DNA from: an uncultured Acetobacteraceae bacterium
GTDB taxonomy: Bacteria > Pseudomonadota > Alphaproteobacteria > Acetobacterales > Acetobacteraceae
Direction: 5' to 3'
DNA length: 64,000 nucleotides
Assembly (NCBI GenBank): GCA_964242575.1
Contig: CAXTCN010000012.1
Coordinates: 3,204-67,203 of the forward strand
This document shows, piece by piece, positions 1-64,000 of the stretch. The notes beneath the pieces were generated by a model. It saw only the letters and a list, made by a program, of their open reading frames with translations. It made no database searches and was not told the origin of the DNA. A program made the translations under genes and the position numbers. Each line of letters starts with the position of its first letter. Position 1 is the stretch's first letter.

Positions 1-176
1 CGCGACGCCATGGATGTGAACATGGTAGTCAAGCCTGTAGTATACTTTCCAATTAGTGTGACAAGGGCGGCCGATACCAACGCCGCGATCATTCCATACT
101 CCAAAGCCGTCACTGCGCGACGGTCCTGCCGTAGGGTCTGTAGGAACGCAATCTGGGTCTTGCAAAACTCGAACAT
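1..176 (-). CDS. Flp/Fap family type IVb pilin, 3' end runs off the window
   Basis: Absent from ORF track because there is no stop in the window. Minus-strand ATG at 176-174 is preceded by GGAAG. Translation MFEFCKTQIAFLQTLRQDRRAVTALEYGMIAALVSAALVTLIGKY... shows the Flp-type xxEYGxIAAL hydrophobic core. Confidence 0.6.
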   Translation of the reverse strand, partial: MFEFCKTQIAFLQTLRQDRRAVTALEYGMIAALVSAALVTLIGKYTTGLTTMFTSMAS

Positions 177-339
177 TTTTAGCTTCCTAGTACTCGTGAT
201 TGTTCACGAAGGCTGACGCATTAACTATAGGCATCCTGCCTTTCGCTCACGAAGGACTTCGCTTCCGCGGCTCCGTTTCACCATTAAGACAGCCAAAGCT
301 TAACATCCGGTAAACGCCCCCTTGGCTTGCAGAAAATTG

Positions 340-1029
340 TTATTTCATCGGCACGTAAACCACCGGCAGCCGCCGCATGGCGGTGAAGCGGGGCGCGGGG
401 CCGGCGGTGGGAACCAAGCCCGCCGGGCCGTAAACGCGGACCAGGGGCGACGCCGGGCGGGCCGCGAGGCCGGACCATGTTGCCAGCACGCGGGCGGCAT
501 ACGGCTCGGCGAACCCGGCGGTCAGGGAGTGGTACTGCCCGGCCGCCACCTCCCATGACCCGGCCGATGCGCGCAGGCCGGCGAGGAAGCGGGCGGCGTA
601 GCCAGCGTTGAGCGCCGGGTCGAACGCGTTGTCCAGGGTGGCGAACGCGCCGGGGTGGTGCAGCAGGTTGACCTGGAAGCAGCCCACGTCGATGGAGCGC
701 GCCCCGGCGGCCTGGGCCTGCCGCACATGGCCGATGGCGGCGGCGCGGTCCGCGAAGTGGCGGCCTGCGCCGGCCACGTTCACGGCATACGGCCAGGGCG
801 TGACCCGGCCAGTGCCGGGGTCGGCCCGGCCGCTCTCAACCTTGCCGATGGCGAGCAGCAGGCCGGGCGGGATGCCGGCGGCCTGTTCCGCGGCGGCGGC
901 GGCGTCGCCGCACGCCGTCCAGGGCGCGGGCGACGCTTGCGCCCATGCGCCGCCCGCGCTGCCCAACAGGGCGGCGGCGAACAGGGCCGGCAGGGCGCGG
1001 CGCGGGGTGCCGTGGAAGGGCGCGGACAT
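340..1029 (-). CDS. Secreted lytic transglycosylase (SLT domain)
   Basis: N-terminal signal peptide (ALPALFAAALLGSAGGAWA) and the SLT-like catalytic stretch LLLAIGKVESG followed by GCFQVN. Confidence 0.8.
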   Translation of the reverse strand: MSAPFHGTPRRALPALFAAALLGSAGGAWAQASPAPWTACGDAAAAAEQAAGIPPGLLLAIGKVESGRADPGTGRVTPWPYAVNVAGAGRHFADRAAAIGHVRQAQAAGARSIDVGCFQVNLLHHPGAFATLDNAFDPALNAGYAARFLAGLRASAGSWEVAAGQYHSLTAGFAEPYAARVLATWSGLAARPASPLVRVYGPAGLVPTAGPAPRFTAMRRLPVVYVPMK

Positions 1030-1256
1030 TACGTCAGGGTAACACGGCGTTGGTCAGGTGAAGTTAACCGCCATGGTGGCCGGCACTCCACGCCGCCGGG
1101 TCGGCGCGCCTGGATGGGCTTGCGGGGGCTGGCGCAAATTACATTAGTATCAATAGGATATGCATGGCCGGCTCAGTCGGCACGCGGGCCGGGCCGGGTG
1201 CGCAACGCCCCGGGCCGCCGGTTAGTTTATGTCAGGAAGTGTCGGGGTGCGTCCGG

Positions 1257-1643
1257 TCAGACCTGGCGGACTGGCCCGGGATACTGCGCCACCTGCGGGT
1301 CCAAGGTCAGCAACGTGATGCCCTCGGTCCCGGCCTGGGCCAGCAGGATGCGGTCGAACGGGTCCCGGTGCAGCGGCGGCAACGCGCTGACGGCGAAGGC
1401 GTGCTGGCTGGTGATCTCCAGCTCGGTGTAGCCGTTGTCCAATAGGTTGCGACGCAGTGCCCGTGGGTCCACCTGGAAGTCACTCCGGCCGAGGCCGTGC
1501 TTGATGGAGACCTCCCAGATGCTGGCGACGCTGAACACGCCCCGGGTATACGGGTCCGCCAGCAAAGCCTGTGCCACAACCGGCAGGCGCTCCGGAAACA
1601 GCGCAATCCAGAGCAGGATGTGGGTGTCGAGCAGGAACGTCAC
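1257..1643 (-). CDS. vapC: PIN-domain toxin, VapC family
   Basis: MTFLLDTHILLW start is typical of PIN toxins. 128 aa, with a 4-nt ATGA overlap with the upstream antitoxin gene. Confidence 0.8.
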   Translation of the reverse strand: MTFLLDTHILLWIALFPERLPVVAQALLADPYTRGVFSVASIWEVSIKHGLGRSDFQVDPRALRRNLLDNGYTELEITSQHAFAVSALPPLHRDPFDRILLAQAGTEGITLLTLDPQVAQYPGPVRQV

Positions 1644-1885
1644 CCGTAGAACATATCCTCGATTTCCTGCTGGCCCATGGTGTCGAAGTCGTCTGGAACC
1701 TGGCCCTGCCCCTTCATGAACCCGAATCGCTGGATGGGCCGGGGGTCCGGGGCATTGTACGGCACGACCTTGACCAGGGGCTTGCCGGCCTTGGCGATGA
1801 TGAACGGCTCGCCCTTGGTGGCCTGTTCGATTAGCCGGGACAGGTGGGTCTTGGCCTCGTGGATGTTGACGGTCTTCATATGCAC
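1640..1885 (-). CDS. Phd/YefM-type antitoxin
   Basis: KTVNIHEAKTHLSRLIEQATKGEPFIIAKAGKPLVKVVP matches the prevent-host-death antitoxin N-terminus. Translationally coupled to the PIN gene. Confidence 0.8.
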   Translation of the reverse strand: MHMKTVNIHEAKTHLSRLIEQATKGEPFIIAKAGKPLVKVVPYNAPDPRPIQRFGFMKGQGQVPDDFDTMGQQEIEDMFYG

Positions 1886-1938
1886 CTCCTGGACTAGGCC
1901 TAGTTAGTCCGGCCAGCCCAGGAATGCCAGGCGTTTCG

Positions 1939-2655
1939 TCACGCCAGCGCCAGCACGCCCATCGGGTCCAGCCGGTAGCCGCCGCCCTCGGTGACCAGCA
2001 GGCGGGCGTTGCCGGGGTCCGGCTCGATTTTTTGGCGCAGGCGGTAGATGTGGGTTTCCAGCGTGTGGGTGGTGACAGCGGCGTTGTAGCCCCACACCTC
2101 GTTCAACAGGACCTGCCGCGCCACGGGCCGCGTGCCGGCGCGGTAGAGGAACTTGAGGATCGCGGCCTCCTTTTCCGTGAGGCGGATGCGGCGGTTTTTG
2201 ATCGGCTCTTGCAGCAGCTTGGCGCTGGGGCGGAAGGTGTAGGGGCCGATGGTGAACACCGCGTCCTCGGAGTTCTCGAAGATGCGCAGTTGGGCGCGCA
2301 GCCGGGCCAATAGCTCGGCCAGGCGGAACGGCTTGGCGATGTAGTCGTTGGCGCCGGCGTCCAGGCCGCGCACCACGTCGGCCTCCTCGTCGGAGCCGGT
2401 CAGCATGATAATGGGGACGCGCAGCCCGCCGCGACGCAGGTTGGCGCACAGGTCCCGCCCGTCGCCATCCGGTAGGGTCACGTCGAGGATGATGGCGTCG
2501 AAGCGGGCGTTCTGCGCCGCAATCAGCTTTTCCGCCTCGCTGACGGTGCCGGCCTGGGCAGCCGTGAACTCGTGGTCGAGCTGAAGCTGCTCCACCAGGG
2601 TTTCCCGTATGGTCGCATCGTCATCGACGATTAAGATCGGACGCTCGGCATTCAT
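1939..2655 (-). CDS. OmpR-family response regulator (receiver + winged helix)
   Basis: From internal ATG 2655: MNAERPILIVDDDATIRE... receiver domain. C-terminal ...LTEKEAAILKFLYRAG...VWGYN...THTLETHIYRLRQKIE is a winged-helix output domain. Confidence 0.85.
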   Translation of the reverse strand: MNAERPILIVDDDATIRETLVEQLQLDHEFTAAQAGTVSEAEKLIAAQNARFDAIILDVTLPDGDGRDLCANLRRGGLRVPIIMLTGSDEEADVVRGLDAGANDYIAKPFRLAELLARLRAQLRIFENSEDAVFTIGPYTFRPSAKLLQEPIKNRRIRLTEKEAAILKFLYRAGTRPVARQVLLNEVWGYNAAVTTHTLETHIYRLRQKIEPDPGNARLLVTEGGGYRLDPMGVLALA

Positions 2656-2890
2656 ATAGCCAAATCCCTTCGTTGCCCGCCGGCCCGACCTGACCGGGGC
2701 GCTTGGGTGGATATCGCTTGCCTGGTCCAACGCACCAAACCGTGAGTAATCCTATCCGTGTTTTCGCTGCGATGCACACAAATTCGTGAATAATGTGTGA
2801 GTGGCCGATGTCCGGGGCCGGGCGGCTCAACCCGGCCCTGTGCGGAGCGGGGCTAGTCTGGCCTGGCGCGCGACGCACATACTACAGGGC

Positions 2891-4045
2891 ATGACCCCGA
2901 CCAGCATCCCCCACCCGCTGCCCGACCCCTTGCCGGACCCGTTTGTGCTGCGCCTGCGCGGCGTGCATCGCGCGGTGGCGGAGCTGCGGCGGGGGACGCC
3001 GGTGCTGCTGCAAGGGGCCGCGGATGACGGCCCGGGCGCGGACCTGGTGGTGCTGGCGGCGGAGACCGCGGGCGCCGGGGGAATGCGCGAGCTGATGGCG
3101 ATGGCCACCGGCCCGGCGCTGCTGCTGCTGGCGCCGGTGCGCGCGGCGGCCCTGCTGCGCCGCCCGGTCGAGGCGCCGGGTGCCACGGCGGTGGCGTTCC
3201 GCGCGGCGGGCGTGCTGGACGCGGCGGTGCTGCGCGGGCTGGCGGACCCGACCGCGCCGCAAATGGCGGAGGTGCCGGTGCCCGCGCCCACGCCGAGGCT
3301 GGCGGCGGCGGCGCTTGGCCTGGCGAAGCTGGCGCGGCTGCTGCCGGCGGTGCTGGCGGCGCCTGCGGACGGCGCGCGGGCCGGGGCGCTCGGGCTGTTG
3401 CGGGTCCCGGCGGCGGACGTGCTGGCGCATCCCGACGCGGAGGCCGGCGCGCTGGCGCGGGTGGCGGAAGCGTCGGTGCCGTTGGAGGACGCGCCGGACG
3501 CGCGCATCGTCGCGTTCCGCGCGCCGGACGCGGGGGTGGAGCACCTGGCGATTGTGGTGGGGCAGCCGGGCCATTCACAGGATGGGCTGCTGGCGCCGTT
3601 GGTGCGGCTGCACTCCGAGTGCTTCACCGGCGACCTGCTGGGCAGCCTGCGCTGCGATTGCGGGCCGCAACTGCGCGCCGCGCTGCGCCGCATTGGGCAC
3701 GAGGGCGCGGGCGTCGTGCTTTATATGGCGCAGGAGGGCCGCGGCATCGGCATCGCCGGCAAGCTGCGCGCCTACGCGTTGCAGGACCGCGGGCTGGACA
3801 CGCTGGACGCCAACCGGGCGCTGGGCTGGCACGCGGACGAGCGCAACTACCTGCTGGCCGCGACCATGCTGCGCGAGCTTGGCATCGGGCGGCTGCGGCT
3901 GCTGACCAACAACCCGGACAAGCTGGCGGCGCTGCGGGCGTGCGGGGTGGAGGTGGTGGCGCGCGAGCCGCTGGTGATTGCGCCGAACGGCACCAACGAC
4001 GGCTACCTGTCCACCAAGGCGCGGCGGTTCGGGCATCTTTTGTAG
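2891..4045 (+). CDS. ribA: GTP cyclohydrolase II with degenerate N-terminal DHBP-synthase-like domain
   Basis: LVRLHSECFTGDLLGSLRCDCGPQL...EGRGIGIAGKLRAYALQDRGLDTLDAN...LLTNNPDK are the RibA zinc/GTP motifs. ATG at 2891 is preferred over the GTG at 2801. Confidence 0.85.
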   Translation: MTPTSIPHPLPDPLPDPFVLRLRGVHRAVAELRRGTPVLLQGAADDGPGADLVVLAAETAGAGGMRELMAMATGPALLLLAPVRAAALLRRPVEAPGATAVAFRAAGVLDAAVLRGLADPTAPQMAEVPVPAPTPRLAAAALGLAKLARLLPAVLAAPADGARAGALGLLRVPAADVLAHPDAEAGALARVAEASVPLEDAPDARIVAFRAPDAGVEHLAIVVGQPGHSQDGLLAPLVRLHSECFTGDLLGSLRCDCGPQLRAALRRIGHEGAGVVLYMAQEGRGIGIAGKLRAYALQDRGLDTLDANRALGWHADERNYLLAATMLRELGIGRLRLLTNNPDKLAALRACGVEVVAREPLVIAPNGTNDGYLSTKARRFGHLL

Positions 4046-4075
4046 CGGTGGCACAGGACTTGCTACACCGGATGC

Positions 4076-4615
4076 ATGATCCTTCCAACGCCTGGCGCCG
4101 ATCCCGCTTCCCGCCTGCACGGCTGGGCCGACCCCGATGGCGCCGGGCCGATTGGGCCGGACCAGGCGTGGCCGCAGAAGGTGGACGTGCCGTTCGACCA
4201 GGTGATGAACGGGCTGAACCCGCTGCATTACGTGCCGGTGGTCGGCATGGTGTACCGGGCCGCGACGGGCGAGCAAATCCCGGCGACGATGCGGGTCATG
4301 GGCGCGGCCATCACCGGCGGGCCGCTGGGGGCGCTGGGCGCTGGGCTGATGGGGCTGCTGGAGGCGATTTTCACCATGGAGCCGGACCAGACGCGGCCCG
4401 CTGTTCCGGCTGGCATGTCGGCCACCGGGTCGGAGGCGGCGATGGAGCCGGTCTCGCCGGGGGAGCTGGCGGAGGGGGCCTACACCACGCTCGCGACCGT
4501 GACGCCGGAGTGGCTGGGCGGCGCCACGCAGTTCGCGTCACGCGGGGCGGCGGCGTACAGCATGGGGGTGACGGAGTGGCAGCGGACGCAGGCGCTGGAG
4601 AAGGGGTTGGCGTAG
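4076..4615 (+). CDS. Hypothetical protein
   Basis: 179-aa ORF with good GC3 bias. No recognisable motif. Confidence 0.5.
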   Translation: MILPTPGADPASRLHGWADPDGAGPIGPDQAWPQKVDVPFDQVMNGLNPLHYVPVVGMVYRAATGEQIPATMRVMGAAITGGPLGALGAGLMGLLEAIFTMEPDQTRPAVPAGMSATGSEAAMEPVSPGELAEGAYTTLATVTPEWLGGATQFASRGAAAYSMGVTEWQRTQALEKGLA

Positions 4616-4712
4616 GCAACTTCTGCCGGGCAGGTTCTTCCGGGTTGGGCCAATCCGGGGCATAACCCCCCGCCTGCCATGCCCGCAACGGGCTGCTTTG
4701 CAACGAGGCCCC

Positions 4713-5198
4713 ATGCTCGCCCAGCTTGAACACGGCATCCTGACGCTTGGCCCCAACCGCTACCGCGCGACGCTGGGCGCGGGCGGGGTGCGGGCGGACA
4801 AGCGGGAGGGGGACGGCGCCACGCCGCGCGGGCTGTTGCCGTTGCGGCGGGTGCTGTACCGCGCGGACCGGGTGGCGCGGCCTCGGGCCACGGCGCCAGT
4901 GCATCCGCTCGGGCCGCAGGACGGCTGGTGCGACGACCCGGCCGATGCGCGCTACAATCAGCCCGTGACGACGCCCTACCCCGCCCGGCACGAGGCGCTG
5001 TGGCGGGCGGACGGGCTGTACGACATCATCGGCGTGCTTGGCTGGAACGACGCGCCGGTGGAGCGGGGCCGGGGCAGCGCCATCTTCCTGCACGTGAGCC
5101 GGGCCGATGGCGGGCCGACCGCGGGCTGCGTGGGCCTGGCGCTGCCGGACTTGCAGGCCGTGCTGGCTGCGGGGCTTACGGAGTTGCAGGTCGCATGA
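4713..5198 (+). CDS. L,D-transpeptidase family protein (YkuD-like)
   Basis: C-terminal GSAIFLHVSRADGGPTAGCVGL carries the His...Gly-Cys catalytic signature of YkuD domains. Confidence 0.7.
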   Translation: MLAQLEHGILTLGPNRYRATLGAGGVRADKREGDGATPRGLLPLRRVLYRADRVARPRATAPVHPLGPQDGWCDDPADARYNQPVTTPYPARHEALWRADGLYDIIGVLGWNDAPVERGRGSAIFLHVSRADGGPTAGCVGLALPDLQAVLAAGLTELQVA

Positions 5199-6160
5199 AG
5201 TTTTGGCAGCGGGCCGGGCTGCGCGCCGGGCTGGCGTTCGGGGCGGCGGCGGGGAAGCCGATCCAGGCGCACGGGCTGGCGATGGACCCGGTGATGTCGG
5301 CGCTGGTGCGGTTCGCGCGCCGCGGGACGCCGCAGTTCGACGGGGTGGCGGCGATGCGCGCGGGCTACGCGGGCGGCCTGGCGGTCACCGGGCTGTGGCC
5401 GACGCCGGGCGTCAGGATGCGTTCCATGGAGGTGGCCGGGCAGCCCGGGCGGCAGTACGACCCGCCGGGCACGGCGCGCGGCAGCCTGCTGTACTTCCAC
5501 GGCGGCGGCTTCATGATGGGCAGCCCGGCCACGCATGACGGCCTGTGCCGGCGGCTGTGCGCGGCGGTGGGCGTGCGGGTGGTCAGCGCGTCGTACCGCC
5601 TGGCGCCCGAGCACCCGTTCCCGGCGGCGCACGAGGACGCGGCGGCGGCGCTGGCGTGGGCGCGGGACGAGCTGCCGGGTCCGTTGCTGGTGGGCGGCGA
5701 CAGCGCGGGGGCGAACCTCGCGGCGGGGCTGGCGGCCGGGCCGGGGCACGGGCTGGCGGCGCAGTTGCTGCTGTATCCCGTGGTGGACATGGTGCGGACG
5801 CCGGGGCGTTACCCCAGCCTGGAGCAGTTCGGCGAGGGCTTCCTGTTGACGACGGAGGCGCTGGAGCAGTGCCAGCAAATGCTGCTGCCGAACGGCGCGG
5901 ACATGGCGGACCCGCGGCTGTCGCCCCTCCGCCGGGACCTGTCGGGGGCGGCGCCGGCGGTGGTGGCGGTGGCGGGGTTCGACCCGTTGGCGGACCAGGG
6001 CCGCGCCTATGCGGCGGCGTTGCGGGCGGCGGGCGTTGATGCGGCGCTGCTGGACGAGGCTGGCCTGGTGCACGGCTACGCGGACTTCGCCGGGGTGGTG
6101 CCGGCGGCGCGCCGGGCGGTGGACCGGCTGGCGGCGGCGTTGGCGGAGCGGCTGCCGTGA
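5195..6160 (+). CDS. Alpha/beta hydrolase, hormone-sensitive-lipase family esterase
   Basis: Intact HGGGF oxyanion motif (LLYFHGGGFMMG) and GDSAG nucleophile elbow (VGGDSAGANLA). ATG 5195 overlaps the previous stop (ATGA). Confidence 0.85.
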   Translation: MKFWQRAGLRAGLAFGAAAGKPIQAHGLAMDPVMSALVRFARRGTPQFDGVAAMRAGYAGGLAVTGLWPTPGVRMRSMEVAGQPGRQYDPPGTARGSLLYFHGGGFMMGSPATHDGLCRRLCAAVGVRVVSASYRLAPEHPFPAAHEDAAAALAWARDELPGPLLVGGDSAGANLAAGLAAGPGHGLAAQLLLYPVVDMVRTPGRYPSLEQFGEGFLLTTEALEQCQQMLLPNGADMADPRLSPLRRDLSGAAPAVVAVAGFDPLADQGRAYAAALRAAGVDAALLDEAGLVHGYADFAGVVPAARRAVDRLAAALAERLP

Positions 6161-6229
6161 CACCACAGTATATAAGGACGGTGTGGGCGTGGTTGCGCCA
6201 GGGCCGGGAACAGGGTGCGGAGAGCTTGC

Positions 6230-6646
6230 ATGCGTAGAGACCCGGTGTTGTTCGCCTGGGTGGCCGGCCTCGGCCTGGCCGCGCTGGTGTATGTCGTGGG
6301 CCCGGACCGGTTCCTGTTCCGGCTGCTGGACACGCTGCACGTGCTGGGCTGGCAGATTGGCGAGTTCATCGCCGACCTGTCGAACCTAGCGTTGGACCTG
6401 GTGCGGGCGCTGGCGATCGGGCTGTATGCCACGTTCCTGGCGCTCGGCATCGCGGTGGCCCGGCGCGGCGGGCGCTCGCGCGGCGCGCTGCTGATCGTGA
6501 GCGTGCTGTTTTTCCTGCTGGCGAACGGGGCGCTGGAGGGCAGCGTGCCGAACGCGCGCTGGATGGCGGCGCTGGTGCTGACGGGCGCTGGAGCCGCGGT
6601 CATGACGGCCCGGCTGCGCCAGCCGGGCACCGTCACGTTACATTAA
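6230..6646 (+). CDS. Small integral membrane protein
   Basis: Four hydrophobic segments (VLFAWVAGLGLAALVYVV, LVRALAIGLYATFLALGIAV, ALLIVSVLFFLLA, MAALVLTGAGAAVM). Confidence 0.55.
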   Translation: MRRDPVLFAWVAGLGLAALVYVVGPDRFLFRLLDTLHVLGWQIGEFIADLSNLALDLVRALAIGLYATFLALGIAVARRGGRSRGALLIVSVLFFLLANGALEGSVPNARWMAALVLTGAGAAVMTARLRQPGTVTLH

Positions 6647-6660
6647 GGCGCGCCGCCGGG

Positions 6661-7038
6661 TCACAGCGTTGCGAGGGCCTCGGCCATGGTCGGCCACTCG
6701 CCGCAATCCGTGCCGGTGCGGCTGCACCAGACGGTGATGGCTTGGCCGTTGCGGGCCAGGCCCCAGCGGGACCATGGGTCGTTTTGGCAGTAAACCAGGG
6801 CGTAGGACGCGCAGTGCGGGCCGGTGTCCGGCAGGCCGGGTTCGATCACGACGCGGCCATAGCGGGCGGCGCCGGCGTGGTTGATCCAGTTATGCAGGGC
6901 GGCGCGGTCCTGCAAGGTGAACCCGCACGGCGGAGCCATGCCCTCGGGCAGGCGGCCGGCCAGGCGGCGCTGGAGCGGGAATTGCAGGATGGTGGCAGTC
7001 GGCGAGACGGCAGGCGATAAGTGTGCAGCGGTGATCAT
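6661..7038 (-). CDS. Hypothetical protein
   Basis: 125-aa ORF with GC3 bias, convergent with the previous gene. Confidence 0.45.
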   Translation of the reverse strand: MITAAHLSPAVSPTATILQFPLQRRLAGRLPEGMAPPCGFTLQDRAALHNWINHAGAARYGRVVIEPGLPDTGPHCASYALVYCQNDPWSRWGLARNGQAITVWCSRTGTDCGEWPTMAEALATL

Positions 7039-7294
7039 CGGATCCCCCTAACGCCCGGAAATTCGGGTCGTCAGCAATATCCAGGGCGTGAAGCGCTGCC
7101 GCTGTGACCTACGTCACACTGGGTTGCGTGGGGCAGGACTAGCAGCAAACGCGTTCACTTAGGCACCCCTTAATCTCGCATGAACTGTCGCAGGCGGTCT
7201 GGTGTGGCCTAAATGCAACTTCAGATTGTGGCGAAACTTTGTCCGCAAGCCACGCGGACCGGCGTGGGCTAGTGCCGCGTGGGCTTGCCAGGGG

Positions 7295-7423
7295 TTACTT
7301 CTTGCCGGGCTCGGGCCGCGGCGGCGGCGTGTTGCTGGCGGCGGCGGATTTGACAGCGGCGGCGGTCTTGGACGCCTTGGGCTTCTTGGCCTCGCGGTTG
7401 GACTTCTGTTCACCTTTTGCCAT
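7295..7423 (-). CDS. Small Lys/Ala-rich basic protein
   Basis: Internal ATG at 7423 gives MAKGEQKSNREAKKPKASKTAAAVKSAAASNTPPPRPEPGKK. The rest of the 156-aa track ORF upstream looks non-coding. Confidence 0.4.
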   Translation of the reverse strand: MAKGEQKSNREAKKPKASKTAAAVKSAAASNTPPPRPEPGKK

Positions 7424-7814
7424 GGCACGGCTCCTTGTTTGCGACATTTGCAACGCCCATAAAGTCCGCCCGGCCATTGTGGAATGCAAGGGGTTTGCAG
7501 GCCGCGCAAGACCGGCATGGGGCGTTGCCCGTCCCGGCCCAGCAGCGTTAACCGATTCTTCAGGTTTGGCGGGTAGCCTGTCCGGATGAGAGGGCGCGCA
7601 GCATCTGCATCGGCGGCGAGGTGGGTTCCGGATCGGTGTCGGGCGGCTCCTGCAACGGCGGCACGTCGTTCGGCGCGTCGCTAGGCGGCGGGTCCCAGAT
7701 GGGGATGGGCGTTGGCGTGGGGATGGGTTCTGGCATTTGCGCGCGCATGGTGTCCTCCGGTTCAAGGCGGTGCAGCGTTCTGGGTTAACGCAGGCGGGGC
7801 AGGTCGGATGCGTG

Positions 7815-7847
7815 CAAAAGCGAACCGGGCCTTGCGGGGCCCGGTTC
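7815..7847 (-). terminator. Rho-independent terminator downstream of the RTX-like gene
   Basis: Perfect 10-bp stem GAACCGGGCC/GGCCCGGTTC (7822-7831, 7838-7847) with a 6-nt loop. On the minus strand it is followed by CUUUUG. Confidence 0.6.
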
Positions 7848-7900
7848 CTGGCGGCTGTTGGGGTGGAAAGCGTGGGTTAACTGAACGTGCGGCGCACGGC

Positions 7901-9124
7901 TTAGCTGAACGTGGTGCCGCTGATGCTGCTGACGCCCAGGAAGTCGATCCGGGTGCCGTCCGTCAGCGTGACGCTGGTGCTGGCCACGCCTGCGACCACG
8001 GTGCGGGTGCCGGTGCCGCTCGGGCCGAGCGCGCCGGCCACCTCGTTGGCGCTGTAGCCGCCCAGGCTCACGCGGTCCTCGGGGGCGAAGTCCACGATCT
8101 GCACGGCGCCGCTGGCGCGGCCCTGGGCGATGGCGAACACGTCCCGGCTCGCGCCGCCGCTCACGGTGGAGTTCGCGCCGGCGAAGATGGTGTCGCTGCC
8201 CGCGCCGCCGTAGATGCGCGCGGCGCCCGCCACCGAGGCCACGAAGATGTTGTTGGCGGACGAGTTCGCGCCCGACAGCGTTTCGTTGCCCGCGCCGGCG
8301 AACAGCACGGTCTGGTTGGCGCCGTTGGCGAACAACTGGTCGCCGCTGGCGGCGCCGAACAGGGTGGAGCTTGCGCCGGTGCCGCCGACGATGGAGCTGT
8401 TGCCGCCGGTGCCGGCCGCGAACAGGCCGCCGCCGGAGCCTGCGAACACCGTGCTGCTGCCGGTGCCGCCCAGCACGGTGGCGCGGCCCGCGCCGCCCAC
8501 GAACAAGAAGTTGGAGGCGTTCTCGGCCACCAGCACGGTGCCGTTGCCGCCGAAGATGGTGTCGGTGCCGCCGGGCTGGGACGAGCCTGCGACGGTGTCG
8601 GACGTACCGGACAACGTGACCACGTCCGATCCGGTGCCGAGGAAGATGAGGTTCGCGCCGCCGCCGGCCGCGACGGTGTTGTTGCCGGACTGCGCGACGA
8701 TGGTGTCGTTGCCGGACCCGGTGGTGATGCTGAACCCCGCGCCGCCGATGGTCGGGATGCCAATGAGATTGTTGCCGTCGCCGGTGAGGATGATGCCGGA
8801 CCCGCCGCCGGCATTGAACGTGAGGTTGCCGCTGTCGGCCAGCACGCGCTGGCTCAATCCGCCCGCGCCCACGACCGTGCTGGCGCCGCCGGTGTTCACC
8901 ACGACGCTGGTGACGGCCGTTTGCAGGACGGTGGTGGTGTTCGGCGCCGTGGTCTGCACAAGGCCCGCGCCGGTCGGCGGGTTGGTGTTGCCGCCGACCG
9001 TCAGGGTCCCGGCGGTTATGGCCTGGTTGATGGCGGTCTGGATTGCGGTCGAAAGGCCGTTGCGGTCGTTCGACCCGGCGTTCACCGCAATCGTATTTCC
9101 ATTTGAGCCTGTAATGGTCGCCAT
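7901..9124 (-). CDS. Secreted Gly/Asn/Thr-rich repeat protein with RTX-like calcium-binding motifs
   Basis: No Cys and no signal peptide. Nonapeptide-like strings GGAGSDTIFAG, GTGSDVVTL, GSGNDTIVA, GDGNNLIG. Composition is typical of type I secretion substrates. Confidence 0.6.
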   Translation of the reverse strand: MATITGSNGNTIAVNAGSNDRNGLSTAIQTAINQAITAGTLTVGGNTNPPTGAGLVQTTAPNTTTVLQTAVTSVVVNTGGASTVVGAGGLSQRVLADSGNLTFNAGGGSGIILTGDGNNLIGIPTIGGAGFSITTGSGNDTIVAQSGNNTVAAGGGANLIFLGTGSDVVTLSGTSDTVAGSSQPGGTDTIFGGNGTVLVAENASNFLFVGGAGRATVLGGTGSSTVFAGSGGGLFAAGTGGNSSIVGGTGASSTLFGAASGDQLFANGANQTVLFAGAGNETLSGANSSANNIFVASVAGAARIYGGAGSDTIFAGANSTVSGGASRDVFAIAQGRASGAVQIVDFAPEDRVSLGGYSANEVAGALGPSGTGTRTVVAGVASTSVTLTDGTRIDFLGVSSISGTTFS

Positions 9125-9345
9125 CGGTGATAACCCCTTCTTAGTTTGGTTATCAAACCGATTAGCTCATGCCCCAGAGTCCGGCAACCATAAATTAAGG
9201 TCAAACGCAAAGTAGATTGAAACAATTCATGACAACGCAGCGCATGTCATAGCAACGACAGACCTCCTTTAACAGCATGTAACGCGGATTTACTACTAAC
9301 CTCGTAGTCTATAACGGTGTTGTAACGCGATGCCAGGGGTGGCCT

Positions 9346-10161
9346 TCACTGCTGTCGCAGGGCGGCGGCGACCGCGTCCTTGCCCCATTGCCGTTCTAGC
9401 CGCCGCACCGTGAAATGCGCGCGGGCCAGGGCGTCATACTGCGCCATGAACGCCGCGTTAATCGCGGCGCCGCACACCGCGCCCGCCACCGGCACCGCCT
9501 GCGCCGCCAGCTTCTGGCCGAGCTGCACGCCGTAGCGCGCCGCCACCTCGGACATCAGCCGCACCAACGAGCCGCCTTGCAGCAGCAGGCGGGTCGGGAA
9601 GTAGCCCGCCTCGTTGCTGGCGCCGTCCGGGCCGGGCAGGCCGGTGCGCAGCGCGAACACCTCTAGGCAGGCGCGGCGGCTGGTCTCGGTCGTGAGGTCC
9701 TCGCCCTCCTCCTGCGCGATGCGGGCGATGCGGCGCATGATCGCCAAGGTTGTGACCGCCGCGTCCGGCGCGAATCCAAGCAGCCCGGCCGCGCCGCCCG
9801 CCGCGCCGGACATCGCCACCCCAAAGCCGGCCCGGCGTCCGCTGGTGCGCGGCGGCGCGGCGCCGGCCGGGGCGGGCAGACCCAGCACCGCGATGTCGAA
9901 CGCGCGGGCCAGCGCGGTTTCGGCCACGCCCTGCAACGACGCGCTCAGGCCGGGCAACGCCAGCAACGTCCCGGCGCCCCAGCCGCCCAGCATTCCCAGC
10001 GCCATCCGCCCCGCGCCGCCGAGCGCGCTTCCCAGTATGTCCGCGAGCCGCGACGCGAGGCCCGGTCCCTGTTGCAGGCGCGCGTAGGCCGCCCGCAGCT
10101 CCGCACGGGCGGCGTCGGGCATAGCGGCGTCGGGCATGGTGGGTTGGACAGTGAGCGACAT
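9346..10161 (-). CDS. EcsC-family protein
   Basis: From ATG 10161: ...TTLAIMRRIARIAQEEGEDL...CLEVFAL... and C-terminal AVPVAGAVCGAAINAAFMAQYDALARAHFTVRRLERQWG resemble the EcsC family. The upstream 57 codons of the track ORF look non-coding. Confidence 0.55.
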   Translation of the reverse strand: MSLTVQPTMPDAAMPDAARAELRAAYARLQQGPGLASRLADILGSALGGAGRMALGMLGGWGAGTLLALPGLSASLQGVAETALARAFDIAVLGLPAPAGAAPPRTSGRRAGFGVAMSGAAGGAAGLLGFAPDAAVTTLAIMRRIARIAQEEGEDLTTETSRRACLEVFALRTGLPGPDGASNEAGYFPTRLLLQGGSLVRLMSEVAARYGVQLGQKLAAQAVPVAGAVCGAAINAAFMAQYDALARAHFTVRRLERQWGKDAVAAALRQQ

Positions 10162-10286
10162 GGCGGCCTCATGCAGTGGGAGGGAATTTGAACGCGGCAG
10201 AGTAAGCCTGGTTAGGAATTGTGAAACGGGTTGACCCTGGCCCGTTAGGAAAACTAGCTTCCAATTGGAACATTTAGAGAACGTAA

Positions 10287-10487
10287 ATGGCACAGAACGC
10301 GCCCTCGCCGATTTCGCCTGTCGAGGCTCCACGCCCGCCGCGCCGGCCGTTGTATGTAGTGCGCGGCCGGCCCGGGCGGGAGGACCGCGGGCCGTTGCCG
10401 TCGGGCCACGCGCTGTCCTGGGACGCCATCACCGCCGGCACCGTGCTGGACCAGGCGCAATACCCCTACCCCGTGTTCCCGCGTTGA
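10287..10487 (+). CDS. Hypothetical small protein, first gene of the replication-type module
   Basis: 66-aa ORF. Its TGA overlaps an in-frame TTG of the next ORF (TTGA coupling). Confidence 0.35.
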   Translation: MAQNAPSPISPVEAPRPPRRPLYVVRGRPGREDRGPLPSGHALSWDAITAGTVLDQAQYPYPVFPR

Positions 10488-10936
10488 CCGTCCAGGACCG
10501 CGAAGACGGCCAGCGCATCGGCTGGCATCCGCTGGACCCGCCGGGGCCGCACCGCGCGGCGTCGTTGCTGGGGCAACTGGTGGCGTCCGGCATGATGCCG
10601 CGGGACTGGGCGTTGCAGGCGTTGCTGGGCGCGGCCGAGCGGTTGCGCCCGCCGCACGCCAGCGCCACCGGGCTGCGGATGCGGCTGGCGCACCGGTTGG
10701 ACGACGCCGTGCGGGACCACGAACGCCTGCGCGCCCGCGCCACGACCGACGTGCGGCGCGCGGTGCTGGCGCCGATCCTGGCCCGGCGGCCCAAGGCAGA
10801 GCTGCTGGCGCTGGCCGCCGGCGCTGACCCGGATGAGGCGTTGCGCCCGCGCGAGCGTCTGGCGTTGATCGAAACCGAAGTGGCCTGGGCGCTGCGCACC
10901 GGCGCGTTGCGGACGGGCGTGCCGTGTGCCGGATAG
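10484..10936 (+). CDS. Hypothetical protein
   Basis: C-terminal 150 codons of track ORF 10265..10936, starting at TTG 10484. Overlaps the next gene by 11 nt. Confidence 0.4.
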   Translation: MTVQDREDGQRIGWHPLDPPGPHRAASLLGQLVASGMMPRDWALQALLGAAERLRPPHASATGLRMRLAHRLDDAVRDHERLRARATTDVRRAVLAPILARRPKAELLALAAGADPDEALRPRERLALIETEVAWALRTGALRTGVPCAG

Positions 10937-12167
10937 CGCGTGGAACCTGTATGACGGCCCTGCCTCGCCCGAGTTGCTGGCATGGCCGGCGTCGTTGCCG
11001 GAGGCGGAGGGCATTCCACCGCGCGAGTGGCTGCTGGGCACCCGGCTGGTGCGCCGCTTCGTGAGCCTGCTGGTGGCGCCCGGCGGCGTCGGCAAGTCTG
11101 CGTTGGCGCTGGCGACCGCGGTCAGCCTGGCGTCCGGGCGCAACATCCTGGACGAGCACGTGCATCACAGCGTGCCGGCCTGGGTTTTGAACCTGGAGGA
11201 CCCGGCCGATGAGCTGAACCGCCGGGTCGCGGCGCTGATGCGGCTGCACGGCATCGGGCCGGAGGCGCTGCACGACCGGCTGTTCCTGCACCACGGGCGG
11301 GACCGCCGCCTGGTGATGGCGGCCGGCGTCGATGGCGCGGTGACCTACCCGGACCAGGACGGCGTGCTGGCGCAGATGCGGCACCGGGGCATTGGCCTGG
11401 TGGTGGTGGACCCGTTCGTGAAGTCGCACACCTTGGACGAGAACAGCAACGCGCACATGGACGCTGCCGCGACGGCGTGGGCCGAGGTGGCGGAGGCCGC
11501 GGGGGCGGCGGTGCTGCTGGTGCACCACGTCCGCAAGGCCGGGACCAGCGGGCCGGAAACCTCGGTGGACGCGGCGCGCGGGGCCAAGGCGCTGTCGGAC
11601 GCCGCCCGCAGCGCCACGGTGCTGTCGCCCATGACGACGGACGAGGCCGAGCAGCTTGGCGTGGGCGCGGACGAGCGTTGGCGGCATGTGTGGCTGGACG
11701 ACGCCAAGGCGAACATGGCGCCGCGCGGGGGCAAGGCGCGCTGGTTCCGCATGGAAACGGTGACGCTCGGCAACGGCACGGCCCTGTATCCGCACGGGGA
11801 CCAGGTGGCGGCGATCCAGCCGTGGCGGCCCAGCAGCCCGTGGGCGGCGCACTCGACGGCGCTGTTGAACGCGGTGCTGGACCGGCTGGCGGCCGGGCCG
11901 TCGCCCGGGGTGCTGTACGCGCCGACGCGCCGCGGCCGGGTCGCGCCGGGGTGGGGCGGGCGTCCTCTGGTGCAGATGCTGGGCGTGGCGGAGGCGCAGG
12001 CGGCGGTGATGCTGGAGACGTGGCTGCGCAGCGGCGTGCTCACGGTGGTCAGCTACCGCGACCCGGTGCAGCGGCGCGAGCGCAACGGCCTCAATGTGGT
12101 GGACGCGCTGCGTCCGACGCGGGTGGCGGATTTTACCAATGAAGGGATGGACGATGAGCGGAATTGA
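10926..12167 (+). CDS. RepA-like RecA-fold ATPase (AAA_25 type) of plasmids/phages
   Basis: Walker A LVAPGGVGKSALAL, Walker B GLVVVDPFVKSH, LLVHHVRKAG sensor strand. This architecture is typical of RepA/primase-associated helicases. Confidence 0.75.
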   Translation: MPDSAWNLYDGPASPELLAWPASLPEAEGIPPREWLLGTRLVRRFVSLLVAPGGVGKSALALATAVSLASGRNILDEHVHHSVPAWVLNLEDPADELNRRVAALMRLHGIGPEALHDRLFLHHGRDRRLVMAAGVDGAVTYPDQDGVLAQMRHRGIGLVVVDPFVKSHTLDENSNAHMDAAATAWAEVAEAAGAAVLLVHHVRKAGTSGPETSVDAARGAKALSDAARSATVLSPMTTDEAEQLGVGADERWRHVWLDDAKANMAPRGGKARWFRMETVTLGNGTALYPHGDQVAAIQPWRPSSPWAAHSTALLNAVLDRLAAGPSPGVLYAPTRRGRVAPGWGGRPLVQMLGVAEAQAAVMLETWLRSGVLTVVSYRDPVQRRERNGLNVVDALRPTRVADFTNEGMDDERN

Positions 12168-12397
12168 TGCGGGAATTGATGCAGGCGGGACGCCACGAAT
12201 TGATGCGGCAATTGATGCGGGAGCGGGGCCTGTGGCCTCGGGCGCATCAATTCCCCCCAGTTCCACTGGGGGAATTGATGCGCCCGATGCCGCACGGCCG
12301 GGGAAAACAGCGGGAATTGATGCGCGTTCTGATGCGCGAATTGATGCGGGGGCGCGCCCTCGAGTTGATGCGGCTTTTGATGCGGCTTTTGATGCGC
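12161..12397. repeat. Iteron array: 12 copies of an AATTGATGCG-type motif, candidate origin
   Basis: Direct copies start at 12161, 12173, 12197, 12209, 12271, 12313, 12327, 12338, 12362, 12374 and 12386, with an inverted copy at 12243. Spacing is mostly 12 or 24 bp. Confidence 0.75.
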
Positions 12398-12438
12398 GGG
12401 CGCGCAACCCGGACGGCCAGCGCGCCGATGCGGCGTTC

Positions 12439-12843
12439 GTGCTGGCCCGGCTGCACGAGGCCGGGGCCACGTTGCTGTCGCTGCCGCACACCGGGCACGG
12501 CACGCAACTGCGCCAGGGCGGGTTGGAGTGGGTGCGGGACGCGGCCACGGGCTATGGCGCGGCACCCGCCCGGCTGCGTCCGCCGGTGCCGAGCGCCGCC
12601 GCGATCGACCGGATGGACGTGGCGCTGGCGTGGATTTCGCTCATTCCCGAGGACAAGCGCGTGCTGCGCCGGGTGGTGGGCGCGCGCAGCCTGATTAGCC
12701 CGATGACCGGGCGGCACGTTTACAGTTGGCGGCGGATCGGCGCGGCGGTGGGGGCGGACCACAAGGCGATGCAGCGGTGGCACGCGCAGGGGGTGGACCT
12801 TATCGTGGCGGCGTTGAACGCGCCGCGTACGAGTACGCGGTGA
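12439..12843 (+). CDS. HTH-like protein accompanying the RepA-like ATPase (DUF6362-like)
   Basis: The conserved-looking part is ...LLSLPHTGHGTQLRQGGLEW...ISLIPEDKRVLRRVVGARSL...SWRRIGAAVGADHKAMQRWHAQGVDLIVAAL. The track ORF starts at 12094 and an ATG lies at 12154, but that N-terminus is the translated iteron array. In-frame GTG at 12439 is proposed as the start. Confidence 0.5.
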   Translation: MLARLHEAGATLLSLPHTGHGTQLRQGGLEWVRDAATGYGAAPARLRPPVPSAAAIDRMDVALAWISLIPEDKRVLRRVVGARSLISPMTGRHVYSWRRIGAAVGADHKAMQRWHAQGVDLIVAALNAPRTSTR

Positions 12844-13774
12844 CGGGCAGCCGGGGTTCCGGCGACAGTGGCGCGCGGAGGCCGCGGAGCATGGCGGCGG
12901 CGATGCGCTTGAGCTGCGGCGTGCCGGCGGCGCGGGCGTGCTCGGCGCGCAGCACGCGGCCCATGGTGCGGACCGCCGCCACCATTCCGAAGTGCTTGCG
13001 CAGCAGTTGCGCGTAGCTGGCGTAGTACAGCCGGGTGACGGCCGGGCTGTACTCGCCGCCGGACGACGCGCCGCCCTCGTGCAGCAGCGTGGGGTCCGGC
13101 AGGTAATGGATGGGGATGCCGGCGGCATTGAGGCGCATGCAGAGGTCCACGTCCTCCCAATAGACGAAAAAGCTTTCGTCCAGCAGGCCGACCTGTTCCA
13201 GCGCCTCCAACGCTAAGCCGAGGCAGCAGCCGCTGGCGAAGTCCACTTGGCGCGGGGTGGGCGGGTCCTCGGGCCGGTACTCCTCGTGCTTGTTGGCGAA
13301 GGTCCAGCCGTAGTCCAGGTGGCCGCCGGCGTACCAGGAACGCGCCGGGTCATCGGTCCGCATGACGCGCGGCGCGACGACGGGCCACTCGTGCTCCATC
13401 CAGGTGTCCAGCAGGTCTTGCAGGAAGTTGGGCGGCGGCACGGTGTCGGGGTTCAGCAGCAGGAACCTTTGCGCGTCCTGTTCCGCGGCGGCGCGCAAGC
13501 CCTGGTTCACCGCGCGGGCGAAGCCGACGTTCGTGTCGTTGGCGATGATGGTGACGCGCGGGTCCGCGAGGGCGCGCAGGGTGTTCATGGACGTGTCGGC
13601 GGAGGCGTTGTCGATGGCGATGAGCCGCCAGTCCCCCATGCGCTGCGCCACCAGGTGCAGCCACAGCGTGGTGAAGGCCTCGTTGCTGTTGTACAGCACG
13701 GTGACGATGTGGATGAGGGGCGGGTTCATGGCGGAGGGTTGTCTAGCCGCAACGGAGCCGGCTGGGTAGGTCAT
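12800..13774 (-). CDS. Family 2 glycosyltransferase
   Basis: IVTVLYNS...LIAIDNASADTS...NDTNVGFARAVNQGL is the GT-A fold with a DxD-type motif. Start is either 13774 or 13729. Confidence 0.8.
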   Translation of the reverse strand: MTYPAGSVAARQPSAMNPPLIHIVTVLYNSNEAFTTLWLHLVAQRMGDWRLIAIDNASADTSMNTLRALADPRVTIIANDTNVGFARAVNQGLRAAAEQDAQRFLLLNPDTVPPPNFLQDLLDTWMEHEWPVVAPRVMRTDDPARSWYAGGHLDYGWTFANKHEEYRPEDPPTPRQVDFASGCCLGLALEALEQVGLLDESFFVYWEDVDLCMRLNAAGIPIHYLPDPTLLHEGGASSGGEYSPAVTRLYYASYAQLLRKHFGMVAAVRTMGRVLRAEHARAAGTPQLKRIAAAMLRGLRAPLSPEPRLPVTAYSYAARSTPPR

Positions 13775-13875
13775 AGGAATGGCGCCGCAACGACATATCG
13801 GTTAACCCACATTAACGTCGTTGTTTGTAGGGATAGTAATTTGCCTATGCCTGGCCAGGCTAGCCGACTGGTGCC

Positions 13876-15132
13876 GTGCAAGTCATTGGATGGCATTGCA
13901 CCATGAATACCCTTGTCGTCATGTACCTCCACATACCCTTGAAAGCAGACGATCATAACGGGTTGGTGCGGCGGTGCCGCGCGTTCCTGCACGCGCTGCA
14001 CGAGGTCAGCCACCAAATCACGCTGCTTCAGATAGTTCCCGCCGATCAGATCGACGCGGCCGGACCGCTTGACCGGCTCAGCCAGGCGCAGTCCGAGTTT
14101 TGGGGCGTGCCGTTGCGCATAGCCCTCGTGCCGCGCCGCCCCCGGACGGAGACGGCCTGGCGTCACTACGGAGCAGGCATCTTGAACGCCGAAGCGCAGC
14201 CGACCCTGTTCCCATACGGCGGCGAGGCGGTGGCGAACGCAGTGGCCGCTCACCTGGACCAACAGCCGGACCTGGTGTTCGCCCAGGGCCTGCCGGCGAT
14301 GCTGCCGATCCTGCGCAGCCGCCGCCGTCCGCGGCGCCTGGTGTTCGATATGATCGATGTCGAGCACAAAGTCATGTTCCGGCAGGCGTTCAGCGCCCCG
14401 CGCTATTTGGGCAAGCCGGCCCGGTTGTTGCAGGTTCCGGCCTTGATGGCGTTGGAGCGCCGGTCCGTGGCGGCGTCCCACTTGACGTTTGTTTGCTCCG
14501 ATACGGACCGCGCATACTTGCGGCGGACAGGCTTCGGCGACACAATTCGGGTCGTGCCGAACGCGTTGGCATTGCCCGCTGACCCGCCCGGCGTCGTCAA
14601 GGACGGCACGGTGCTGTTCCTGGGCGACGCGGGCTACCCGCCCAACCATTATGCCGCGGAACGGATGGCGCGCCGCATTTGGCCCCGGGTGCACGCGGCC
14701 ATGCCCGACGCGCGGCTGCTGATTGCGGGCCGGGGCTCGGACCTCCTGTTGTCCGCCGCCGAGGGCCTGCCGGGGGTGGAGCACTTGGGCTTCGTGCCGG
14801 ACCTCGATGCGCTGTATGCCCGGTCCCGCGTGGTGTGCGCGCCCATCATGACCGGCGGCGGCACGCGGTTGAAGCTGGTGGAGGCCGCGTCCTACGCGCG
14901 GCCCATGGTGTCCACGCGGATCGGCGCGGAAGGGCTGGACTTCGTGGACGGGCAACAGGCGCTGCTGCGCGACGACGACGCGGGGTTCGCCGACGCGTGC
15001 GTGGCGCTGCTGCGGGACGACGCGCTGTGCCGGCGGCTGGGCGAGGCGGCGCGGGCGGTGATGGCGGCGGAGTACGACGTGCGCCGGGTGGAGGCGCGCA
15101 TCGTGGAGATGATCGGTAGTGTCTCAGTTTGA
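13876..15132 (+). CDS. Group 1 (GT4-type) glycosyltransferase
   Basis: C-terminal ...RVVCAPIMTGGGTRLKLVEAASYARPMVSTRIGAEGL is the GT-B E-x7-E region. Alternative ATG at 13903. Confidence 0.75.
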   Translation: MQVIGWHCTMNTLVVMYLHIPLKADDHNGLVRRCRAFLHALHEVSHQITLLQIVPADQIDAAGPLDRLSQAQSEFWGVPLRIALVPRRPRTETAWRHYGAGILNAEAQPTLFPYGGEAVANAVAAHLDQQPDLVFAQGLPAMLPILRSRRRPRRLVFDMIDVEHKVMFRQAFSAPRYLGKPARLLQVPALMALERRSVAASHLTFVCSDTDRAYLRRTGFGDTIRVVPNALALPADPPGVVKDGTVLFLGDAGYPPNHYAAERMARRIWPRVHAAMPDARLLIAGRGSDLLLSAAEGLPGVEHLGFVPDLDALYARSRVVCAPIMTGGGTRLKLVEAASYARPMVSTRIGAEGLDFVDGQQALLRDDDAGFADACVALLRDDALCRRLGEAARAVMAAEYDVRRVEARIVEMIGSVSV

Positions 15133-15335
15133 GATCCCTGATACTCACCATCTGCACCAGAAGCCATTAACAATCCAGCTTTGAAGCATGTTAATCTTGT
15201 AGCTTACAATGTGCGAAAGGGTAAAATAATGCGCCCCTCGTAGAATACGTGCGCCTTCTATAACGTATGGATGGATCTTGTGATGAGTTGTGTATGGTTA
15301 ACGAGGCATTCCAATACGTACATTGATGCAAGTAT

Positions 15336-15938
15336 TTAATCCGCAAGAGCTATAAATTTTTCCCTCCGTTCAGGCCAAGTCGGGCTGAGGACAATGGAAG
15401 CATAGGGTTCCGGTATAGCTAACAAACGAGCAACTTCGGACGGCGTCATATGCTTCTCAACGAGGCGTGCAATTGCTTCTTCAGGACACAATACGGCCAA
15501 AGCCTGGTAAGTAGCAACTTCCTCGAAAAGAGCCATAGGACTCATTTCTGTGTCAACAAACCCATTGAGAGACATATTATTTAGAAGTTCTTCGCCCTTC
15601 TCGCGTGAATTTACTTTTAGCTCTTCTGGATCAAGTGCATGTATAAGCTCTTTTACACAGATAAGTCTTTGCCAATCTAGAGCGCTATTTCTGTTATATC
15701 TGACAACACAGTGAACAATACTTGCCCCATACGTAAGGGTATTCTCATAGATAATAATGTTCCCACGTAGATGCCCTACTGGGCCGTCGAATGGGGATAT
15801 GATGATACGATCATAGTATCCCCATTCGACTATTTGATTCCGGATTTCAGCGACTTCGACTGGAACTTTTGTAAAACGCGAAAACAGATTAACTAGTCTT
15901 CGGACAGTTATGCACTCGCCTTTGGTAAGAAAAGCCCT
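15336..15938 (-). CDS. 200-codon open frame, ImmA/IrrE-like with KExxH in place of HExxH; no canonical start in the first 121 codons
   Basis: AT-rich DNA, yet open from the TAG at 15941-15939 down to the stop at 15336. The first ATG/GTG/TTG is at 15575 (track ORF). WQRLICVKELIHAL aligns to the rqrFtlaHElgH metallopeptidase motif. Confidence 0.4.
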   Translation of the reverse strand, partial: RAFLTKGECITVRRLVNLFSRFTKVPVEVAEIRNQIVEWGYYDRIIISPFDGPVGHLRGNIIIYENTLTYGASIVHCVVRYNRNSALDWQRLICVKELIHALDPEELKVNSREKGEELLNNMSLNGFVDTEMSPMALFEEVATYQALAVLCPEEAIARLVEKHMTPSEVARLLAIPEPYASIVLSPTWPERREKFIALAD

Positions 15939-15955
15939 CTATTTGGAGGGCTTTT
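15930..15955 (-). terminator. Rho-independent terminator after the 81-aa gene
   Basis: AAAAGCCCTC-tatttg-GAGGGCTTTT. On the minus strand the GC stem is followed by UUUUCUU. Confidence 0.7.
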
Positions 15956-15958
15956 GAA

Positions 15959-16204
15959 TTACCGCAAAGTTAATACGTCTATCTTGGGTGAGTTGCTGAT
16001 TGGAGGAGCATCCAGCAAATTACCTTCATTTTCCCAAGTATGCGCAATTACCTCTTTGGCTGCTAGGCACATCTGATCCACAGTTAAATCTTTCGCGTTT
16101 CCACGAAAAAATTTAACGTTTAGAACCTTCTTATCATCTCTGTCGAACAGAAACGCGAGTAGCCTTTCCCGTTCAGTCATCAATCTCGTCCTTTCCACTC
16201 CCAC
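15959..16204 (-). CDS. Hypothetical small protein in the AT-rich islet
   Basis: 81-aa ORF (alternative ATG at 16180, MTERERLLAFLF...). No recognised motif. Confidence 0.45.
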   Translation of the reverse strand: MGVERTRLMTERERLLAFLFDRDDKKVLNVKFFRGNAKDLTVDQMCLAAKEVIAHTWENEGNLLDAPPISNSPKIDVLTLR

Positions 16205-16473
16205 CGCACCGCGATGGCTTGCTTAGCATCTCAACACCCCACTATTCCCTTGAGGCGCACGCAAGATATATAACACGTCCGGCGCATACCATCGTATTTC
16301 ATCATCGATAAATTAATTGGCTGCGTTGTGATAAAAATTCTGTGTTTCGCGCCAGCATGAGCGTCAGTGGCTTAGGATAATCAGCCTCAAGTTTAGATTC
16401 CATCAAACAATCGAGGGGTTGGCGGCGTAGGGTCATGCTGCGTGCACCCTACGCGCCAAACCTCACCAAACCC

Positions 16474-17541
16474 TTAACGCCGGGCGGGCACGGACGCCTC
16501 GTATCGCGTTAACCGGTTCTTTAGGGTCCGGGCCGCATAGTCCTCGGCGGCGGCGGCTTCGGGGATGGTGTCGCCCAGGCCGAAGAAGTCATGGGTGGTG
16601 CCAGGGAACATGCGGAAGCTGACGGGGATGCGCGCGGCCTGCAAGGTGGCGGCGAGGGTTTCGCCCTGGCTGCGCAGCGGGTCGATCTCGGCCACGATGA
16701 TGGTGGTGGGCGGCAAGCCATCGAGGTCCTGGCGGGACAGCAGGTCGAGCCTTGGGTCCCTAAGCTCGCGGCCGCTGTTCACGTACTCGTCCTGCGCCCA
16801 GTTGACGGTGCGGCGGGTGAGCGGGCGGCTGTTGCCGGACTCCGTCATGCTGGGGCTGGACAGGGAGGTGCCGACCAGGGGCGTGATGAGCAACAGGTGG
16901 TCCGGCACGGCCACGCCGCGGTCGCGGGCCAGGAGCGCGGTGCTGAGGGCGAGGTTCGCGCCGGGTCCGGTGCCCGCGAGCACGACGCGGGTGGGGTCGG
17001 CGCCCCAGGACCGGGCGGTGGCGCGCGCCCACTGGTATGCCGCGAAGGCGTCGTCGTGCGCGGCGGGGAAGGGGGACTCGGGCGCCTTGCGGGTGGCGAC
17101 GGTGACGACGGCCCAGCCGGTGCGGGCGCTGAGTTGGCGGGCGGTTTCGTCGGCGTGGTCCAGCCCGCCGGTGACCCAGGTGCCGCCGGGGAACAGGACG
17201 ATAAGCGGCGTGTCCCGCGCGAGAGCGGGGCGGTACAGGCGGGCGGACAGCGGGCCTTCGGCGCCGCTGGCGGTGAGCGGGGTGACCTGCGGCACCTCCG
17301 TCGTTGGCGCCGGCAGGCCGTGCACGTTGGGGATGGCGCGCGCGGCGTCGGCCAGGATGGGGACCTGTCGTGCCCGGTCGGCGCTGAGGCTCGCGAGGGG
17401 CTGGGGGCGGAGGACCTGGTACTCGGACAGCACCTCGGTCATGGCGGGGCTGGGCTGGTACGGCGTGCTGCCCTGGGGCGGCGTCGTGCCGCAGGCGGCG
17501 AGGAGGGCCATGAGGGCGAGGGGCGAGAGGCGCGGCGGCAT
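16474..17541 (-). CDS. Lipoprotein, alpha/beta-hydrolase (HSL-type) homolog lacking the catalytic Ser
   Basis: Lipobox LALMALLAACG. Family alignment to gene 5195..6160, but HGGG is replaced by FPGGTW and GDSAG by GTGPG, while the DPL and H(D)F positions remain. Confidence 0.7.
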   Translation of the reverse strand: MPPRLSPLALMALLAACGTTPPQGSTPYQPSPAMTEVLSEYQVLRPQPLASLSADRARQVPILADAARAIPNVHGLPAPTTEVPQVTPLTASGAEGPLSARLYRPALARDTPLIVLFPGGTWVTGGLDHADETARQLSARTGWAVVTVATRKAPESPFPAAHDDAFAAYQWARATARSWGADPTRVVLAGTGPGANLALSTALLARDRGVAVPDHLLLITPLVGTSLSSPSMTESGNSRPLTRRTVNWAQDEYVNSGRELRDPRLDLLSRQDLDGLPPTTIIVAEIDPLRSQGETLAATLQAARIPVSFRMFPGTTHDFFGLGDTIPEAAAAEDYAARTLKNRLTRYEASVPARR

Positions 17542-17660
17542 GGGGGAACCCTGGATCAGTGCCGGTGCAAGGTGCCGTGGACGCGGCGTACCGACAAGCA
17601 CTTTGCTGCGTGGGGGCTAAATAGCTTGCGTGCGAGATACTGGTGCCCTAGCGATCCGCC

Positions 17661-18077
17661 ATGGACCGGGTTGAGGATTGCATTTCGTTCCTGGTGAACA
17701 AGGCGGCGCAGTCGGTGTCGCGGCGGGCGCGCGACGGCTTGGCCGCGCATGGGGTGACGCCGACGCAGTTCGCGCTGCTGAAGGTGCTGTGGGAGCGGGA
17801 CGGGCAGTGCGGCGCGGACGTGGGCGCGCGGCTCATGGTGGACAGCGCGACCATGACCGGGGTGCTGGACCGGCTGGAGGCGGCCGGGCTGGTGGAGCGG
17901 CAGGCGTGCGCGGGGGATCGGCGGGTGCAGCGGCTGCACGTGACCGGGCGCGGCCATGCGGTGCGGCCGGAGCTGGAGGCCGCGATGGAGCAGGTGAACG
18001 AGGACGTGGCGCGGGAGCTGGGCGGGGCCGCCCCGGCGGTGTGGTCGGCACTGCGCCGGCTGGGCGAAGCGCGGTGA
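17661..18077 (+). CDS. MarR-family transcriptional regulator
   Basis: ...HGVTPTQFALLKVLWERDG...GARLMVDSATMTGVLDRLEAAGLVERQ...DRRVQRLHVT is the winged HTH of MarR. Confidence 0.85.
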   Translation: MDRVEDCISFLVNKAAQSVSRRARDGLAAHGVTPTQFALLKVLWERDGQCGADVGARLMVDSATMTGVLDRLEAAGLVERQACAGDRRVQRLHVTGRGHAVRPELEAAMEQVNEDVARELGGAAPAVWSALRRLGEAR

Positions 18078-18781
18078 GGCGTTGGATATGGGCGTTGTTG
18101 GCGTTGGCCGGGCCGGCACAGGCGCAGGGGTTTTATGAGGGCCGGGCCATCGTGACCGGCATGGACCAGCGCAGCCGCCCGGACGGGTTGCGCGCCGGGT
18201 TGGCGCAGGTGCTGGCGCGCGTGGCGGGGGACCCGGCGTTGCTCGATGACCCGCGCGTGGCGGCGCTGGACCCTGGGCCGACGCTGGTGGGTTTTGCCTA
18301 TTTGGACCGCATGTCCGACTTGCCGCGGCAGGACGAACAGGGGTCGCGCGACCGTCCTTATGACTTGGTGGCGCAGTTCGACCCGGCCGCCATCGCGGCG
18401 GCGCTGCGCGGGTTGGGCCGGACGGTGTGGCCCGAGGCGGCACGGCCGGTGCTGACGGTTGCCGTTTCCGTGACGCCGCGGGTGGGCGACGCTTTCACCT
18501 TGGCGCCGGACACCGACGTGGACGAACGGCACCGAGCGGCGCTGCTGGTGGCGGGCGCGCGGTTCGGCATGGCGCTGCGGATTGATGCGGCACCGGCGCT
18601 GGACGCGCGGGCGCTGCGGGGTGCGCTGGCGTGGGAGGACGGCGGCTGGCGGGCGTCGTGGAGCATTTTGGCTTCGGGCCGCACCCAGGAATGGACGATC
18701 GCCGGCGTGGGGTTCGACGCGGCGTATCGCAACGGCGTCGGCGGCGCGGCGCGGGCGCTTTCGGCTGAGTGGGCGAAATAA
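18074..18781 (+). CDS. DUF2066-like secreted protein
   Basis: GTG 18074 overlaps the marR stop. Signal peptide WIWALLALAGPAQAQG followed by FYEGRAIVTG..., typical of DUF2066. Confidence 0.55.
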   Translation: MRRWIWALLALAGPAQAQGFYEGRAIVTGMDQRSRPDGLRAGLAQVLARVAGDPALLDDPRVAALDPGPTLVGFAYLDRMSDLPRQDEQGSRDRPYDLVAQFDPAAIAAALRGLGRTVWPEAARPVLTVAVSVTPRVGDAFTLAPDTDVDERHRAALLVAGARFGMALRIDAAPALDARALRGALAWEDGGWRASWSILASGRTQEWTIAGVGFDAAYRNGVGGAARALSAEWAK

Positions 18782-18792
18782 GGGGCATCGGC

Positions 18793-20085
18793 ATGGCACG
18801 CATTCATCCGGCTTGGCGCGTGGCGGCGGTCACGTTCGTGGTGCTGCTGGTGGCGGCCGGCATCCGGTCCGCGCCCGGGGTGCTGATCGTGCCCTTGGAA
18901 GGCGAGTTCGGCTGGTCGCGCGCCACGACGGGTTTCGCGGTGGCGGTGAACATCGTGCTGTATGGGCTGGCCGGGCCGTTCGCGGCGGCCATCATCGAGC
19001 GGTTCGGCCTGCGGCGCACCGTCGGGACCGCGCTCGCTATCATGGCGCTGGGCGTCGGCCTCACGCCGTTCATGACGCAGCCCTGGCATTTGGTGGCGCT
19101 GTGGGGCGTCGTGGTGGGGGGTGCCTCTGGCGTGACAGCGCTGGTGCTGGCGACCACGGTGGCGAGCCGCTGGTTCTCGGCCCGGCGCGGCCTGGTGGTG
19201 GGCCTGCTGACCGCCAGCACGGCGACGGGGCAGCTCGTGTTCCTGCCGCTGCTGGCGCACCTGGCCAGCACGGTGGGGTGGCGGGCCATCAGCCTGTTGC
19301 TGGCGTGCGTGGCGGCGGCGTTGATCTTGCCGGTGCTGGGGTTCATGCGGGACCGGCCGGTGGATTTGGGCATCCCGCCGTATGGCGGCACGGCGGTGGT
19401 GCCGCGCGTCCGGCCCACCGTGAACCCGGCCGTGCGCGCCATGCTGGCGTTGCGCGACGGGCTGCGGTCCGGGGATTTCTGGCTGCTGGGCGGCACGTTC
19501 TTCGTGTGCGGCGCCAGCACCAACGGGCTGATCGGCACGCATTTGATCCCGGCGTGCATCGACAACGGCATCCCCGAGGTGATGGCGGCCGGGCTGCTGG
19601 CGGCGATGGGGGTGTTCGACATGGTGGGCACCACGCTGTCCGGCTGGCTGTCGGACCGGTATGACAACCGGGTTTTATTGGCGTGGTACTATGGGTTCCG
19701 CGGATTGAGCCTGCTGTTCCTGCCGTTCGCCTTGGCGGGCGGGCTGTTCGGGCCGGCCGGTCCGACGCCGTTGCTGTTGGGCATCTTTGCGGTGTTCTAC
19801 GGGCTGGACTGGATTGCGACGGTGCCGCCCACGGTGCGGCTGGCGGCGCGGTGTTTCGGCGAGGAGAACGCTCCGGTTATGTTCGGCTGGATCGCGTGCA
19901 TGCACCAGTTGGGCGCGGGCATGGCGGCGTGGGGCGCCGGGCTGATCCGCGTGGAGGCCGGGACCTACGTGCCGGCGTTCCTGGCGGCGGGGGCGCTTTG
20001 TTTGGTGGCGAGCGTCATGGTGGCGTTCATTGGCGGGGACCGGCGTGCGGTGGCGGGGGCGCCGGTTCCTGGGGCGGCGGCTTAG
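18793..20085 (+). CDS. MFS transporter
   Basis: About 12 hydrophobic segments and an ...IIERFGLRRT... loop 2-3 motif. ATG at 18793. Confidence 0.8.
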   Translation: MARIHPAWRVAAVTFVVLLVAAGIRSAPGVLIVPLEGEFGWSRATTGFAVAVNIVLYGLAGPFAAAIIERFGLRRTVGTALAIMALGVGLTPFMTQPWHLVALWGVVVGGASGVTALVLATTVASRWFSARRGLVVGLLTASTATGQLVFLPLLAHLASTVGWRAISLLLACVAAALILPVLGFMRDRPVDLGIPPYGGTAVVPRVRPTVNPAVRAMLALRDGLRSGDFWLLGGTFFVCGASTNGLIGTHLIPACIDNGIPEVMAAGLLAAMGVFDMVGTTLSGWLSDRYDNRVLLAWYYGFRGLSLLFLPFALAGGLFGPAGPTPLLLGIFAVFYGLDWIATVPPTVRLAARCFGEENAPVMFGWIACMHQLGAGMAAWGAGLIRVEAGTYVPAFLAAGALCLVASVMVAFIGGDRRAVAGAPVPGAAA

Positions 20086-20240
20086 CGCACCAGCCAGGCC
20101 GGGACGCTGGACAGCATAGGCTTGCCCAGGGTTCGGGCGATTGGGCTTGTGAGCGCCGGATACTTGCAACGAACGGCATTGCTGGTTGTGCGATGCTGGC
20201 GGGCACGCACTTCCGGGTGGGTGCGTGATGCGGATGATGC

Positions 20241-20264
20241 GCGTGAGCGTGAGCGTGAGCGTGA
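20241..20264. repeat. Hexanucleotide microsatellite (GCGTGA)x4
   Basis: Four perfect tandem copies, flanked by degenerate copies, about 100 bp upstream of the large ORF. Confidence 0.8.
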
Positions 20265-20365
20265 GGCGCAAGTGGGCGGACGGCCGTCATGCGATAGATG
20301 ATCCGGTGCCTGCACAATCATAAGTTGCTGTCGCAAAAGTTCGTCAGCAGCTTGACAATTCCGAG

Positions 20366-23300
20366 TTGTTTATGGTGCGATACCGCAATGAGGCCTATGG
20401 CGGGCCGCTCGCGTCGATAGCCGGCCGCGTCAGCGCTGGCAGCAGGGTTATGGTCATGGGAGCGATTGCCGAGTACGCCAAGGCTGCAGCTGCCGTTGCA
20501 AAGGATGCAGCCGCCGTTGCAGCCGTTGTCGCCAAGGATGCAGCAGCCGTTGCAGCCGTTGCTGTTGGGCTTTCAGTGCTGGCCTGGGTGATTGGCGTTG
20601 GCATTATTAGGTTGTGGCGCGGCAAGCGGGCTCCATTCGGTCTTGCGCCCTTTGTGGCTGCGCCTGAGTTGGATGCCAGCATCGGACCTATTGTCCGCAT
20701 GGCGCTCCTTATGGAGTTACGGCGGGCGTCCGCACTCTGGCATCAGCAGGTCCGTAAGCCACGGGATGGGAACGGGGGAAATGGCAGCGGGAACAAGGAA
20801 CTGCTCAGGATCGAGATAGCGACCCGGGGGCAAGTTCGCGCGATGCCGAGCTCAAGCTTGTCGCTCGTTTCCACTCCTTGGTCGAGCGGCACGGCCAGCG
20901 ACTACGAGAGCCTAAGGGGCAGATGGGACACATTGCCCGACGCTGCAGTCAGCCGCGTTTTGCCGCAATGGAGTGAGCCGAAGTCGTCTCTGCTTTCAAG
21001 CCATGTCTCGGCGCCCTCTTCCAAGTTCGAGAGCGACGCGATCGAGATTGGAAGCGCTGGCACGAAAATCGCCGTGCTGAAGTTGGCCAAAGCGCTGTGG
21101 AGGTGGAAACCGGACAAGTACGAACGCGAGGTTGAAGGATACATGGGGTGCCTCGACGGCCACCTGCGCGCGACCGCAGTGGTAAGGCCAAAAAGGTTCA
21201 TTGTTCGCACGCGTTCCCGGCTGGGGGAGCGCATCGGTCGCGCGTGCCGCTGGCTGGGAAGGCTGGGGGTTCGGGCGTGTCGTCGGCTGGGGGAGCGTGT
21301 CGTTCGCGCGTGCATCTGGCTGGGGGAGCGCATGGATCGCGCGTGCCGCGGGCTTGGAGAGCGCATGGATCGGGCGTGTTCCTGGTTCGAAGGGCCGGTG
21401 GTCCGGGCCTGCCGCTGGCTGGGGACGCGCATGAACTGGGCGTGCGTCTGGTTGGAGGGGCCGGTGGTCCGGGCCTGCCGCTGGCTGGGGGAGCGCATGG
21501 ATCGCGCGTGTTCCTGGTTGGAAGGGCCGGTGGTCCGGGCCTGTCGCTGGCTAGGGGAGCGCATGGACTGGGCGTGCATCTGGTTGGAGGGGCCGGTGCA
21601 TCGGGCCTGCCGCTGGCTCGCGGGGCACATCGTTCACGCGCCTCGCTGGCTGAAGGGGCGCCTAGTTCGTGCGCGTCGCTGGCTGGAGGGGCGCATAGTC
21701 CGCGTGCCTCGCTGGCTGGGTTTACTCAGGCCGCAGGGGGTTATGGGCCACCATGGCATCAAGGCCTGGGAGACGCGGGAACATGAGTGCGCGGCAAGGC
21801 TGGTGCATCCGGTGAGCGTCGCGGAACGAACGGGGGGACCGGGCGGGGCGGCGAGGGCGGCTGGACCCGATAATGCCGGGAAGGCCACGTCGGCCGACGT
21901 TGTTGAGAGGGCCGCCGAGCTTGGAGTCGAGCTGGCCTACAGGATACTGGCTGGCGGGACGGACGCTGGCTGGCAGGCGGACAAGCATTACGTCGCCGCC
22001 GTGGCGTGCTACAACCTTGGCGTAAGCAACGGCAAGAGCGAGCCACTGCGCCAAACTCTTGAACGCGTGAAGGAAATACGCAGGATCAGCCCAGGTTACG
22101 AACGCCTGCCGAACCTGATGATCGCAGTCTCCGACGAGCTGCTCAAGTTGCAGGACATCGAAGGCGCAGAGCAGGCGCTGCTTGCCGTGACGTCCGACTA
22201 CGACGCGCCCGGCAACACAGGTGCGGCAAGAACGCGGGTATGGGAGCGATCTGAGCGTGAGCGGATATACGAAAGCGAACGGATAGAGATTTTTTCGCGT
22301 CTAAGTTCGATTTACATCCGAAAAGGCAACCGCAAGGCAGCCAACTCAGCGCTGAAGCAATCCGAAGGTCTGGTGGAACGCAGTCCGAACAAAGCGGATT
22401 ATAATGATTACGTGAGGCAAGTAATAAGCCCAATTTCGGCTGCGCTCATGGCCTTGCCGAACGAAGACAGTGGTGAGACAGAAGATAACGACAGAATAAA
22501 AGCACAGAAAATTGTTGAGAGTTTGGTAACGGATATATACTCTGAAACTTCAAAGCCTATTTTCATCATACAGAAAAACAACGATAGTGAAATTAAACAA
22601 GGTCTGCGTGATATTGAAATTGCTGATCAGTTAGCAAAAATACACTTCAATGCAGATGCACTCGCAAGATACTTGAGTGCAGAGAGCACGCTTGGAAAGT
22701 TCGACCAGTTCAAAAATAATATGAGGTATATCCACTGGCGTCGTGGTGTTATGCATCAATTCACTTATCTTGAGGGTCGTCGCAAGGCCGAGGCTTCAGC
22801 CTTGGAATTTAGAAAGATTTGGAGGAAGTTGAGTGTGCATTTCGAACTGAAAGATAGCAGTGCAAAGAAAAAATTCGACGAGCTGTTTGAACAAGCGCCA
22901 AACTGGTTGCGTAACACAAAGGATTGGAGGAGAGAGTCCATACAAATAACGAAGATCGACGAGCACCGTAAAAAGGAACAACTAGCTCGCCTTAATGGAC
23001 AGCGAGATCGCCTTATTAGAAGCTTTGATGAATGTGCTCTAATTATAGCGCCAGCCAAAGAGGAAGAAAAAGACAAAGCAGAACAAGAAACAAAGACGTC
23101 GGAGTCTGTCGAGTGGTTAACTCAAGCAAGAACCTGCCTCGAAGCATTCTTGGAAGAATCTAATCAGGCCAAGACGGGTTTCAGTGATGCAGAGGACGCT
23201 TTCAGAGAAGCTACAATAGAAGCTGAAAGAATAGATCTGCTGCCTGGCCGGCGGCGCAAAAGAGTATTCGATTTATTTAACAAAAATAACAGAATCAGCG

Positions 23301-24496
23301 AAGAAAAACAAGAGAGCGATAAGTGGTACGTAGTCGAAGCATGGAATGATTTGGGGGTATTGCTTTCTGCAACAGATCGCCTTCCCGATGCTAAAGAAGA
23401 ACTCAATAAGGCATCACGCAAGGTAGCGACGGAGTGGGATATACAGCATAACCTCGCCTTAGTGGAAAACAAGATTCTTGAAACGTATGGCGCTAAGCGG
23501 ACCGCCGATGCACCGAAACAGGCTAGTGACAACAAGAGCCCAACCACCTTTGGCAAGGTTGTCGGACTTTACCATGACGCCATAACGCTCGCGCCCGCCG
23601 AAGCGCTCCCAAGGATCAACCTGGCTCAGCTTCTTGAACGCACCGGCAAGCACGAGGCTGCCCGGTTGCATTTTGCCGCTGCCCAGGCAAACGCCGCCGC
23701 GAGACGCGGCGTCGATGCGCTGCACGACTTAAAGCAGTGCATCTACGGCCAGGCCCGCGTTCTCGAAAGGCTTGGGCGCTTTAAGGAGGCGGCGGACATC
23801 TTGGAGGCGCATCATACCGTTGAACCGGAAAACGCGGGCATCGAACTTTACCTGGGACTACTGAAACTTAGGCAGGGCATGGTCACTGACGGAGACGGCC
23901 ATGAGCAGGCGCTCATTCACGTCCGGCGTTCACGCGACGTCGCCGCGAGCAGCAAGACGAGCCACGACGATGAACTGATCGAGCGTCTGGCTGATGAAAA
24001 TGAAGGGTTCATCTATCGCTGCATGGGCTTGCCCCGGATAGCTCGATCATACTTCGAGCGTTGCAAAGACGAGAGCGCCTATGCGTGCGCAAGCCTGTCG
24101 TTCATGGCCTATGAGGCTGAAAAGCTGGACGATGAGAAGAAGTATAGAACGCAAGCCTCGAAGCTGAGAGATGAGAAAAAGAGTGCGAACTTAAACACGG
24201 GCGGCAACCAGAACAAAAACGCGTGCGCCGAGAACTACATTGAAGCGTGCTTCAATACCTTGATTGGAGACACTGACAAGGCTTTCGAGTCTCTTGAGAA
24301 AGCGCTGATCTGGCAGCCCGGAATACGGGAGTGGTGCCGGGTGGACCCTGATTTCAAGCGCATCGCTCATACCAAGCGCTTCCAGGAGTTGCTCGGGCCA
24401 AAAAGAAAACCGGCCAAGGAGAACGGCGAGCTCGCAGTCCCGCCCTCACCGCACCAGCCAGGCCACAACGGCGCCCAGGAAGGAGAAGCCCGCTAA
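20366..24496 (+). CDS. Very large membrane-anchored repeat protein with TPR-like helical C-terminal region
   Basis: Uninterrupted 1376 codons across GC-rich and AT-rich DNA. One TM segment (GLSVLAWVIGVGIIRLW), 15 x 11-aa repeats, and a C-terminus ending ...AFESLEKALIWQPGIREWCRVDPDFKRIAHTKRFQELLG, typical of TPR proteins. Start is uncertain (TTG 20366, ATG 20372 or 20450). Confidence 0.65.
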   Translation: MFMVRYRNEAYGGPLASIAGRVSAGSRVMVMGAIAEYAKAAAAVAKDAAAVAAVVAKDAAAVAAVAVGLSVLAWVIGVGIIRLWRGKRAPFGLAPFVAAPELDASIGPIVRMALLMELRRASALWHQQVRKPRDGNGGNGSGNKELLRIEIATRGQVRAMPSSSLSLVSTPWSSGTASDYESLRGRWDTLPDAAVSRVLPQWSEPKSSLLSSHVSAPSSKFESDAIEIGSAGTKIAVLKLAKALWRWKPDKYEREVEGYMGCLDGHLRATAVVRPKRFIVRTRSRLGERIGRACRWLGRLGVRACRRLGERVVRACIWLGERMDRACRGLGERMDRACSWFEGPVVRACRWLGTRMNWACVWLEGPVVRACRWLGERMDRACSWLEGPVVRACRWLGERMDWACIWLEGPVHRACRWLAGHIVHAPRWLKGRLVRARRWLEGRIVRVPRWLGLLRPQGVMGHHGIKAWETREHECAARLVHPVSVAERTGGPGGAARAAGPDNAGKATSADVVERAAELGVELAYRILAGGTDAGWQADKHYVAAVACYNLGVSNGKSEPLRQTLERVKEIRRISPGYERLPNLMIAVSDELLKLQDIEGAEQALLAVTSDYDAPGNTGAARTRVWERSERERIYESERIEIFSRLSSIYIRKGNRKAANSALKQSEGLVERSPNKADYNDYVRQVISPISAALMALPNEDSGETEDNDRIKAQKIVESLVTDIYSETSKPIFIIQKNNDSEIKQGLRDIEIADQLAKIHFNADALARYLSAESTLGKFDQFKNNMRYIHWRRGVMHQFTYLEGRRKAEASALEFRKIWRKLSVHFELKDSSAKKKFDELFEQAPNWLRNTKDWRRESIQITKIDEHRKKEQLARLNGQRDRLIRSFDECALIIAPAKEEEKDKAEQETKTSESVEWLTQARTCLEAFLEESNQAKTGFSDAEDAFREATIEAERIDLLPGRRRKRVFDLFNKNNRISEEKQESDKWYVVEAWNDLGVLLSATDRLPDAKEELNKASRKVATEWDIQHNLALVENKILETYGAKRTADAPKQASDNKSPTTFGKVVGLYHDAITLAPAEALPRINLAQLLERTGKHEAARLHFAAAQANAAARRGVDALHDLKQCIYGQARVLERLGRFKEAADILEAHHTVEPENAGIELYLGLLKLRQGMVTDGDGHEQALIHVRRSRDVAASSKTSHDDELIERLADENEGFIYRCMGLPRIARSYFERCKDESAYACASLSFMAYEAEKLDDEKKYRTQASKLRDEKKSANLNTGGNQNKNACAENYIEACFNTLIGDTDKAFESLEKALIWQPGIREWCRVDPDFKRIAHTKRFQELLGPKRKPAKENGELAVPPSPHQPGHNGAQEGEAR
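21221..21715 (+). repeat. 15 tandem 33-bp (11-codon) repeats inside the large ORF
   Basis: Units LGERMDRACSW / LEGPVVRACRW alternate, giving a 66-bp super-repeat in the centre with degenerate edges. Confidence 0.9.
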
Positions 24497-24583
24497 TATC
24501 AGAATGGCGCGCAACGCGCCGCCCTGTAGCGTGGGGCCGAGCACGGTGCGTAGGACATTGTCGCTGGGATTGTTGTTGGCCAT
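24446..24583 (-). CDS. Possible 45-aa membrane peptide
   Basis: Below the track cutoff. ATG at 24583 is preceded by GAAGGAA. MANNNPSDNVLRTVLGPTLQGGALRAILILAGFSFLGAVVAWLVR. Overlaps the 3' end of the large ORF by 51 nt. Confidence 0.3.
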   Translation of the reverse strand: MANNNPSDNVLRTVLGPTLQGGALRAILILAGFSFLGAVVAWLVR

Positions 24584-24744
24584 CGGGAATTCCTTCTGCG
24601 AACGCTGGATACAGGCCGCCGCGCCGGTTGTGAAGCGCAGCGCCCATGCAGCATTAACGCTTTAGCAAGCTATCCCTTGTAGGTTTAGCTGGACCAAGGT
24701 GATACACAAAGCCAGGTTCGGAACACGGGGTGCGACAACCGGCC

Positions 24745-25608
24745 ATGCGGATCGCGGCGCTGACGATGGTTTACAACGAGCCGCTGTGGGCCAAGGCGTG
24801 GGCGCGGCACTATGCGGCGGAGCTGGGGGCGGAGCATTGCGTGATGCTCGACCATGGCTCCGACGACGGCAGCACGGCGGCGGACCGGTTGGGCGCGCCG
24901 GTGCGGGTGGAGCGGCTGCACCGGTCGCCGTTGGATGAGGAGTGGCGGCTGCGGGTGGTGACGGCGCGGGTGCGGGGGTTGCTGCGCGAGTACGACGCGG
25001 TGTTCCACTCGGACGTGGACGAGCTGCTGGTCGCGGACCCGGCGCGCTATGCCGGCCTGCGCGCGTTGGCGGAGGGCACAACCGCGCCGGTGCTGACGGC
25101 GGTGGGGCTGGACGTGCAGCACATGCCGGACGAGGCGGCGCTGGACCCTGGGCGGCCGGTGGGCGCGCAGCGGAGCTGGGTGCGGTTTTCGGCGGCGATG
25201 TGCAAGCCGGCGCTGGTGCGCCATCCCGTCGCGTGGTGCCCGGGGTTCCACAGCAGCGACGCGGACTTGATTTTCGATGGGTTGTACCTGTTGCATATGC
25301 GCTATGCGGATTTGGACGCCGGGCTGCTGCGGCTGGCGCGGACGCGGGGCCAGGCGTTCGCCGGGCCGGAGGTGGCGGTGCACCAGCGGGTGACGGACAC
25401 GGAGTTTGCGGCGATGATGCGCGCCATCGCCGGCCTGCCGCGGGGGACAGGCGAGCTTGACCCGGCCGCTGCGCCGTTGGCGCCCTGGCTCGACCGGCTG
25501 CGGCAGTCGCGCGCGGCGCGGGAGACGGAGCGGTTCAAGCTGGACTTGGCGCTGTCCGGCAACGAGCTTTGGCAGGCTGGCCGGCTGTTGCGGGCGGTGC
25601 GCGGCTAG
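24745..25608 (+). CDS. Glycosyltransferase family 2-like protein
   Basis: MRIAALTMVYNEPLW...VMLDHGSDDGS...FHSDVDELL is a GT-A-type N-terminus with a DxD motif. Confidence 0.6.
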   Translation: MRIAALTMVYNEPLWAKAWARHYAAELGAEHCVMLDHGSDDGSTAADRLGAPVRVERLHRSPLDEEWRLRVVTARVRGLLREYDAVFHSDVDELLVADPARYAGLRALAEGTTAPVLTAVGLDVQHMPDEAALDPGRPVGAQRSWVRFSAAMCKPALVRHPVAWCPGFHSSDADLIFDGLYLLHMRYADLDAGLLRLARTRGQAFAGPEVAVHQRVTDTEFAAMMRAIAGLPRGTGELDPAAAPLAPWLDRLRQSRAARETERFKLDLALSGNELWQAGRLLRAVRG

Positions 25609-26123
25609 GCGCGAGGGCAATGCCGCACCATGTCATGACGCACGACGTATGGGGATTGGGGATGACGGAGCGCAATACTCGGGCACGGGCGGTGGCGATC
25701 GCGTTGCGGCGGCAACGGCCGGACCCCGCGCCGTGGTGGATGTGGGCGGTGCTGGCGGTGGGCTTGTCGTTGGCGGCGGCGTCGTCGGCACGGGCGCAGC
25801 CGGCGGTGCCGGGGACCGGGCCGGGCGCGCAGCCCATCCCGGAGGTGGTGCGGCCCGGCGCGCCGACCTTGCCGCCGGGCGCAGGCGGGGACACCGGCCT
25901 GACGCAGCCCAGGAGCGAGACGCCGTCCGTGCCGGGCACCGGCGATGCGGCGCGGCCGGTGCCGGACGCGGGCGTGGTCGCGCCGGTGCCGCGCGGGACG
26001 ATCACGCCGCCGGCGGGCGCGGGCGGCGACACTCCGGTGATCCGGCCGCCATCGGCCAGCACGATGCCGGTGATCCGGCCGCCGGGCAGCCCGGGCGGCA
26101 ATCCGGACGTGGTGCCGAAGTAG
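25569..26123 (+). CDS. Pro/Gly-rich secreted or anchored protein
   Basis: Hydrophobic anchor WWMWAVLAVGLSLAAASSARA, then repeated PPGAGGDTG / PVIRPP strings. Start is uncertain. Confidence 0.4.
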   Translation: MAGWPAVAGGARLGARAMPHHVMTHDVWGLGMTERNTRARAVAIALRRQRPDPAPWWMWAVLAVGLSLAAASSARAQPAVPGTGPGAQPIPEVVRPGAPTLPPGAGGDTGLTQPRSETPSVPGTGDAARPVPDAGVVAPVPRGTITPPAGAGGDTPVIRPPSASTMPVIRPPGSPGGNPDVVPK

Positions 26124-26130
26124 GGCCGCG

Positions 26131-26481
26131 TCAGCGCGCCGGCGCAGCCAGGGCAAACGTGCAACGGGGGGTCACGTACTCCCCGGTCGCGGCCTCGCGC
26201 GTCCACTTGGCATTAAGCCGGGTCGTATAGGGCTGGCGGTCCGCGCCCCGGACGGTGCGCTCCGCGGTGATGGCGCCGTCGGCGGTGGCGGTGCCCTTGA
26301 GGGTCCATGTGCCCTCGTCCGGGTTGAACACCACCGCGCCGTCACGCAGCACCAGGGTCGCTTGGCTGGCGCGGCAGGCGGCGGAGGGTGCTGCGGGCGT
26401 CAGCGTGCCGATGAAGCGCATCGACGGCGTGGCCGGGGTGGCGCAGGCGGAAAGCAGCAGCAGCGGGAGCATCGGGCGCAT
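26131..26481 (-). CDS. Small lipoprotein
   Basis: Internal ATG 26481: MRPMLPLLLLSAC lipobox. Confidence 0.55.
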   Translation of the reverse strand: MRPMLPLLLLSACATPATPSMRFIGTLTPAAPSAACRASQATLVLRDGAVVFNPDEGTWTLKGTATADGAITAERTVRGADRQPYTTRLNAKWTREAATGEYVTPRCTFALAAPAR

Positions 26482-26644
26482 CGCGGCGGCATAGCGCGGG
26501 CGTGCCGGGCCGGCCAGCGTTAACGTTCGTGCAAGCTTTGCGCGGTATCCCTCATGCAGGCAGTGAACAAGGAACGTCATGCGACAGGGTGCGTTGGCTG
26601 GTGGAAGCGGCCGCAAGCGGGCCGGGCGCTAACGGGGGGCTGGG

Positions 26645-27451
26645 ATGCGGGTGCACCATCTGAACTGCGGGGCGATGCAGCCGTTGGGCGGCGTGCTGTT
26701 CGACGGGGTGACGCGCGGCCTCGGCCCGGCGACGCTGGCGTGCCACTGCCTGCTGCTGGAAAGCGCGTCCGGGCTGGTGCTGGTGGACACAGGCGTGGTG
26801 GGACAGGACGCGCGGCAGTCCCGGGAGGCGCACCATCCGGCGTTCCTGGCGGTGGACAACCCGCGGCTCGACCCGGCCGAAAGCGCCGCGGCGCAAGTGC
26901 GGGCGCTGGGGTTCCGCACCGAGGACGTGCGGCACGTCGTCATGACGCACCTGGACTTCGACCATGCCGCCGGGCTGGTGGATTTTCCTGGCGCGACGGT
27001 CCACCTGTCGGTCCAGGAGGCGGCGGCGGCGCGGCGGCCGGACGGGGCGAAGGCGCGCGCCCGCTACCGGCCGAAGCAGTGGGGCGCCATGGAGCGGTGG
27101 AAGGCCTGGGACTTCGACCGAACCTGGTTCGGACTGCCGGCAGTCGAGGCTTTGGGGGCGGAGCTGTTGCTGGTGAGCCTGCCGGGGCACACGCCGGGCC
27201 ACTGCGGGGTGGCGGTGCGGGACGGCGGCCGGTGGCTGCTGCACGCGGGGGACGCGGTGTTCTTCCGGCGGGAACTGGATGCCGCGCCATCGATGCCGAC
27301 GGGCGCGCGGGGCTACCAATGGTTCATGGAGACCAGCCAGCGCGACCGGCGGCGCTCGGTGCGGGCATTGCGGGGGCTGGTGGCGGAGCACGGGGACGAC
27401 GTGCGGGTGGTGTGCACGCACGACCCGCTGCTGGTGGACGCAGGGGTTTGA
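26645..27451 (+). CDS. MBL-fold metallo-hydrolase
   Basis: HVVMTHLDFDHAAG (HxDxDH variant) and LPGHTPGH. Confidence 0.8.
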   Translation: MRVHHLNCGAMQPLGGVLFDGVTRGLGPATLACHCLLLESASGLVLVDTGVVGQDARQSREAHHPAFLAVDNPRLDPAESAAAQVRALGFRTEDVRHVVMTHLDFDHAAGLVDFPGATVHLSVQEAAAARRPDGAKARARYRPKQWGAMERWKAWDFDRTWFGLPAVEALGAELLLVSLPGHTPGHCGVAVRDGGRWLLHAGDAVFFRRELDAAPSMPTGARGYQWFMETSQRDRRRSVRALRGLVAEHGDDVRVVCTHDPLLVDAGV

Positions 27452-27810
27452 TGGTGCGGTTGATAATGCCCGCGTTGCTCGCGGCGCTGCTGGCGGCGCC
27501 GGTTTCCGCGCGGGCGCAAACCATCCCGGTCCCGAGCGACACCCGGGCCAGCTACACCGTGCTGCAACTGACGCCGCGGCCGGACGGGCTGGTGGAGCTG
27601 CTGAACCAGCGGGTCGGCCCGTCCGGCACCAGCTTCGCGCGCCGCGAGGTGGACTGCCGCAACAACCAGTTCCGTTTCCTGGGCGACGGCGAGACGTTGG
27701 AGCAGGCCCAGCGCCCGTTGAAGGTGCCGCAGGTCAGCCAGCGGTTGATTAAGGACACGGTGCAGTGGGACGTGTTCCGCTTCGTGTGCGATGGCGGTGC
27801 GCCGCGGTGA
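27451..27810 (+). CDS. Small secreted protein
   Basis: ATG 27451 overlaps the previous TGA. Signal peptide MVRLIMPALLAALLAAPVSARA. Confidence 0.5.
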   Translation: MVRLIMPALLAALLAAPVSARAQTIPVPSDTRASYTVLQLTPRPDGLVELLNQRVGPSGTSFARREVDCRNNQFRFLGDGETLEQAQRPLKVPQVSQRLIKDTVQWDVFRFVCDGGAPR

Positions 27811-27928
27811 CGCGGCGGGCCGCGTTTAGGCGGGAGTACTGGGCGTAGGAAAAAATGCAAAAGCTATACTTTCCACAATCAAACAAGTAAGTGCACTATG
27901 AGCAGCCTTGTTCATTTGAGCTTGTCAT

Positions 27929-28948
27929 ATGGCGAGGTTGCCGGGTCAAGTAACACTGACTTTGGCTTGGCTCCTGGCTTTTCAAGGAAAGAGCGAGAGA
28001 GGAGTTTACTTGGTATTGTGCGCTTATGTGGATGATAGCGGTCGAGGAAATAAGCCCGTCTTCGTTTTAGCAGGACTTCTTGCTGATACCGCTTCCTGGG
28101 CCAGGTTTTCCGACGATTGAGATGAAGAACTAAAGAAAGAGCCGTTCAAAAGATACAGCAAAATGCAAGAGTATATGCGGCTTGATATATGGGATGATCC
28201 GACATCGCCGCAAAGGTTAGCAAAGCTTTATGCACTTCAAAGCATTATGAACAAACACGTAGAATGCGGATTTTCAATTTCGTTTCTCAGTGGCGATTAC
28301 AGGGAAATCTTCAAAGAGGCAGTTCCAAAACTCTGGCGTTCGGAATATCACTTTGCTGTTAGAGCTTTCATTTCTGAACTTCTTAATCACGAATACGAAA
28401 GCGGGCGAACGAGTAAGATCGACTTCATTTTCGATGAGCAGACTAACGAGAGCGCCGCTGTTGAGATTTCATGGAAGCGTCTAAAGCAAGGCGGTGCCTC
28501 GAGTAGATTTAGGAGAAGGATGGGATCTATCACTTACGGGTCCGACCAACACCTTAGGCCCCTTCAAGCTGCAGATATGATGGCTTGGCTATCTAGAAGG
28601 ATGTCTGCTGACATGCTTGGGGATGCCGGACAACTCTGGCCTGAAAACGCAGGTGAGCCACTTTACGATGCCAGAATTCTTAACATGGGGAACCCGAAAA
28701 TGGTTCTGGAGGCGATCCAGGCAGGGGACGGAACCCCCGCAGACGCGCATGCCATGGCTCTTAGGTTGTCCTCTAAAGCTTGGCACGCAGGGCGCGGCCT
28801 AAACATACCCATGAGAAACAGGTTTATCGATCGCGAGCAGCTGGAGATGCACCGAAACCGCTTAGTGGCAGCGGGTGAGCTTGTGCTCAAGCCAGATACA
28901 CCGCGCCTAACTAGGCGCCAGCGCAAGCAATTATCTCAAAATCAATGA
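27929..28948 (+). pseudogene. DUF3800-like gene interrupted by one in-frame TGA
   Basis: Track ORFs 27929..28120 and 28163..28948 are in the same frame, and the only interruption is the TGA at 28118-28120. The N-terminus LCAYVDDSGRG...VFVLAG is the DUF3800 signature. The AT-rich islet sits directly upstream of the terminase genes. Confidence 0.6.
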
Positions 28949-29185
28949 TTGTTTCCGAACTGTTTAGAGATAGTACAGGCAAATGCTCTCTCAGATTTTT
29001 AGCCGTTTCTCTCAAAGTAATCCTTGGTATCCGCCCCAAGTAAGACTATGCCTTCCAGTAGCGTGTAGGGTCGTGGTGCGCGCCAATACGCCGTTCCAAC
29101 CCTGGTTACAACGATAGTAACGAACGCGCGCTGTCCAGTACAGCGCCGGGTTCTGCACGCTGAATATGCAAGTCACGGAGGCCCC

Positions 29186-29404
29186 ATGCCGACGCCGCTG
29201 GAAGTGCTGCTGCGCGTGATGAACCGGAAATGGACGGAGGGGGACGAGGACGGGGCGGTGCAGTTGGCCAAGGCCGCCGCGCCGTATGTCCACCCGCGGG
29301 CGGCGGCGCGGGGGTCAGTGGATTTGGCGGAAGTGGGGGACGATGAGCTGGAACGGATGCACGGCGGCGACGGAGCGGGCGCTGCGGAGGGACCTCCGGA
29401 CTAG
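29186..29404 (+). CDS. Short terminase small-subunit-like protein
   Basis: GGAGG RBS. PLEVLLRVMN...AAKAAAPYVHPR resembles the C-terminal motif of small terminase subunits of alphaproteobacterial phages. Only 72 aa, overlapping the TerL start. Confidence 0.35.
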   Translation: MPTPLEVLLRVMNRKWTEGDEDGAVQLAKAAAPYVHPRAAARGSVDLAEVGDDELERMHGGDGAGAAEGPPD

Positions 29405-30740
29405 CTTCGCGCGCTGGGCCGGGTTCGCGTTGGCGCCGCTGGGCCAGGCGCCGGCGCGGCACCACCGGCTGATGATCCAGGAGCTTGAGGCGGTGGCGCG
29501 CGGGGATTGCGACCGGCTGATGCTGCTGATGCCGCCTGGTTCGGCCAAAAGCACCTACGCCAGCCTGCTGTTCCCGCCGTGGTTCATGGCCCGGCAACCT
29601 GGCGCGCAAGTCATCGCCGTGAGCCATACGGCGGCGCTCGCGGAGGCGTTCGGGCGCGGGGTGCGCGGGGCCGTCACGCAGCACGGCGCGCGGCTGGGCG
29701 TGCGGCTGGACGGCGCAAGCCGGGCGGCGGGGCGGTTCGGGACATCGGGCGGCGGCGGCTATTACGCGACCGGGGTGCGCGGGCCGGTGACCGGGCGCCG
29801 GGCGGATTTGCTGCTGATCGACGACCCGGTGAAGTCCCAGGCGGAGGCCGACAGCGCGCCCCTGCGGGACCGGGCGTGGGACTGGTATCGCTCGGACCTG
29901 GTGACGCGACTGCGTCCCGGCGGGCGGATCGTGCTGGTGATGACGCGCTGGCACCCGGACGACCTCGGCGGACGGCTGCTGGAGGCGGCCGAGCTGGGCG
30001 GGGAGCCGTGGCGCGTGGTGCGCCTGCCGGCGCTGGCGGAGGGCGCCGACGCGCTGGGCCGCGCCCCCGGCGAGGCGCTGTGGCCGGAGTGGGAGGGCGT
30101 GGCCGCGCTGGAACGGAAGCGCCTGGCGGTCGGCGAGCGGGCGTTCGAGGCGCTGTTCCAGCAAAACCCGCGCGTGCCCGGCGGACGGCTGTTCCAGGTC
30201 GGGCGCATGGCAGTGGCGGACCAGCCGGCGGAGGGCGTGAGCGTGCGGGCCTGGGATTTGGCCGCGAGCGCCGGCGGCGACTGGACCGCCGGCGTGCGCC
30301 TGGCGCGCGGCGACGCGGGCGCGTGGCAGGTGCGCGACGTGGTGCGGCTGCGCGGCGGCCCGGAGGACGTGGTGCAGGCCATCCTGCGCACCGCCGAGCG
30401 GGACGGCGCCGGCGTCGCCATCGGCTTGCCGCAGGACCCCGGGCAGGCCGGGCGCAGCCAGGTCGCGTTCCTGACGCGGGCGCTGGCGGGCTGGCGGGTC
30501 ATCAGCGGGCCGGAAAGCGGGGCCAAGGCGACGCGGGCCATGCCGGTCGCGAGCCAGGCGAACGCGGGCAACGTCAGCGTGTTGCGCGCCCCGTGGAACC
30601 GAGCTTTCCTGGAGGAGTTGCAGGACTTCCCGGGCGGCGCGAAGGACGACCAGGTGGACGCCCTGGCGCGGGCGTTCGGGATGCTGCTGGAGGCGCGGAC
30701 GCCGGCGCAGGTGCGGCGGATGGACTGGGGGTTGCGGTGA
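29343..30740 (+). CDS. terL: Terminase large subunit
   Basis: Walker A LMPPGSAKST, Walker B ADLLLIDDPVKS, coupling motif VMTRWHPDDL, and C-terminal nuclease DDQVDAL. Confidence 0.9.
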   Translation: MSWNGCTAATERALRRDLRTSFARWAGFALAPLGQAPARHHRLMIQELEAVARGDCDRLMLLMPPGSAKSTYASLLFPPWFMARQPGAQVIAVSHTAALAEAFGRGVRGAVTQHGARLGVRLDGASRAAGRFGTSGGGGYYATGVRGPVTGRRADLLLIDDPVKSQAEADSAPLRDRAWDWYRSDLVTRLRPGGRIVLVMTRWHPDDLGGRLLEAAELGGEPWRVVRLPALAEGADALGRAPGEALWPEWEGVAALERKRLAVGERAFEALFQQNPRVPGGRLFQVGRMAVADQPAEGVSVRAWDLAASAGGDWTAGVRLARGDAGAWQVRDVVRLRGGPEDVVQAILRTAERDGAGVAIGLPQDPGQAGRSQVAFLTRALAGWRVISGPESGAKATRAMPVASQANAGNVSVLRAPWNRAFLEELQDFPGGAKDDQVDALARAFGMLLEARTPAQVRRMDWGLR

Positions 30741-31712
30741 ATGCGGCGTCGGGCGTTGCTGCTGGGCGTGCTGGCGGCGGGGTGCGCGGGGGATGGCCCG
30801 GGCGTCGCCGCGGACATTGAGGCGGCGGCGGACACGGAGCTGCGGCGGCGTCCCGCGTTCTACGTGAACGGCGAGGCGCGGGGCTGGCTGGTGCGGCGCG
30901 ATGGCCATGAGGCCGGGCTGCTGTGGGGCACCTGGCATGTGGCATACGACGACGCCACGGTGATGCCGCGCGCCGTGCGGGCGCGGTTCAACGCCAGCGC
31001 CAGCCTTACGGTCGAGCGGCTGCTGTCGCGCTCGCAGTACGCGGCGCTGCGCGGCGCGCAGGAGGGCGCAGTGCGGCGTCCGGACCCGTCGGCGCTGTCC
31101 CGGCTGGGCGCGGAAACCTTGGCGGCGCTGGCGGAGGCCGGGGTGGACGCGGGCGACGCCGGGCTGAGCCTGCTGGGCTTGGCGGAGGCGGTCAGCGCCA
31201 ACGCCATGACGGAGCCGGCGCCCATGCTGCCGCACACGGGCATCGTGGACGCCAACCTGGTCGGGTTCGCGCAGAGCATCGGCGTCCCGGTGCGGGCGCT
31301 GGAGGCCGAGGACGGCTACGTTGACCCTTTATATCAAGAGCCGAACGGCCCGGCCGCGGCGGCTCTGCTGCGCCAGGTGCTGCGTCAGGGCCAGGACGCG
31401 CGGGCGTTCCGTCGCGCGCTGCGCTCGTTGTACGCGGCCGGCCGGGTGGACCGCGTGCTGGCCGCGACGGTGGGCTGGCGGGCGGAACCGGCGGACCTGG
31501 CGCGCGACGACGCGGCGCGCGACGGCCTGTTGACCCGGCGCAACCTCGCCTGGCTGCCGGGGCTGGAGCGGACGTTGCGGGAGGACGGGTTCCACTTCGT
31601 GGCGTTCGGCGCCGGGCACTTGATGGGGGATGACGGGGTGGTGGCGCTGTTGCGCGGGCGCGGGTGGGACGTGGCGGCGTGCGTGGCGGATCGGTGCGGG
31701 TTGCCAGCGTGA
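30741..31712 (+). CDS. TraB/GumN-family lipoprotein (cargo)
   Basis: Lipobox LLGVLAAGCAG. ...LLWGTWHV... and ...FVAFGAGHLMGDDGVVALLRGRGWDV are GumN-family end motifs. The ATG abuts the TerL stop (TGAATG). Confidence 0.65.
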   Translation: MRRRALLLGVLAAGCAGDGPGVAADIEAAADTELRRRPAFYVNGEARGWLVRRDGHEAGLLWGTWHVAYDDATVMPRAVRARFNASASLTVERLLSRSQYAALRGAQEGAVRRPDPSALSRLGAETLAALAEAGVDAGDAGLSLLGLAEAVSANAMTEPAPMLPHTGIVDANLVGFAQSIGVPVRALEAEDGYVDPLYQEPNGPAAAALLRQVLRQGQDARAFRRALRSLYAAGRVDRVLAATVGWRAEPADLARDDAARDGLLTRRNLAWLPGLERTLREDGFHFVAFGAGHLMGDDGVVALLRGRGWDVAACVADRCGLPA

Positions 31713-31861
31713 TGGCTTTGGGGGTGATGGGGCTTTGCTCCTGAAGCACTGTTGCCTGTATGCACGGTTTGAAGTGAACAGTTATTCTGAGCGACGCTGA
31801 CGCCCTGACGTCTGCTGGCTTATGGCGGAGATGCAAAGCGAAGCAGGCTGTCGCCAAGATT

Positions 31862-32206
31862 ATGGTGGATGATCGTGAGAATTGCCGCGAGGCATGGGTT
31901 GCGGCAGGGTTCGGCGTGGAGTTTGCCTTGAAGGCGTTAATTCTCAAGCGTGAGAGATTGAACGCGTGGCCTTCGCTGGAGCATCGCCCAGACCTCCATA
32001 TCCATAACCTCAAAAAGCTGTTCAAGATCGCGGGGCTTGATCCGAACGCCGCTCCGACAGACGTGAAGCCAGCGATCCGGCAGGTTTTGGATTGGAACCG
32101 GAATCACGACTATGTGGCCAGGCCGATGCCGCGTAAGGTGGCCCGGTCGATGGTTGAGGCGGCGTTCGGGCCTTCGGGGGTGGTGGAGTGGTTGAAGTCT
32201 CTTTGA
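31862..32206 (+). CDS. Small helical protein, HEPN-like pattern (weak)
   Basis: GFGVEFALKALILKRE...HNLKKLFKIAG...WNRNHDYVARP follows the HEPN helix pattern, but no clear Rx4-6H motif is present. The frame is open upstream to 31778 without a canonical start. Confidence 0.4.
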   Translation: MVDDRENCREAWVAAGFGVEFALKALILKRERLNAWPSLEHRPDLHIHNLKKLFKIAGLDPNAAPTDVKPAIRQVLDWNRNHDYVARPMPRKVARSMVEAAFGPSGVVEWLKSL

Positions 32207-32721
32207 CCTTGGACCCAAAGATCAGCGCCGCCGCCGAACGCGCGCTTGACAGCCGGCGCATGCAAGCCGGCAAGGAGTATCTGGACGCGCTGCATCGGCT
32301 GGGCCTTGAGCCGGATGTGTTTTGCTGGATTTACGACGCAGTCGAGGACGGGATTGAACTTGCCATTGTTACGTCCATCGCAGAGCGTATTGGCAGCCTG
32401 GACATCTACAAGCTCTTGTTCCGTGCTTATGAGGCTGCGGCGACGCCACGCGACATAGACCCGTTTATTGTATCCATCTATGGTCCCAACTCGTTCTATG
32501 GTGCCATGCTGCGCGAGCACATTCGCACTCTGGCGGCAGACGGAGCGTTCTCCGATCCTGGAAACGCCACGCGGTTCACGACAGTCATGGAAAACTCGGC
32601 CGAGCTTAAAGTCATGCTTGCCCGAGGTGTGTATGCGAGGGGAGACACTCGCAGGTCAGCAGCCCAAGATTTGAAGAGATGGAGCCGTTTTAAGCAGAAC
32701 GTGGAAGCGCTGGCTGCGTGA
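32188..32721 (+). CDS. Hypothetical protein coupled to the preceding gene
   Basis: GTG 32188 or TTG 32203 (TTGA overlap with the upstream stop). 170-177 aa with no recognised motif. Confidence 0.45.
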   Translation: MVEVSLTLDPKISAAAERALDSRRMQAGKEYLDALHRLGLEPDVFCWIYDAVEDGIELAIVTSIAERIGSLDIYKLLFRAYEAAATPRDIDPFIVSIYGPNSFYGAMLREHIRTLAADGAFSDPGNATRFTTVMENSAELKVMLARGVYARGDTRRSAAQDLKRWSRFKQNVEALAA

Positions 32722-32959
32722 AGGCGGCTTTCTCAAAGTATTGACAATCGAGGCGCCTGGCCGTGCGGCCAGTGGTCCTTTCCAACCCGCGACGCCGGAT
32801 GCGCCAGCGCCGCACCCGTAGCGGCTCGGCGCAGTGCCCTTATCTGGCATCCGGCGACAGTATGGTCGTGTGCGGCGCGTGCGCGCGACCACTGTGGGTT
32901 GCTGGCATTACGGTACGGCCGGCAGGCTGTTTCGGAACCACTTTCAGGCAGATGGATTG

Positions 32960-33574
32960 ATGGCGTCACGCCGGGATTACAAGGCTGCACTAAGCAATCT
33001 CCACAGGCTCCGACGAGTTGGGCCGGGCACCATGCCGCTGTTCAAGCAGCTACATCAGTGGATTCAATCTCTTGACGTGCATCATAGCGATGACCGAGAG
33101 GCAACGTTGATTGCGTTTACCTTCCTGGAACAGTCTCTTGAGATTCTGCTGTTGCAGCATTGGAGTCTGGTGGGGTCAGAACGAGGTTCGAAGCTATTTA
33201 ATTCGGCTGGTGAGCGGGATGCGGTGCTAGGTTCTGCATATTCTCGGGCCCTAATGGCAGAGTGTTTGGGATTGATAAGCAATAATACCTTCAAAGACGT
33301 ACAAACTGTAAACTTTATTAGGAACACATTTGCCCACTCAGGACACTCGATTAATTACGGTAATGATGATATTGAGACTTTATCCCACCTGAATACGATG
33401 GGCCAGTTTGGAGAAAGACACACAATAACGCTTGAGAATGGGTCTGCTCTGTTCAATCTTAATCTGAGTACTGCCAGGTCGCGTATTTTCTCCTTTATTC
33501 TGTTCTTTTCTCTTTACTGCACAGTCTCCCCTGCTGACGACGGTGAAAAGCCGTTTAAGTCTGTGTTCTCTTAA
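32960..33574 (+). CDS. MtlR-like HEPN-domain protein
   Basis: AVLGSAYSRALMAECLGLISNNTFKDVQTVNFIRNTFAHS matches the MtlR/HEPN helix pair, including R-N-x-x-A-H (Rx4H). ATG 32960 is chosen within track ORF 32834..33574. Confidence 0.6.
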   Translation: MASRRDYKAALSNLHRLRRVGPGTMPLFKQLHQWIQSLDVHHSDDREATLIAFTFLEQSLEILLLQHWSLVGSERGSKLFNSAGERDAVLGSAYSRALMAECLGLISNNTFKDVQTVNFIRNTFAHSGHSINYGNDDIETLSHLNTMGQFGERHTITLENGSALFNLNLSTARSRIFSFILFFSLYCTVSPADDGEKPFKSVFS

Positions 33575-33650
33575 GATAGCCCTAGCCAACGCGCCGGGCA
33601 CTTCCCCGTGGTCGCAAGCGGCAACCAAGGCGGCAGCAGCGGCAGAGTGC

Positions 33651-33929
33651 TCAGGAGGACGCCGCCGCGGATGGAGGTTGCCCGAACCCGAACACACCAA
33701 AGAAGCTGGCGCGATGCGCAGCCAGCCACGCCGGCGCGGCATGGCCCAGCGTGCCGGTGATCACCGACCGGTCAAGCGTCGCGATCTTGTCGAAACGCAC
33801 GACGGACGGCACCTTGAGGCCGGTGTCGGCAGTGGCGGCAATGGGCGCGGTGCCAGGCCCGGCACGCGGCACGGACGTGATGAAGCATACCACAGGGTCC
33901 GAACGCCCATCGTTGTCACGCGACACCAC
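33651..33929 (-). CDS. PemK/MazF-family toxin; conserved N-terminus lies upstream of the first canonical start
   Basis: ...VVSRDNDGRSDPVVCFITSV...GLKVPSVVRFDKIATLDRSVITGTLG is MazF-like. The preceding in-frame codons encode GSIVLARFPFTDLSGDKRRPAR. Confidence 0.65.
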   Translation of the reverse strand: MVSRDNDGRSDPVVCFITSVPRAGPGTAPIAATADTGLKVPSVVRFDKIATLDRSVITGTLGHAAPAWLAAHRASFFGVFGFGQPPSAAASS

Positions 33930-34007
33930 CCGGGCCGGACGGCGCTTGTCGCCCGACAGATCGGTGAACGGGAACCGCGCCAGGACGATGCTGCCGAACG
34001 CGCACGC

Positions 34008-34229
34008 CTACCAGCCCGGCCTCATCAAGTCGGCGTCAGTATAAAGGTCAGGCTCCTCAGCCAGCCAGTCGAACGCGCCGCCGGCCTGCGCCAAGGCCGC
34101 CATGGGCAAATCCGCGTCACCGATTACCTCCACCAGCACATGCACCCGCGTGCCGGCGGCGATGCCGCGGCGGACCAGTTCGGCCGAGACCTGTCCGGCC
34201 TCGGCGTCAAGCGCGATCTTCTGCATCAA
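34008..34229 (-). CDS. Putative antitoxin of the MazF-like gene
   Basis: 73-aa acidic ORF immediately upstream, ending ...FDWLAEEPDLYTDADL. Confidence 0.5.
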   Translation of the reverse strand: MMQKIALDAEAGQVSAELVRRGIAAGTRVHVLVEVIGDADLPMAALAQAGGAFDWLAEEPDLYTDADLMRPGW

Positions 34230-34383
34230 GCCGTCTCCCTCTCAACACCCAACCTACTCCGGCCAAGCCGCTCCTGTCCGCCCTGATGTGCGCAACAGGC
34301 GATGCGCGACGTTCGTAAGAAAACAATCCTTGCCCCGCAACCCCACAAAGTCCATGCCATCCCGATAGAATGCCGGGGGGCGC

Positions 34384-35766
34384 ATGTTCCAAACCATCTG
34401 CGACACGATACCGCGCGACCCGGACGCCTCCGCCCGAGCGCGCCGGCTGGAACTGATGGGGCAGGTGCTGGACGGCACCCTGTATGACGCCCTGCCGCAC
34501 GAGTTCCATGAGGAACGCTCGGCGTCCGGCGAGTACATCCCGCTGCGGCGCAGGCGCCCGTCGGTGCGGTACGCCCTGGCGCGCGTGGTGGTGGAGGACA
34601 GCGTGGCGCTGCTGTTCAGCGCCGGGCACTTCCCGGTGGTCGCCAGCGATAACGAGGCGGTGCGGGACGCCCTGTTGGCGCTGGGGCGGGAGTGCCGGTT
34701 GAACCGGGTGATGACCGACGCGGCCATCCGCGGCAGCGTCGGCTCGGTCGCCATCCTGATGCGCGTGCTGCAAGGCCGGGTGTTCCTGGACGTGCTGGAC
34801 ACGGCCTGGCTGGTCCCGGCGTGGGAGCCGGACGCGCCGGACGTGCTGGCGCGCGTGGTGGAGCGCTACAAGGTGCCGGGCGCCGAACTCGCGGCGGCGG
34901 GCTACGCCGTTGCGGACCCGGCCGCCGCGTACTGGTTCCAGCGGGAATGGGACACCGAGCACGAAACCTGGTTCCATCCGCACGCCGTGGGCGCGTCGGA
35001 TGCGCCGCAGCGGGACCGGGGGCGCAGCGTGCGGCACGGCCTGGGGTTCGTGCCGGTGGCGTGGATACGCAACCTGCCCGGCGGCATCGCCCCCGACGGC
35101 GCATGCACGTTCCGCGCGGCGGTCGAGACCGGGATCGAGATCGACTACCAGCTCAGCCAAGCCGGGCGGGGCCTCAAGTACTCGAGCGACCCTACGCTGC
35201 TCATCAAGGAACCCGCCGGCATCGAGGGCGAGCTGGTGCGCGGCGCGGGCAACGCCCTGGTGGTGGGGGAAAAGGGCGACGCGCGCCTGCTGGAGATCGG
35301 CGGCACAGCCGCTGCGGCGGTGCTGGACTACGTGCGGACGCTGCGGGAGCTGGCGCTGGAGGGCGTGCACGGCAACCGCGCGGACGCGAGCCGGCTGACC
35401 GCGCAGTCCGGCCGGGCGATGGAGATGATGAACCAGGGCCTGGTGTGGCTCGCGGACCAACTGCGCGTCAGTTACGGCGAGGGGCTGCTGCAACTGTGCC
35501 GGATGATGCTGCGGGCCGGCGCGCGCTATCCGCTGCGGGTGGGCGGCGCGCTGGTCGGGCCGCTGGATGCCGAGGCCGGGCTGAGCCTGGTGTGGCCGCC
35601 CTGGTACCCCGCCACCAGCGAGGACCGGGCGCGGGACGCGGGCACGGTCATTGCACTGGTGGAGGCCGGGCGCATGAGCGAGGCGACGGCGCTGCGATTG
35701 TTGGCGGCGGACTGGGGTTTCGACCCGGCTGCCGAGGCTAAACGCTTGGAAGGGAACGCGAAATGA
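34384..35766 (+). CDS. Putative portal protein
   Basis: 460 aa, the first large morphogenesis-size ORF after terminase, with a 4-nt overlap with the scaffold-like gene. Assigned by position and size only. Confidence 0.55.
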   Translation: MFQTICDTIPRDPDASARARRLELMGQVLDGTLYDALPHEFHEERSASGEYIPLRRRRPSVRYALARVVVEDSVALLFSAGHFPVVASDNEAVRDALLALGRECRLNRVMTDAAIRGSVGSVAILMRVLQGRVFLDVLDTAWLVPAWEPDAPDVLARVVERYKVPGAELAAAGYAVADPAAAYWFQREWDTEHETWFHPHAVGASDAPQRDRGRSVRHGLGFVPVAWIRNLPGGIAPDGACTFRAAVETGIEIDYQLSQAGRGLKYSSDPTLLIKEPAGIEGELVRGAGNALVVGEKGDARLLEIGGTAAAAVLDYVRTLRELALEGVHGNRADASRLTAQSGRAMEMMNQGLVWLADQLRVSYGEGLLQLCRMMLRAGARYPLRVGGALVGPLDAEAGLSLVWPPWYPATSEDRARDAGTVIALVEAGRMSEATALRLLAADWGFDPAAEAKRLEGNAK

Positions 35767-36128
35767 GCAACGAGAACGAGATTGAAGTCGAAGCCGAGGT
35801 GCCGGCGGAGGTGCTGGCGTTGCGTGCGCGCCTGGTGCAGGCCGAGTTGCGCACGGAGGCGGTGCGGGCGGGCATCGTGGACCTGGACGGGGTGAAGCTG
35901 CTGGACGCGACCGGGCTGTCGTTGAACGCGGCCGGGGAGCTGGAGGGCGGGCCTGCGTTGATCGCCGGGCTGCGGGCCTCGAAGCCGTGGCTGTTCGGCC
36001 GCAGCAGCAGCAGCGCGTCGGTGGCGCCGCGGGCCACGCCGCCCAAGCCGCGCCTGGCGACGGAGATGAGCCTGGAGGAGTGGCGGGCCGCGCGGGCGGA
36101 GTTGTTGCGCCGGGGCCGCGTCATCTAA
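35763..36128 (+). CDS. Putative scaffolding protein
   Basis: Acidic N-terminus, coiled-coil LALRARLVQAELRTEAVRAG, basic C-terminus. Sits between portal and capsid. Confidence 0.5.
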   Translation: MSNENEIEVEAEVPAEVLALRARLVQAELRTEAVRAGIVDLDGVKLLDATGLSLNAAGELEGGPALIAGLRASKPWLFGRSSSSASVAPRATPPKPRLATEMSLEEWRAARAELLRRGRVI

Positions 36129-36184
36129 ACCATTCCTTAACCTTCCGGGCGCATCCTGACACCAGGAAGCAGCGGTCTGCGGTT

Positions 36185-37921
36185 ATGGACGGTGGGATGG
36201 CAACAAAGGTCGGGCAGCGTCTGGAGGCGTGGGACAAGGCGGCGGACTTGCAGGCGCAAGTGCGCCTGCGGGACCGCGCGCTGGACAAGCTGCGCCAGGG
36301 CCTGTGCGTGTTCGACGGGCAACGGCGGCTGCTGCTGTTCAACAAGCGTTACGCGGAGATGTACAGCCTGCGGCCGGAGGACCTGTGGGTCGGCATGACG
36401 CTCACGCAGGTCACGGATTTGCGGGACGCGGCGGGCACCGGGCCAGACATGCTGATGGAGGAGTACTTGGCCTGGCGGAACCGCATCCAGGTCACGGTTG
36501 GCATGACCGAGACCGTCGTCACGCTGCGCAACGGCGACGTGCACGAAATCCATCATGAGCCGACGCCGGACGGCGGCTGGGTGGCGACGTTCGACGACAT
36601 CACCGAGCGGCGCCGGAGCGAGCGGCGCATCCAGCACATGGCGCACCACGACGCGCTGACTGGCTTGCCGAACCGGGCGCTGTTCGCGGAGCGGCTGGCC
36701 CGCATGGTGGAGCGTCTGGGCCGGGCCGACCCGCTGGTGGCGGTGCTGTGCCTGGACCTCGACCGGTTCAAGGAGGTGAACGACATGCTCGGGCACCCGG
36801 CCGGGGACCTGCTGCTGCGGCAGGTGTCGGAGCGGATGCGCCACGAGGTGCGGCAGGCGGACACGCTGGCGCGGCTGGGCGGGGACGAGTTCGCGGTGAT
36901 ATTGCACGCGCTGACGGCGCCCGCGGAGGCCGCCAAGTTCGCGGACCGCATCATCGCCGCGCTGTCGGCGCCGTTCGACCTTGAGGTGCAAACGGTGACG
37001 ATCGGCGTCAGCATCGGCATCGCGCTGTGTTCCGGCGGCGAGCGGCGGCTGGACCCGGACCACGTGCTGCGCTGCGCGGACACGGCGCTGTACCGGGCCA
37101 AGGCGGAGGGGCGGAACGGCTACCGGTTCTTCCAGCCCGGCATGGACCGGCGGCTGCAACAGCGCCGCTCCGTGGAACGCGACCTGCGGCAGGCGCTGGC
37201 GACGGGCCAGTTCACGCTGCACTACCAGCCGCAATTCGACCTCGTGACCCGGCGCATGACCGGCGTCGAGGCGCTGCTGCGCTGGCCGCACCCGGAGCGC
37301 GGCATGGTCCCGCCGACTGAGTTCATCCCGGTGTGCGAGGAAACCGGGCTGATCGTGCCGGTGGGCGCGTGGGCGCTGCGGACCGCGTGCGCGCAGGCGG
37401 CGCAGTGGCCCGGCATCAGGCTCGCGGTGAACCTGTCGCCGGTGCAGGTGCGCGGCAACGGGTTGGTGGACCTGGTGGCGGAGGTGCTGCGGGACACCGG
37501 CCTGGCGCCGGGCCTGCTGGACCTGGAAATCACCGAGGGCCTGCTATTGCAGGACACGGAGCAGGTGCTGGAGACGCTGCGTGGGATCCGCGCGCTGGGC
37601 GTGGGGATCGTGCTGGACGATTTCGGGACGGGGTATTCGAGCCTCAGCTACTTGCGGCGGTTCCCGTTCGACAAGCTGAAGATCGACCGCGGGTTCGTGG
37701 CGAACGTCACGGACGACGTGGGCGACGCGGCCATCGTGCAGGCGGTGGCGACGCTGGGCCGCGCGCTCGGGATGCGGGTGAACGCGGAGGGGATCGAGAC
37801 GCCGGGGCAGCTTGCGCGCTTGCAGGCGCTGGGGTGCGACGAGGGCCAGGGCTACTTGCTGGGCCGGCCGGCGGCGGCGGCGGATTTGGATGTGACGGAG
37901 CGCCTGGGTTTGCTGGGGTAG
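36185..37921 (+). CDS. PAS-GGDEF-EAL protein (diguanylate cyclase/phosphodiesterase), cargo
   Basis: RQADTLARLGGDEFAV carries the I-site RxxD plus GGDEF. EAL domain motifs are EALLRW, NLSPVQ, EITE, DDFGTGYSSLSYL, KIDRGFV, AEGIE and QGYLLGRP. ATG 36185; the upstream part of track ORF 35987 overlaps the scaffold gene and is discarded. Confidence 0.9.
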   Translation: MDGGMATKVGQRLEAWDKAADLQAQVRLRDRALDKLRQGLCVFDGQRRLLLFNKRYAEMYSLRPEDLWVGMTLTQVTDLRDAAGTGPDMLMEEYLAWRNRIQVTVGMTETVVTLRNGDVHEIHHEPTPDGGWVATFDDITERRRSERRIQHMAHHDALTGLPNRALFAERLARMVERLGRADPLVAVLCLDLDRFKEVNDMLGHPAGDLLLRQVSERMRHEVRQADTLARLGGDEFAVILHALTAPAEAAKFADRIIAALSAPFDLEVQTVTIGVSIGIALCSGGERRLDPDHVLRCADTALYRAKAEGRNGYRFFQPGMDRRLQQRRSVERDLRQALATGQFTLHYQPQFDLVTRRMTGVEALLRWPHPERGMVPPTEFIPVCEETGLIVPVGAWALRTACAQAAQWPGIRLAVNLSPVQVRGNGLVDLVAEVLRDTGLAPGLLDLEITEGLLLQDTEQVLETLRGIRALGVGIVLDDFGTGYSSLSYLRRFPFDKLKIDRGFVANVTDDVGDAAIVQAVATLGRALGMRVNAEGIETPGQLARLQALGCDEGQGYLLGRPAAAADLDVTERLGLLG

Positions 37922-37985
37922 GGCGTGTTGCGGACCTGGCGTGCGGTTGTGATTGCTTGAGCGGCGAACGGTCGCCTATCGACCC
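37817..37985 (+). repeat. Direct repeat copy A (3' end of EAL gene plus 64 bp downstream)
   Basis: Aligns with 38557..38722 over its full length with one 3-bp indel. Confidence 0.85.
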
Positions 37986-38045
37986 ACCGCGGATGTCCCG
38001 CGCTTTGGATTGCACACCTGCACGGATCGTGTTCAGCTTTGCAGC

Positions 38046-38471
38046 ATGTTCCGAGAAGCGGCGTGCCAGTGCGGACAGCTCGTGATCCGCTGCAGCGGCG
38101 AGCCGGCCGGTGTGTCGCTTTGCCACTGCTTCGATTGCCAGCGCCGAACGGGCTCGGCCTTCGGCATCGGAGCCTTCTTCGCCAGGGAACAGGTCACGGT
38201 CTCGAAGGGGTCGTCGAACCGGTTTAGGCGAGGGTCTGACAGCGGCTCGGAAATCACGGCCCACTTCTGCGGAGCCTGTGGATCGACGGTGTGGTGGGAG
38301 CCTGAGCGTTTCCCGTCAATGGTGGGCGTCGCGGTCGGCGCGTTCGCGGACCCGGACTTTCCCACGCCGGTGCAAGCCACCTGGGACAAGCGACGGCACC
38401 GGTGGCTGCAGCTTCCAGATGAGGTCGTCAGCCACCCGCAAAGCACTGTGCGGGTGGCGCCGCGCGAATGA
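38046..38471 (+). CDS. GFA-family (glutathione-dependent formaldehyde-activating/CENP-V-like) zinc protein
   Basis: CQCGQ...CHCFDCQRRTGSAF...HFCGACGSTVWWE cysteine pattern. Confidence 0.8.
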   Translation: MFREAACQCGQLVIRCSGEPAGVSLCHCFDCQRRTGSAFGIGAFFAREQVTVSKGSSNRFRRGSDSGSEITAHFCGACGSTVWWEPERFPSMVGVAVGAFADPDFPTPVQATWDKRRHRWLQLPDEVVSHPQSTVRVAPRE

Positions 38472-38556
38472 CCGCCAGCCACCACGGGCGGCGGTTCACA
38501 TTCTAAGCGAGCACAGCCACGGGCAGGGTCCATAACGCCCTGAAAGGCCAGTTTCG

Positions 38557-38722
38557 CGCCTGCAGGCGCTGGGGTGCGACGAGGGCCAGGGCTACTTGCT
38601 GGGCCGACCGGCGGCGGCGGATTTGGACGTGACGGAGCGCCTGGGCCTGTTGGGCTAGAGGGTGTTGCGGACCTCGCCTGCGGTTGCGGCGGCTCAGGCG
38701 GCTAACGGTCGCCTATCGACCC
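38557..38722 (+). repeat. Direct repeat copy B: orphan 3' fragment of an EAL gene
   Basis: Encodes RLQALGCDEGQGYLLGRPAAADLDVTERLGLLG-stop with no upstream EAL domain. Confidence 0.85.
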
Positions 38723-38741
38723 CTAAGAAGTGCGGCTCCGA

Positions 38742-38972
38742 TCAGCGGCCCAGCTTGAGCCTGGTTTCAGCCCTCGCCAACAACTCCTCAAACAACTCGG
38801 TCGCAGTTTCTATGTTGATTTCTTCGTCTTCGTCGGCTGGTTGGTAGTGTTTGAGCTGGCTTATGACGCCTTTGCAGCGACGAATGACGCTTTGCATGTC
38901 CGTTTCCCTGCGAGCACCTTCATACAAAGACAACGCCTGCTCGACGAACAGCGAAAATCCTGGCCTCGGCAA
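38742..38972 (-). CDS. Hypothetical small protein (antisense cargo)
   Basis: 76-aa ORF in an AT-richer patch. Confidence 0.4.
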   Translation of the reverse strand: MPRPGFSLFVEQALSLYEGARRETDMQSVIRRCKGVISQLKHYQPADEDEEINIETATELFEELLARAETRLKLGR

Positions 38973-38986
38973 CCCCTACACTTGCT

Positions 38987-39175
38987 TCAAGACTTTGCTG
39001 TTTCCTTGAGTTCCAGGCCGACTGGTTTTGCGAGGAGGCGTTCAACAAACGGGTTTATCTCTGTTTCCTGACTTCCCCTTTCGCGCAGCTTCCGTGCGGC
39101 AATTCGCCGGAACGCATCCTCGCCGCTTTCGGTCATCGACTTTCGTTCGTCGAACATGAGCGACTTAAAAGACAT
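38987..39175 (-). CDS. Hypothetical small protein (antisense cargo)
   Basis: Internal ATG 39175: MSFKSLMFDERKSMTESGEDAFRRIAARKLRERG... Confidence 0.35.
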   Translation of the reverse strand: MSFKSLMFDERKSMTESGEDAFRRIAARKLRERGSQETEINPFVERLLAKPVGLELKETAKS

Positions 39176-39481
39176 CGTCACCTCCGCTGTGAACAATACT
39201 CCGAACAGCGTGGAGGTGCTACCTCGCTGGCCGGCGAGGCCTGCTTCCCCGCACAGCTTCTCCGAAGCGGACCGGCTGCTCCCCATTACAGGCGGCGGCT
39301 CATAGTCTAGGAGGGCGTCGCCGGCAGGGAAAAAATTCCTTGACCGCGCGCCCCACGAAGTCGATACCTTTTACCCATGATGGCGGCCCCCGCGATGCGG
39401 ATGGGCCGGCGTCGACCGGGACGATTAACCCGGCGTGGCCCCAGGGCTGCGCCGGGCTTCATGCGTTTGTGGGGTTTATTC

Positions 39482-40804
39482 ATGGGCATCCAAAACTTTC
39501 CGGCCATTCTCCAACCGATCATCCAACAGGGCTTCCTGGAGCGGGAGTTCCAGCAGGCCATGCACTCGCGGCTGGGGTACCGGGCCTGCGCGGACCGGCA
39601 GGAGTTCGCGGTCGGCATCGGCGAGACGCTGACCAAGACACGGGCCGGGCTGAAGGCGGCGGTGACGACGCCGATGCCGCCGGCCACCAACACCAACTTC
39701 GACAACGGCCTGACGCCGACCGGGTGGGGGGTGGAGCAGTACACGCTGACCATCAACCACTACGCCGCCACGACGGACCTTAATATGGTGACCTCGCGGG
39801 TCGGCATCCAGGGCCAGTTCCTGCAGAACGCCGCCATCAACGGCGAGCAGGCGGCGCGTTCCCTGGACGAATTGGCGCGCAACGCGTTGTTCGCGCCGTA
39901 TTTCGGCGGCAACACGCGGGTGCGGACGGCGCTCGGCACGGCCGGGCCGGTGGTGGCGGTCGATGACTTGCGCGGGTTCATGACGGCGTTCGTGAACGGG
40001 GTGCAGGGTCCGGTCGGCGGCGTCACGAGCCTCACCATCACGCTCAGCGCCGGGGTGTATCAGGTGGTCGGCACCACGGCGGACGCGACCAGCGTCAGCC
40101 TCACGCCCGGCGGCGTGTCGGGCACGCTCACGCTGTCGAGCAACGCCAGCGTGTCGGACGCGGCGCTGAATAGCCCGGTGCAGTCGTCCAACGCCAGCGT
40201 GGTGATCCGGCCCGGTGGGCGCGGCACGACGGCGGCGTTGCAGGCGGGCGACACGCTCAGCATCGGCTCCCTGTTGGACGCCGTGAGCAAGCTGCGGCTG
40301 AACGCGGTGCCGGAAATCGACGGCGCTTACAACTGCTACCTCGACCCCGTGAGCGCGCGGCAACTGTTCTCGGACGGGGATTTCCGCCAGTTGTTCCAAG
40401 GCTCCATCGGCGCGAACCAAGTGTTCCAGCAGGGAATGGTCAACGATTTCCTGGGGTTGCGCTTTGTATCCACCACGGAGGCTTACGTGCAGCCGCATCC
40501 GTCGCTCGCGGGCGTGGTGGTGCGGCGTCCGCTCGTGGTCGGCCAGGGCGCGCTCATTGAGGGCGACTTCGCCGGCATGGCCGCCAGCGACATCGCGCCG
40601 CGCGACAGCCTGGTGAGCGTGGTGGACGGGATCGCGATGGTGACGCGGGAGCCGATGGACCGGTTGCAGCAGATCATCGCGCAAAGCTGGTACTGGATCG
40701 GCGGCTTCTGCGCGCCGAGCGACACGCTGACCAACCCGAGCGTGGTGCCGACCGCGACCAACGCGGCGTTCAAGCGGGCGGTGATGATCGAGCACGTGGG
40801 GTAA
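39482..40804 (+). CDS. Putative major capsid protein
   Basis: 440 aa from ATG 39482, following the scaffold-like gene. No Cys, and a balanced composition typical of capsid proteins. Confidence 0.6.
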   Translation: MGIQNFPAILQPIIQQGFLEREFQQAMHSRLGYRACADRQEFAVGIGETLTKTRAGLKAAVTTPMPPATNTNFDNGLTPTGWGVEQYTLTINHYAATTDLNMVTSRVGIQGQFLQNAAINGEQAARSLDELARNALFAPYFGGNTRVRTALGTAGPVVAVDDLRGFMTAFVNGVQGPVGGVTSLTITLSAGVYQVVGTTADATSVSLTPGGVSGTLTLSSNASVSDAALNSPVQSSNASVVIRPGGRGTTAALQAGDTLSIGSLLDAVSKLRLNAVPEIDGAYNCYLDPVSARQLFSDGDFRQLFQGSIGANQVFQQGMVNDFLGLRFVSTTEAYVQPHPSLAGVVVRRPLVVGQGALIEGDFAGMAASDIAPRDSLVSVVDGIAMVTREPMDRLQQIIAQSWYWIGGFCAPSDTLTNPSVVPTATNAAFKRAVMIEHVG

Positions 40805-40807
40805 GTC

Positions 40808-41185
40808 ATGCTGACCGATGCCGAGCGGACGGACACGCGCCGTTACTTGGGGTATCCCGCGTACGGCTCGGAGCGCGAGGGCAACATGGGCTGGCGGTTC
40901 TATGGGACCAACGGCTCGGTCGAGTATCGTCTCGGCAACCTTAGCGCCTCGGAACAAGCGGTGCTTCGGGGTTACTTGCTGACGCTCGCAACCTTGGAGC
41001 AGGCCATTCCGGAGGCGGGCGTGGGGCTTGATACCGGGTCCGCCGCCGGGTGGGTGCGCAACCCGCAGGAAATGGCGGAGCGCGAGCGGCTGTTCGACGG
41101 CTGGCGGCGTCGGCTGTGCGCGTTCCTCGGCGTGCCCAACGGACCGGCGCTCGTGTCGCGCACCAACGTGACGTTGGTCGTGTGA
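40808..41185 (+). CDS. Phage head-associated hypothetical protein
   Basis: Tightly packed after the capsid gene. Confidence 0.5.
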   Translation: MLTDAERTDTRRYLGYPAYGSEREGNMGWRFYGTNGSVEYRLGNLSASEQAVLRGYLLTLATLEQAIPEAGVGLDTGSAAGWVRNPQEMAERERLFDGWRRRLCAFLGVPNGPALVSRTNVTLVV

Positions 41186-41195
41186 TGGGGGTGGC

Positions 41196-41831
41196 GTGAT
41201 GGACCATGCGCTGTTGCAGGACCGGCTCAGCCGGGGAATGGGCGCGGCGGCGCGGGTGTTCGGCGCGCCGTACGACCTGATGCGGCCACGCGGGACCGCC
41301 GCGCCGACCCGGACGGAGTGGCGGGTGCTAAGGCTATCGGCGGCGTTCGACGGCGGGGACCCGGGCTACCGGCGTCCGCGCGGCTATGACCGGGCGCTGC
41401 GCGGCACGTTCGACAGCGCCTATGTGGCGGTCGGCGACTACCTCGTGGGGCCGCGCGGCACGCTGTTCGTGGCGCTGCTGCCGCCGCTGCACCGGCCGCT
41501 GTGCGTGCTGACGAATGCGGTGCTGGACCTCGTGCGGCCCGGCGGCGCAATCGAGCCGGGGCTGAACCCGTACGGCGGCGTCGGGCCAGGCGGGTTCATG
41601 CCGCTGTTGCAAGGTTGGCCGGCGCAGGTGCTGGTGGGCGGCGCGGGCCGGCCCGGCAGCTTGCCCGGCGACGGCGCGCTGTCCGAGCACGCGGTGCTGC
41701 TGCCCCCGACGCCGGCGTCGATCCAGGGCGGAGACGTGCTGCGGGACCAAGCCGGACGCCGGTTCGTGGTGAACGCGGCGGAGCTGTCCGAGCCGGGCTG
41801 GCGCATTTCCGCGCGCCTCGTGGGGGTATGA
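41196..41831 (+). CDS. Phage hypothetical protein (head completion/neck region)
   Basis: Position and GC3 bias. Confidence 0.45.
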   Translation: MMDHALLQDRLSRGMGAAARVFGAPYDLMRPRGTAAPTRTEWRVLRLSAAFDGGDPGYRRPRGYDRALRGTFDSAYVAVGDYLVGPRGTLFVALLPPLHRPLCVLTNAVLDLVRPGGAIEPGLNPYGGVGPGGFMPLLQGWPAQVLVGGAGRPGSLPGDGALSEHAVLLPPTPASIQGGDVLRDQAGRRFVVNAAELSEPGWRISARLVGV

Positions 41832-42641
41832 ATGCCGGACCAATCCGACGTGGAGGACGCGCTGGCGGCGCTGGTGGCGGGCGCGCTGTATCCGGCCGGG
41901 CCGTCGCGGGCGTCCGTGGTGGGGTCCGTGGTGCGGGTGTTCCGCGGCTGGCCGGTGGCGTCGGCCTTGGCGGCGGATTTGGCGGCGGAGGTCGTGCAGG
42001 TCGCGGTCCAGCCGGTCGCAAATAGTTGGCGGGACGCGTCGCGCTACTCCAACGAGTGGCAGGTGACGCGGACGGGCGTGCCCACGATGGTGGGCGAGGT
42101 TGTGGACGAGGCCGTGCAGTTCACTGGCCAGGCGGCGGCCGGGCAGGTCGCGGGCCTGCGGGTGGACGGCCGGGCATACGCCTACCGCGTGCGGGACGGC
42201 GACGCGGCCGGGCTGGTGGCGGCGGTGCTGGCGGACCTGGTGCGGGCGGACCGTCCGGCGGTGCTGTCCGGGGCGCGCGTGGAGTTGCCCGGCGGCGTTG
42301 GCCTCGCGGCCCGCGTGGTGGCGGACGGGTTCGGCGGCCAGGAGTTAAGCCGGCAAACCATGGGCTTCCGCGTGGCCGTGTGGGCGCCGGACTTCGCAAC
42401 GCGGGACCGCGTGGCGGCCTGCATCGAGCGGGCGTTGGCCGGCACGCCGTTCCTGGACGTGCGCGGCTGGGGCTGCCGGATGCTGCCGGGCGGCGGCGCG
42501 GTGACGGACGAGGGCGCTCCGGCCGGCATGTGGCGGCGGGACGCCGTTGCAACCATTGAGTTCCCGACGGTCGCGGAGGCGGACCTGTCCTCGATGCTGT
42601 TCGGCGTGAGTGTCGTGAACGGCGTCGCTGCGCTGGCCTAA
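41832..42641 (+). CDS. Phage hypothetical protein (neck/tail terminator region)
   Basis: The ATG abuts the previous stop. Assigned by position. Confidence 0.45.
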   Translation: MPDQSDVEDALAALVAGALYPAGPSRASVVGSVVRVFRGWPVASALAADLAAEVVQVAVQPVANSWRDASRYSNEWQVTRTGVPTMVGEVVDEAVQFTGQAAAGQVAGLRVDGRAYAYRVRDGDAAGLVAAVLADLVRADRPAVLSGARVELPGGVGLAARVVADGFGGQELSRQTMGFRVAVWAPDFATRDRVAACIERALAGTPFLDVRGWGCRMLPGGGAVTDEGAPAGMWRRDAVATIEFPTVAEADLSSMLFGVSVVNGVAALA

Positions 42642-42679
42642 TGCCGGGCGGCGCGTCCCTTTACTGTAGGAAATAATTC

Positions 42680-42820
42680 ATGATGCATGTGGTCGTGGTG
42701 CGAGCGTTCGGGCCGTACCGGGTGGGCGACGTGGTGAACGACGCGGAGGCCATCGAGCGCATCCTGGCGTCCGAGCACGCCGGCCACGTCGTGCGCATCA
42801 ACCCGCCAGAGGAGATTTAA
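42680..42820 (+). CDS. 46-aa phage protein
   Basis: Below the track cutoff: MMHVVVVRAFGPYRVGDVVNDAEAIERILASEHAGHVVRINPPEEI. Fills the gap before the sheath gene. Confidence 0.4.
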   Translation: MMHVVVVRAFGPYRVGDVVNDAEAIERILASEHAGHVVRINPPEEI

Positions 42821-42822
42821 CG

Positions 42823-44394
42823 ATGCCGATCGTGCAGGCTGGGGCGCTGAACACCACGGCTTTGGTGGTGCCGGACCTTTACGTGCAGGTGGTGCCGCCG
42901 CAGAACCTCGTGCTGAACGGGGTGCCGACCAACGTGGTGGGCGTGGTGGGCGCGGCGTCGTGGGGGCCGACGCACCAGCCGGTGATCGTGGCGTCGATGG
43001 CGAACTACGCCCGCGCCTTTGGGCCGCTGGGTCCGCGCCGGCATGACATGGGCACCCAGGTGGCGACCGCGGTGCAGCAGGGCGCGCAGAACTTCCGCTG
43101 CGTGCGCGTCACCGACGGGTCGGACACGGCGGCGAGCTACGCGGTGTTCTATGCCGACGGCAACTACCCCCTGCTGCTGACGGCGCGCTACACCGGGACG
43201 GTGGGCAACGGGATCGGGCTTGGCATCGGGCCGGGCAGCGCGGCCGGGACTTGGCGGCTGACGCTCGGTTTGCCGGGTCAGGTGGCCGAGAGCTTCGACA
43301 ACCTGGCCGCGCCCGACCCGGCGGCGTTCTGGACCAACATGGCGGCGGCGGTGAACGAGGGCCAGGGCGCGCTGCGCGGTCCGAGCCAGTTGTGCGTCGC
43401 GAGCCTGGGCGGCGCCACCACGACGGCGCCGGCCGCGTTGAGCCGGCAGACCCTGCTGTCCGGCTCCGACGGGGCCGGGGTGCAGGCGGCGGACCTGGTG
43501 GGCCAGGACGGGCTGCCGCGGCGGGGCATGTACGCGCTGCGCGGCCAGGGCTGTTCGCTGCTGGTGCTGGCGGACGCGGATGACGCCGGGACCTGGACCA
43601 CGCAGGCCGGTTTCGCGCTTCAGGAAGGCTGCTACGCCATCCTGACCGGAGCGTCCGGGCAGGGCATCTTGGAAGCCATTGCGGCCAAGGCGGCAGCGGG
43701 GCTGGACAGCTACGCGGCCAAGCTGATGTTCGGCGACTGGGTGCACTGGTCGGACCCGGTGTCCGGCATGGTGCGGCTGGTCAGCCCGCAGGGGTTCGTG
43801 GCGGGGCGGCTGTCCAACCGCAGCCCGGAACAAAGCAGCCTGAACAAGCCGTTGTACGGCGTGGTGGGGACGCAGCGCGCGGGCGTGCCGGGCTCGGCGC
43901 AGACCAGCGGCTACAGCACGGCGGAATTGACGGCGCTGCTGGGGAGCGGGCTGGACGTTATCAGCAACCCGCAGCCGGCCGGGTCATTCTGGGGGGTGCG
44001 CGGCGGGCACAACAGTAGCTCGAACGCGGCCACCAACGGCGACAACTACACGCGCCTCACCAACTTCTTGGCCAGCACCTTGGCGGCGGGGATGGGGCAG
44101 TACGTGGGCCAGGTCATCACCGCCCAACTGTTCCGGCGCATCCGCAGCACGCAGTTGTCGTTCCTGCAAGCGCTGCTGGGCCAGGGCATCCTTGGCAGCA
44201 CGGACGGCGCGCAGCCGTTCAGCGTGGTGTGCGACACCAGCAACAACCCGGCCAGCCGCACCGGCCTCGGTTACGTGCAATCGGACGCGCAGGTGCAGTA
44301 CCAGGCGATCAACGAGCGGTTCATCGTCAATATCGAGGGTGGGCAGACCGTGCAGGTGACGCGGCAGACCTTGCCGGCTGGCCAGATTAATTAG
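42823..44394 (+). CDS. Contractile tail sheath protein
   Basis: The N-terminus ...VPDLYVQVVPPQ...GVPTNVVGVVGAASWGP and its size are typical of sheath proteins. Followed by a tube-sized gene. Confidence 0.8.
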   Translation: MPIVQAGALNTTALVVPDLYVQVVPPQNLVLNGVPTNVVGVVGAASWGPTHQPVIVASMANYARAFGPLGPRRHDMGTQVATAVQQGAQNFRCVRVTDGSDTAASYAVFYADGNYPLLLTARYTGTVGNGIGLGIGPGSAAGTWRLTLGLPGQVAESFDNLAAPDPAAFWTNMAAAVNEGQGALRGPSQLCVASLGGATTTAPAALSRQTLLSGSDGAGVQAADLVGQDGLPRRGMYALRGQGCSLLVLADADDAGTWTTQAGFALQEGCYAILTGASGQGILEAIAAKAAAGLDSYAAKLMFGDWVHWSDPVSGMVRLVSPQGFVAGRLSNRSPEQSSLNKPLYGVVGTQRAGVPGSAQTSGYSTAELTALLGSGLDVISNPQPAGSFWGVRGGHNSSSNAATNGDNYTRLTNFLASTLAAGMGQYVGQVITAQLFRRIRSTQLSFLQALLGQGILGSTDGAQPFSVVCDTSNNPASRTGLGYVQSDAQVQYQAINERFIVNIEGGQTVQVTRQTLPAGQIN

Positions 44395-44409
44395 CGGGAG
44401 GCGATTGGA

Positions 44410-44859
44410 ATGCCAGCGAATACATTCTCGACGGGCCGGGACTGCCAGCTTGTGGTGATCGGCCCGGCCGGCGCGGGCGGGCAGGCCGGGCAGCGGGTGG
44501 ACCTTACGCACGTCACCGGCTTCGACAGCCGGCAGATGACGCACCCGATCCGCATCGACCGCATGGACGGCGTGCATTTGGCAGCCGAGCTGCCGAAGGG
44601 CTGGGAGGGGCACTTCGAATTGGAGCGCGGCAGCCCGGCGGCGGACGACTTCATCTCCACGCTGGAGAACGCCTGGCACACCGAGGGGCGGCTCGCGGGC
44701 AGCACGCTGTATCAGTACATCAGCGAGAACGACGGCAGCACCAGCACCTACCAGTTCGAGGGCGCGGTGTTCCGCATGACCAACGCCGGGCAGTGGAAGG
44801 GCGACGCGGCGGTGCGCCAGCGCATGGAGTTCTTTGCCAGCCGCCGGAAGCGCATCTGA
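44410..44859 (+). CDS. Tail tube protein
   Basis: 149 aa, directly after the sheath gene. Confidence 0.65.
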   Translation: MPANTFSTGRDCQLVVIGPAGAGGQAGQRVDLTHVTGFDSRQMTHPIRIDRMDGVHLAAELPKGWEGHFELERGSPAADDFISTLENAWHTEGRLAGSTLYQYISENDGSTSTYQFEGAVFRMTNAGQWKGDAAVRQRMEFFASRRKRI

Positions 44860-45203
44860 TGCCGTTAACCAATGAGCAACCTTCGCAGGGCATAGTCTCG
44901 GCGGCGGCCCGGATATGGCGGGTCACGGACAAGGAAGGGCGGGTGCTGGAGGTGAAGCGGCCCGGCGCATTGGACCGGCTGCGGCTGTTCAAGGCGGTGG
45001 GGCCGGTGCTGGCGGAGAACGCGCGGTATGTCGGCTACGGCATGTTGGCGATGTGCGTGCAGTCCATCGACGGCGTGCCGGTGCCTGCGCCCGCGACGGA
45101 GGGGCAGTTGGAGGCTCTGGTGGACCGGCTGGGGGACGTTGGGCTGGTGGCGGTGGGCGACGCGCTGGACCCACCGGAGGGCGATACGCCGGGAAACGCT
45201 TAG
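44859..45203 (+). CDS. Tail assembly chaperone (G/gpE-type)
   Basis: Position between tube and tape measure. TGATG coupling with the tube gene. Confidence 0.65.
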   Translation: MPLTNEQPSQGIVSAAARIWRVTDKEGRVLEVKRPGALDRLRLFKAVGPVLAENARYVGYGMLAMCVQSIDGVPVPAPATEGQLEALVDRLGDVGLVAVGDALDPPEGDTPGNA

Positions 45204-45415
45204 GCGCGGACGGTGCCCGACCGGGGGACCGTGCCGCGCAACGGGCGCTGTCCCGCAATGCCGACTTGGTGGACCCGCTGGAATTGGTGCGCAACGGCGT
45301 GCCGTTCGACGTGGCGTTCAGCCTGTCGCCAGAAGACCGGCTGGTGTGGGTGGTGGTGATGGGTGAGCTGTCCGGCCGGCGATGGGATTGGGGCGACATG
45401 GCGTGGAACGAATGA
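44859..45415 (+). CDS. Tail assembly chaperone, -1 frameshift extension product (GT/gpE+E' type)
   Basis: A slip at GGGAAAC (45191-45197) joins the -1 frame, reading GKRLGADG...DLVDPLELVRNGVPFDVAFSLSPEDRLVWVVVMGELSGRRWDWGDMAWNE. Confidence 0.6.
45191..45239 (+). other. Programmed -1 ribosomal frameshift signal (slippery heptamer plus stem-loop)
   Basis: G_GGA_AAC lies in the zero frame two codons before the stop. After a 6-nt spacer, a stem GCGCGGACGGT / ACCGTGCCGCGC (45204-45214, 45228-45239) forms with a one-base bulge. Confidence 0.6.
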
Positions 45416-45608
45416 CGGAGGGCGCAATGCCATACGGCGCGGACAGCATCACCGTGCCGTTCGACGTGCCGGCGGGGATGCGCGGCCAGTCTAGCGGTCC
45501 TGCGGGACGGCGGCGGGATAGCGGCGCGGCGGCGGCGGCGGCGCGTCCGGCACGGGGCGGCGGCATGGCGCGGCTGCGGATCGTGGCGGGCGTGGACGGG
45601 AGGACGGC

Positions 45609-46703
45609 ATGGACGCGCAGGCAATCGGACAGCGGACGCTGACGCAGGCGGGCCGGGCGGCGGCGGTGCTGCACCCGGCGGCGCTGCAACGGGCGGCGCT
45701 GCGGGTGCGGGAGCCGGCGGGCCTGCGGACGCCGGGCTGGCGGCGCGGGCACCCGGTCGCAACCGGGGCATCGCGGGCCAGGAGCGCTCGCGTGGTGGTT
45801 GGGGCGGAGCCGGTTGAGGTGGCGATGCCGCCCGAGGTTGGCGTGGCCGCCCAGGCGGTGGCGCGGACGGCGGAGGCGGCGGTGCGCGCCGCGGCGGCGT
45901 GGCCACGCAACGAGGCCGCGCCGAGGCGTGCGGAGGATGCCGTGCGGGACCCGGTGCGCCGGGCCGTTGCGCCGTTGGCGCTGCGCGGTCCGGTGGCGGC
46001 GCGTCCGGACGCGACAGCGGACCGGACCAGCGCCGATGCGGCGGCGCGGGCGGAGTGGATGGCGGCGGACGTGCCGGGCGTGCCGGAGCTTGCCGCGTCC
46101 GGTTCCGCGCCAGCGATGGAGCGTGCGCTGGCCGCGTTCGCCGGGGCGGACCCGGTGGCGCGGCGGGCGGAGTTTGCCCGGTCCGGCACCGCCGCGGCGC
46201 GTGCTGCGGACATGCCGGCCACGGACGCGCCGGTGGCGGCGCGGGCGGATACGGCCATGCCACGGTGGCCGGTGCTGGCGGACGTGTCCCTGCCGCAAAT
46301 AATGGACGCCGCGGGCGCGCCGGCGTTGCGCGGGGATCTGGCGTTCGCCGGGCCGGTGGCGACGCGGACCCGCGCGGCATCCCGGGCGGACAGCTCTGGC
46401 GGCAGGTTCGAGGCGGACCGGCCGGGCGGTGATAATTTGGGCCGGACAGGCGCAAGCAGCCCTGGCGCGGACAGCTTCGCCGACGGCGCTGCGGGCAACT
46501 CCGGCGCGGACGGGTCCGATGGCGAGGCGGGCGAGCCGGCCTCGGACCAGGGGCCGAGCGGCGGCACGATAACGCTGGATGGCCGGCTGGTCGGGCATTG
46601 GCTGGCGGAGCGCATGGGCCGCGACGCTGTGCGGCCTCGGGCGGGGCTGACCGGGTTCGACGCCAAGCAAGCGCCGGCTTGGGGGCCGTCATGGATGTCG
46701 TAG
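45609..46703 (+). CDS. Putative tape measure protein (short)
   Basis: Ala/Arg-rich, 364 aa, strong GC3 bias, position after the chaperone. C-terminal GTITLDGRLVGHWLAERM. Confidence 0.5.
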   Translation: MDAQAIGQRTLTQAGRAAAVLHPAALQRAALRVREPAGLRTPGWRRGHPVATGASRARSARVVVGAEPVEVAMPPEVGVAAQAVARTAEAAVRAAAAWPRNEAAPRRAEDAVRDPVRRAVAPLALRGPVAARPDATADRTSADAAARAEWMAADVPGVPELAASGSAPAMERALAAFAGADPVARRAEFARSGTAAARAADMPATDAPVAARADTAMPRWPVLADVSLPQIMDAAGAPALRGDLAFAGPVATRTRAASRADSSGGRFEADRPGGDNLGRTGASSPGADSFADGAAGNSGADGSDGEAGEPASDQGPSGGTITLDGRLVGHWLAERMGRDAVRPRAGLTGFDAKQAPAWGPSWMS

Positions 46704-46727
46704 GCGCGGAACGCGAAGGAGGCTCCG

Positions 46728-47246
46728 ATGGTCGTGCTGGGTCCGGTGCTGTTCAGAGGGTTCGAGGTGCCGGAGCGGATCGCCCTCGGCGGCCGGCAGC
46801 GGCTGGCGGTGCACCGCTTGCCCGGCGGCGTGCGGGTGGTGGATGCGCTGGGCGGCGACGACGCGGAGATCGGCTGGACTGGCGTGATGGCCGGGCCGGA
46901 CGCGGCCGGGCGGGTGCGGCTGCTGGACGGGCTGCGGCAGGGCGGGCAGCAATGGCCGCTGGCGTGGGACGGCTGGCGCTACACCGTCGTGGTGTCGAAG
47001 TTCGAGGCCGCGACCAGCGGGCCGTTCTGGGCGCCGTACCGCATCCGCTGCACCGTGGTGTGCGAGGGCGAGCCGTCCATCATCGAGGCCGTGCTGGCGG
47101 TGGGCGCGCTGCTGGACCCCGGCATCGACGCGCGCATGGCGGAAGCGGGCGCGGGGCTGGACGCGCCGGGGCTGCCGGAGGTGTTGGCGTCGGCTGGCGC
47201 GCTGGCGCAGTTGGCGCAACTCCGGGTGTTTGGGAACATATCATGA
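46728..47246 (+). CDS. Tail protein, P2 gpU-like
   Basis: N-terminus MVVLGPVLFRGFEVP... and its size and position are as for gpU. Confidence 0.55.
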   Translation: MVVLGPVLFRGFEVPERIALGGRQRLAVHRLPGGVRVVDALGGDDAEIGWTGVMAGPDAAGRVRLLDGLRQGGQQWPLAWDGWRYTVVVSKFEAATSGPFWAPYRIRCTVVCEGEPSIIEAVLAVGALLDPGIDARMAEAGAGLDAPGLPEVLASAGALAQLAQLRVFGNIS

Positions 47247-47437
47247 ACAATCTCCGGGTCGTCACGGTCGTCGGCGGGAACCTGTTCCGGCTGGCTATGC
47301 TGCACCTGGGCGACGCCACGCAGTGGAACCGCATCGCCCGGCTGAACGGCCTGGATGACCCGGTGCTGGACGGCCTGATGACCCTGCGGCTGCCCCCGCG
47401 CGACGCCGGCGCCGGGGGCGGCGTTGAGCGGAGTTAG
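47243..47437 (+). CDS. Tail protein X-like (LysM-like)
   Basis: 64 aa: ...GGNLFRLAMLHLGDATQWNRIARLNGLDDPVLDGLMTLRLP. Confidence 0.6.
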   Translation: MNNLRVVTVVGGNLFRLAMLHLGDATQWNRIARLNGLDDPVLDGLMTLRLPPRDAGAGGGVERS

Positions 47438-48395
47438 GGCGCCGCGCCTCCGCGTGCTGGCGGACGGGGCGGAGCTTCCCGGCGTGCTGGCGGCGGACGT
47501 GTTCTCGCGCGCCCACCCGTGCGCCGACCGGTTCCGCATCAAGCTGGCCGGGCGGGACGCGGGCGTCGTGTCCGCGCCGGGCTTGCGGCTGGAGGTGCAG
47601 GCAGGGTTCGGCGAGGCGTGGACCAGCCTCATCACCGGCGTCGCCGACACCGTGCAGGCCGACCCGTTGCGCGGCACGCTCGACATCGAGGGCCGGGACC
47701 TGGCGGCGCTGCTGATCGAGGCGCGGGCCGGGGAGTTGTTCCTGAACCGCACCGCCAGCGAGATTGCGAACGAGATCGCCACCCGGCACGGCCTGGGCGC
47801 GGCGGTCACCAGCACCACCACGCCGGTCGGGCGTTACTACCAGGCGGAGCACGGCCGGCTGCTGCTGGGCCGCTCGCAGTCCGGCACCGAGTGGGACCTA
47901 CTGGCGAAGCTGGCGGCGCAGGAGGGGTTCGAGCTTGGGATGCTCGGCGACCGGCTGCTGTTCGGGCCGCGGCCCGACCTGACGCCGGCGCCCGTTTCGG
48001 TCACGGACTGCGTCGCGGTGGAGCTGGAGCACCAGCTCGGGTTGTCGCGCGGCATCGAGCTTACGGTGCAAAGCTGGGGTACGCATGACGCGGCGGCGGT
48101 GGTGGCGCGGCGCGGCCAGGGCGCCATCCGCTACCGGATCGTGCGGCCGAACCTGTCGGACGAACAGGCGCAGCGCATGGCGGAGCGGGCGCTGGCGGAC
48201 CTCATGCGGCACGAACGGACGGCCGGGCTGACGATGCCCGGCGAACTCAATCTGACCGCCTGGAGCCTGGTGGCGCTGCAAGGCGCCGGCGCGGAGTGGG
48301 ACCGGACCTACGCGGTGGCCGCGCTGGACCGGCATCTCGACGTGCGGCGCGGGTTCACCCAGGGCGTGCGATTACAAGGAGTTCCCAATGGATAG
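47424..48395 (+). CDS. Late control gene D-like tail/baseplate hub protein
   Basis: Size and position after X. ...FLNRTASEIANEIATRHGL... is typical of gpD. Confidence 0.65.
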   Translation: MSGVRAPRLRVLADGAELPGVLAADVFSRAHPCADRFRIKLAGRDAGVVSAPGLRLEVQAGFGEAWTSLITGVADTVQADPLRGTLDIEGRDLAALLIEARAGELFLNRTASEIANEIATRHGLGAAVTSTTTPVGRYYQAEHGRLLLGRSQSGTEWDLLAKLAAQEGFELGMLGDRLLFGPRPDLTPAPVSVTDCVAVELEHQLGLSRGIELTVQSWGTHDAAAVVARRGQGAIRYRIVRPNLSDEQAQRMAERALADLMRHERTAGLTMPGELNLTAWSLVALQGAGAEWDRTYAVAALDRHLDVRRGFTQGVRLQGVPNG

Positions 48396-48903
48396 CCTGC
48401 TCAACGCCATCCGCGGCCAGTCGGCGGCGCAGGACGCGGCCTGGGGCCAGCCGGCGTTCGGCGTCGTGACCTCGGTGGACCCGGCCGCCGGCACCGTGCG
48501 CGTGCAGTTGCAGCCAGAGGGCGTGCTGACGGGATGGCTGCCGGTGCTAAGCCCGTGGGTCGGCGCGGGATGGGGCATGAGCTGCCCGCCCAGCCCCGGC
48601 GACCAGGTTTTGGTATTGCCGCAGGAGGGCAGCGCCGAGCACGGCGTGGTGGCGGCGCGGTGCTGGAGCGCCAAGGCGCCTGCGCCGGGCACTCCGGTGG
48701 GCGAGCTTTGGCTGACGCACCGCAGCGGCAGCCACTTGCGGCTGCTGAACGACGGCACGGTGTCCGTGAAGGGCGACCTGCATGTCGAGGGCGACGTGTA
48801 CGACCGCCAGGGATCGTTGGACCGGTTGCGCCAACGATACAACCAGCACCGGCACGGCGACCCGCAGGGCGGCATCGTGAGCAAGACGGAACTGCCGGAT
48901 TGA
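48388..48903 (+). CDS. Baseplate assembly protein V (spike)
   Basis: AAGGAG RBS. GVVTSVDPAAGTVRVQLQPEGVLTGWLPVL...PGDQVLVL is an OB-fold spike motif. Confidence 0.75.
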   Translation: MDSLLNAIRGQSAAQDAAWGQPAFGVVTSVDPAAGTVRVQLQPEGVLTGWLPVLSPWVGAGWGMSCPPSPGDQVLVLPQEGSAEHGVVAARCWSAKAPAPGTPVGELWLTHRSGSHLRLLNDGTVSVKGDLHVEGDVYDRQGSLDRLRQRYNQHRHGDPQGGIVSKTELPD

Positions 48904-48916
48904 GGGGGGAACGCGC

Positions 48917-49285
48917 ATGGCGGACTTGGATCATGCCTGGGCCGGGGACGTGGCGGCCGGGCCGACCGGGGACTTGGCGACGGTGGAGGGCGGGCCGCTC
49001 GGCACCCAGCGCGTGCTGCGCCGGCTGTTGACCAACCCCGGCGACTACGTGTGGCACCCGGAGTACGGCGCGGGGCTGGGGCGGTTCGTCGGCCGGCCCA
49101 GCGACCCCCGGGGCATCGCGGCGCTGGTCCGGGCGCAGATGCTGCGCGAACCCGCGGTGGCGCGTGCGCCGGAGCCGGTGATCCTGGTGCAGAGCGACGC
49201 CGGCGGCACGCTCGCGGTGCAGGTCCGCTACGCCGACGCCGAGACCGCCGAGACGCGCACCCTCAACATCCAGCTTCCGGAGTAG
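48917..49285 (+). CDS. Baseplate protein W (gp25-like)
   Basis: ...RVLRRLLTNPGDYVWHPEYGAGL. Confidence 0.7.
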   Translation: MADLDHAWAGDVAAGPTGDLATVEGGPLGTQRVLRRLLTNPGDYVWHPEYGAGLGRFVGRPSDPRGIAALVRAQMLREPAVARAPEPVILVQSDAGGTLAVQVRYADAETAETRTLNIQLPE

Positions 49286-49289
49286 GCGC

Positions 49290-50390
49290 ATGGCATTGGC
49301 GTTGCAGGATTTCGCCGCCCTGGTGCGGACCCAGGCGGCGGCGGTCACCGGCTCGGCGCGCACGCTGATCGACACGTCGGTCGGCAGCGTGCTGCGCGCG
49401 GTGCTGGAGGCCAATGCCGGCGTCGCGCTGTGGCTGCAGTGGCTGATCGTCGAGGTGCTGGCGACCACGCGCGCCGCAACCAGCCGGGGGGCGGACCTCG
49501 ATAGCTGGATGCTGGATTTCGGCCTGGAGCGGCTGCCGGCGGAGCCAGCGCACGGTACGGTGACATTCAGCCGCGCCACGCCGGGCTTGGCCACGGAGGT
49601 GCCGGTGGGCGCGCTGGCGCGGGGCGGGGACATGCTGTTCCGCGTCGTGGAGGACGGCGGGCACCCGGCCTGGACCGGCACCGGCTACGCGCTGCCGGCG
49701 GGCGCCGTGTCGGTCGATGCGCCGGTGGCGGCGGTCGTGCCGGGCCGCGCGGGCAACGTGCGGGCAGGGGAAATCAAGCTGCTGGCCAGCGCCATCGCCG
49801 GCGTGGACCTGGTGACCAACGCGGCCGGCCTGACGGGCGGGCTGGACACGGAGGCGGACGACGCGCTGCGCACCCGGTTCAGCGTGTTCCTCGACAGCCG
49901 CAGCCGCGCCACGCTGGACGCGGTGGTGTTCGCCATCAGGGGCGTGCGGCAGGGCCTGGATTTCCGCATCCAGGAGCGCGTGGACGCCGCCGGCCAGCCG
50001 CGCGACGGGCACTTCACCGTGACAATCGACGACGGCACCGGCTTCCCGCCCGCGGCGCTATTGGCGGACGTGGCGCTGGCGATTGAACGCGTGCGGCCCA
50101 TCGGCGGCACCTTCAGCGTGCGCGCGCCCTTGGTGGTGCGGGCGGCTGTGGCAATGCGGGTGTCCGGCCCAGACGCGGCGCGGGCGGCGGTACGGGCGGC
50201 GCTCGGCGAGTGGATCGCCACCCGGCCCATCGGCGACGGGCTGGTGCTGTCCAAGCTCACCCAAGTCGCCCACAGCGCGCACCCGGCGGTGGTCAGCGTG
50301 TTCGGCCTCACCATCAACGGCGTGGCGGACGACCTCAGGGTGCCGCCGTTCGGCATGGTGCGCGCCAGCGGCATCGAGGTCACGGCATGA
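49290..50390 (+). CDS. Baseplate J-like protein
   Basis: 366 aa after W. ...TGGLDTEADDALRTRF... is the motif of J/gp47. Confidence 0.7.
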   Translation: MALALQDFAALVRTQAAAVTGSARTLIDTSVGSVLRAVLEANAGVALWLQWLIVEVLATTRAATSRGADLDSWMLDFGLERLPAEPAHGTVTFSRATPGLATEVPVGALARGGDMLFRVVEDGGHPAWTGTGYALPAGAVSVDAPVAAVVPGRAGNVRAGEIKLLASAIAGVDLVTNAAGLTGGLDTEADDALRTRFSVFLDSRSRATLDAVVFAIRGVRQGLDFRIQERVDAAGQPRDGHFTVTIDDGTGFPPAALLADVALAIERVRPIGGTFSVRAPLVVRAAVAMRVSGPDAARAAVRAALGEWIATRPIGDGLVLSKLTQVAHSAHPAVVSVFGLTINGVADDLRVPPFGMVRASGIEVTA

Positions 50391-50989
50391 GCGGCGCAGG
50401 GCCGGTCGGCGCGCCGGACGCGTCGCGCGTGGTCGGCAGCGCCATGGACATCAGCCAGCGCATCCGCGCGGTGCTGCCGGAACGCTGGTTCGCGGACGAC
50501 GCGCCGGTGCTGGACGGGCTGCTGGCCGGATTGTCATCGGCGTGGGCCGGGCTGCACGGCTTGCTGGCGGTGGTGCGGCGGCAATCGCGGCTGCTGACCG
50601 CCACCGACACGTTCCTGGACATGGCGGCGGCGGACCTGTTCGGCGTCCGCGTGGCCCGGCGGGACGGTGAGCCGGACGCGGACTTCCGCGCGCGCATCAT
50701 GAAGGCGATGGCGCGGCCGAGGGTGACGCGGGCGGCGATGCTGGCGGCGGTGGCGGACGCGGACGCCGAGCTGGTGCGGCTGTTCGAGCCGGGCCGCGCC
50801 ACGGACACCGGCGTGTACGGCGGGCCGGGGCTGGCCTGGAACGCGGCCGGCGGCTGGGGTTCGCTGGCGATGCCGCTGCAAAGCCTAGTGACGGTGCGGC
50901 TCAGTGGCGCGGACGCGGAAACGGTGCGGCTGGCGGTGGCCGACGCCGTGCCAGTGGGCGGCGCGGCCTGGCTGCGGTTCGAGGAATAG
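50387..50989 (+). CDS. Baseplate/tail protein I-like
   Basis: ATGA overlap with J; 200 aa. Confidence 0.5.
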   Translation: MSGAGPVGAPDASRVVGSAMDISQRIRAVLPERWFADDAPVLDGLLAGLSSAWAGLHGLLAVVRRQSRLLTATDTFLDMAAADLFGVRVARRDGEPDADFRARIMKAMARPRVTRAAMLAAVADADAELVRLFEPGRATDTGVYGGPGLAWNAAGGWGSLAMPLQSLVTVRLSGADAETVRLAVADAVPVGGAAWLRFEE

Positions 50990-51035
50990 CCCCCCCGCGC
51001 CTTCACCACCGGTTAATCAATTCAGGAGATAATGC

Positions 51036-52268
51036 ATGGATCGGCAGATCGTCTATCCCGGCTCGGTCCCGCTCGACACGGACCTGCTGCACATCCAGCG
51101 GCACGCGATGGCGGCGCTCGGCGTCTTCGCGCGTTGCGTGCTGGGGACGGAGCCGGTGGCGGACGGGTTCGATTGCGCGCCTGGCGGCGGCCTCAACGTC
51201 ACGGTGGGGCCGGGCAGCCTGACGGCGTTTGGGGTGATGGACGGCCTCGACTACGGCTCGTTGGCGGCGGACGCCTCGGGGCTGGTGCGGACCGGGGTGA
51301 ACCGGGACGCGGTGGCGTTCGCGGTCGGGCCAGCGCCGGGGGCAGGGCAGGCGGTGTGCTGGCTGGTCCAGGCGCGGCTGGCGGAGGCGGACGAGGGACC
51401 TATCGCGTTGCCGTACTGGAACGCGCAGGAGCCGTCGGCGCCATGGAGCGGGCCGGGCAACTCCGGCCTGGCGCAGATGACGCGGCGGGTGATGCGGGTG
51501 GCGCTGGACGTGAAGCCCGGCGCGCTGGCCGCCAGCGGCACGGAACAGCCGCCGGCGCCGGACCCGGGCTGGGTCGGGCTGCATCGCGTGACGGTGCGGG
51601 CCGGCCAGGCGGACGTGGCGGCGCAGGACATCGTGCGGCTGCCGGGCGGGCCGCAACTGGCGTTCCGCTTGCCGCAGCTCACGCCGGGGTTCAGCCGTCA
51701 GGAGACGTTCGCCACCAACACGGTCTGGCCGGTGCCGTCCGGGGTGCGGCTGGCGCGGGTGCGGCTGGTGGGCGCGGGCGGCGGCGGCGGTGGCGGCGAC
51801 ACGGGATACGGCGGCGGCGGCGGCGGCGCGGGCGGCTATGCGGAGGCCGTGGTCGGCTTGGAACCCGGTGCGGTCATGCCGGTCGTGGTCGGGCGCGGCG
51901 GCGCGGGCGGCGGGCCGAACGGCACCGGCGCCGGCGGCGGCGTCACGCTGTTCGGCGGCGGCCTGGTGGGCGCGTCGGCCGGGTTGGGCGGCGCGTCGGA
52001 CAACCCGGACAGCGCCGGCGGGCAAGGCGGCGTCGGCACCGGCGGGTTAATTCTACTACGCGGCGGGTTCGGGTCGGACAGGCCGCGCATCGCCTCTGCG
52101 CCGGCCGGGGCAGGGGGCGCGGGGGCGTTCGGCGGCGGCGGGCGCGGGGCCTACCTCGGCGGCGCGCCGGCGGACGGGCAAGCGCCGGGGTCGGGCGGCG
52201 GCGGGGGATACGGGCCGTCCACCACCGGCGGCTCCGGCGCGGCGGGACTCGTCATCGTCGAGTATTAA
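51036..52268 (+). CDS. Tail fibre protein with Gly-rich C-terminal domain
   Basis: AGGAGA RBS. MDRQIVYPGSVPLDTDLL fibre-type N-terminus. The C-terminal 170 aa are dominated by GGxG strings. Confidence 0.65.
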   Translation: MDRQIVYPGSVPLDTDLLHIQRHAMAALGVFARCVLGTEPVADGFDCAPGGGLNVTVGPGSLTAFGVMDGLDYGSLAADASGLVRTGVNRDAVAFAVGPAPGAGQAVCWLVQARLAEADEGPIALPYWNAQEPSAPWSGPGNSGLAQMTRRVMRVALDVKPGALAASGTEQPPAPDPGWVGLHRVTVRAGQADVAAQDIVRLPGGPQLAFRLPQLTPGFSRQETFATNTVWPVPSGVRLARVRLVGAGGGGGGGDTGYGGGGGGAGGYAEAVVGLEPGAVMPVVVGRGGAGGGPNGTGAGGGVTLFGGGLVGASAGLGGASDNPDSAGGQGGVGTGGLILLRGGFGSDRPRIASAPAGAGGAGAFGGGGRGAYLGGAPADGQAPGSGGGGGYGPSTTGGSGAAGLVIVEY

Positions 52269-52306
52269 AGTCGGCCCACAAATAACGATCCAGTATTGGA
52301 GGTTCC

Positions 52307-52792
52307 ATGCCAACCACCGCGTCTCATGTATGGCGGCCGAGCGCCGCGCGGATACTGGTGCTGGACGGCTTCGTGCCGACGCCGCGCGGCACGCCGGTGC
52401 GGGCGCGCGCGCTGCCGGCCTGGCCCGCCAAGGACCCGGCCGACGTGCTGGACTACCAGTTCGACATCACCCCCGCGCTGACCGGCAACGACGGCGACGC
52501 GCTGTCCACCCTGGACGTGAGCATCAGCCCGGCCACGCCCGGGGACCTCGCGCTGGTGTCCGCGGCGGCGGACGGCGCTCGCGCGGTGCTGTGGCTCGGC
52601 GCAGGGCGCGCGGGCACCACGTATGTCGTGACCCTCACCCTCGGCACCCAGTCCGGCCGCACCCTGGCGCGCTCCGTGTTGTTGCCGGTGACGTTGCTGA
52701 CCGCGCCGCCCGCCGGGGTGGACCGGTTGCTGACCGAGACCGGCGACGCGGTGCGGGACGAAACCGGCGAGCCGCTGACAGTGGGGGCGTAG
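52307..52792 (+). CDS. Phage hypothetical protein in the fibre cluster
   Basis: TGGAGG RBS; 161 aa. Confidence 0.45.
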   Translation: MPTTASHVWRPSAARILVLDGFVPTPRGTPVRARALPAWPAKDPADVLDYQFDITPALTGNDGDALSTLDVSISPATPGDLALVSAAADGARAVLWLGAGRAGTTYVVTLTLGTQSGRTLARSVLLPVTLLTAPPAGVDRLLTETGDAVRDETGEPLTVGA

Positions 52793-55333
52793 ATGCCGAC
52801 CATCAAGGAGCTGGACGCGGCGCTGGCGGCGGCCGACGACGACCTGATCCCCATCAGCCAGGCCGGCATCGCGCGCTGGGCCACGCGGGCGCAGATGGTG
52901 GCGGGGTTGCAGCGGACGGTGGTGCTGTCCCCGGGCCTGCTGGGCCGCAGCAGCGCGGGGCTGGGCGGGCCGGAGCGGATCGGCGTCGGCGCGAACCTGC
53001 GCCTGCAGGGCGGCGTGCTGTCCGGGCCTGCGCCGTTCAGCGTGGCGGGACTGCCGGGCGGCGTCGCGCCGGGCGTCATGGACTTGTTCCCCACGTACCA
53101 GGGCGGCCGGGATTCGACGGTGCCGTACGGCGCGCTGATGGCCGGGCTGGGCGGCCTCGCGGGGATCGACCTTTCGGCGCACCGGGTGCGGCTGCCGGGC
53201 GGCGCGGGGCGCAGCCTGTGGGAGTGGATGGCGGACGCGGCCCCGGTCGAGGCGTTCGGCGCCTTGGGCAACGGCGTGGCGGACGACACCGCCGCGTTCG
53301 ACCGCGCGGTGGCGTCGGGCCGGCCGGTCCGGCTGGGCGCCAAGACCTACGTCGTGAACGGCCAGTGGACCGTGACCCGCAGCGCCACCCTGATCGGCGT
53401 GCCCGGCCGCTCCGTCCTGCGGCGCATCAGCCAGTCCGGCGGCGCGTGGATCAGCGTGCAGGCGCCCGCGTTCACCGCGCTGGGCGTGACGTTCGACGCC
53501 GGGCGGCTGAACGGCGAAAGCTGGGGCGTGCTGGTGACGCCGCAATGCACCGAGACGCTGTTCGAGCACTGCGTGTTCCGCGGCGCGACCGGCGCCACGC
53601 TCGGCAGCGGCCTCACCATCCAGGCGCGCGACGGCCAGGCTGGGAACGCGGCCAACAACGCAGGCAATCAGTCGCGGCACCGGGTGCTGGGCTGCGAGGC
53701 GGCGGACAACCGGGCGCACGGCATCTGGATACAGGCGGCGGCCGGCGCATTGGTCGAGGGCTGCCTGCTGCACGGCAACGGCGCGTACGGCGTGTGCCTC
53801 GATTTCAACGACCCGAACTTCAGCCAAACGGTGCGCGGCGGGCGGGTGCTGGGGTGCCGGGCCTGGGGCAACGCGCGCGGCATCTCGGTCGGCAACTACA
53901 ACGAAACCAACCGGGAGCCGCCGCGCTGGGGCAACCTGAACCCGGACGCGGCGGACGTGCTGGTGCAGGGCAACGTGTGCGAGGGCAACAGCGCGTATGG
54001 CATCGCGGTGGCCGGGCGCGGCATCCAGGTGCTGGGCAACCACGTCGTGCCGGGGCCGAACCAGGCCGCCGGCATCTTGCTGAACGCGGTGCTGTCCCGC
54101 GTGTGCGGCAACGTTATTACCGGCTCCGGCGGCTTCGGCATCGACGCCGGCGGCTGCATCGAGTGCGACGTGTCGGACAACCTGGTGCAGGGCTGCGCCA
54201 CCGGCATCAACCCGGGCGGCAGCCGCGGCATGAGGGTGTCCGGCAACCAGTTGGTCGGCAATGTCTGGGCCATCACGGTGTATGACGTGGAAACCGACGG
54301 CGCCGGGCAGAACTTCGGCATGGCCACCCAGGGCATGACCATCGAGGGCAACCGCATCACGCTGCGCGACGGCTCGGGCGGCGGCATCTTCCTGATCGAC
54401 GCGCCGCAGGGGGTAGTGGTGGCGCGCAACGCCTTTTTCCCCGGCGCGGGCAGCTCGCCGAGCCAGGCGCTGTGGGCGCACACCGACGGCATGGTCGTGC
54501 GGGACAACGTTTGGGACAACCAGGCGCGCACCATCTGCAACCCCGTGAACCTCGGCGCCGTGCAGCAGGTGCAGGTGCCGGACATGCTGGACGAGGCGAT
54601 GCTGACCTCGGCGCCGCGCGGCGTCACCAGCATCATGGGCCAGCACCAGGCGTCGATGGCCGGGCGGGTCGCGTTCGTGCGCGTGACCTCGGGCGGCGGC
54701 GGCTACACCCGGGCGGCGGTGTCTATCACCGGCGCGGGCGCGCAGGCCACGGCGTACTTGCGGGACGGCCGGGTCATCGGCGTCGCCATGCAGTCCAACG
54801 GCGCGGGCTACGGCGCGGGCCTCAGCCCCGTGACCGTCAGCATCGCCGGGGACGGCCAGGGCGCGGCGGCGGTGGCGACGGTCGGGCTGCCGGTGCCGGA
54901 GGGCCGCCGGCTGCGGCTGCACTGCAACGGCGCCGTGCGGTTCCAGCGCGCCGGCAGCGTGCCGTTCCAGGACAACTGGACCGGCGCGGACATCCTGGTG
55001 CCGGCGGCCTCGGCGGTCGAGTGGGTCGGCGCATGGGGCGGCTGGCAGGCGCTCGGGTTCCAGTCGGCGGACTACCTCGCCCCGCCCGGCGATGGCAGCT
55101 TGGTGGTGCGGACCCAGGCCGGGGACCTGGTGCTGCACCCCGCCGGACGGGTGCGCGTGGGGTCGGACACTGAGCCGTTCGGCTACGCGGCGACGCTCGG
55201 GCGCGGCAGCCCAGAGGGCGTGGTGGCCGCGCCGCCGGGTTCCGACTACCGCAACCTCAACGGCGGCGCGGGCGCGACCTTGTGGGTCAAGCGCACCGGG
55301 ACCGGGCCGGTGGGGTGGTTCGCGCTCGCCTGA
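52793..55333 (+). CDS. Tailspike with right-handed parallel beta-helix (depolymerase-like)
   Basis: Repeated ...G(I/V)x(V/I)...N...V.GN... rungs, e.g. HGIWIQAAAGALVEGCLLHGNGAYGV, RGISVGN, YGIAVAGRGIQVLGN. 846 aa. Confidence 0.7.
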   Translation: MPTIKELDAALAAADDDLIPISQAGIARWATRAQMVAGLQRTVVLSPGLLGRSSAGLGGPERIGVGANLRLQGGVLSGPAPFSVAGLPGGVAPGVMDLFPTYQGGRDSTVPYGALMAGLGGLAGIDLSAHRVRLPGGAGRSLWEWMADAAPVEAFGALGNGVADDTAAFDRAVASGRPVRLGAKTYVVNGQWTVTRSATLIGVPGRSVLRRISQSGGAWISVQAPAFTALGVTFDAGRLNGESWGVLVTPQCTETLFEHCVFRGATGATLGSGLTIQARDGQAGNAANNAGNQSRHRVLGCEAADNRAHGIWIQAAAGALVEGCLLHGNGAYGVCLDFNDPNFSQTVRGGRVLGCRAWGNARGISVGNYNETNREPPRWGNLNPDAADVLVQGNVCEGNSAYGIAVAGRGIQVLGNHVVPGPNQAAGILLNAVLSRVCGNVITGSGGFGIDAGGCIECDVSDNLVQGCATGINPGGSRGMRVSGNQLVGNVWAITVYDVETDGAGQNFGMATQGMTIEGNRITLRDGSGGGIFLIDAPQGVVVARNAFFPGAGSSPSQALWAHTDGMVVRDNVWDNQARTICNPVNLGAVQQVQVPDMLDEAMLTSAPRGVTSIMGQHQASMAGRVAFVRVTSGGGGYTRAAVSITGAGAQATAYLRDGRVIGVAMQSNGAGYGAGLSPVTVSIAGDGQGAAAVATVGLPVPEGRRLRLHCNGAVRFQRAGSVPFQDNWTGADILVPAASAVEWVGAWGGWQALGFQSADYLAPPGDGSLVVRTQAGDLVLHPAGRVRVGSDTEPFGYAATLGRGSPEGVVAAPPGSDYRNLNGGAGATLWVKRTGTGPVGWFALA

Positions 55334-55363
55334 CGCGCTGCACTCTCAAGACATGAGGCACCG

Positions 55364-57388
55364 ATGCCGACCATCAAGCAACTGCCGCTCGCCGCCACGG
55401 TGAGCGCCACGGACGAGCTGCCACTAAGCCAGGGCGGCTTCACCAGAAGCGTGCGCGCCAGCGTGCTGCTGGGCGGCACGCAGGCCGCCATCACGCTGGC
55501 GCAGAACAAGCTGCTGGGCCGCGTCAGCACGTCGCCGGGCGGCCCGGAACCCATCGGCGTCGGCGCGGGCCTGGGCGTGCAGGCCGGCGTGCTGGCCGCC
55601 ACCGGCGCGGACCACGCGGCGTTCCAGCCGGCGGCCGGGCTGTCCACCGGGGACGAGGTGGTGATCAACAGCGGCGGCGCGCCGAAGCGCATCGCCGCCA
55701 CCGGGCTGCGCGGCCTGTTCAGCGCCGGCGCGGGCGTCACCATCCAGGGCGGCGTCATCAGCGCGCCCAACGCCGGCGCAACGGGTCCGGCCGGGCCGAA
55801 GGGCGACACCGGCGCGGGCGCGGTGGTGGGCACGGCCGCCGGCACCGTGGCGGCGGGGGACGACCCGCGCATCGTCGGCGCGACAAGGCGCGAGGCCAAC
55901 CTCGGCGACCTGCCGTCCGTGGCGGCGGCGCGGGTGAACCTCGGCTTAGCGCCGGTCGCGGCTACCGGGGCGTATGCGGACCTGCGCGGCCGGCCGACGC
56001 TGCCGACCGACAACAGCGAGCTTGGCAACGGCCGCGGCTTCGTCAACACGCAGGGCGCGGCGGCGGCGGCGGCGGGCGTCATCACCGTGAACGGCGCGCC
56101 CAACGCCGGCGGCGCGCTCGGCACCCACATGGACATCTACAACCCCGGCACCACCGCGCCGACCGAGATCGTTTACGGCACGCGCATCACCTACACCAAC
56201 ACCGCGCCGGGCCAGACCACGTATGACTTCTGCCATGCGGTGCAGGCGGTGTGGCAGGTCGCGCCCGGGGTGCCCGGCGGGCAGATGTTCGGGCTGTGGA
56301 CCATCGCCGAGGGGCCGAAGGACAACACGAGCACCTGGGGCATCGTCGGCTACGAGATCAACGTGGTGAACCGCGGCGACGACACGGGATGGACGTACTC
56401 GCGCGGGCTGTTGCCGCGGTTCAGCGCCGGGCTGCAGCTTGCGCCGGAGGGCAACACCTTCACCCACGGCGGCACGGCGCAGAACGTGACGGCGGCGTTG
56501 GTGATCGGCCAAAGCCCGACGCCCGGCGCGGGCGGCATCCCGGTGCGCAACCACTCGGGCGTGCTGATCGAGCCGAACGCCATCACCGGCCGGGTCGGGC
56601 GCGCGTTCACCGTGACGGGGGACATCACCAGCGCCACGCCCGCCGACAGCACGCCGTGGGGGCTGATGACGGTGCTGGGCGCGTGGCTGCACGGCATCGA
56701 CACCAAGGACGCGACCATCTTCGACAACCTGGCGCTGCGGATGCCGTCGAACCACCGGCTGGGCTGGGCCAACGTGCCGGGCACGCAGACGGCGTACGTC
56801 GGCTCGAACGAGGCCGGGGAAATCCTGCTGGTCCCGGCGTCCGGCCAGGCGGTCCGGGTCGGCGGGCAGGCGGTGTGGCACGCGGGCAGCCTGCGGTTCG
56901 GCGCGGGCCTCACGCTGTCGGCCGGCGTGCTGTCGGCGTCCGGCGGCGCGGGGCCGGCGGTCGGCACCACGGCGGGCACGGTCGCGGCCGGGGACGACGC
57001 GCGGATCGTGGGCGCGGCTGCGCGGGCGGCCAACCTGTCGGACCTCGGCAGCCCCATGCTGGCGCGGGCCAACGTCAACCGCGGCCTGCTGGTGCTGGCG
57101 GGCGGGACCAGCATCGCCACCGACGCCGCCGCCGGGAATGCGTTCACCGTCCTGCTCGGCGTGAATGCCACGTTGCAGAACCCGTCCAACCTTGCGGCCG
57201 GCGCGTCCTATGTGTGGACGCTGCGGCAGGACAGCGCCGGCGGGCGCACGCTGGCGTTCGGCGCAGCGTTCCGCTGGTCCGGCGGCACCGCGCCCACGCT
57301 GTCCACGACGCCGGGCGCGGTGGACGTGCTGTCGGCGGTTTCGGACGGCACGTCGCTGTTCGCGGTGCTGTCCAAGGGGTTCGCGTAG
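55364..57388 (+). CDS. Second tail fibre with short collagen-like segment
   Basis: Shares the MPTIK(E/Q)L...(I/L)S(Q)(A/G)G N-terminus with the tailspike. GATGPAGPKGDTGAG gives five G-X-Y triplets. Confidence 0.65.
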   Translation: MPTIKQLPLAATVSATDELPLSQGGFTRSVRASVLLGGTQAAITLAQNKLLGRVSTSPGGPEPIGVGAGLGVQAGVLAATGADHAAFQPAAGLSTGDEVVINSGGAPKRIAATGLRGLFSAGAGVTIQGGVISAPNAGATGPAGPKGDTGAGAVVGTAAGTVAAGDDPRIVGATRREANLGDLPSVAAARVNLGLAPVAATGAYADLRGRPTLPTDNSELGNGRGFVNTQGAAAAAAGVITVNGAPNAGGALGTHMDIYNPGTTAPTEIVYGTRITYTNTAPGQTTYDFCHAVQAVWQVAPGVPGGQMFGLWTIAEGPKDNTSTWGIVGYEINVVNRGDDTGWTYSRGLLPRFSAGLQLAPEGNTFTHGGTAQNVTAALVIGQSPTPGAGGIPVRNHSGVLIEPNAITGRVGRAFTVTGDITSATPADSTPWGLMTVLGAWLHGIDTKDATIFDNLALRMPSNHRLGWANVPGTQTAYVGSNEAGEILLVPASGQAVRVGGQAVWHAGSLRFGAGLTLSAGVLSASGGAGPAVGTTAGTVAAGDDARIVGAAARAANLSDLGSPMLARANVNRGLLVLAGGTSIATDAAAGNAFTVLLGVNATLQNPSNLAAGASYVWTLRQDSAGGRTLAFGAAFRWSGGTAPTLSTTPGAVDVLSAVSDGTSLFAVLSKGFA

Positions 57389-58224
57389 TGCTGCTGTTGC
57401 CGGTCGGGCTGATGGCGTCGGCGCCGGCGCCCGTGGCCGTGCTGGACGGCATCAGCCCCGCGCCGTCGTTCGCGTTCGGGCTGCGCCGCCTGCTGTCCGC
57501 CTACGCCGGCACGGCGCTGCGGGTGCGGCGCGGATCGGACAACGCGGAGGCCGACATCGGCTTCGGCGCCAACGGCCTGCTGGACACCGCGGCGCTGCTG
57601 GCGTTCTGCGGCGACGCCGGCTGGGTGTCCCGCTGGCACGACCAGGCCGGCGGCGCGCCCGCGTCCCAGACCAACGCCGCGTTGCAGCCCGGCATCGTCG
57701 CGGGCGGCGCGGTCACGCTGATGGGCGGCGCGCCGGGCTTGGCGTTCGCGCAGGGGCGGATGCTGACCGCCGGCGCAAGCCTCGGCGGCGACGTGAGCCT
57801 GGTCGTGGCCGGGATGCGCAGCTCGGCGGCGTCGGGGTTCCAGGTGGTGGACCAAGCGGTCTGCACCAAGTTCGGCGGCGGCAACGCGGGGCTGCACTTC
57901 AACCTCGGCAACGGCTACGGCCCGGCCAATGACGCGGGGCGGGCGCGGGTGGACGCGGGCGGAGCGCCGGCAGCCGGCTGGCTGGACGGCGTGAAGCAGG
58001 CCAACACGAACCCGTTCGACGCCGGGACTGCGGCCGGGCAGGCGGCGGCGTTCGGCTTCACTATCGTGGGCCTCGCGCCCAACCGGCCCATGACGCTCGG
58101 CTCGGACGGCGCGGGCAACGGGCTCACCGGCGCGCTGGGGACGGTCGTGGCGGTGCCGGCGGTGCTGCCGGACAGCGGCATGGCGGCGCTCACCACCGCG
58201 TTCAAACGAATGCTCCAGCCATGA
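57388..58224 (+). CDS. Phage hypothetical protein after the fibre genes
   Basis: C-terminal part of track ORF 56251..58224. GTG 57388 (TAGTG overlap) or ATG 57412. Confidence 0.45.
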   Translation: MLLLPVGLMASAPAPVAVLDGISPAPSFAFGLRRLLSAYAGTALRVRRGSDNAEADIGFGANGLLDTAALLAFCGDAGWVSRWHDQAGGAPASQTNAALQPGIVAGGAVTLMGGAPGLAFAQGRMLTAGASLGGDVSLVVAGMRSSAASGFQVVDQAVCTKFGGGNAGLHFNLGNGYGPANDAGRARVDAGGAPAAGWLDGVKQANTNPFDAGTAAGQAAAFGFTIVGLAPNRPMTLGSDGAGNGLTGALGTVVAVPAVLPDSGMAALTTAFKRMLQP

Positions 58225-58601
58225 CCCGGCCCCGGATGCGTGACGGGCTGTTCGCGGTCCACGTGGCGCTCACCGCCGTGATGGCGTGGCTGGCGGTGGC
58301 GCTGGCTGCGCCGAACGACACCTTCGGCAGCAGCGCGGCGTACCGCGCCATGGCCCGGCTCGGCTCTGAGACCGGGTGGGCGATGGCGTTCTGGGCGGCG
58401 GCGTGCCTCGGCGTCGCCGGGCTGTGCACCCCGTCGCGCTGGCTGCGGCTGCTGTCGGTGCTGGCGCTCGCGACCATGAACGGCCTGGTCGCGCTGTGCT
58501 TCGCCACCGGCAACCCCACCGGCACCGGCGCCGGCACCTACGCCGTGCTGGCGGGGCTTGGCTATTACCTGGCCTGGAGGCGCAGCGATGAGGGCGTATG
58601 A
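58221..58601 (+). CDS. Phage membrane protein (holin-class candidate)
   Basis: Four hydrophobic helices; ATGA overlap with the upstream gene. Confidence 0.45.
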   Translation: MTRPRMRDGLFAVHVALTAVMAWLAVALAAPNDTFGSSAAYRAMARLGSETGWAMAFWAAACLGVAGLCTPSRWLRLLSVLALATMNGLVALCFATGNPTGTGAGTYAVLAGLGYYLAWRRSDEGV

Positions 58602-59016
58602 TTTCGGCTTGGGCCACCTGGCGCGCACCACCAAGCAGGCGTTCCGGCGGGAACCCTGGTGGGCCGAGTTCTGGTCCGCCGTCACCGCCATCGGCTGGGC
58701 CGTCGTGTCCTGGACCAGCCCGGACGCCCTGGGCGCATGGCCGTCCATGCAGGTGCTGTTGCGCGTCGGCGGCGAACAGTTCTGGCAACTGGCGGGCTTC
58801 GGCCTGGGCGTGGGGCAGCTCTGGTTCCTGGTGGCGGACCGGCGATGGCTGCGATGGGGAGTTGCCGTGATGATGTGCTGGTTTTGGGCGGTGCTGACGC
58901 TGGGCGTGTGGACGGCGTTGCCGGGCGCGCCGGGCGCGCCGGGCGCGGCGGTGTACGCGGGCTGGTGCGGGATCAACGTGTTCTCGATCCTGCGCCTGCT
59001 GCGGCAATACGGCTGA
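58588..59016 (+). CDS. Phage membrane protein, Trp-rich
   Basis: Four hydrophobic helices; ATG 58588. Confidence 0.45.
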   Translation: MRAYDFGLGHLARTTKQAFRREPWWAEFWSAVTAIGWAVVSWTSPDALGAWPSMQVLLRVGGEQFWQLAGFGLGVGQLWFLVADRRWLRWGVAVMMCWFWAVLTLGVWTALPGAPGAPGAAVYAGWCGINVFSILRLLRQYG

Positions 59017-59023
59017 CCCGGGG

Positions 59024-59512
59024 GTGGCAATGGACACGAATCTCTGGTGGGTGGTCACCGCCGCCGCCGTGCCCTCGGTCGCGAGCGGCCTGTGGGTGTT
59101 CTGGCGCTGGTGGCTGGAGCGCAACGACAAACGCAAGGACAGCACCCTCACGCGGGAACAGGCGTCGCTGCGGGACCTGGAAACGCAGCGCGCGGCGCTG
59201 GTGCGGGAGCACGCGGACCTGTTCGACCGGATGCGCGCCGAGTTGCTGCGGGCCTTGGCGCGATTGGTCGAGATGGAGCGCGACCGCGACCGCGGCTGGG
59301 ACCTGGCGCGCTGGTGGCACCGCCGCGCGCACGAGCTGCGGCTTGCCGGGCTGAACGCGCAGGTGATGGTGGCCGGGCTGAGCGCGCGGGAGGAAGTGCC
59401 GGTGCCGGCCTGGCCGGACATGACGGTGCCGGTGCTGGAAGGCCCGAAGCCGGATGCCATGAAGCTCGACGCCCTGAAGCCGGATGACCCCAAATTAGGT
59501 GACGCCCCATGA
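59024..59512 (+). CDS. Membrane-anchored coiled-coil protein (spanin-like candidate)
   Basis: N-terminal TM WWVVTAAAVPSVASGLWVFWRWW followed by a charged helical region, adjacent to the endolysin. Confidence 0.4.
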   Translation: MAMDTNLWWVVTAAAVPSVASGLWVFWRWWLERNDKRKDSTLTREQASLRDLETQRAALVREHADLFDRMRAELLRALARLVEMERDRDRGWDLARWWHRRAHELRLAGLNAQVMVAGLSAREEVPVPAWPDMTVPVLEGPKPDAMKLDALKPDDPKLGDAP

Positions 59513-60030
59513 GCGCGTTCGAACAGGCGTTCGCCATCATCGTCGGCCACGAGGGCGGGTTCACCGCCAACCCGCAGGACCCTGGCAACTGGACCGGCGG
59601 CGCGGTCGGGCGGGGCGCGTGCCGCGGCACCAACTGGGGCGTCTCGGCGGCGTCCTACCCCACGCTCGACATCGCGGGCCTGACTTTGGACGGCGCGCGG
59701 GGGGTGTACCGGCGGGATTACTGGGACCGGGTGCGCGGGGACGATTTGCCGGCGCCGCTGGCGTTGCTGGTGTTCGACGCGGCGGTGAACGCCGGCGTGG
59801 GCCGCGCCGCCCGCTGGCTGCAAGGCGCCGTGGGCGCGAAACCCGACGGCCTGCTCGGCCCGGCGACGCTGGCGGCGGCGCGGGCGGCGGATGCGACGGA
59901 GGCGATGGCCGAGTTCCAGGCGCAGCGCCTGGCGTTCATGGCGTCGTTGCCGGGGTGGCGGATTTTCGGTCTCGGCTGGGCGCGCCGGCTGTGCCGGCTG
60001 CCGTACCAGGCGATTGCAATGGAGGCTTAG
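59509..60030 (+). CDS. Endolysin, GH108 lysozyme with peptidoglycan-binding domain
   Basis: FAIIVGHEGGFTANPQDPGNWTGG (GH108 EGG motif) and ...VFDAAVNAGVGRAARWLQGAVGAKPDGLLGPATL (PG_binding_3). Confidence 0.85.
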   Translation: MSAFEQAFAIIVGHEGGFTANPQDPGNWTGGAVGRGACRGTNWGVSAASYPTLDIAGLTLDGARGVYRRDYWDRVRGDDLPAPLALLVFDAAVNAGVGRAARWLQGAVGAKPDGLLGPATLAAARAADATEAMAEFQAQRLAFMASLPGWRIFGLGWARRLCRLPYQAIAMEA

Positions 60031-60031
60031 C

Positions 60032-60559
60032 ATGGTTCAGGACAACACAGGCTTGAGCGCCGCCGGCGTCGTGGCGTTGAACCTGGCGCCCGAGATCGGC
60101 CGCTGGCTGTTTGGCCCGGACGCGGCGCAGGTGGCGGCGGCGGTGCAGTCGGCGCTCGTTGCCACGACCGGCACCGCCGACCCGGCCGCCCAGGTCGCCG
60201 CGCTGGAGAACTCGGACACCGCGGCCGCGCTCCGCGTGGCGCTGGCCGCCATCGCCGACGCCCACGCGGCAGCGGCGGACACGGCTGGCGCGCAGGCGGC
60301 GTCCGCGCTTTCGCAGGACCGTAGCCCGATGGCCTGGGGCGCGCCCATCGTGAGCGTCGTGGTGCTGGTGACGTTCGGCGCCGTGGTGTCCATCGCGCTG
60401 TTCCGCCCGGTGCCCCCGGCGTCGGAGGCGATGCTGAACGTGCTGTTGGGCACGTTGGGGGCGATGGCGACCAGCGTGGTGGCCTACTGGGTGGGGTCGT
60501 CCGTGGGCAGCGCGCGGAAGGACGAGCGGCTGGCGCGGCTGGTGGAGCGGGAGCGTTAG
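60032..60559 (+). CDS. Holin-like protein (GTA/3-TM holin type)
   Basis: The C-terminal half has hydrophobic helices (APIVSVVVLVTFGAVVSIALF, LNVLLGTLGAMATSVVAYWVG). Follows the endolysin. Confidence 0.55.
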   Translation: MVQDNTGLSAAGVVALNLAPEIGRWLFGPDAAQVAAAVQSALVATTGTADPAAQVAALENSDTAAALRVALAAIADAHAAAADTAGAQAASALSQDRSPMAWGAPIVSVVVLVTFGAVVSIALFRPVPPASEAMLNVLLGTLGAMATSVVAYWVGSSVGSARKDERLARLVERER

Positions 60560-63102
60560 GCCGCTTTGGTCCCGCCATGGACCGGGTACCGCGACACCCA
60601 CGACGCCAGCCTGCCCATCGGCCTTGCGTCGTGGCGCGCCAGCATGGCCGGGTTCGCGAACACGACGAAGCTGTCCTTGGCACGGGACACTGCCACGTTC
60701 AGCAGGTTCGGCTTCTGGTCAAGGAAGCCGGTCGCGGCGGGGTTCGTGGCACAGACCGAAAACACCACCACCGGAGCCTCGGCGCCCTGGAGCCTGTGCA
60801 CGGTTCCCACGATCAAACCATCCAAAGCGGCGTAATCGCCCGCGAGGGCCTCGCGGATGCGGTTGTCAAGCAGCTTCGCATGCGCACGGTACGGCGTGAC
60901 GAACGCCACCGCCCGGCCAAGCGGCCCATACTTGTCTTCGATGGCCGCGCGGTTTTGCCGCAGCCATTGGACAATGGCCTCGGCCTCGATGGGGTTCTGC
61001 TGCGATCCACCGGAGGGCCGCTCCGCCACGCTGGGCACCGCGATGTGGCCGACGGGCTGGATCGGACCGGTCTCAGTGAGTTTCCGGTGCGTGGTCATGC
61101 GCCCCTCGTAAACCACCTCGTTGCACCAGCTGATGATTTGCGGCAGGCAGCGGTAATGCCTCGACAGCATGACCGGTTTATGAGCGCTGACGCGCTCGGC
61201 CATCAGCATGGCGCTGCCCTTGGAAATCGATCCAGCGCCCTCGGCAAGCGCCAGGTCCGGCCCCCGAAGGCGGCACGCGGTCCGGAGGAAGCGGTCGCCT
61301 GCTGGGGTTTCGGACCACACGGGGTCGAGTTGCTTCGTGTCGCCGACGATGAGCGCACGCCGGGCTAGCGCAAGCGAGGCCGAAACGATCTCCGCCGGCG
61401 CCTGGCCCGCCTCGTCGACGATCAACAAGTCAGCCGCGCCCCAAGCTTGGTTGCGATAGGCAGATGCAAAGCGCGGAAGCGAATGGGCCGTGGCCACCAC
61501 GCAGGGCGCCAGCATCAGCATGGGGCCGATTTCCTCGCGAAGACGGTCGATAGCCTTGGCCGGCGGCTGGTACATGGCATTCGAGCGTATGGCCTGTTCG
61601 CGCCCTTGCAGGTGCAGCAGGAATCTCGCCTCCCAATACCGCGCAGCCAAGTGGAACGCCTCAACCCTCGGCCCCACGTCGATCGCGTCCTCAAGCGCGT
61701 GGAAGGCGGCAAAACCGTCGGGTAAGTCTCCCGTTTCCAGTTTCCGCGCCAGTTCGATAAAGGTGGATCGCTGTGCGCCGCCGCCGAGCAGCCGCCCGGC
61801 CAAATCCACGAAACCCCGGGACGCCGCCGCAAGCATCGAACTCGCGGCAAGCCATCGCGACCACCGCGCCGCGACCGTTTCCATGGCGGCAACACGGGTT
61901 TGGGCGTCCGCAAGCCGCTCGTAATGCCCGGCGATCTCAGTTTTGGTGGCGTCCAGCAGCGTCAATGCCGCCGCGGCGTCGTCCTCCATGCCAAGGGGGA
62001 TTTGCGGCATCAGCAGACGCGCTTGCCGGACGGCGGCGACCGCCTGGGTGCGCTCGCCCCGCCCCGTAAACAGGCGCCGCAGCTTGGACCAAAACGTTCG
62101 CGGCGGGCTCAGGGCCGTGACCGCGCGCTCCAGCCCATCTCGCCTCTCCTGCCACCCGGCAATGGCTTGCGCTTGCGCCCGTTCATCGTTCCGGGCTTGT
62201 GGAAGCTCGGCCGCCATGGCCTCGTCGCCTGCCAAAAGCTGCTGTCGCGCGAGGCGGCTCGCGTCGAGCAGGGGCAGGAGCTTGCGGAACCCGGCACGCA
62301 CCGCGCGCTGCTTGCCAACCACGTCCGAGACGGCGCTGCGCAGGAGCCGCGTTGCGCTTAACAGGTCAATGGCAGCGTCGCCGGTGAACGCCCGGCACTT
62401 TTCCAGCCAAGCCGCGGCCACAGGCCCAACGTCGCCCGTCTGCATCCCGCTCGCGCTGCCATGGGGCGTGGGCAGGGCAGGGCGGTCCATGGATGGGCTG
62501 GCCTCCCGGATCAGCAGCTGGAACCGCCCCCAATCCTGCCGGTCCCGTTCGGCTTGCGGGCGGTCTCGTGGCGGGAGCTTGGCAAGGTCGGTCGTAAACG
62601 CGCGCGCAATGCGCCCGCTCGGGGCGAACCAGCCATATGAGGCGATGTCCGGCAACCAGCGGGCGAACACATCCGCATCGTCATGCAACGCGGCAACCCC
62701 ATCAAACCCGCCGATGACGTTGGTCACCGCCTTATTCGTGGCGGCGGTCGCAAGGATGAGCGCGGGGGCAGGGCTTGGCGCGCTGCTGAGCAGCGGGTCC
62801 GTCATCGCCGATGCGGCCACGGCCCGCATCATCGAGGTTTTGCCAGTGCCGGGCGGTCCCTGGACGGCCATGATATCCGACCGCGACGCAGTAAGCACGG
62901 CGACGCGCTGCGACGACTCAAGGGGAAACGCCACGCGTCCCATCCCAGCCGCCTTTGGGTTGCTGTCCATGTGCGCGACATGGCCGTCCGCCGCGTCCAG
63001 CAGCGCCCGGAGGTCTAGTTCCGGCTGCCGGGTCGCATCCGGGCCGGTCCAGCAGCCCCGGTTTGGCTGGCATGCGCAGGACAGCGTCGTAAAGGCCCGC
63101 AA
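60556..63102 (-). CDS. Superfamily 1 helicase, Upf1/DNA2-like (AAA_11/AAA_12)
   Basis: Walker A VQGPPGTGKT, large insertion, then LIVDEAGQAP, VGDTKQLDPV, LSRHYRCLPQI, GTVHRLQGAEAPVVVFS and NVAVSRAKDSFVVF. Confidence 0.85.
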   Translation of the reverse strand: MRAFTTLSCACQPNRGCWTGPDATRQPELDLRALLDAADGHVAHMDSNPKAAGMGRVAFPLESSQRVAVLTASRSDIMAVQGPPGTGKTSMMRAVAASAMTDPLLSSAPSPAPALILATAATNKAVTNVIGGFDGVAALHDDADVFARWLPDIASYGWFAPSGRIARAFTTDLAKLPPRDRPQAERDRQDWGRFQLLIREASPSMDRPALPTPHGSASGMQTGDVGPVAAAWLEKCRAFTGDAAIDLLSATRLLRSAVSDVVGKQRAVRAGFRKLLPLLDASRLARQQLLAGDEAMAAELPQARNDERAQAQAIAGWQERRDGLERAVTALSPPRTFWSKLRRLFTGRGERTQAVAAVRQARLLMPQIPLGMEDDAAAALTLLDATKTEIAGHYERLADAQTRVAAMETVAARWSRWLAASSMLAAASRGFVDLAGRLLGGGAQRSTFIELARKLETGDLPDGFAAFHALEDAIDVGPRVEAFHLAARYWEARFLLHLQGREQAIRSNAMYQPPAKAIDRLREEIGPMLMLAPCVVATAHSLPRFASAYRNQAWGAADLLIVDEAGQAPAEIVSASLALARRALIVGDTKQLDPVWSETPAGDRFLRTACRLRGPDLALAEGAGSISKGSAMLMAERVSAHKPVMLSRHYRCLPQIISWCNEVVYEGRMTTHRKLTETGPIQPVGHIAVPSVAERPSGGSQQNPIEAEAIVQWLRQNRAAIEDKYGPLGRAVAFVTPYRAHAKLLDNRIREALAGDYAALDGLIVGTVHRLQGAEAPVVVFSVCATNPAATGFLDQKPNLLNVAVSRAKDSFVVFANPAMLARHDARPMGRLASWVSRYPVHGGTKAA

Positions 63103-63952
63103 TGGCTTGCACCGGGCCCGCCGCTGTCTCCACCGGCACGAGCCGCGTCATCAAGGGCGTCCGCCCCGCCATGGCGCCCGGCGCACGCCCCAAGTCCTGC
63201 TGCAAGGGATCCACGCCCGTCACCTCCCGTAGCAGGCCGAGGCCACGCCCGATCCACTCCGCAAGGCTTTCTGCATCCGGCAGATCCACCGCCTTGGCAG
63301 TCCAGGCCTCCGCCGCCTCCAAGGCGCCGATGTCCGTCTCTTTCGGTTCAGCGCCGGGTTGCTCCAGGTAGCTGGCGTTGAGGCGTGGGAGGGCGTCGCC
63401 CGGCACCGCGATGCGGAACTTGTCCTGATTCAGCGGCTCTGGCTCGACCAGCAACGGCACCGCGAGCAGCACGCTGGGGCGGCCCGCAAAACGGCCCACC
63501 AGCAGCAAATGCTGGCCCTCCCCAAAGCTGTCGTCCTCTGGAAGTTCGGTCTCGTCCCAGATGGCGCGGTCCGGGCCAACCGGGTCAGCATCCTTCGCCA
63601 AGGCGTCGAGGTTCTCATTGCCGATCGCGTTTCGCCAATACCCGATTACGGTGCCAGCCCCGGCGGCGCGGCGGACCTCGCTGGACGGGCGGTACATCCA
63701 CCGCTCGAAGCCATTGGTCGCAACTCCAGCGGGGATAAACCAGTGCTTCACGCTGCGATCCCAGCCGGCGCCCCGGTCCTTTGCGGCGTCCTTTTCAGAA
63801 AACGGAACGTTAAGCCAAACGCCACCGTCTCCCCGCGACGGAGGAGGGGTCCTGCGCGTTGCGGCGTGCCGCTTGCCGGTACGGCCGTTCGAAACTCCTT
63901 GGCCCATCCACACTACCTCTCTGGCACGCCAAGCGTATTGAGGAGAAGTCAT
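62918..63952 (-). CDS. DUF5710-like N-terminal domain protein, probably the 5' part of the helicase gene
   Basis: VWLNVPFSEKDAAKDRGAGWDRSVKHWFIP is the DUF5710-type motif seen at N-termini of primases and helicases. The last ~45 codons look out of frame, and the ORF overlaps the helicase ORF by 185 nt. Confidence 0.55.
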   Translation of the reverse strand: MTSPQYAWRAREVVWMGQGVSNGRTGKRHAATRRTPPPSRGDGGVWLNVPFSEKDAAKDRGAGWDRSVKHWFIPAGVATNGFERWMYRPSSEVRRAAGAGTVIGYWRNAIGNENLDALAKDADPVGPDRAIWDETELPEDDSFGEGQHLLLVGRFAGRPSVLLAVPLLVEPEPLNQDKFRIAVPGDALPRLNASYLEQPGAEPKETDIGALEAAEAWTAKAVDLPDAESLAEWIGRGLGLLREVTGVDPLQQDLGRAPGAMAGRTPLMTRLVPVETAAGPVQAIAGLYDAVLRMPAKPGLLDRPGCDPAAGTRPPGAAGRGGRPCRAHGQQPKGGWDGTRGVSP

Positions 63953-64000
63953 TGCGGCAACGTGGGAAGCGCGGCGGTCTCACCGCCAGCATGACAGCCC

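Follow-up and report, generated by a model that had tools for sequence, protein, structure and literature searches.

The window analysed here, 64,000 nucleotides of DNA from an uncultured Acetobacteraceae bacterium, contains a + strand gene (10926..12167) for a RepA-type replicative helicase. According to Pfam, PHROG, AF2 and Foldseek, this protein comprises an AAA_25 domain with a RecA fold and a C-terminal winged helix (residues about 305-395). It belongs with the hexameric helicases of the Pfam AAA_25/RSF1010 RepA type (PF13481; 1.4e-38, 132.9 bits, cutoff 27), and it matches phrog_25693 along its full length. Foldseek places its AF2 model (pLDDT 84.7; mostly 86-97 for residues 311-400) close to RSF1010 (IncQ) RepA (1olo/1g8y/1nlf; E 8e-14 to 6e-13, TMt 0.77-0.79, 25-27% identity), which among solved folds is nearest to the helicase domain. 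The winged helix is predicted from the AF2 topology of the C-terminal domain, H-H-H-beta-beta (helices 311-323, 346-352 and 356-369; strands 372-378 and 385-391); a PDB sequence search with this domain gave chance matches only. A small conserved ORF of 150 aa, taken from the ORF list (10484..10936, +), overlaps the RepA start by 11 nt and is part of a rightward early operon. It has no match in Pfam, PHROG or NCBIfam, the last of which returned zero matches. Homologues lie directly 5' of RepA in three related loci (L003, L006 and L050; tblastn), and in four others (L051-L054) the same slot is occupied by ORFs of 125-140 aa.

At the end of the RepA gene begins an array of short repeats (12161-12397), in which 11 copies of (G/C)AATTGATGCG are direct and one, at 12243, is inverted. 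Two sets of direct repeats lie on either side of a 48-nt palindrome: four copies on the left (12161..12219, +; at 12161, 12173, 12197 and 12209), and six on the right (12313..12397, +; at 12314, 12326 (TTCTGATGCG), 12338, 12362, 12374 and 12386). The TGATGC(G/A) cores on the + strand are at 12165, 12177, 12201, 12213, 12276, 12318, 12330, 12342, 12366, 12378 and 12390, and successive iterons are spaced by 12, 24, 12, 30, 33, 42, 12, 12, 24, 12 and 12. This independent listing agrees, within 1 nt, with the copies that an earlier, sequence-only reading had counted, and it bears out the spacing of mainly 12 or 24 bp reported there, as well as the start of the array at the RepA stop codon: the TGA at 12165-12167 falls within the first iteron. 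The array is enriched far above chance. With up to one mismatch, GAATTGATGCG is present nine times in 12161-12372, versus 1.25 expected over the whole 64 kb, and 0 of 100 shuffles reached a count of 12; of the exact word TTGATGCG, 10 of the 14 copies in the window fall in 12164-12396. Several phased direct repeats of one word beside a rep gene are what characterizes iteron-type origins, and the array has them. No AT-rich DNA-unwinding element was found in the array, within which GC ranges over 0.55-0.69; its AT enrichment is moderate only, with GC of 0.55-0.60 versus 0.73, and stretches more AT-rich than the array lie at 10.2 and 13.8 kb. DnaA-box-like sites were not found in 12100-12450. Known RNA families were considered and rejected for the array, the only matches being hairpin-like miRNAs far under the gathering score.

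The central palindrome (12238..12287, no strand assigned) consists of the inverted iteron (12243-12253), a C-run, a 3-nt loop, a G-run and a direct iteron (12272-12282). That an inverted and a direct copy form a palindrome here had been proposed from the letters, and folding confirms it: as single-stranded DNA the element reaches -28.5 kcal/mol (z = -10.6) and, on this model, it can form a cruciform or hairpin. Relatives carry an equivalent palindrome whose inner stem varies by compensatory substitutions. In every one of the 20 distinct palindromes the 7 bp adjoining the loop are Watson-Crick; positions 1-6 show 2-4 pair types, and for the 10 nt adjoining the loop the paired fraction is 0.91 within a locus versus 0.61 between loci. 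An intrinsic terminator or attenuator was rejected: there is no T-tract, the terminator scan was empty and the palindrome is kept in non-coding contexts.

The gene that follows, and that contains the array (12154..12843, +), encodes a 229-aa protein with Pfam DUF6362 at aa 126-215 (40.4 bits, cutoff 31) and a match to phrog_6836. A family search collected 629 representatives at E<=1e-3. The phage database gave no match and the plasmid database one, a phage-like Rhodovastum replicon; we found no literature on DUF6362. The conserved core begins at about residue 96 (GTG 12439) and ends in a sigma-70 region-4-like HTH. AF2 pLDDT exceeds 90 over most of the core, nearly all top Foldseek matches are sigma region 4, and the protein is probably a regulator with an HTH of this kind. 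Residues 1 to about 85-95 form an N-terminal extension, encoded by the candidate origin and predicted to be disordered (pLDDT 45-52 for residues 1-70).

The gene starts with a Shine-Dalgarno (SD) sequence, GAAGGGA, and an ATG at 12154 (12141..12156, +) that overlap the last RepA codons. All 21 intact loci have an SD+ATG at the RepA stop, in most cases overlapping it as ATGA, and from there the frame runs into the core without a stop codon, over a distance of 57 to 124 codons. Near the core, an SD-like start is present in only 2 of 23 loci, and in five there is no start codon at all. The sequence-only reading had taken the ORF to be merely apparent, with the true start at GTG 12439; the ORF is real, and we reject this start, as neither an internal start nor an SD is conserved. 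In this clade DUF6362 has no start of its own; its translation would begin at the ATG that is coupled to the RepA stop, and ribosomes would pass through the origin.

About 35 related loci, spread over 23 or more genera of the order, and one isolated phage share the layout that follows the helicase gene: helicase gene, direct repeats, an inverted and a direct repeat around a C-run/G-run hairpin, and direct repeats again. The repeat word itself depends on lineage (TTGATGCG, TTGACGCG, ATGGCGCG, ACGGCGCG, CAGTGGCGCA and others), and co-varies with that of the helicase. Repeat cores diverge by 13% and spacers by 31%, an approximately 2.4-fold difference (Fisher p = 7e-17, on pairs that are not independent). 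The architecture is kept in 25 of 25 loci that have DUF6362, and also in most of the distant loci with a RepA and winged helix but no DUF6362, where the array is non-coding and the 12-bp spacing is still found. It is unchanged whether the gene 3' of the array is DUF6362, ssb or none. Locus L031, for example, has three copies of GAATGGCGCA, the palindrome TGCGCCATTCCCCCCC-TTCAG-GGGGGGGAATGGCGCA, three further repeats and then ssb; the word is CAGTGGCGCA in L032, L034 and L037, and TGACGCA in L043; and the isolated phage OP028995 has the repeat GACTGGCGCA and palindrome arms of 27 nt. Since the array persists in loci without DUF6362, RepA is its constant partner. The module is present in 37 of the 401 genomes sampled in the order.

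A tripeptide in the wing of RepA tracks the repeat: QRR occurs with TGA(C/T)GC, QRK with TGGCGC and HRR with CGGCGC. In a tree of helicase-domain sequences only, the QRR/TGAY combination appears in two separate, well-supported clades. The correlation has exceptions (in L029, QRK accompanies CCGGCGCA) and involves few independent events. Lineage-specific repeat words and the wing tripeptide may together amount to a small specificity code, and we propose that RepA is the initiator-helicase that reads the repeats.

The RepA module is part of a prophage. RepA and DUF6362 both match phage protein families (PHROG), and the prophage's genes for packaging and head occupy 29286..40804 on the + strand: the large terminase (29286-30740), portal (34384-35766) and major head protein (39377-40804), all with PHROG matches. 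The complete genome G330 has the orthologous RepA/array/DUF6362 module as well, and there orthologues of the terminase, portal, capsid and tail genes follow 4.9 kb downstream of it. We consider the array likely to be the origin from which a temperate phage, resident in this Acetobacteraceae genome as a prophage, replicates, next to the gene for its self-loading initiator-helicase, RepA. The earlier interpretation is partly supported, its view of the ORF excepted: the related loci examined, all of which have the described layout after an orthologous helicase gene, the co-variation of iteron and helicase lineage and the 2.4-fold better conserved cores, strongly support an origin. Mechanistically, the winged helix of RepA would bind the repeats, and RepA would assemble on either side of the palindrome centre. 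The palindrome would extrude or melt to provide single strands for the loading of two hexamers, as proposed for SaPI Rep. The module contains no primase, and priming might be performed by that of the host or by another primase. The locus thereby offers a concrete origin and initiator candidate for a widespread, unstudied group of Acetobacteraceae prophages.

Other readings of the array can be weighed against this one. Were it a coding repeat, its IDA(G/A) units selected as protein and its DNA repetition a by-product, the frame should be open and conserved, which it is; all 11 direct copies share one reading frame, moreover, and a GAT -> GAC change in the repeat of L003 and L004 is synonymous. 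Against this, substitutions in the array are even over codon positions (e.g. 12/13/18 and 21/17/19), unlike those in the DUF6362 core (7/4/23, 2/1/15); GC3 is 0.35-0.55 in the array versus 0.9-0.95 from about 12394 on, a contrast of 0.35 to 0.91; and the rare codons ATT, GAT and TTT occur throughout. The encoded peptide is wholly different between lineages (IDA, HGA, NGA, AMAQ) and in L007 is read in two frames, the repeats are also found in inverted orientation and outside coding DNA, and the predicted state of the peptide is disorder. Conservation of the repeat at the protein level with synonymous variation in the DNA, which the sequence-only reading had named as a refutation of its origin, was looked for and not seen. 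We reject the coding repeat on codon-position analysis, on GC3, on the switch of frame and on the copies in non-coding DNA, and regard its probability as negligible. The even substitutions in the array and the third-position bias in the core imply, rather, an origin that is part of an N-terminal extension which is real and translated but free of constraint: the frame of DUF6362 is kept open, yet its 60-120 array-encoded residues are, as far as alignments and models indicate, unconstrained and disordered. The array would then be a clean natural case of DNA that has to serve as a protein-binding array and an open reading frame at once, in which the peptide drifts and the frame stays. Gene callers always score such origins as 'protein', and so annotation hides them. 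A different division of labour, in which the array is an origin read by the DUF6362 protein or the small upstream ORF and RepA is a helicase only, is suggested by the location of the iterons within the DUF6362 gene, which recalls lambda O/ori, by the sigma-region-4-like HTH, and by L028 and L029, where the DUF6362 HTH (GADHNAVRRWH) and the repeats (CCGGCGCA) both differ from the rest. The recognition helix GADHKAVQRWH, however, is identical across loci with TTGATGCG, TTGACGCG and TGGCGCG repeats; the same kind of array lies behind RepA and winged-helix genes with no DUF6362 nearby (L031-L043, OP028995); many DUF6362 family members have an N-terminus of only 7-30 residues; and in the Rhodovastum phage-like plasmid DUF6362 adjoins a DnaB/DUF1376 module. 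With an invariant HTH, and missing as it is from the distant loci, DUF6362 is unlikely to be the iteron reader, and we hold this division of labour as a whole to be improbable.

Regulation of transcription offers another role, the array serving as an operator for autoregulation of the early operon, or as a platform for DUF6362 or a repressor, and not as an origin. An inverted pair with direct repeats is typical of operators too, and solo clusters of the repeats, described below, occupy intergenic, promoter-like DNA of host genes. Many iteron replicons use one set of sites as both operator and origin. An operator would nevertheless be oddly placed where the helicase gene ends and within the ORF behind it, when the operon promoter is elsewhere (10.2 kb) and no sigma-70-like promoter was found in 9900-13100. 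Twelve sites and a hairpin centre far exceed what an operator needs, and the position beside the helicase gene is kept across very distant loci; a purely regulatory array accordingly strikes us as rather unlikely. Short phased repeats in arrays likewise make up pac sites and parC-type centromeres, and in the Rhodovastum element DUF6362 is located just 5' of HNH and terminase genes, as a packaging (pac/cos) site or partition centromere might lead one to expect. In the window, by contrast, the terminase is 17 kb from the array (4.9 kb in G330), no ParA/ParM or small terminase gene adjoins the array, and the array is always beside the helicase gene, even where ssb is next. Packaging or partition is thus very unlikely.

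Compared with known systems, a replication origin read by RepA resembles that of the Staphylococcus aureus pathogenicity islands. SaPI/PICI Rep is a self-loading initiator-helicase that requires no separate loader; it has a C-terminal winged helix, and 6-12 iterons lie immediately downstream of rep, half on each side of the centre (PMC9371898). Here too, iterons just 3' of rep form two sets with opposed copies at the centre, and a single protein is proposed, from AF2 topology and wing/iteron co-variation, to act as helicase and as initiator via a C-terminal winged helix. The differences are that the RepA core is of the RecA fold (AAA_25, RSF1010 RepA-like, SF4) whereas SaPI Rep is AAA+ (SF3-clade); that where SaPI has an AT-rich tract at the centre, a perfect, GC-rich palindrome with a 3-nt loop stands here; that the origin lies inside a translated ORF; and that its host is a full prophage and not a satellite. 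Our best reading, by analogy, is that RepA and the array would function like SaPI Rep/ori on a RecA-fold helicase; given the RecA/SF4 core and GC-rich centre, the system is SaPI-like in function and not a member of the SaPI family. The principle of one protein that finds, opens and unwinds an origin would be extended in this way from AAA+/SF3 to RecA-fold helicases of the RSF1010 RepA type, for which a limited literature search found no description of an initiator-helicase. Like the array, the IncQ oriV has both iterons and a large palindrome, on which ssiA and ssiB lie. RSF1010 RepA lacks a winged helix and does not recognize the origin; the plasmid's iterons, 20 bp long, are bound by RepC, and priming at the ssi hairpins is the work of RepB'. 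Unlike RSF1010, this module has no RepC or RepB homologue in Pfam, PHROG or NCBIfam searches. In phage lambda, the ori iterons are embedded in the translated gene O of the replication operon, as the array here is embedded in a translated gene. Lambda O, however, encodes its own iteron binder and the peptide is functional, whereas here DUF6362 does not track the iterons and the peptide is unconstrained.

Genome-wide, the exact 11-mer occurs in 10 copies: six in the array, three in a second cluster on another contig (C45, around 15.3 kb), at least 30 kb from the array, and one alone. Orthologous solo clusters with a complete palindrome are present in two related genomes. They lie far from any RepA gene, and tblastn found no remnants of RepA or DUF6362 beside them, as might mark a decayed second module. 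A pure origin model does not account for the solo clusters. A more speculative, joint reading, unlikely in our estimation, is that they serve the prophage RepA as functional secondary origins or as decoys, and that RepA with its winged helix represents an undescribed class of RecA-fold, self-loading initiator-helicase with a cruciform-centred origin and a readable code between wing residues and bases. Were this so, the induced phage helicase would also fire at or bind the solo clusters, and host regions far from the prophage would be amplified or marked, as a device for run-off replication or hitchhiking, or for copy-number control by titration. The solo clusters are reminiscent of crr in phage P4, whose alpha protein is a multidomain primase-helicase with a C-terminal winged-helix origin-binding domain and whose short repeats, direct and inverted, recur in crr as a second cluster. 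The P4 alpha protein, unlike RepA, is an SF3 helicase fused to a primase, and P4 has crr on its single 11-kb replicon, while in this genome the solo cluster is on a separate contig.

The repeat array that begins at the stop codon of the RepA-type helicase gene is probably a replication origin. The sequence-only reading proposed as much, and comparison with related loci supports its interpretation well. With up to one mismatch allowed, GAATTGATGCG occurs 9 times in 12161-12372 (1.25 copies are expected across the whole 64-kb window), and 10 of the window's 14 exact copies of TTGATGCG fall within 12164-12396. When degenerate copies are counted, the 11 direct copies and one inverted copy reported in that reading are all present where it placed them, with 12, 24, 12, 30, 33, 42, 12, 12, 24, 12 and 12 nt between successive copies. 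The first repeat contains the RepA stop codon. A left direct set (12161-12219) and a right direct set (12313-12397) enclose a palindrome (12238-12287), composed of an inverted and a direct copy flanking CCCCCCAGT-TCC-ACTGGGGG, with a predicted DNA fold of -28.5 kcal/mol (z = -10.6). The array has neither DnaA boxes nor a classical unwinding element.

The comparison covered 8 loci found by scanning public genomes, 29 from a set of 401 genomes belonging to the same order (37 of these genomes, spanning 23 genera, were positive) and 4 from metagenome contigs. Wherever RepA is at least 53% identical, a DUF6362 gene lies downstream (12154-12843, plus strand, in the window; the Pfam domain is in its C-terminal part), and 188-444 bp separate the end of the RepA match from the DUF6362 core in intact loci. 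The order of elements between the two is constant: 2-5 direct repeats; an inverted repeat, C-run, 3-nt loop, G-run and direct repeat; and 2-6 further direct repeats. The repeat word itself varies with lineage. It is TTGATGCG in the window and in loci L001 and L002, TTGACGCG in L003, L004 and L053, CATGACGCA in L052, CACGGCGCG in L051 and L054, CCGGCGCA in L029, and (A/C/T)ATGGCGC(G/A) in most others. Three loci are decayed or error-laden copies: L006, with several frameshifts in RepA and DUF6362; L008, where an in-frame TGA separates the coupled ATG from the array; and L041, with a truncated RepA. All three retain the iteron/palindrome layout.

More distant helicases with a C-terminal winged helix (RepA+WH; 33-48% identity) have no DUF6362 gene nearby, and in most of these loci a similar, non-coding array lies directly 3' of the helicase gene. 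The helicase is thus the array's constant partner. In L031, for example, three copies of GAATGGCGCA at 12-bp spacing precede a palindrome with a 19-bp perfect stem, three further copies and then ssb. Other repeat words in this group are CAGTGGCGCA (L032, L034 and L037), TGACGCA (L043), AACTGCGCA (L040) and GAACCGCGCA (L042). An isolated phage, Mae-Yong1326-1 (OP028995), carries GACTGGCGCA repeats and a palindrome with 27-nt arms 3' of its primase-helicase gene. The 12-bp spacing, we infer from these arrays, is a property of the DNA site and not of the reading frame. The replication region of this Microcystis phage (OP028995.1 2040-10203) is GC-rich, with TGGCGC-type iterons and an alphaproteobacterial-type RepA+WH domain fused into a larger protein, a composition one would not expect in a phage whose host is a low-GC cyanobacterium.

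In the window, and in its closer relatives, the array is nevertheless translated. A Shine-Dalgarno sequence and an ATG overlap the RepA stop, usually as ATGA, in all intact loci, and this coupled ATG is in frame with the DUF6362 core, without intervening stops, in 21 of 21 loci, at distances of 57 to 124 codons. Relatives differ by indels in multiples of three; in the L020/L021 pair, gaps of 13 and 5 nt total 18. No conserved internal start was found near the core: an SD-like start occurs there in only 2 of 23 loci, and five of the 23 lack any ATG, GTG or TTG within 20 codons of the core. Independent gene callers, too, place the start at the overlap. From these observations together, therefore, we conclude that the array is translated; the earlier description of an 'apparent ORF' was wrong, since the ORF is genuine and contains the origin.

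Translation does not imply selection on the product. Array substitutions fall about equally on all three codon positions (12/13/18, 21/15/23 and 21/17/19); those in the DUF6362 core are mostly third-position (7/4/23, 10/8/36 and 2/1/15), and the rate of divergence in the array is 3-5 times that in the core. Conservation of the repeat at the protein level with synonymous variation had been proposed as the mark of a coding constraint; the even distribution favors a DNA element instead. The encoded peptide reads IDA, HGA, NGA or AMAQ depending on lineage, with two reading frames represented within L007. The window's array contains the rare codons ATT, GAT and TTT, and its GC3 is 0.35-0.55 versus 0.91 in the core. 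By this pattern of substitution and usage, the array-encoded peptide is not selected.

The DNA, by comparison, bears several marks of constraint. Between related loci, 13% of positions differ in the repeat cores versus 31% elsewhere in the array (Fisher p = 7e-17, the pairs being non-independent and the cores defined on one member of each). The seven loop-proximal pairs are Watson-Crick in 20 of 20 distinct palindromes, and positions 1-6 each show 2-4 pair types, that is, compensatory changes. Over the 10 nt beside the loop, mean arm pairing is 0.91 within a locus versus 0.61 between loci. GNA triloops stabilize DNA hairpins, and in 17 of 25 loci one strand or the other presents a GAA or GGA triloop (12258-12268 in the window). 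A palindrome might merely be the binding site of a protein dimer; because the symmetry here reaches the 3-nt loop, the arrangement argues for an extruded hairpin or cruciform.

Of the two neighboring proteins, RepA is the likelier to read the repeats. RepA (10926-12167, an AAA_25 protein) is modeled by AF2 (pLDDT 84.7) as a hexameric helicase of the RSF1010-RepA type (Foldseek 1olo/1g8y, E ~1e-13, TMt 0.77-0.79), and its C-terminal domain (residues ~311-391) as helix-helix-helix-beta-beta, a winged-helix topology. The DUF6362 protein is predicted to be disordered over residues 1 to ~85 (pLDDT 45-52 over residues 1-70). Its core is modeled confidently, and its final ~70 residues resemble sigma-70 region 4; nearly all of its top Foldseek matches are to that region (TMt 0.55-0.72), with weak E-values. 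Its recognition helix, GADHKAVQRWH, is unchanged among TTGATGCG, TTGACGCG and TGGCGCG loci, and arrays occur without DUF6362, as described. The wing tripeptide of RepA (residues ~380-386; window 12063-12083 and its equivalents in L001-L054), on the other hand, co-varies with the iteron's variable bases: QRR accompanies TGA(C/T)GC, QRK TGGCGC, HRR CGGCGC and HRK (C/T)GGCGC. In a tree of the helicase domain only, QRR/TGAY loci are found in two separate, well-supported clades, and in the second a distinct repeat accompanies each of QRR, HRR and HRK. One locus is an exception (L029, QRK with CCGGCGCA). The co-variation is suggestive of RepA reading the repeats, not proof of it, as the independent events are few. 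In Rhodovastum atsumiense, a 55-kb 'plasmid' resembling a phage genome (NZ_OW485608.1; P22-type capsid, terminase, portal-like DUF4055) carries a short DUF6362 homologue between a DnaB/DUF1376 replication module and HNH and terminase genes; DUF6362 thus has no fixed association with RepA+WH.

In the mechanism we propose, RepA would use its winged helix to bind both sets of direct repeats, the palindrome between them would melt or extrude, and two RepA hexamers would load, with no loader required, and then unwind outward. This matches the description of SaPI Rep proteins, which have a winged helix in the C-terminal domain and are self-loading, and whose origins comprise 6-12 iterons immediately downstream of rep, half on each side of a center with opposed copies (PMC9371898). 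The systems differ in that the helicase core here is RecA-fold rather than AAA+ (SF3-clade), the center is a GC-rich hairpin rather than an AT-rich tract, the module has no primase, and a translated gene contains the origin. In this last respect the arrangement is reminiscent of ori-lambda, which lies within gene O, although here the host gene, DUF6362, is seemingly not that of the binder. A literature search, incomplete in coverage, did not turn up any account of DUF6362 or of self-loading RecA-fold helicases with iterons.

The same repeats also occur in isolation. Another contig of the same genome (C45:15200-15365; L011:6199-6370) has 6 direct and 3 inverted copies of the window's repeat, terminating in GCGCATCAATTCCCCC, the left arm of the window palindrome; a peptidase gene and a small secreted-protein gene flank it, no phage genes are near, and RepA is single-copy in the genome. 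The genomes of L002 and L003 each carry an orthologous cluster of ~330 bp, complete palindrome included, at syntenic chromosomal positions. The isolated clusters (C45, L013:4940-5215 and L014:4540-4860) all occupy intergenic chromosomal DNA distant from any RepA or DUF6362 gene, and those in G002 and G003 are orthologous and 84% identical. No RepA or DUF6362 remnants adjoin any of them. Such clusters could represent relics, titration sites or secondary origins.

RepA and DUF6362 match phage families (phrog_25693 and phrog_6836, respectively), and large terminase, portal and major head genes lie downstream in the window. In the related prophage of G330, a complete genome, 4.9 kb lies between the orthologous RepA/array/DUF6362 module and the orthologous terminase, portal, capsid and tail genes downstream of it. 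From these matches and structural genes, therefore, the three elements constitute a prophage replication module. In the window, ~16 kb of cargo (12800-29285) fills the equivalent of that 4.9-kb gap: two glycosyltransferases, AT-rich islets, a lipoprotein esterase homologue, MarR and a 1376-aa TPR protein. One cargo gene, GT2 (12800-13774, minus strand), shares 44 nt with the 3' end of the DUF6362 gene. The region upstream of the module carries, on the opposite strand, a gene for an RTX-like Gly/Thr/Ser-rich protein (7901-9124, minus strand); it has a counterpart in L003 (648-1844, minus strand; 48% identity) and a weaker relative in L007, and may travel with the prophage.

Follow-up and report, generated by a model that had tools for sequence, protein, structure and literature searches.

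A candidate membrane-tethered TPR protein from an extremely rare three-member family in an uncultured Acetobacteraceae bacterium

BcsC, PelB, PgaA and AlgK are TPR scaffolds that serve polysaccharide export at the membrane or in the periplasm, and the STAND/Avs proteins are anti-phage proteins with TPR sensors. Amphipathic helical repeats of 11 or 22 residues are found in apolipoprotein A-I, perilipin and alpha-synuclein. Here we analyse an open reading frame in a 64,000-nucleotide stretch of DNA (the window) from an uncultured Acetobacteraceae bacterium, the predicted product of which bears a partial likeness to each of these. Our best guess is that it is a cytoplasmic TPR adaptor or sensor tethered to the inner membrane, possibly acting in phage exclusion.

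The open frame and its start

An earlier note on this DNA had described a single uninterrupted frame of 1,376 codons, had argued from its openness across AT-rich DNA that it is real, and had regarded it as one stand-alone gene. We found the frame as described (Table 1), and base composition bears out the argument, giving P ~5e-12 for 401 AT-rich codons without a stop. There are no terminator-like sites on its own strand inside the ORF, and promoter-like sites, all of them in AT-rich DNA, are not in excess (3, versus 1.5 +/- 1.3 expected). Head and body are not split into separate genes in the two relatives, P0002 and P0003 (956 and 1030 aa): in each, one called protein carries both, and head residues 56-280 match the N-termini of both (BLASTP E 2e-25 and 1e-17). 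The 1,376-codon frame is one real gene, and a protein of ~1350 aa made from it is the best explanation.

The translation start is most likely ATG 20450 or ATG 20456. In the alignment, the relatives start 12-15 residues ahead of the TM helix, and AGGG lies 4-12 nt 5' of these two codons, while a perfect -35 element (TTGACA, 20352-20357) overlaps the earlier start candidates. The sole database gene model, P0001, begins instead at Met460. We judge it to be a 5'-truncated call that misses the first third of the gene, because residues 56-280, upstream of its start, share homology with the N-terminal ends of P0002 and P0003. If the database model were correct, only the 917-aa protein would be made, and the 459 codons upstream would either encode a product of their own or be a leader that is untranslated or decayed. 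This reading could draw on the position of the only public call, on a GGGGG immediately 5' of the Met460 ATG, on the readiness of GC-rich DNA to yield open frames, and on an antisense ORF (20902..21630) that has third positions in common with the repeat array. However, in addition to the upstream homology, the 459 codons contain neither stop nor frameshift, the array copies carry no indels and evolve under purifying selection when read in this frame (see below), and the ECAARL... sequence directly after Met460 is internal in the relatives, which makes exclusive use of Met460 very improbable. Additional internal initiation at Met460 may nevertheless occur.

Table 1. Coordinates, in the window, of the features of the gene and of its neighbours
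Feature	Coordinates	Strand	Residues	Remarks
GT2	12800-13801
GT1/GT4	13876-15132
MFS transporter	18769-20085			Upstream neighbour of ORF
20-nt direct repeat, left copy	20081..20100	.		On MFS stop codon, left GC boundary; family D7
Maximal open frame	20366..24496	+		1376 codons; TTG 20366 (ATG at 20372) to stop 24494-24496
Likeliest CDS (inferred)	20450..24496	+		ATG 20450 or 20456; ~1346-1348 aa
Ala/Val-rich tandem duplication	20480..20562	+		AKDAAAVAAV units; just N-terminal of TM helix
Single TM helix	20540..20617	+	~59-84	Predicted N-out / C-in
Conserved juxtamembrane motif	20636..20731	+	91-122	FGLxPFVxAP(E/G)L(D/N)xxIGxxxRxxLxMELxxA
Variable Ser/Gly/Pro-rich linker	20735..21031	+	~124-222
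Conserved helical segment	21035..21208	+	224-281	DAIxI...KIAVLKLxxxLxxWKP...V.G...L
Hendecad array	21209..21736	+		Sixteen in-register 33-bp repeats encoding 11-mers; 66/132-bp super-periods
First conserved TPR-like block	21737..22297	+	458-644
Database gene model P0001	21743..24496	+		917 aa from Met460
Central helical region	22298..23500	+	645-1045	AT-rich, fast-evolving
C-terminal TPR block	23501..24238	+	~1046-1291	Best-conserved part
TPR_END_plus domain	24239..24394	+	1292-1343	WQPGxREWxRxDPDFxRI; NCBIfam NF047558
20-nt direct repeat, right copy	24445..24464	.		Within last 17 ORF codons; family D7
GT2-type (GT2_4) glycosyltransferase	24730-25608			Downstream neighbour of ORF

Family and domain organization

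An exhaustive protein search over 1.84 billion (1.84e9) representatives recovered two true relatives, P0002 and P0003 (phmmer E 8e-89 and 3e-59), with the best stretches of similarity in the C-terminal TPR block; another 24 weak phmmer matches were explained by the TPR_END_plus stretch alone. GTDB species genomes, IMG/VR, JGI metagenomes, phage records and plasmid records yielded no further members. With three of 1.84e9 representatives, the family is extremely rare. The three copies have diverged to 30-38% identity while keeping their full length and ~200 invariant positions, and the relatives' layout matches that of the ORF product: a short N-terminus, TM helix, juxtamembrane motif, disordered linker, helical segment, long TPR body and TPR_END_plus. 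With one domain order throughout, and similarity that is significant for head and body alike, the three proteins form a new family.

The order of parts proposed in the earlier note (TM anchor, linker, hendecad array, TPR body, TPR end motif) was borne out, and the individual elements it listed for the head are all present. The Ala/Val-rich duplication has a period of 21 bp (TRF, 2 copies, 90% match; repeat family D3) and is missing from both relatives in the alignment. The one TM helix corresponds to a single hydrophobic stretch with a Kyte-Doolittle 19-residue mean of up to 2.44. In all three family members the charge is +3 to +5 on its C-side and -1 to 0 on its N-side, and by the positive-inside rule the helix would be oriented N-out / C-in, with the body in the cytoplasm. 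The juxtamembrane motif, for which there was no Pfam or PDB match, is invariant among the three members at G92, L93, P95, F96, V97, A99, P100, L102, G107, R111, L114, M116, E117, L118 and A121. The Ser-rich linker shows low conservation and indels in the alignment and an AF2 pLDDT of 21-36 with no secondary structure, and is probably disordered. The segment that follows it (invariant at D224, A225, L238, L240, L244, W247, K248, P249, V256, G258, L267, A271 and R277) is modelled by AF2 as helical, though with low confidence. The model of the head as a whole, built from a 3-sequence alignment, has a mean pLDDT of 41 and no recognisable fold; therefore an effector activity cannot be named.

Hendecad repeats, claimed to number 15, do exist as 33-bp units in perfect register, but there are 16 of them. 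They keep a strict 11-residue periodicity with no indels, follow the consensus A-C-R-W-L-G/E-G/E-R/P-V/M-V/D-R, and give the array a net charge of +23, with 12 Cys and ~15 Trp (21% R, 8.6% W, 6.9% C). For the ORF frame their pN/pS is 0.36; the antisense frame with common third positions gives 0.38 and the remaining frames give at least 0.88, showing that purifying selection acts on the array in the ORF frame. The array occurs once in the window, and in the relatives its position is taken by no more than ~1-2 degenerate units; it is specific to this lineage and recently amplified. AF2 models it as long helices (pLDDT 55-69), and hydrophobic moments in 22-residue windows are 0.3-0.8 overall, reaching 0.5-0.8 at 100 degrees. 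At 98.2 degrees the coherent moment amounts to 0.415, versus 0.09 +/- 0.05 for shuffles, with a second peak of 0.349 at 131 degrees, a signal to be read with the caveat that any 11-periodic sequence peaks at 98.2 degrees and that such peaks arise from periodicity by itself. W4-A1-L5-M/V9-C2 make up a hydrophobic face with Arg at the edges when the residues are placed on a helical wheel at 98 degrees each; Gly and Pro in each unit could interrupt helices. The basic Arg/Trp/Cys 11-mers are thus weakly consistent with amphipathic helices.

The helical, TPR-like body that had been proposed is recovered both by Pfam, where TPR_8 (28.6 bits; threshold 25.7) and TPR_2 (27.6; 27) pass the gathering thresholds and TPR_12 falls marginally below (30.0; 30.1), and by AF2, in which the P0001 model is entirely helical (mean pLDDT 51.7, with only the C-terminal ~260 residues reaching 65-87). 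Foldseek on this model returned generic TPR solenoids at query TM-scores <=0.21. The first block has many invariant columns at 511-605 and a pLDDT of 60-80 over P0001 residues 80-150, and its equivalent in P0002 matches TPR_8 (E 1.6e-12); with 47 bits for TPR_8, P0002 lies well above the ORF product. The central region, modelled as helices with a pLDDT of 30-45, has conserved anchors in the alignment (R645-A659, Y788-M796, W987 and E1023-A1031). It also holds, at residues ~800-960, a ~150-aa Lys/Glu-rich insertion that is not in the relatives; this and the repeat array are the only additions peculiar to this copy. Pfam places TPR_12, TPR_19 and TPR_14 at residues 1068-1164 of the C-terminal block, and the terminal motif recognised in the earlier note is NCBIfam TPR_END_plus (E 6e-14; 51.7 bits versus a cut-off of 32; profile positions 4-55 of 56). 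Our searches also agree with its failure to see a catalytic motif or a characterised family. Walker A ([AG]xxxxGK[ST]) is absent from all three family proteins, Pfam and NCBIfam gave no NTPase or catalytic domain, Pfam, PADLOC and PHROG matched no family besides TPR, and none of the PADLOC-DB 2.0 defence models matched with E values of up to 1 allowed.

An inert remnant of mobile DNA, decaying and currently without function, could also account for the orphan-like rarity, the anomalous composition and the tandem duplications within the gene. Against this stand the 4.1-kb frame, intact through 1.2 kb of AT-rich DNA, the full length and common invariant positions of three diverged copies, and the pN/pS of the array, and we consider such a remnant extremely improbable.

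Base composition and genomic setting

Three compositional zones had been taken as signs of a chimera of native and foreign DNA. The zones are real: across 20.3-21.2 kb GC is 0.59-0.62, it rises to 0.69-0.73 over 21.2-21.9 kb, drops to 0.40-0.45 over 22.3-23.4 kb and recovers to 0.53-0.61 over 23.5-24.5 kb, with flanks at 0.71-0.77. The stretch at 20.4-22.2 kb, however, falls short of the GC content of the host, contrary to what had been stated. GC in the head is 0.60 versus 0.73 in the host, head GC3 is 0.60-0.77 versus ~0.91 in neighbouring genes, and host-like values are approached by the repeat array only; in the central region GC is 0.38-0.50 and GC3 0.33-0.55. A recent chimera, in which a GC-rich head of native origin had been joined to an AT-rich foreign body, would account for the sharp GC change, from 0.72 to 0.40 within ~600 bp, and for the confinement of the array and the Lys/Glu-rich insertion to this copy. 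It is nevertheless largely refuted, and very unlikely, given a head unlike the host, the presence of head and body together in both relatives, invariant residues common to the relatives throughout the AT-rich zone, and a mid-gene GC trough in both relatives at homologous alignment columns. Diverged alleles within the family may have recombined. Since no host-like GC3 is found besides the array, the AT-rich zone is conserved and the relatives have the same trough, the entire gene looks foreign or mobile, and mosaic composition is a trait of the family. All three family genes are lower in GC than their own flanks.

The gene lies, as had been noted, between an MFS transporter and a glycosyltransferase, and further glycosyltransferases (GT2 and GT1/GT4) and an Abhydrolase_3 gene are among the window genes around it. 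The window also contains a primase/helicase-like gene at 10.9 kb and, from 29.3 kb, a terminase, portal and sheath block that places a prophage beside the gene; no integrase was found in the window. The GT/MFS stretch may be prophage cargo or host DNA. Two copies of a 20-nt direct repeat (18/20 match, 4364 bp apart) are a possible insertion scar, or could match by chance. Of the relatives' loci, L001 is an R-M setting with a comM remnant, where Vsr, a type II methyltransferase, an REase-like ATPase and the C-terminal fragment of ComM lie near the gene; in L002-L004 a Phd/YoeB toxin-antitoxin pair, a tyrosine-integrase fragment, a lectin and HSP20 do so. All three copies are in mobile or defence-type settings, an observation of three loci only that amounts to guilt by association.

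This neighbourhood suggests a different role, as the scaffold of a glycan or envelope-modification cluster that would organise the neighbouring glycosyltransferases, transporter and hydrolase, for example in prophage-borne modification of surface polysaccharide. Apart from the neighbours themselves, such a role would fit the best PDB sequence and fold matches, which include the O-GlcNAc transferase TPR domain, and the frequency of membrane-associated TPR proteins in polysaccharide export. However, neither L001 nor L002-L004 has a glycosyltransferase beside the relative, the O-GlcNAc transferase matches are generic TPR similarity at query TM-scores <=0.2, and the TPR body is predicted to be cytoplasmic whereas those of export scaffolds are periplasmic. 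In addition, GC3 of the whole ORF is 0.63 versus 0.91-0.92 for the flanking MFS and glycosyltransferase genes, and gaps of 280-370 and 234 bp set it apart from them, which makes it look like a separate insertion. We regard the glycan-scaffold role as unlikely.

Proposed role and comparison with known systems

The reading we favour, tentatively and at somewhat less than even confidence, is that of a membrane-tethered cytoplasmic TPR scaffold, carried as mobile accessory cargo, which recruits or senses a protein ligand in a conflict setting. The single N-terminal TM helix would anchor the protein in the inner membrane, leaving the remainder in the cytoplasm. The juxtamembrane motif and the flexible linker would lead to a basic Arg/Trp-rich helical segment, amplified in this copy to 16 hendecads, for which the likeliest arrangement is as amphipathic helices along the inner leaflet. 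The TPR solenoid of ~900 aa that comes next would provide a protein-binding platform, through which a ligand could be recruited or sensed at the membrane, e.g. in phage exclusion or island maintenance. The gene, lower in GC than every host where it is seen, would be horizontally mobile accessory cargo. A more specific proposal, which we consider decidedly unlikely, is a new single-protein, NTPase-free anti-phage system of the abortive-infection or exclusion kind, borne by prophages and defence islands, in which recognition of a phage protein by the fast-evolving TPR centre would lead to disruption of the inner membrane by the TM helix and the Arg/Trp segment. If this were true, array copy number could tune the potency or threshold of the response.

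The family is like the STAND/Avs proteins in a works-like sense only, with a large TPR array, a fast-evolving region and a mobile, defence-type setting. STAND/Avs membership was considered and rejected: the three proteins lack a Walker A or NTPase module, Pfam and NCBIfam give no NTPase match, no effector domain can be recognised and PADLOC matches nothing; the protein is therefore not a member of that class. With BcsC, PelB, PgaA and AlgK it has in common that a membrane-associated TPR protein lies beside glycosyltransferases in the window, but its predicted topology is cytoplasmic, it has no porin or beta-barrel, and synteny with glycosyltransferases is missing in both relatives.

The array, with its strict 11-residue period and 22-residue super-period with Gly-Pro, invites a comparison, again works-like only, with apolipoprotein A-I, perilipin and alpha-synuclein. 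Its putative hydrophobic face, with basic edges and acidic residues opposite, and its helical prediction resemble the apolipoprotein A-I type; periodicity alone explains much of the moment signal, and lipid binding would be only putative. Unlike that type, to which it has no sequence homology, it is rich in Arg, Trp and Cys, carries a charge of +23, and lies inside a bacterial membrane-anchored TPR protein. The comparison with bacterial TPR_END_plus (NF047558) proteins is at the level of a domain label only, the TM head, motif, array and centre having no counterpart outside the three-member family; what the family has in common with them is a long TPR-type alpha-solenoid ending in WQPGxREW...DPDFxRI.

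Gene model of the long reading frame

The long ORF (20366-24496, + strand) is a single uninterrupted frame of 1376 codons. From base composition, the probability that its 401 codons in AT-rich DNA stay open is ~5e-12, and head and body are joined in both relatives, which upholds the view of the earlier note that the frame is real. Only one database protein, P0001 (917 aa), matches it; this model is 100% identical and starts at Met460 (position 21743). No database entry covers the first 459 codons, so that public annotation treats the head as non-coding. That P0001 is the only product made is, however, highly improbable in the light of its two relatives, P0002 and P0003, each of which is called as one protein on its own contig. 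Their N-termini align with residues 56-280, upstream of Met460 (BLASTP E 2e-25 and 1e-17; 34% and 31% identity), and the residues directly after Met460 (ECAARL...SADVVERAAELGVELAYRIL) fall internally in both. No terminator-like sites were found inside the long ORF on its own strand, and promoter-like matches, confined to AT-rich DNA, are not in excess (3 versus 1.5 +/- 1.3 expected). The long frame is therefore one gene, of which P0001 is a 5'-truncated model.

The true start is probably the ATG at 20450 or 20456, because in the relatives only 12-15 residues precede the TM helix, AGGG is found upstream of both ATGs, and a perfect -35 TTGACA (20352-20357), with a weak -10 (TGCGAT) 18 nt on, overlaps the earliest start candidates. 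The intergenic DNA upstream of the long ORF contains a (GCGTGA)x4 microsatellite (20241-20265). An Rfam scan of 19.5-25.2 kb returned no RNA family. If the gene model is right, public annotation is missing a third of the protein, including its membrane anchor, an example of gene callers failing on mosaic, repeat-bearing genes in GC-rich genomes.

Coordinates of features in the window and at L001, the locus carrying P0002
Feature	Position	Strand	Remark
Primase/helicase-like AAA_25 gene	10869-12167
GC zone (head)	20.3-21.2 kb		GC 0.59-0.62
Ala/Val-rich tandem duplication	20480-20562		21-bp
Strongly hydrophobic stretch	residues ~59-84		one
GC zone	21.2-21.9 kb		GC 0.69-0.73
33-bp repeat array	21209-21736		16 units in perfect register
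GC zone	22.3-23.4 kb		GC 0.40-0.45
GC zone	23.5-24.5 kb		GC 0.53-0.61
Terminase	29286-30740	+	opens phage packaging/morphogenesis block
Portal	34384-35766		same phage block
ComM/Mg-chelatase C-terminal ORF	L001 3874-4077		67 aa
Vsr, REase-like HATPase, PF28273 and type II cytosine methyltransferase genes	L001 4547-9890

Compositional mosaic and the hendecad array

Windowed GC and GC3 bear out the compositional zones that the earlier note had described along the long ORF, which is flanked by DNA of GC 0.71-0.77. In the ORF frame the head has a GC3 of 0.60-0.77; this rises to 0.80-0.90 over the array, falls to 0.33-0.55 at the centre and recovers to 0.67-0.72 in the tail, still below the ~0.91 of neighbouring genes. 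Only the array is as GC-rich as the host, as had been stated for the whole first zone; the head is not.

These zones had been taken as the mark of a chimera of native and foreign DNA. We consider such an origin very unlikely, because residues invariant in all three members are spread across the AT-rich zone (R645-A659, A693/L694, A763-L776, Y788-M796, W987 and E1023-A1031), and both relatives have the same mid-gene GC trough (alignment columns ~780-1140; 0.38-0.50 in the window, 0.54-0.57 in P0002, 0.37-0.45 in P0003). Within the AT-rich zone only about residues 800-960, Lys/Glu-rich and helical, are an insertion relative to both relatives. The relatives' genes also lie below the GC of their flanks (0.62 versus 0.66-0.72 at L001; 0.51 versus 0.65 at L002, a locus carrying P0003). 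From the conserved residues, the low GC of the relatives and the shared trough, the mosaic reads as a trait of a mobile gene family in GC-rich hosts rather than as a fusion of native and foreign parts; allelic recombination inside the family may have contributed to it.

The Cys/Trp/Arg hendecad repeats exist as described, although they number 16 rather than 15. The units (consensus ACRWL(G/E)(G/E)(R/P)(V/M)(V/D)R) diverge considerably (64-83% matches), yet without a single indel. They encode 175 residues (net charge +23), of which Arg makes up 21%, Trp 8.6% and Cys 6.9%. The ORF frame has a pN/pS of 0.36, computed over the four 66-bp super-units that are best conserved; the antisense frame with shared third positions gives 0.38, and every remaining frame at least 0.88. 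Across 15 units, 232 of 791 differences are synonymous in the ORF frame, versus 123-162 of 768-800 in the other five. These frame-wise counts, together with homology on both sides, show translation of the array and purifying selection on it; that the gene is an inert remnant is extremely improbable.

Two other readings of the repeats were rejected. A non-coding DNA repeat was set aside on pN/pS and the lack of indels. An antisense ORF over the array (20902-21630) is not separated from the sense frame by pN/pS, but was discarded because the relatives are homologous to the flanking sequence in the sense frame, where GC1 is also higher than GC2, and because the antisense product is low-complexity and without relatives.

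At the array position the relatives carry at most one or two degenerate units (LPHWVPHLLRH... in P0002, RFGRLASRLLL... in P0003), so the 16-unit array is a lineage-specific expansion of a short basic segment. The array sequence was not found elsewhere in the window or in IMG/VR. AF2 renders it as long helices (pLDDT 55-69). On a wheel of 3.67 residues per turn, W4, A1, L5, M/V9 and C2 of the unit share one face, with Arg at the face edges and Glu/Asp opposite. Hydrophobic moments in 22-residue windows reach up to 0.5-0.8, a weak test since periodicity alone gives a 98.2-degree peak and the 131-degree peak is nearly equal. The Arg/Trp array probably lies as amphipathic helices on the anionic inner leaflet; its likeness to apolipoprotein/synuclein-type 11/22-mers is in periodicity and amphipathic pattern only. 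The array is in-frame, selected and lineage-specific; it provides a natural test of how function depends on the length of an amphipathic segment close to the membrane.

Predicted membrane anchor and TPR body

The head contains the Ala/Val-rich duplicated segment, the one TM helix and the Ser-rich linker noticed earlier. Alignment of the three members gives a common order of short N-terminus, TM helix, juxtamembrane motif (FGLxPFVxAP(E/G)L(D/N)xxIGxxxRxxLxMELxxA), variable linker and conserved segment (DAIxI...KIAVLKL...WKP...VxG). The TM helix is kept in all three, with a C-side flank of +3 to +5 and an N-side flank of -1 to 0; by the positive-inside rule the protein is predicted to be N-out/C-in, with its whole ~1250-aa body in the cytoplasm and anchored to the inner membrane. 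The head had no match in PADLOC, PHROGs or Pfam, nor did its profile among PDB sequences at E up to 10. The AF2 model of head plus array, from three sequences, has a mean pLDDT of 41, too poor for a fold search.

For the rest of the protein, the expectation of a TPR-like body with a typical terminal motif was borne out. Pfam gave TPR models only, and NCBIfam TPR_END_plus (NF047558) matches residues 1292-1343 with 51.7 bits (cut-off 32), placing the protein in the TPR superfamily as a carrier of NF047558. The AF2 model of the body is all-helical with a mean pLDDT of 51.7, rising to 65-87 in the C-terminal TPR block alone and to 60-80 in the first TPR block. In the PDB, Foldseek matched the body to generic TPR solenoid scaffolds only (TTC7B, IFT-A, Ctr9, Ski3, OGT-TPR), with low TM-scores, and the PDB profile search matched OGT, PEX5, IFIT and designed TPRs. 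As the earlier note had it, motif scan and profile searches of the three proteins found no Walker A motif and no catalytic or NTPase module. The long ORF as a whole had no match in PADLOC or PHROG.

Family, genomic surroundings and possible role

When P0001 was searched exhaustively with phmmer against 1.84 billion representatives, P0002 (956 aa) and P0003 (1030 aa) emerged as two true relatives, with E 8e-89 and 3e-59 respectively; the remaining 24 matches cover the TPR_END motif only. The family thus has three members among ~1.8 billion representatives, and beyond TPR/TPR_END_plus it is the only match, in line with the earlier failure to assign the combination to a known family. Queried with the whole ORF, a word-indexed search recovered nothing beyond the truncated self model. 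Neither the head alone nor a three-sequence head profile gave any match in this search, a weak negative that missed P0002 and P0003 too, the 8000 candidates probably being swamped by Ala-rich low-complexity proteins. GTDB species genomes, IMG/VR and JGI metagenomes yielded no family relatives, nor did tblastn of phage and plasmid records. We describe the protein as a TPR scaffold, anchored in the membrane, whose head is unclassified and whose amplified Arg/Trp/Cys hendecad array is unusual.

The long ORF stands alone between an MFS transporter gene and a GT2-type glycosyltransferase gene, as first noted; these two (GC3 ~0.91) may be either cargo or host DNA. From the AAA_25 gene and the terminase, portal and sheath block, we infer that the long ORF lies in or beside a prophage whose host is probably a proteobacterium. 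The sheath gene has 76% DNA identity to Ralstonia phages, and the nearest matches of the terminase are in Acetobacter and Bradyrhizobium phages (42-49%). No integrase was found within the window. At L001, P0002 is followed by a C-terminal ComM/Mg-chelatase fragment and then by Vsr, an REase-like HATPase protein, a PF28273 protein and a type II cytosine methyltransferase, which points to an island insertion in comM or close to it. P0003 (L002-L004) adjoins Phd/YoeB and a tyrosine-integrase fragment. With the prophage, these restriction-modification-type genes and Phd/YoeB with the integrase, all three members occupy mobile or defence-type surroundings.

Several further features were observed in the window. 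A 20-nt direct repeat (18/20 match; 20081-20100 and 24445-24464, 4364 bp apart) has its left copy at the left GC boundary, on the stop codon of the MFS gene, and its right copy within the last 17 codons of the long ORF. The reverse complement of both copies encodes ...AWLVR and a stop; the repeat may be an att or target-site scar of a low-GC insert, or a chance match. Convergent with the long ORF and overlapping its last 51 nt is a 45-aa ORF, MANNNPSDNVLRTVLGPTLQGGALRAILILAGFSFLGAVVAWLVR (24446-24583, - strand). It has a single hydrophobic helix, GAAGGAA precedes its ATG by 8 nt, and it may encode a small membrane protein or be open by chance. In a patch of GC ~0.48 immediately before the terminase, a DUF3800 gene is seemingly split into two ORFs (27929-28120 and 28163-28948, + strand), the N-terminal part matching profile positions 2-26 and the C-terminal part 62-148; it had no PADLOC match and may be a frameshifted or decaying accessory gene. 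A TraB/PrgY/GumN-family gene (30741-31712, + strand), an unusual packaging-module neighbour, begins right at the stop of the large terminase gene. Low-GC patches at 15000-16400 (0.47) and 31800-34300 (0.56-0.60), against a 0.73-GC background, may be further foreign accessory inserts; their ORFs (e.g. 32834-33574 and 33543-34286) had no Pfam or PADLOC match. Past the phage tail genes, an Upf1-like SF1 helicase (AAA_11/AAA_12, 863 aa) and a DUF5710 protein (60556-63979, - strand) may mark the prophage end or another accessory module. Near the left end, a RibA-type GTP cyclohydrolase II gene (2801-4045, + strand) lies close to phage-family ORFs (phrog_731, 1939-2751), and this end could be host DNA or part of a mobile element.

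The long ORF is foreign in composition and found in mobile contexts, and because of the mobile or defence-type surroundings we propose that its most likely role would be in genetic conflict, either phage exclusion/sensing or island maintenance. The TM helix would tether the cytoplasmic ~1250-aa body to the inner membrane, the array would lie on the inner leaflet, and the TPR solenoid may bind one or more protein ligands. We hold this combined proposal tentatively, the doubt lying mostly in the biological role. The proposed layout is simple, from anchor through basic amphipathic segment to TPR sensor. The family has three members only, all on mobile or defence-type DNA, making it a candidate for a conflict or accessory role that is still uncharacterised; as it stands, the protein is an orphan TPR protein. 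The narrower reading, in which a single protein without an NTPase combines a TPR sensor with a membrane effector to defend against phages, is quite unlikely. A scaffold for a glycan cluster is unlikely as well, and the protein is missing the conserved synteny of polysaccharide-export TPR scaffolds and is predicted to differ from them in topology. It matches none of the catalogued defence systems, and it falls outside the class of STAND/Avs sensors since, unlike them, it has no NTPase.

Follow-up and report, generated by a model that had tools for sequence, protein, structure and literature searches.

Tryptophan-marked tandem repeats of 11 residues have been described in the tail tape-measure proteins of phages (Belcaid et al. 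2011, PMC3271669), and proteins carrying the eCIS_core domain (PF13699, formerly DUF4157) are associated with eCIS (PMC8213781). Here we examine a repeat that comes close to both in design. It is a 495-bp tandem DNA repeat of 15 units of 33 bp, located at positions 21221-21715 of a 64,000-nucleotide stretch of DNA from an uncultured Acetobacteraceae bacterium (hereafter the window), and it lies in frame within the gene of a TPR protein. We believe that the array is, with high probability, a translated in-frame minisatellite in which a linker was amplified to a helical, Trp-anchored 11-residue spacer on the cytoplasmic side of the membrane.

A nested tandem array

Cutting 33-bp units from 21221 on the forward strand reproduced exactly all fifteen unit peptides of the initial annotation. 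Units 1-4 (21221-21352) form a diverged 5' edge (LGERIGRACRW, LGRLGVRACRR, LGERVVRACIW and LGERMDRACRG). Units 5-12 (21353-21616) form the core of the array, two 132-bp (44-residue) blocks in which LGERMDRACxW alternates with LEGPVVRACRW, and units 13-15 (21617-21715) form a 3' edge without cysteine (LAGHIVHAPRW, LKGRLVRARRW and LEGRIVRVPRW), position 9 being occupied there by Pro (CCT), Arg (CGT) and Pro (CCT). The Ala-Cys pair is found in 12 units, as first reported, and these are units 1-12; it occupies positions 8-9 of the unit, however, and not positions 9-10. Trp holds position 11 in 13 of the 15 units, the exceptions being unit 2 (Arg) and unit 4 (Gly), again as originally counted.

Tandem Repeats Finder returned periods of 33, 66, 99 and 132 over 21217-21719, with the best score (460) at period 132, and this is the sole large tandem array of the 64-kb window. 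Matches to the core unit sequences are confined to the array, with 0 expected from dinucleotide shuffles, and no dispersed units were found elsewhere in the window. A REP-like or regulatory DNA repeat was considered and rejected, as the array has no inverted repeats and its units are not dispersed in the window.

The periods of 33, 66 and 132 bp are nested, and the core of the array is homogeneous while its edges are diverged. The description of the central units as near-identical holds for the LEGPVVRACRW type, where 31 of 33 positions are identical, but is too strong for units 5-8 against units 9-12, which agree at 119 of 132 positions (~90%). At this level of identity between its 132-bp blocks the array is young, though not brand new. 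Thus, the recent expansion that had been proposed for a 22-residue super-repeat is borne out as a relatively recent one, and the super-repeat is in fact a 44-residue one too, as seen both in the 66- and 132-bp periods and in the block comparison. Because the gene is present on one contig only, the copy number is possibly mis-assembled.

The host protein and its relatives

The full open reading frame (20366-24496, forward strand) spans 1376 codons from its first possible start, a TTG at 20366, and encodes a single-pass membrane-anchored TPR protein; ATG 20450 or ATG 20456, each with AGCAGGG upstream, is the likelier start. A small in-frame duplication is present in the same frame at 20480-20521. 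A hydropathy scan predicts only one transmembrane (TM) helix (20549-20611, aa ~62-82), which is followed by RGKR. Downstream of the helix, still on the forward strand, lie a juxtamembrane block, FGLxPFVxAPELDxxIGxxVRMxLxMELRRA (20627-20740), conserved with proteins P0002 and P0008 and with a fragment, P0026, and a second conserved N-terminal block, DAIxI...KIAVLKL...WKP...EVxGHVRCxDGRLR (21035-21196), which stops just short of the array. The array had been placed next to the TM anchor, which proved incorrect: it starts at aa 286, ~200 residues further on. Homology to P0002 and P0008 resumes in a TPR-rich C-terminal region (21896-24493, forward strand), where the Pfam models TPR_8 and TPR_2 scored above their cut-offs and TPR_12 reached 30.0 against a cut-off of 30.1. 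This region includes a TPR end-of-group domain at 24239-24394 (NCBIfam NF047558, TPR_END_plus; aa 1292-1343, E 6e-14, 51.7 bits against a cut-off of 32).

An exhaustive phmmer search with aa 1-460 as query returned P0002 (E 1.8e-18; query 55-280 against P0002 7-226) and P0008 (E 1.5e-9), which match aa 55-285. Both of these metagenomic proteins (P0002, 956 aa, 38% identity; P0008, 1030 aa, 30%) are colinear with the N- and C-terminal parts of the open reading frame. Like it, they have an N-terminal TM helix, the two N-terminal blocks and a long TPR region ending in TPR_END_plus, and their genes have a GC content below that of the surrounding DNA and variable neighbourhoods. In contrast, they carry ~20 Leu/Arg-rich residues in place of the 165-residue array, the alignment gap falling exactly at aa 286-450, and they are without a second insertion found in the window protein at aa ~797-960.

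The host family is very small: a set of 1.84 billion representative proteins contains three members of full length and a single fragment. Word-index protein searches with the full open reading frame, alignment A1 and P0002 each returned the query's own entry alone and added nothing to the 917-aa gene model. Searching 80 loci of Acetobacteraceae and other relatives by tblastn yielded no match, and the gene thus has no syntenic counterpart in them. There was likewise no match in JGI metagenome contigs (searched with the protein and with a back-translated FGLxxFVxAPELD pattern), in viral contigs or in plasmids. PADLOC assigned 0 families at E <= 0.1 to the open reading frame, P0002 or P0008, and the open reading frame had no match in PHROGs. 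The accessory genes of this uncharacterised family are very few and occupy variable genome sites, and the family is possibly of interest for the mining of accessory and defence islands.

The array is translated

The array is translated. P0002 and P0008 align with the open reading frame on both sides of it, and it must therefore be read through. Across 20366-21220, the 285 codons before the array, the frame contains 0 stops against 3-11 in each of the other five frames, and 0 of 20000 shuffles stay open. Codon-position GC across the array follows the order seen in the genome's genes, with GC3 (0.84-0.86) above GC1 (0.70) and GC1 above GC2 (0.61), and pN/pS among the units is lower in this frame (0.55) than in any of the other five (0.71-1.35). 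The other reading frames were rejected on the number of stops, the order of GC3 and the pN/pS values. An antisense open reading frame at 20902-21630 was also discarded; it shares the same wobble position, but its pN/pS (0.71) is worse and no homology supports it.

At first sight the automatic gene model suggests otherwise. This model (P0001, 917 aa) is 100% identical to the open reading frame, spans 67% of it, and starts at an in-frame ATG (21743-21745, forward strand) with an SD-like AGGGGG just 5' of it. If the model were right, the array would be untranslated DNA, a regulatory or structural repeat upstream of a 917-aa gene, and the near absence of stops from the three forward frames of the GC-rich array would be in keeping with this. 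We nonetheless find an untranslated array scarcely credible. The protein segment encoded upstream of the array shows homology to the N-terminal ends of P0002 and P0008, in which the TPR part directly adjoins it; the frame remains open for 459 codons upstream of 21743; and searches gave nothing credible in Rfam, no inverted repeat in the array and nothing promoter-like around 21743. Translation in the frame of the initial annotation is thus upheld, the homology on either side of the array overruling a gene-model start that lies downstream of 21715. A shorter second product from the internal ATG at 21743, additional to the full-length protein, is possible. The automatic model cuts away 459 residues and with them the membrane anchor, the two conserved blocks and the entire repeat, and composition-atypical genes in high-GC genomes evidently run the risk of being truncated where an internal ATG is preceded by a good ribosome-binding site.

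Lineage-specific growth and the evidence for selection

The tandem repeat is absent from the homologous genes. Its absence from P0002 and P0008 points to a lineage-specific, in-frame expansion between the N-terminal membrane-proximal region and the TPR region. A rival reading is that of a neutral, recent minisatellite, tolerated because the linker around it is flexible and functionless in itself. That both relatives do without the array is consistent with neutrality, as are the further duplication at 20480-20521 and the second large insertion, which suggest that the gene tolerates length changes.

The selection tests speak on both sides. At L1, R7, A8, C9 and W11 of units 1-12, variation at third positions occupies 15 versus 8 cells, compared with 18 versus 42 at the variable residues, a concentration for which Fisher's test gives p 0.005 on cells that are not independent. 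In a more conservative permutation test, in which each distinct nucleotide variant was counted once, 13 of 42 variants were synonymous against 11.7 expected (P 0.34), with no excess; thus the selection signal rests on counts that are inflated by shared descent, and this null result favours neutrality. At the same time, the units have diverged by 10-40% and yet keep these five residues, their changes being mainly at third positions, and pN/pS is lowest in the translated frame. They also fit an 11-residue pattern that recurs in unrelated proteins, which would be unexpected from the random amplification of a linker. On balance, we consider a wholly neutral array unlikely, while giving that reading serious weight.

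A predicted basic, helical spacer

The initial annotation attributed the 11-residue period to an amphipathic helix, and the predictions agree with this assignment, as does the resemblance of the units to other 11-residue repeats that Pfam's apolipoprotein model touches below threshold. AlphaFold2, run on the single sequence, places helices at aa 285-338, 344-424 and 427-454, with pLDDT of 74-90 over the first ~100 array residues; for this alignment-free model the mean pLDDT is 64 and the pTM 0.41, and the units that contain Pro have lower values, of 53-70. The hydrophobic moment has its peak, of 0.46, at 98.2 degrees per residue, as fits 11-residue repeats, and with 34 Arg and 15 Trp the array has a net charge of +20. 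The array is thus basic and probably helical. A Foldseek search with the array model found nothing significant, only generic long helical hairpins (E >= 0.12), and an AlphaFold2 model of the N-terminal region from a 4-sequence alignment had a mean pLDDT of 36.6 and was unusable.

The flanks of the TM helix carry charges of -1 before and +3 after in the window protein, and of -1 to 0 before and +3 to +5 after across all three relatives. By the positive-inside rule, the predicted orientation is N-out, C-in, and in view of these flank charges in all three relatives the array is probably cytoplasmic.

We infer the following course of events for the favoured helical spacer. In the ancestor, a short basic stretch rich in Leu and Arg would have linked the membrane-proximal N-terminal part to the TPR part. 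Stepwise amplification in this lineage, from 33 bp to 66 and then to 132, would have taken this linker to 15 units. The product, some 165 residues, may fold into long amphipathic alpha-helices that complete three turns every 11 residues, with a putative non-polar stripe of W11, L1, M/V5, A8 and C9 and a strongly basic face of R4, R7 and R10, where the net charge of +20 would be displayed. On the cytoplasmic side, the array would most likely be a helical stalk or spacer by which the tether from anchor to TPR platform is made longer, and it may also bind to an anionic surface, for which the inner leaflet of the membrane is the most plausible candidate. In this context, the locus offers a clean example of how a protein is lengthened through stepwise in-frame minisatellite growth in a linker.

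The cysteines

For the repeated cysteines, the initial annotation suggested, among other roles, metal or redox chemistry and disulfide zippering. Disulfide zippering is unlikely because the array is probably cytoplasmic, as judged from the TM flank charges in all three relatives; a metal or thiol role is conceivable but speculative. In such a role, the cysteines would be a selected feature, with paired helices, in a hairpin or a dimer, aligning them as metal (Cu, Zn, Fe-S) or redox-sensing sites. Units 1-12 all keep Ala-Cys, and the Cys codons (8 TGC and 4 TGT, the latter in units 2, 5, 9 and 10) differ synonymously only; in the codons for R-A-C nearly all variation is at the third position, and this holds even for unit 2, where just 17-24 of 33 bases match those of the other units. 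With three turns per 11 residues, the cysteines would all line up in a single stripe along the margin of the non-polar face, and AlphaFold2 predicts two long helices with a short break between them, compatible with the helix-turn-helix arrangement assumed in this proposal.

Several observations nonetheless make selection on the cysteines quite doubtful. The array is wholly absent from P0002 and P0008 and is thus outside the core function of the family. Cys occurs once per 11 residues, CxxC, CxC and Cys-His pairs are absent, and units 1-11 contain no His, so that a single helix could not chelate metal, and by standard helix geometry cysteines 11 residues apart on one helix are ~16.5 Å apart. 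No metal-binding family was matched in Pfam or NCBIfam, and among the longer proteins with the same repeat pattern none has Cys at that position. Finally, the Arg codon of unit 14 (CGT) is one transition from a Cys codon (TGT), and amplification alone would therefore account for the regular spacing. Most likely, a single Arg (CGY) to Cys (TGY) change arose in a founder unit and was then copied by amplification.

The most specific form of the proposal, in which the R-A-C-x-W repeats build a paired-helix ladder of ~12 thiols flanked by Arg and Trp that binds metal or senses oxidants at the cytoplasmic face of the membrane, is in our view a long shot. If true, it would make a new Cys-bearing 11-residue coiled coil a switch on a new and very rare family of membrane-anchored TPR scaffolds in variable, defence-island-like neighbourhoods. 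More generally, functional cysteines would make the array a helical repeat of a new, metal- or redox-active type; if the cysteines have no function, it would still be of use as a case of natural length variation in a TPR tether.

Comparison with known 11-residue repeats

Membership of a known repeat family, which the initial annotation had named as counting against it, applies in part: the array falls partly within the Trp-marked kind of repeat found in tape-measure and eCIS_core proteins, although Cys at position 9 is unusual there. Beyond the two relatives, the phmmer search returned 11-residue repeats with Trp in register in eCIS_core proteins and one PhageMin_Tail protein (E down to 2e-14), and the array units fit the widespread Trp-anchored pattern [ILV]-G-[ED]-[KR]-x-x-x-A-x-x-W, with an aliphatic residue at position 1, Gly/Asp at 2-3, Lys/Arg at 4, an aliphatic residue or Ala at 5 and Ala at 8. 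Against a position matrix of 70 reference units, the array scored +4.3 bits per unit in register and -12 to -23 out of register, in a test that is partly circular because these units were chosen for their resemblance to the query; with the Trp column removed, 0 of 5000 within-unit shuffles reached the observed score. The LGERMDRACxW units scored 7-13 bits, while the LEGPVVRACRW units fit weakly (~1.5 bits). As to common descent of the units, E-values to 2e-14 would be in its favour, yet periodic low-complexity matches can also arise by convergence, and since P0002 and P0008 have no array it either arose locally or was inserted.

Like the array, tape-measure repeats have an 11-residue period, a Trp at a fixed position and a copy number that varies through unit duplication. 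P0011 (PhageMin_Tail, PF10145) even has a 22-residue super-repeat (VKQHVIDAAGW LKQHIMWTLGW), alternate units of which carry a second Trp at position 7, as does the array's LGERMDWACIW. Unlike these repeats, the array resides in a membrane-anchored TPR protein with no PHROGs match, has Cys at position 9, is strongly basic, and gives no indication that its length serves as a ruler.

The repeats of the large eCIS_core proteins P0003, P0004 and P0007 (phmmer E 2e-14 to 2e-9) share WxG[ED][KR]xxxAxx with the array, the P0004 units LGEKVDGARTW, IGERISGATEW and LSERVKAAEDW comparing with the array's LGERMDRACRW, LGERIGRACRW and LGERVVRACIW; P0010 has eCIS-type repeats too, but no PF13699 match. They differ in being rich in Ala, Lys and Asp and close to neutral, and the position of the array's Cys is taken by R, G or A. 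In Pfam, neither PF13699 nor PF10145 matched the window protein.

The repeats of the exchangeable apolipoproteins A-I, A-IV and E (PF01442) resemble the array in their period of 11 or 22 residues and their moment near 98-100 degrees, and the array has an apolipoprotein-like Pro every 22 residues (units 6, 8, 10 and 12), a resemblance of design only. Its polar face is almost all Arg where that of the apolipoproteins is zwitterionic, and it belongs to a bacterial and probably cytoplasmic protein segment. PF01442 (gathering score 90 bits) did not match the window protein even at E <= 1, while touching related eCIS-type repeats below threshold.

Seen against these systems, the array is a fairly ordinary repeat of an already-seen kind, its sole unusual trait being the Cys in 12 of its 15 units. 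In a membrane-anchored TPR protein, it either is a convergent case or joins the Trp-anchored 11-residue repeats of tape-measure and eCIS-associated proteins.

Translation of the array

The fifteen 33-bp units at 21221-21715, whose translations are all identical to those listed in the initial annotation, lie within a plus-strand ORF of 1376 codons (20366-24496) encoding a membrane-anchored TPR protein. The automatic gene model of this ORF in the protein collection, P0001 (917 aa), begins instead at the in-frame ATG 21743, directly 3' of the array, the very result that had been named beforehand as refuting a translated repeat. Nonetheless, this start is overruled by four lines of evidence, which together uphold translation in the proposed frame. 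First, the 285 codons 5' of the array contain no stops in the ORF frame versus 3-11 in the other five frames, and an open frame of this length was kept in none of 20000 shuffles. Second, GC3 across the array (0.84-0.86) exceeds GC1 (0.70), which exceeds GC2 (0.61). Third, aa 1-460 were used to query 1.84 billion representative proteins exhaustively with phmmer, which recovered the metagenomic relatives P0002 (956 aa, E 1.8e-18) and P0008 (1030 aa, E 1.5e-9), both matching aa 55-285, and a fragment, P0026. In a three-way alignment, P0002 (38% identity) and P0008 (30%) are colinear with the ORF over its N-terminal portion and throughout the TPR region, and both show a gap exactly at aa 286-450. 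Each relative is one contiguous protein, so the two conserved halves can be joined here only by reading through the array, and we regard this homology on both sides as decisive evidence for translation. An untranslated array, with the gene starting after it, is essentially refuted.

Fourth, pN/pS among the units is lowest in the ORF frame, at 0.55; the antisense frame with the same wobble position gives 0.71 and the others 1.0-1.35. At the conserved L1, R7, A8, C9 and W11, differences among units 1-12 fall mainly at third codon positions. A conservative substitution test, counting each distinct variant once, was not significant, and a purely neutral minisatellite is a serious rival explanation of the array.

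The gene model at this locus needs correcting: P0001 omits 459 residues, including the TM anchor and the conserved blocks common to P0002 and P0008. An SD-like AGGGGG precedes the internal ATG 21743, which could yield an additional, anchor-less product.

Predicted structure and possible role

The host protein has a single N-terminal TM helix (aa ~62-82), after which basic residues follow in all three relatives, a pattern from which the positive-inside rule predicts that most of the protein is cytoplasmic. The helix is followed by two conserved blocks, with a variable and probably disordered stretch between them, then by the array-bearing linker and by ~850 residues of TPR that end in a TPR_END_plus domain. 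Just N-terminal of the TM helix lies a small in-frame tandem duplication (20480-20521; 21 bp x2, AKDAAAV x2), and the intergenic region upstream of the ORF holds a (GCGTGA)4 microsatellite at 20241-20265.

The proposal that the 11-residue period reflects an amphipathic helix is borne out by prediction. AlphaFold2, run on aa 231-480 alone, places three long helices across the array, with pLDDT of 74-90 for roughly the first 100 residues of the array, dropping beyond them (mean pLDDT 64, pTM 0.41), and the hydrophobic moment peaks at 98.2 degrees, equivalent to three turns per 11 residues. Foldseek with this model returned generic helical hairpins only. Among the array's residues are 34 Arg, 15 Trp and 12 Cys, and the net charge is +20. 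Under the best-supported reading, the inter-domain linker has been extended in this lineage by a translated helical segment that is amphipathic and very basic. On the cytoplasmic side, an Arg/Trp helix of this kind would make the tether to the TPR platform longer and would probably dock, in addition, on an anionic surface, for which the inner leaflet is the most plausible candidate.

Metal or redox chemistry, or disulfide zippering, had also been suggested for the cysteines. A thiol or metal ladder as the selected feature is possible, and the mostly synonymous variation of the R-A-C codons speaks for it; however, no second ligand residue lies close to each Cys, helix geometry puts cysteines 11 residues apart on one helix ~16.5 A from each other, the relatives lack the array, and the cytoplasm makes disulfides unlikely.

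Origin and expansion of the array

Units 1-12 all carry Ala-Cys at positions 8-9, and Trp stands at position 11 in 13 of the 15 units. At 21217-21719, Tandem Repeats Finder reports periods that nest at 33, 66, 99 and 132 bp; this is the sole large tandem array in the 64-kb window, and the unit cores have no copies elsewhere in it, where chance would also predict zero matches. Units 5-8 and 9-12 form the core as two 132-bp blocks, identical at 119/132 positions, and the LEGPVVRACRW units share 31/33, whereas edge units have just 16-30/33 bases in common with the others. The recent expansion first proposed thus holds: the array is young, yet its blocks are ~10% diverged.

In place of the window's 165 residues, the relatives have ~20 Leu/Arg-rich residues (LLLPHWVPHLLRHLLTGRRSP in P0002 and FGRLASRLLLPRRRSP in P0008), which MAFFT pairs with the last, Cys-less units (LKGRLVRARRW LEGRIVRVPRW). 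From these short segments we infer that the array probably grew through amplification of an ancestral linker. Position 9 in units 13-15 is Pro, Arg and Pro, and the CGT (Arg) of unit 14 is one transition from TGT (Cys), the codon seen in four units; the regular cysteines are therefore explicable by one mutation copied via amplification.

Genomic context

The nearest genomes are uncultured Acetobacteraceae MAGs, whose neighbouring MFS transporter is 74-80% identical. In the window alone, the 4.1-kb TPR ORF separates the MFS gene from the downstream glycosyltransferase (GT2) gene (20086-24729); in relatives the gap is ~100 bp and empty (L014, L020) or occupied by a different gene, encoding a ~330-aa secreted HExxH (HEIGHLLGF) protein with a PEP-CTERM-like tail (L001, L002, L003, L011). 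No relative of the ORF is encoded in any of the 80 loci examined, and what lies in the gap varies; we therefore class the ORF as an accessory gene occupying a variable site. Its family has very few members, and the host protein had no matches in PADLOC, PHROGs, plasmids, viral contigs or JGI metagenome contigs, nor did P0002 or P0008 match a PADLOC model.

In a genome of ~73% GC, with GC3 of its genes near 0.92, the ORF is a 38-72% GC mosaic: ~0.61 for the N-terminal part, rising to 0.72 in the array and falling to 0.38-0.45 at 22250-23500 (especially 22754-23245). Compared with P0002 and P0008, the ORF has a second insertion, at residues ~797-960. The genes for both relatives also fall below their flanks in GC, that for P0008 with a similar mid-gene dip. 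Their neighbourhoods are mobile or defence-like: P0002 adjoins Vsr, DNA methylase, GHKL ATPase (HATPase_c_3) and PP_RS20740-family genes (neighbourhood at L081, 3874-9890), and the neighbours of P0008 include a Phd/YoeB toxin-antitoxin pair, a ricin-type lectin and HSP20 (L082, 7737-8257).

Elsewhere in the window, low-GC (0.44-0.60) ORFs at 15336-15938 (-), 28163-28948 (+) and 32188-33574 (+), one with a weak DUF3800 match and the rest with no Pfam match, look like additional accessory insertions. At 29286-31712, a lone large-terminase gene (Terminase_6N/6C) with a TraB/PrgY/GumN-family gene after it, a pair also present in L002 (17791-21249), may be a gene-transfer-agent or prophage remnant.

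Relationship to other Trp-anchored repeats

The other phmmer matches to aa 285-452 (E 2e-14 to 1e-3) form two groups, one of short ORFs resembling translated minisatellites, the other of large proteins with 11-residue repeats and Trp in register (IGEKAQAAREW, LGEKVDGARTW, IGDKAGKAGSW), several with an eCIS_core domain and one a phage minor tail protein. A position matrix built on 70 of these units matches those of the window in the correct register only, and scores far above within-unit shuffles; the test is partly circular, since the reference units were chosen for similarity to the query. This Trp-anchored class ([ILV]-G-[DE]-[KR]-A-x-x-A-x-x-W) is populous, including P0013, P0006, P0003, P0004 and P0010 among large eCIS_core and other proteins. 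It matches no Pfam model at threshold, with sub-threshold Apolipoprotein matches or none (they touch the eCIS-type repeats and not the window ORF), and may merit its own family description. Trp-marked 11-residue repeats are documented in tape-measure proteins (PMC3271669). Three traits set the array apart from such known repeats: the Cys at position 9, strong basicity and a super-repeat of 22/44 residues punctuated by Pro.
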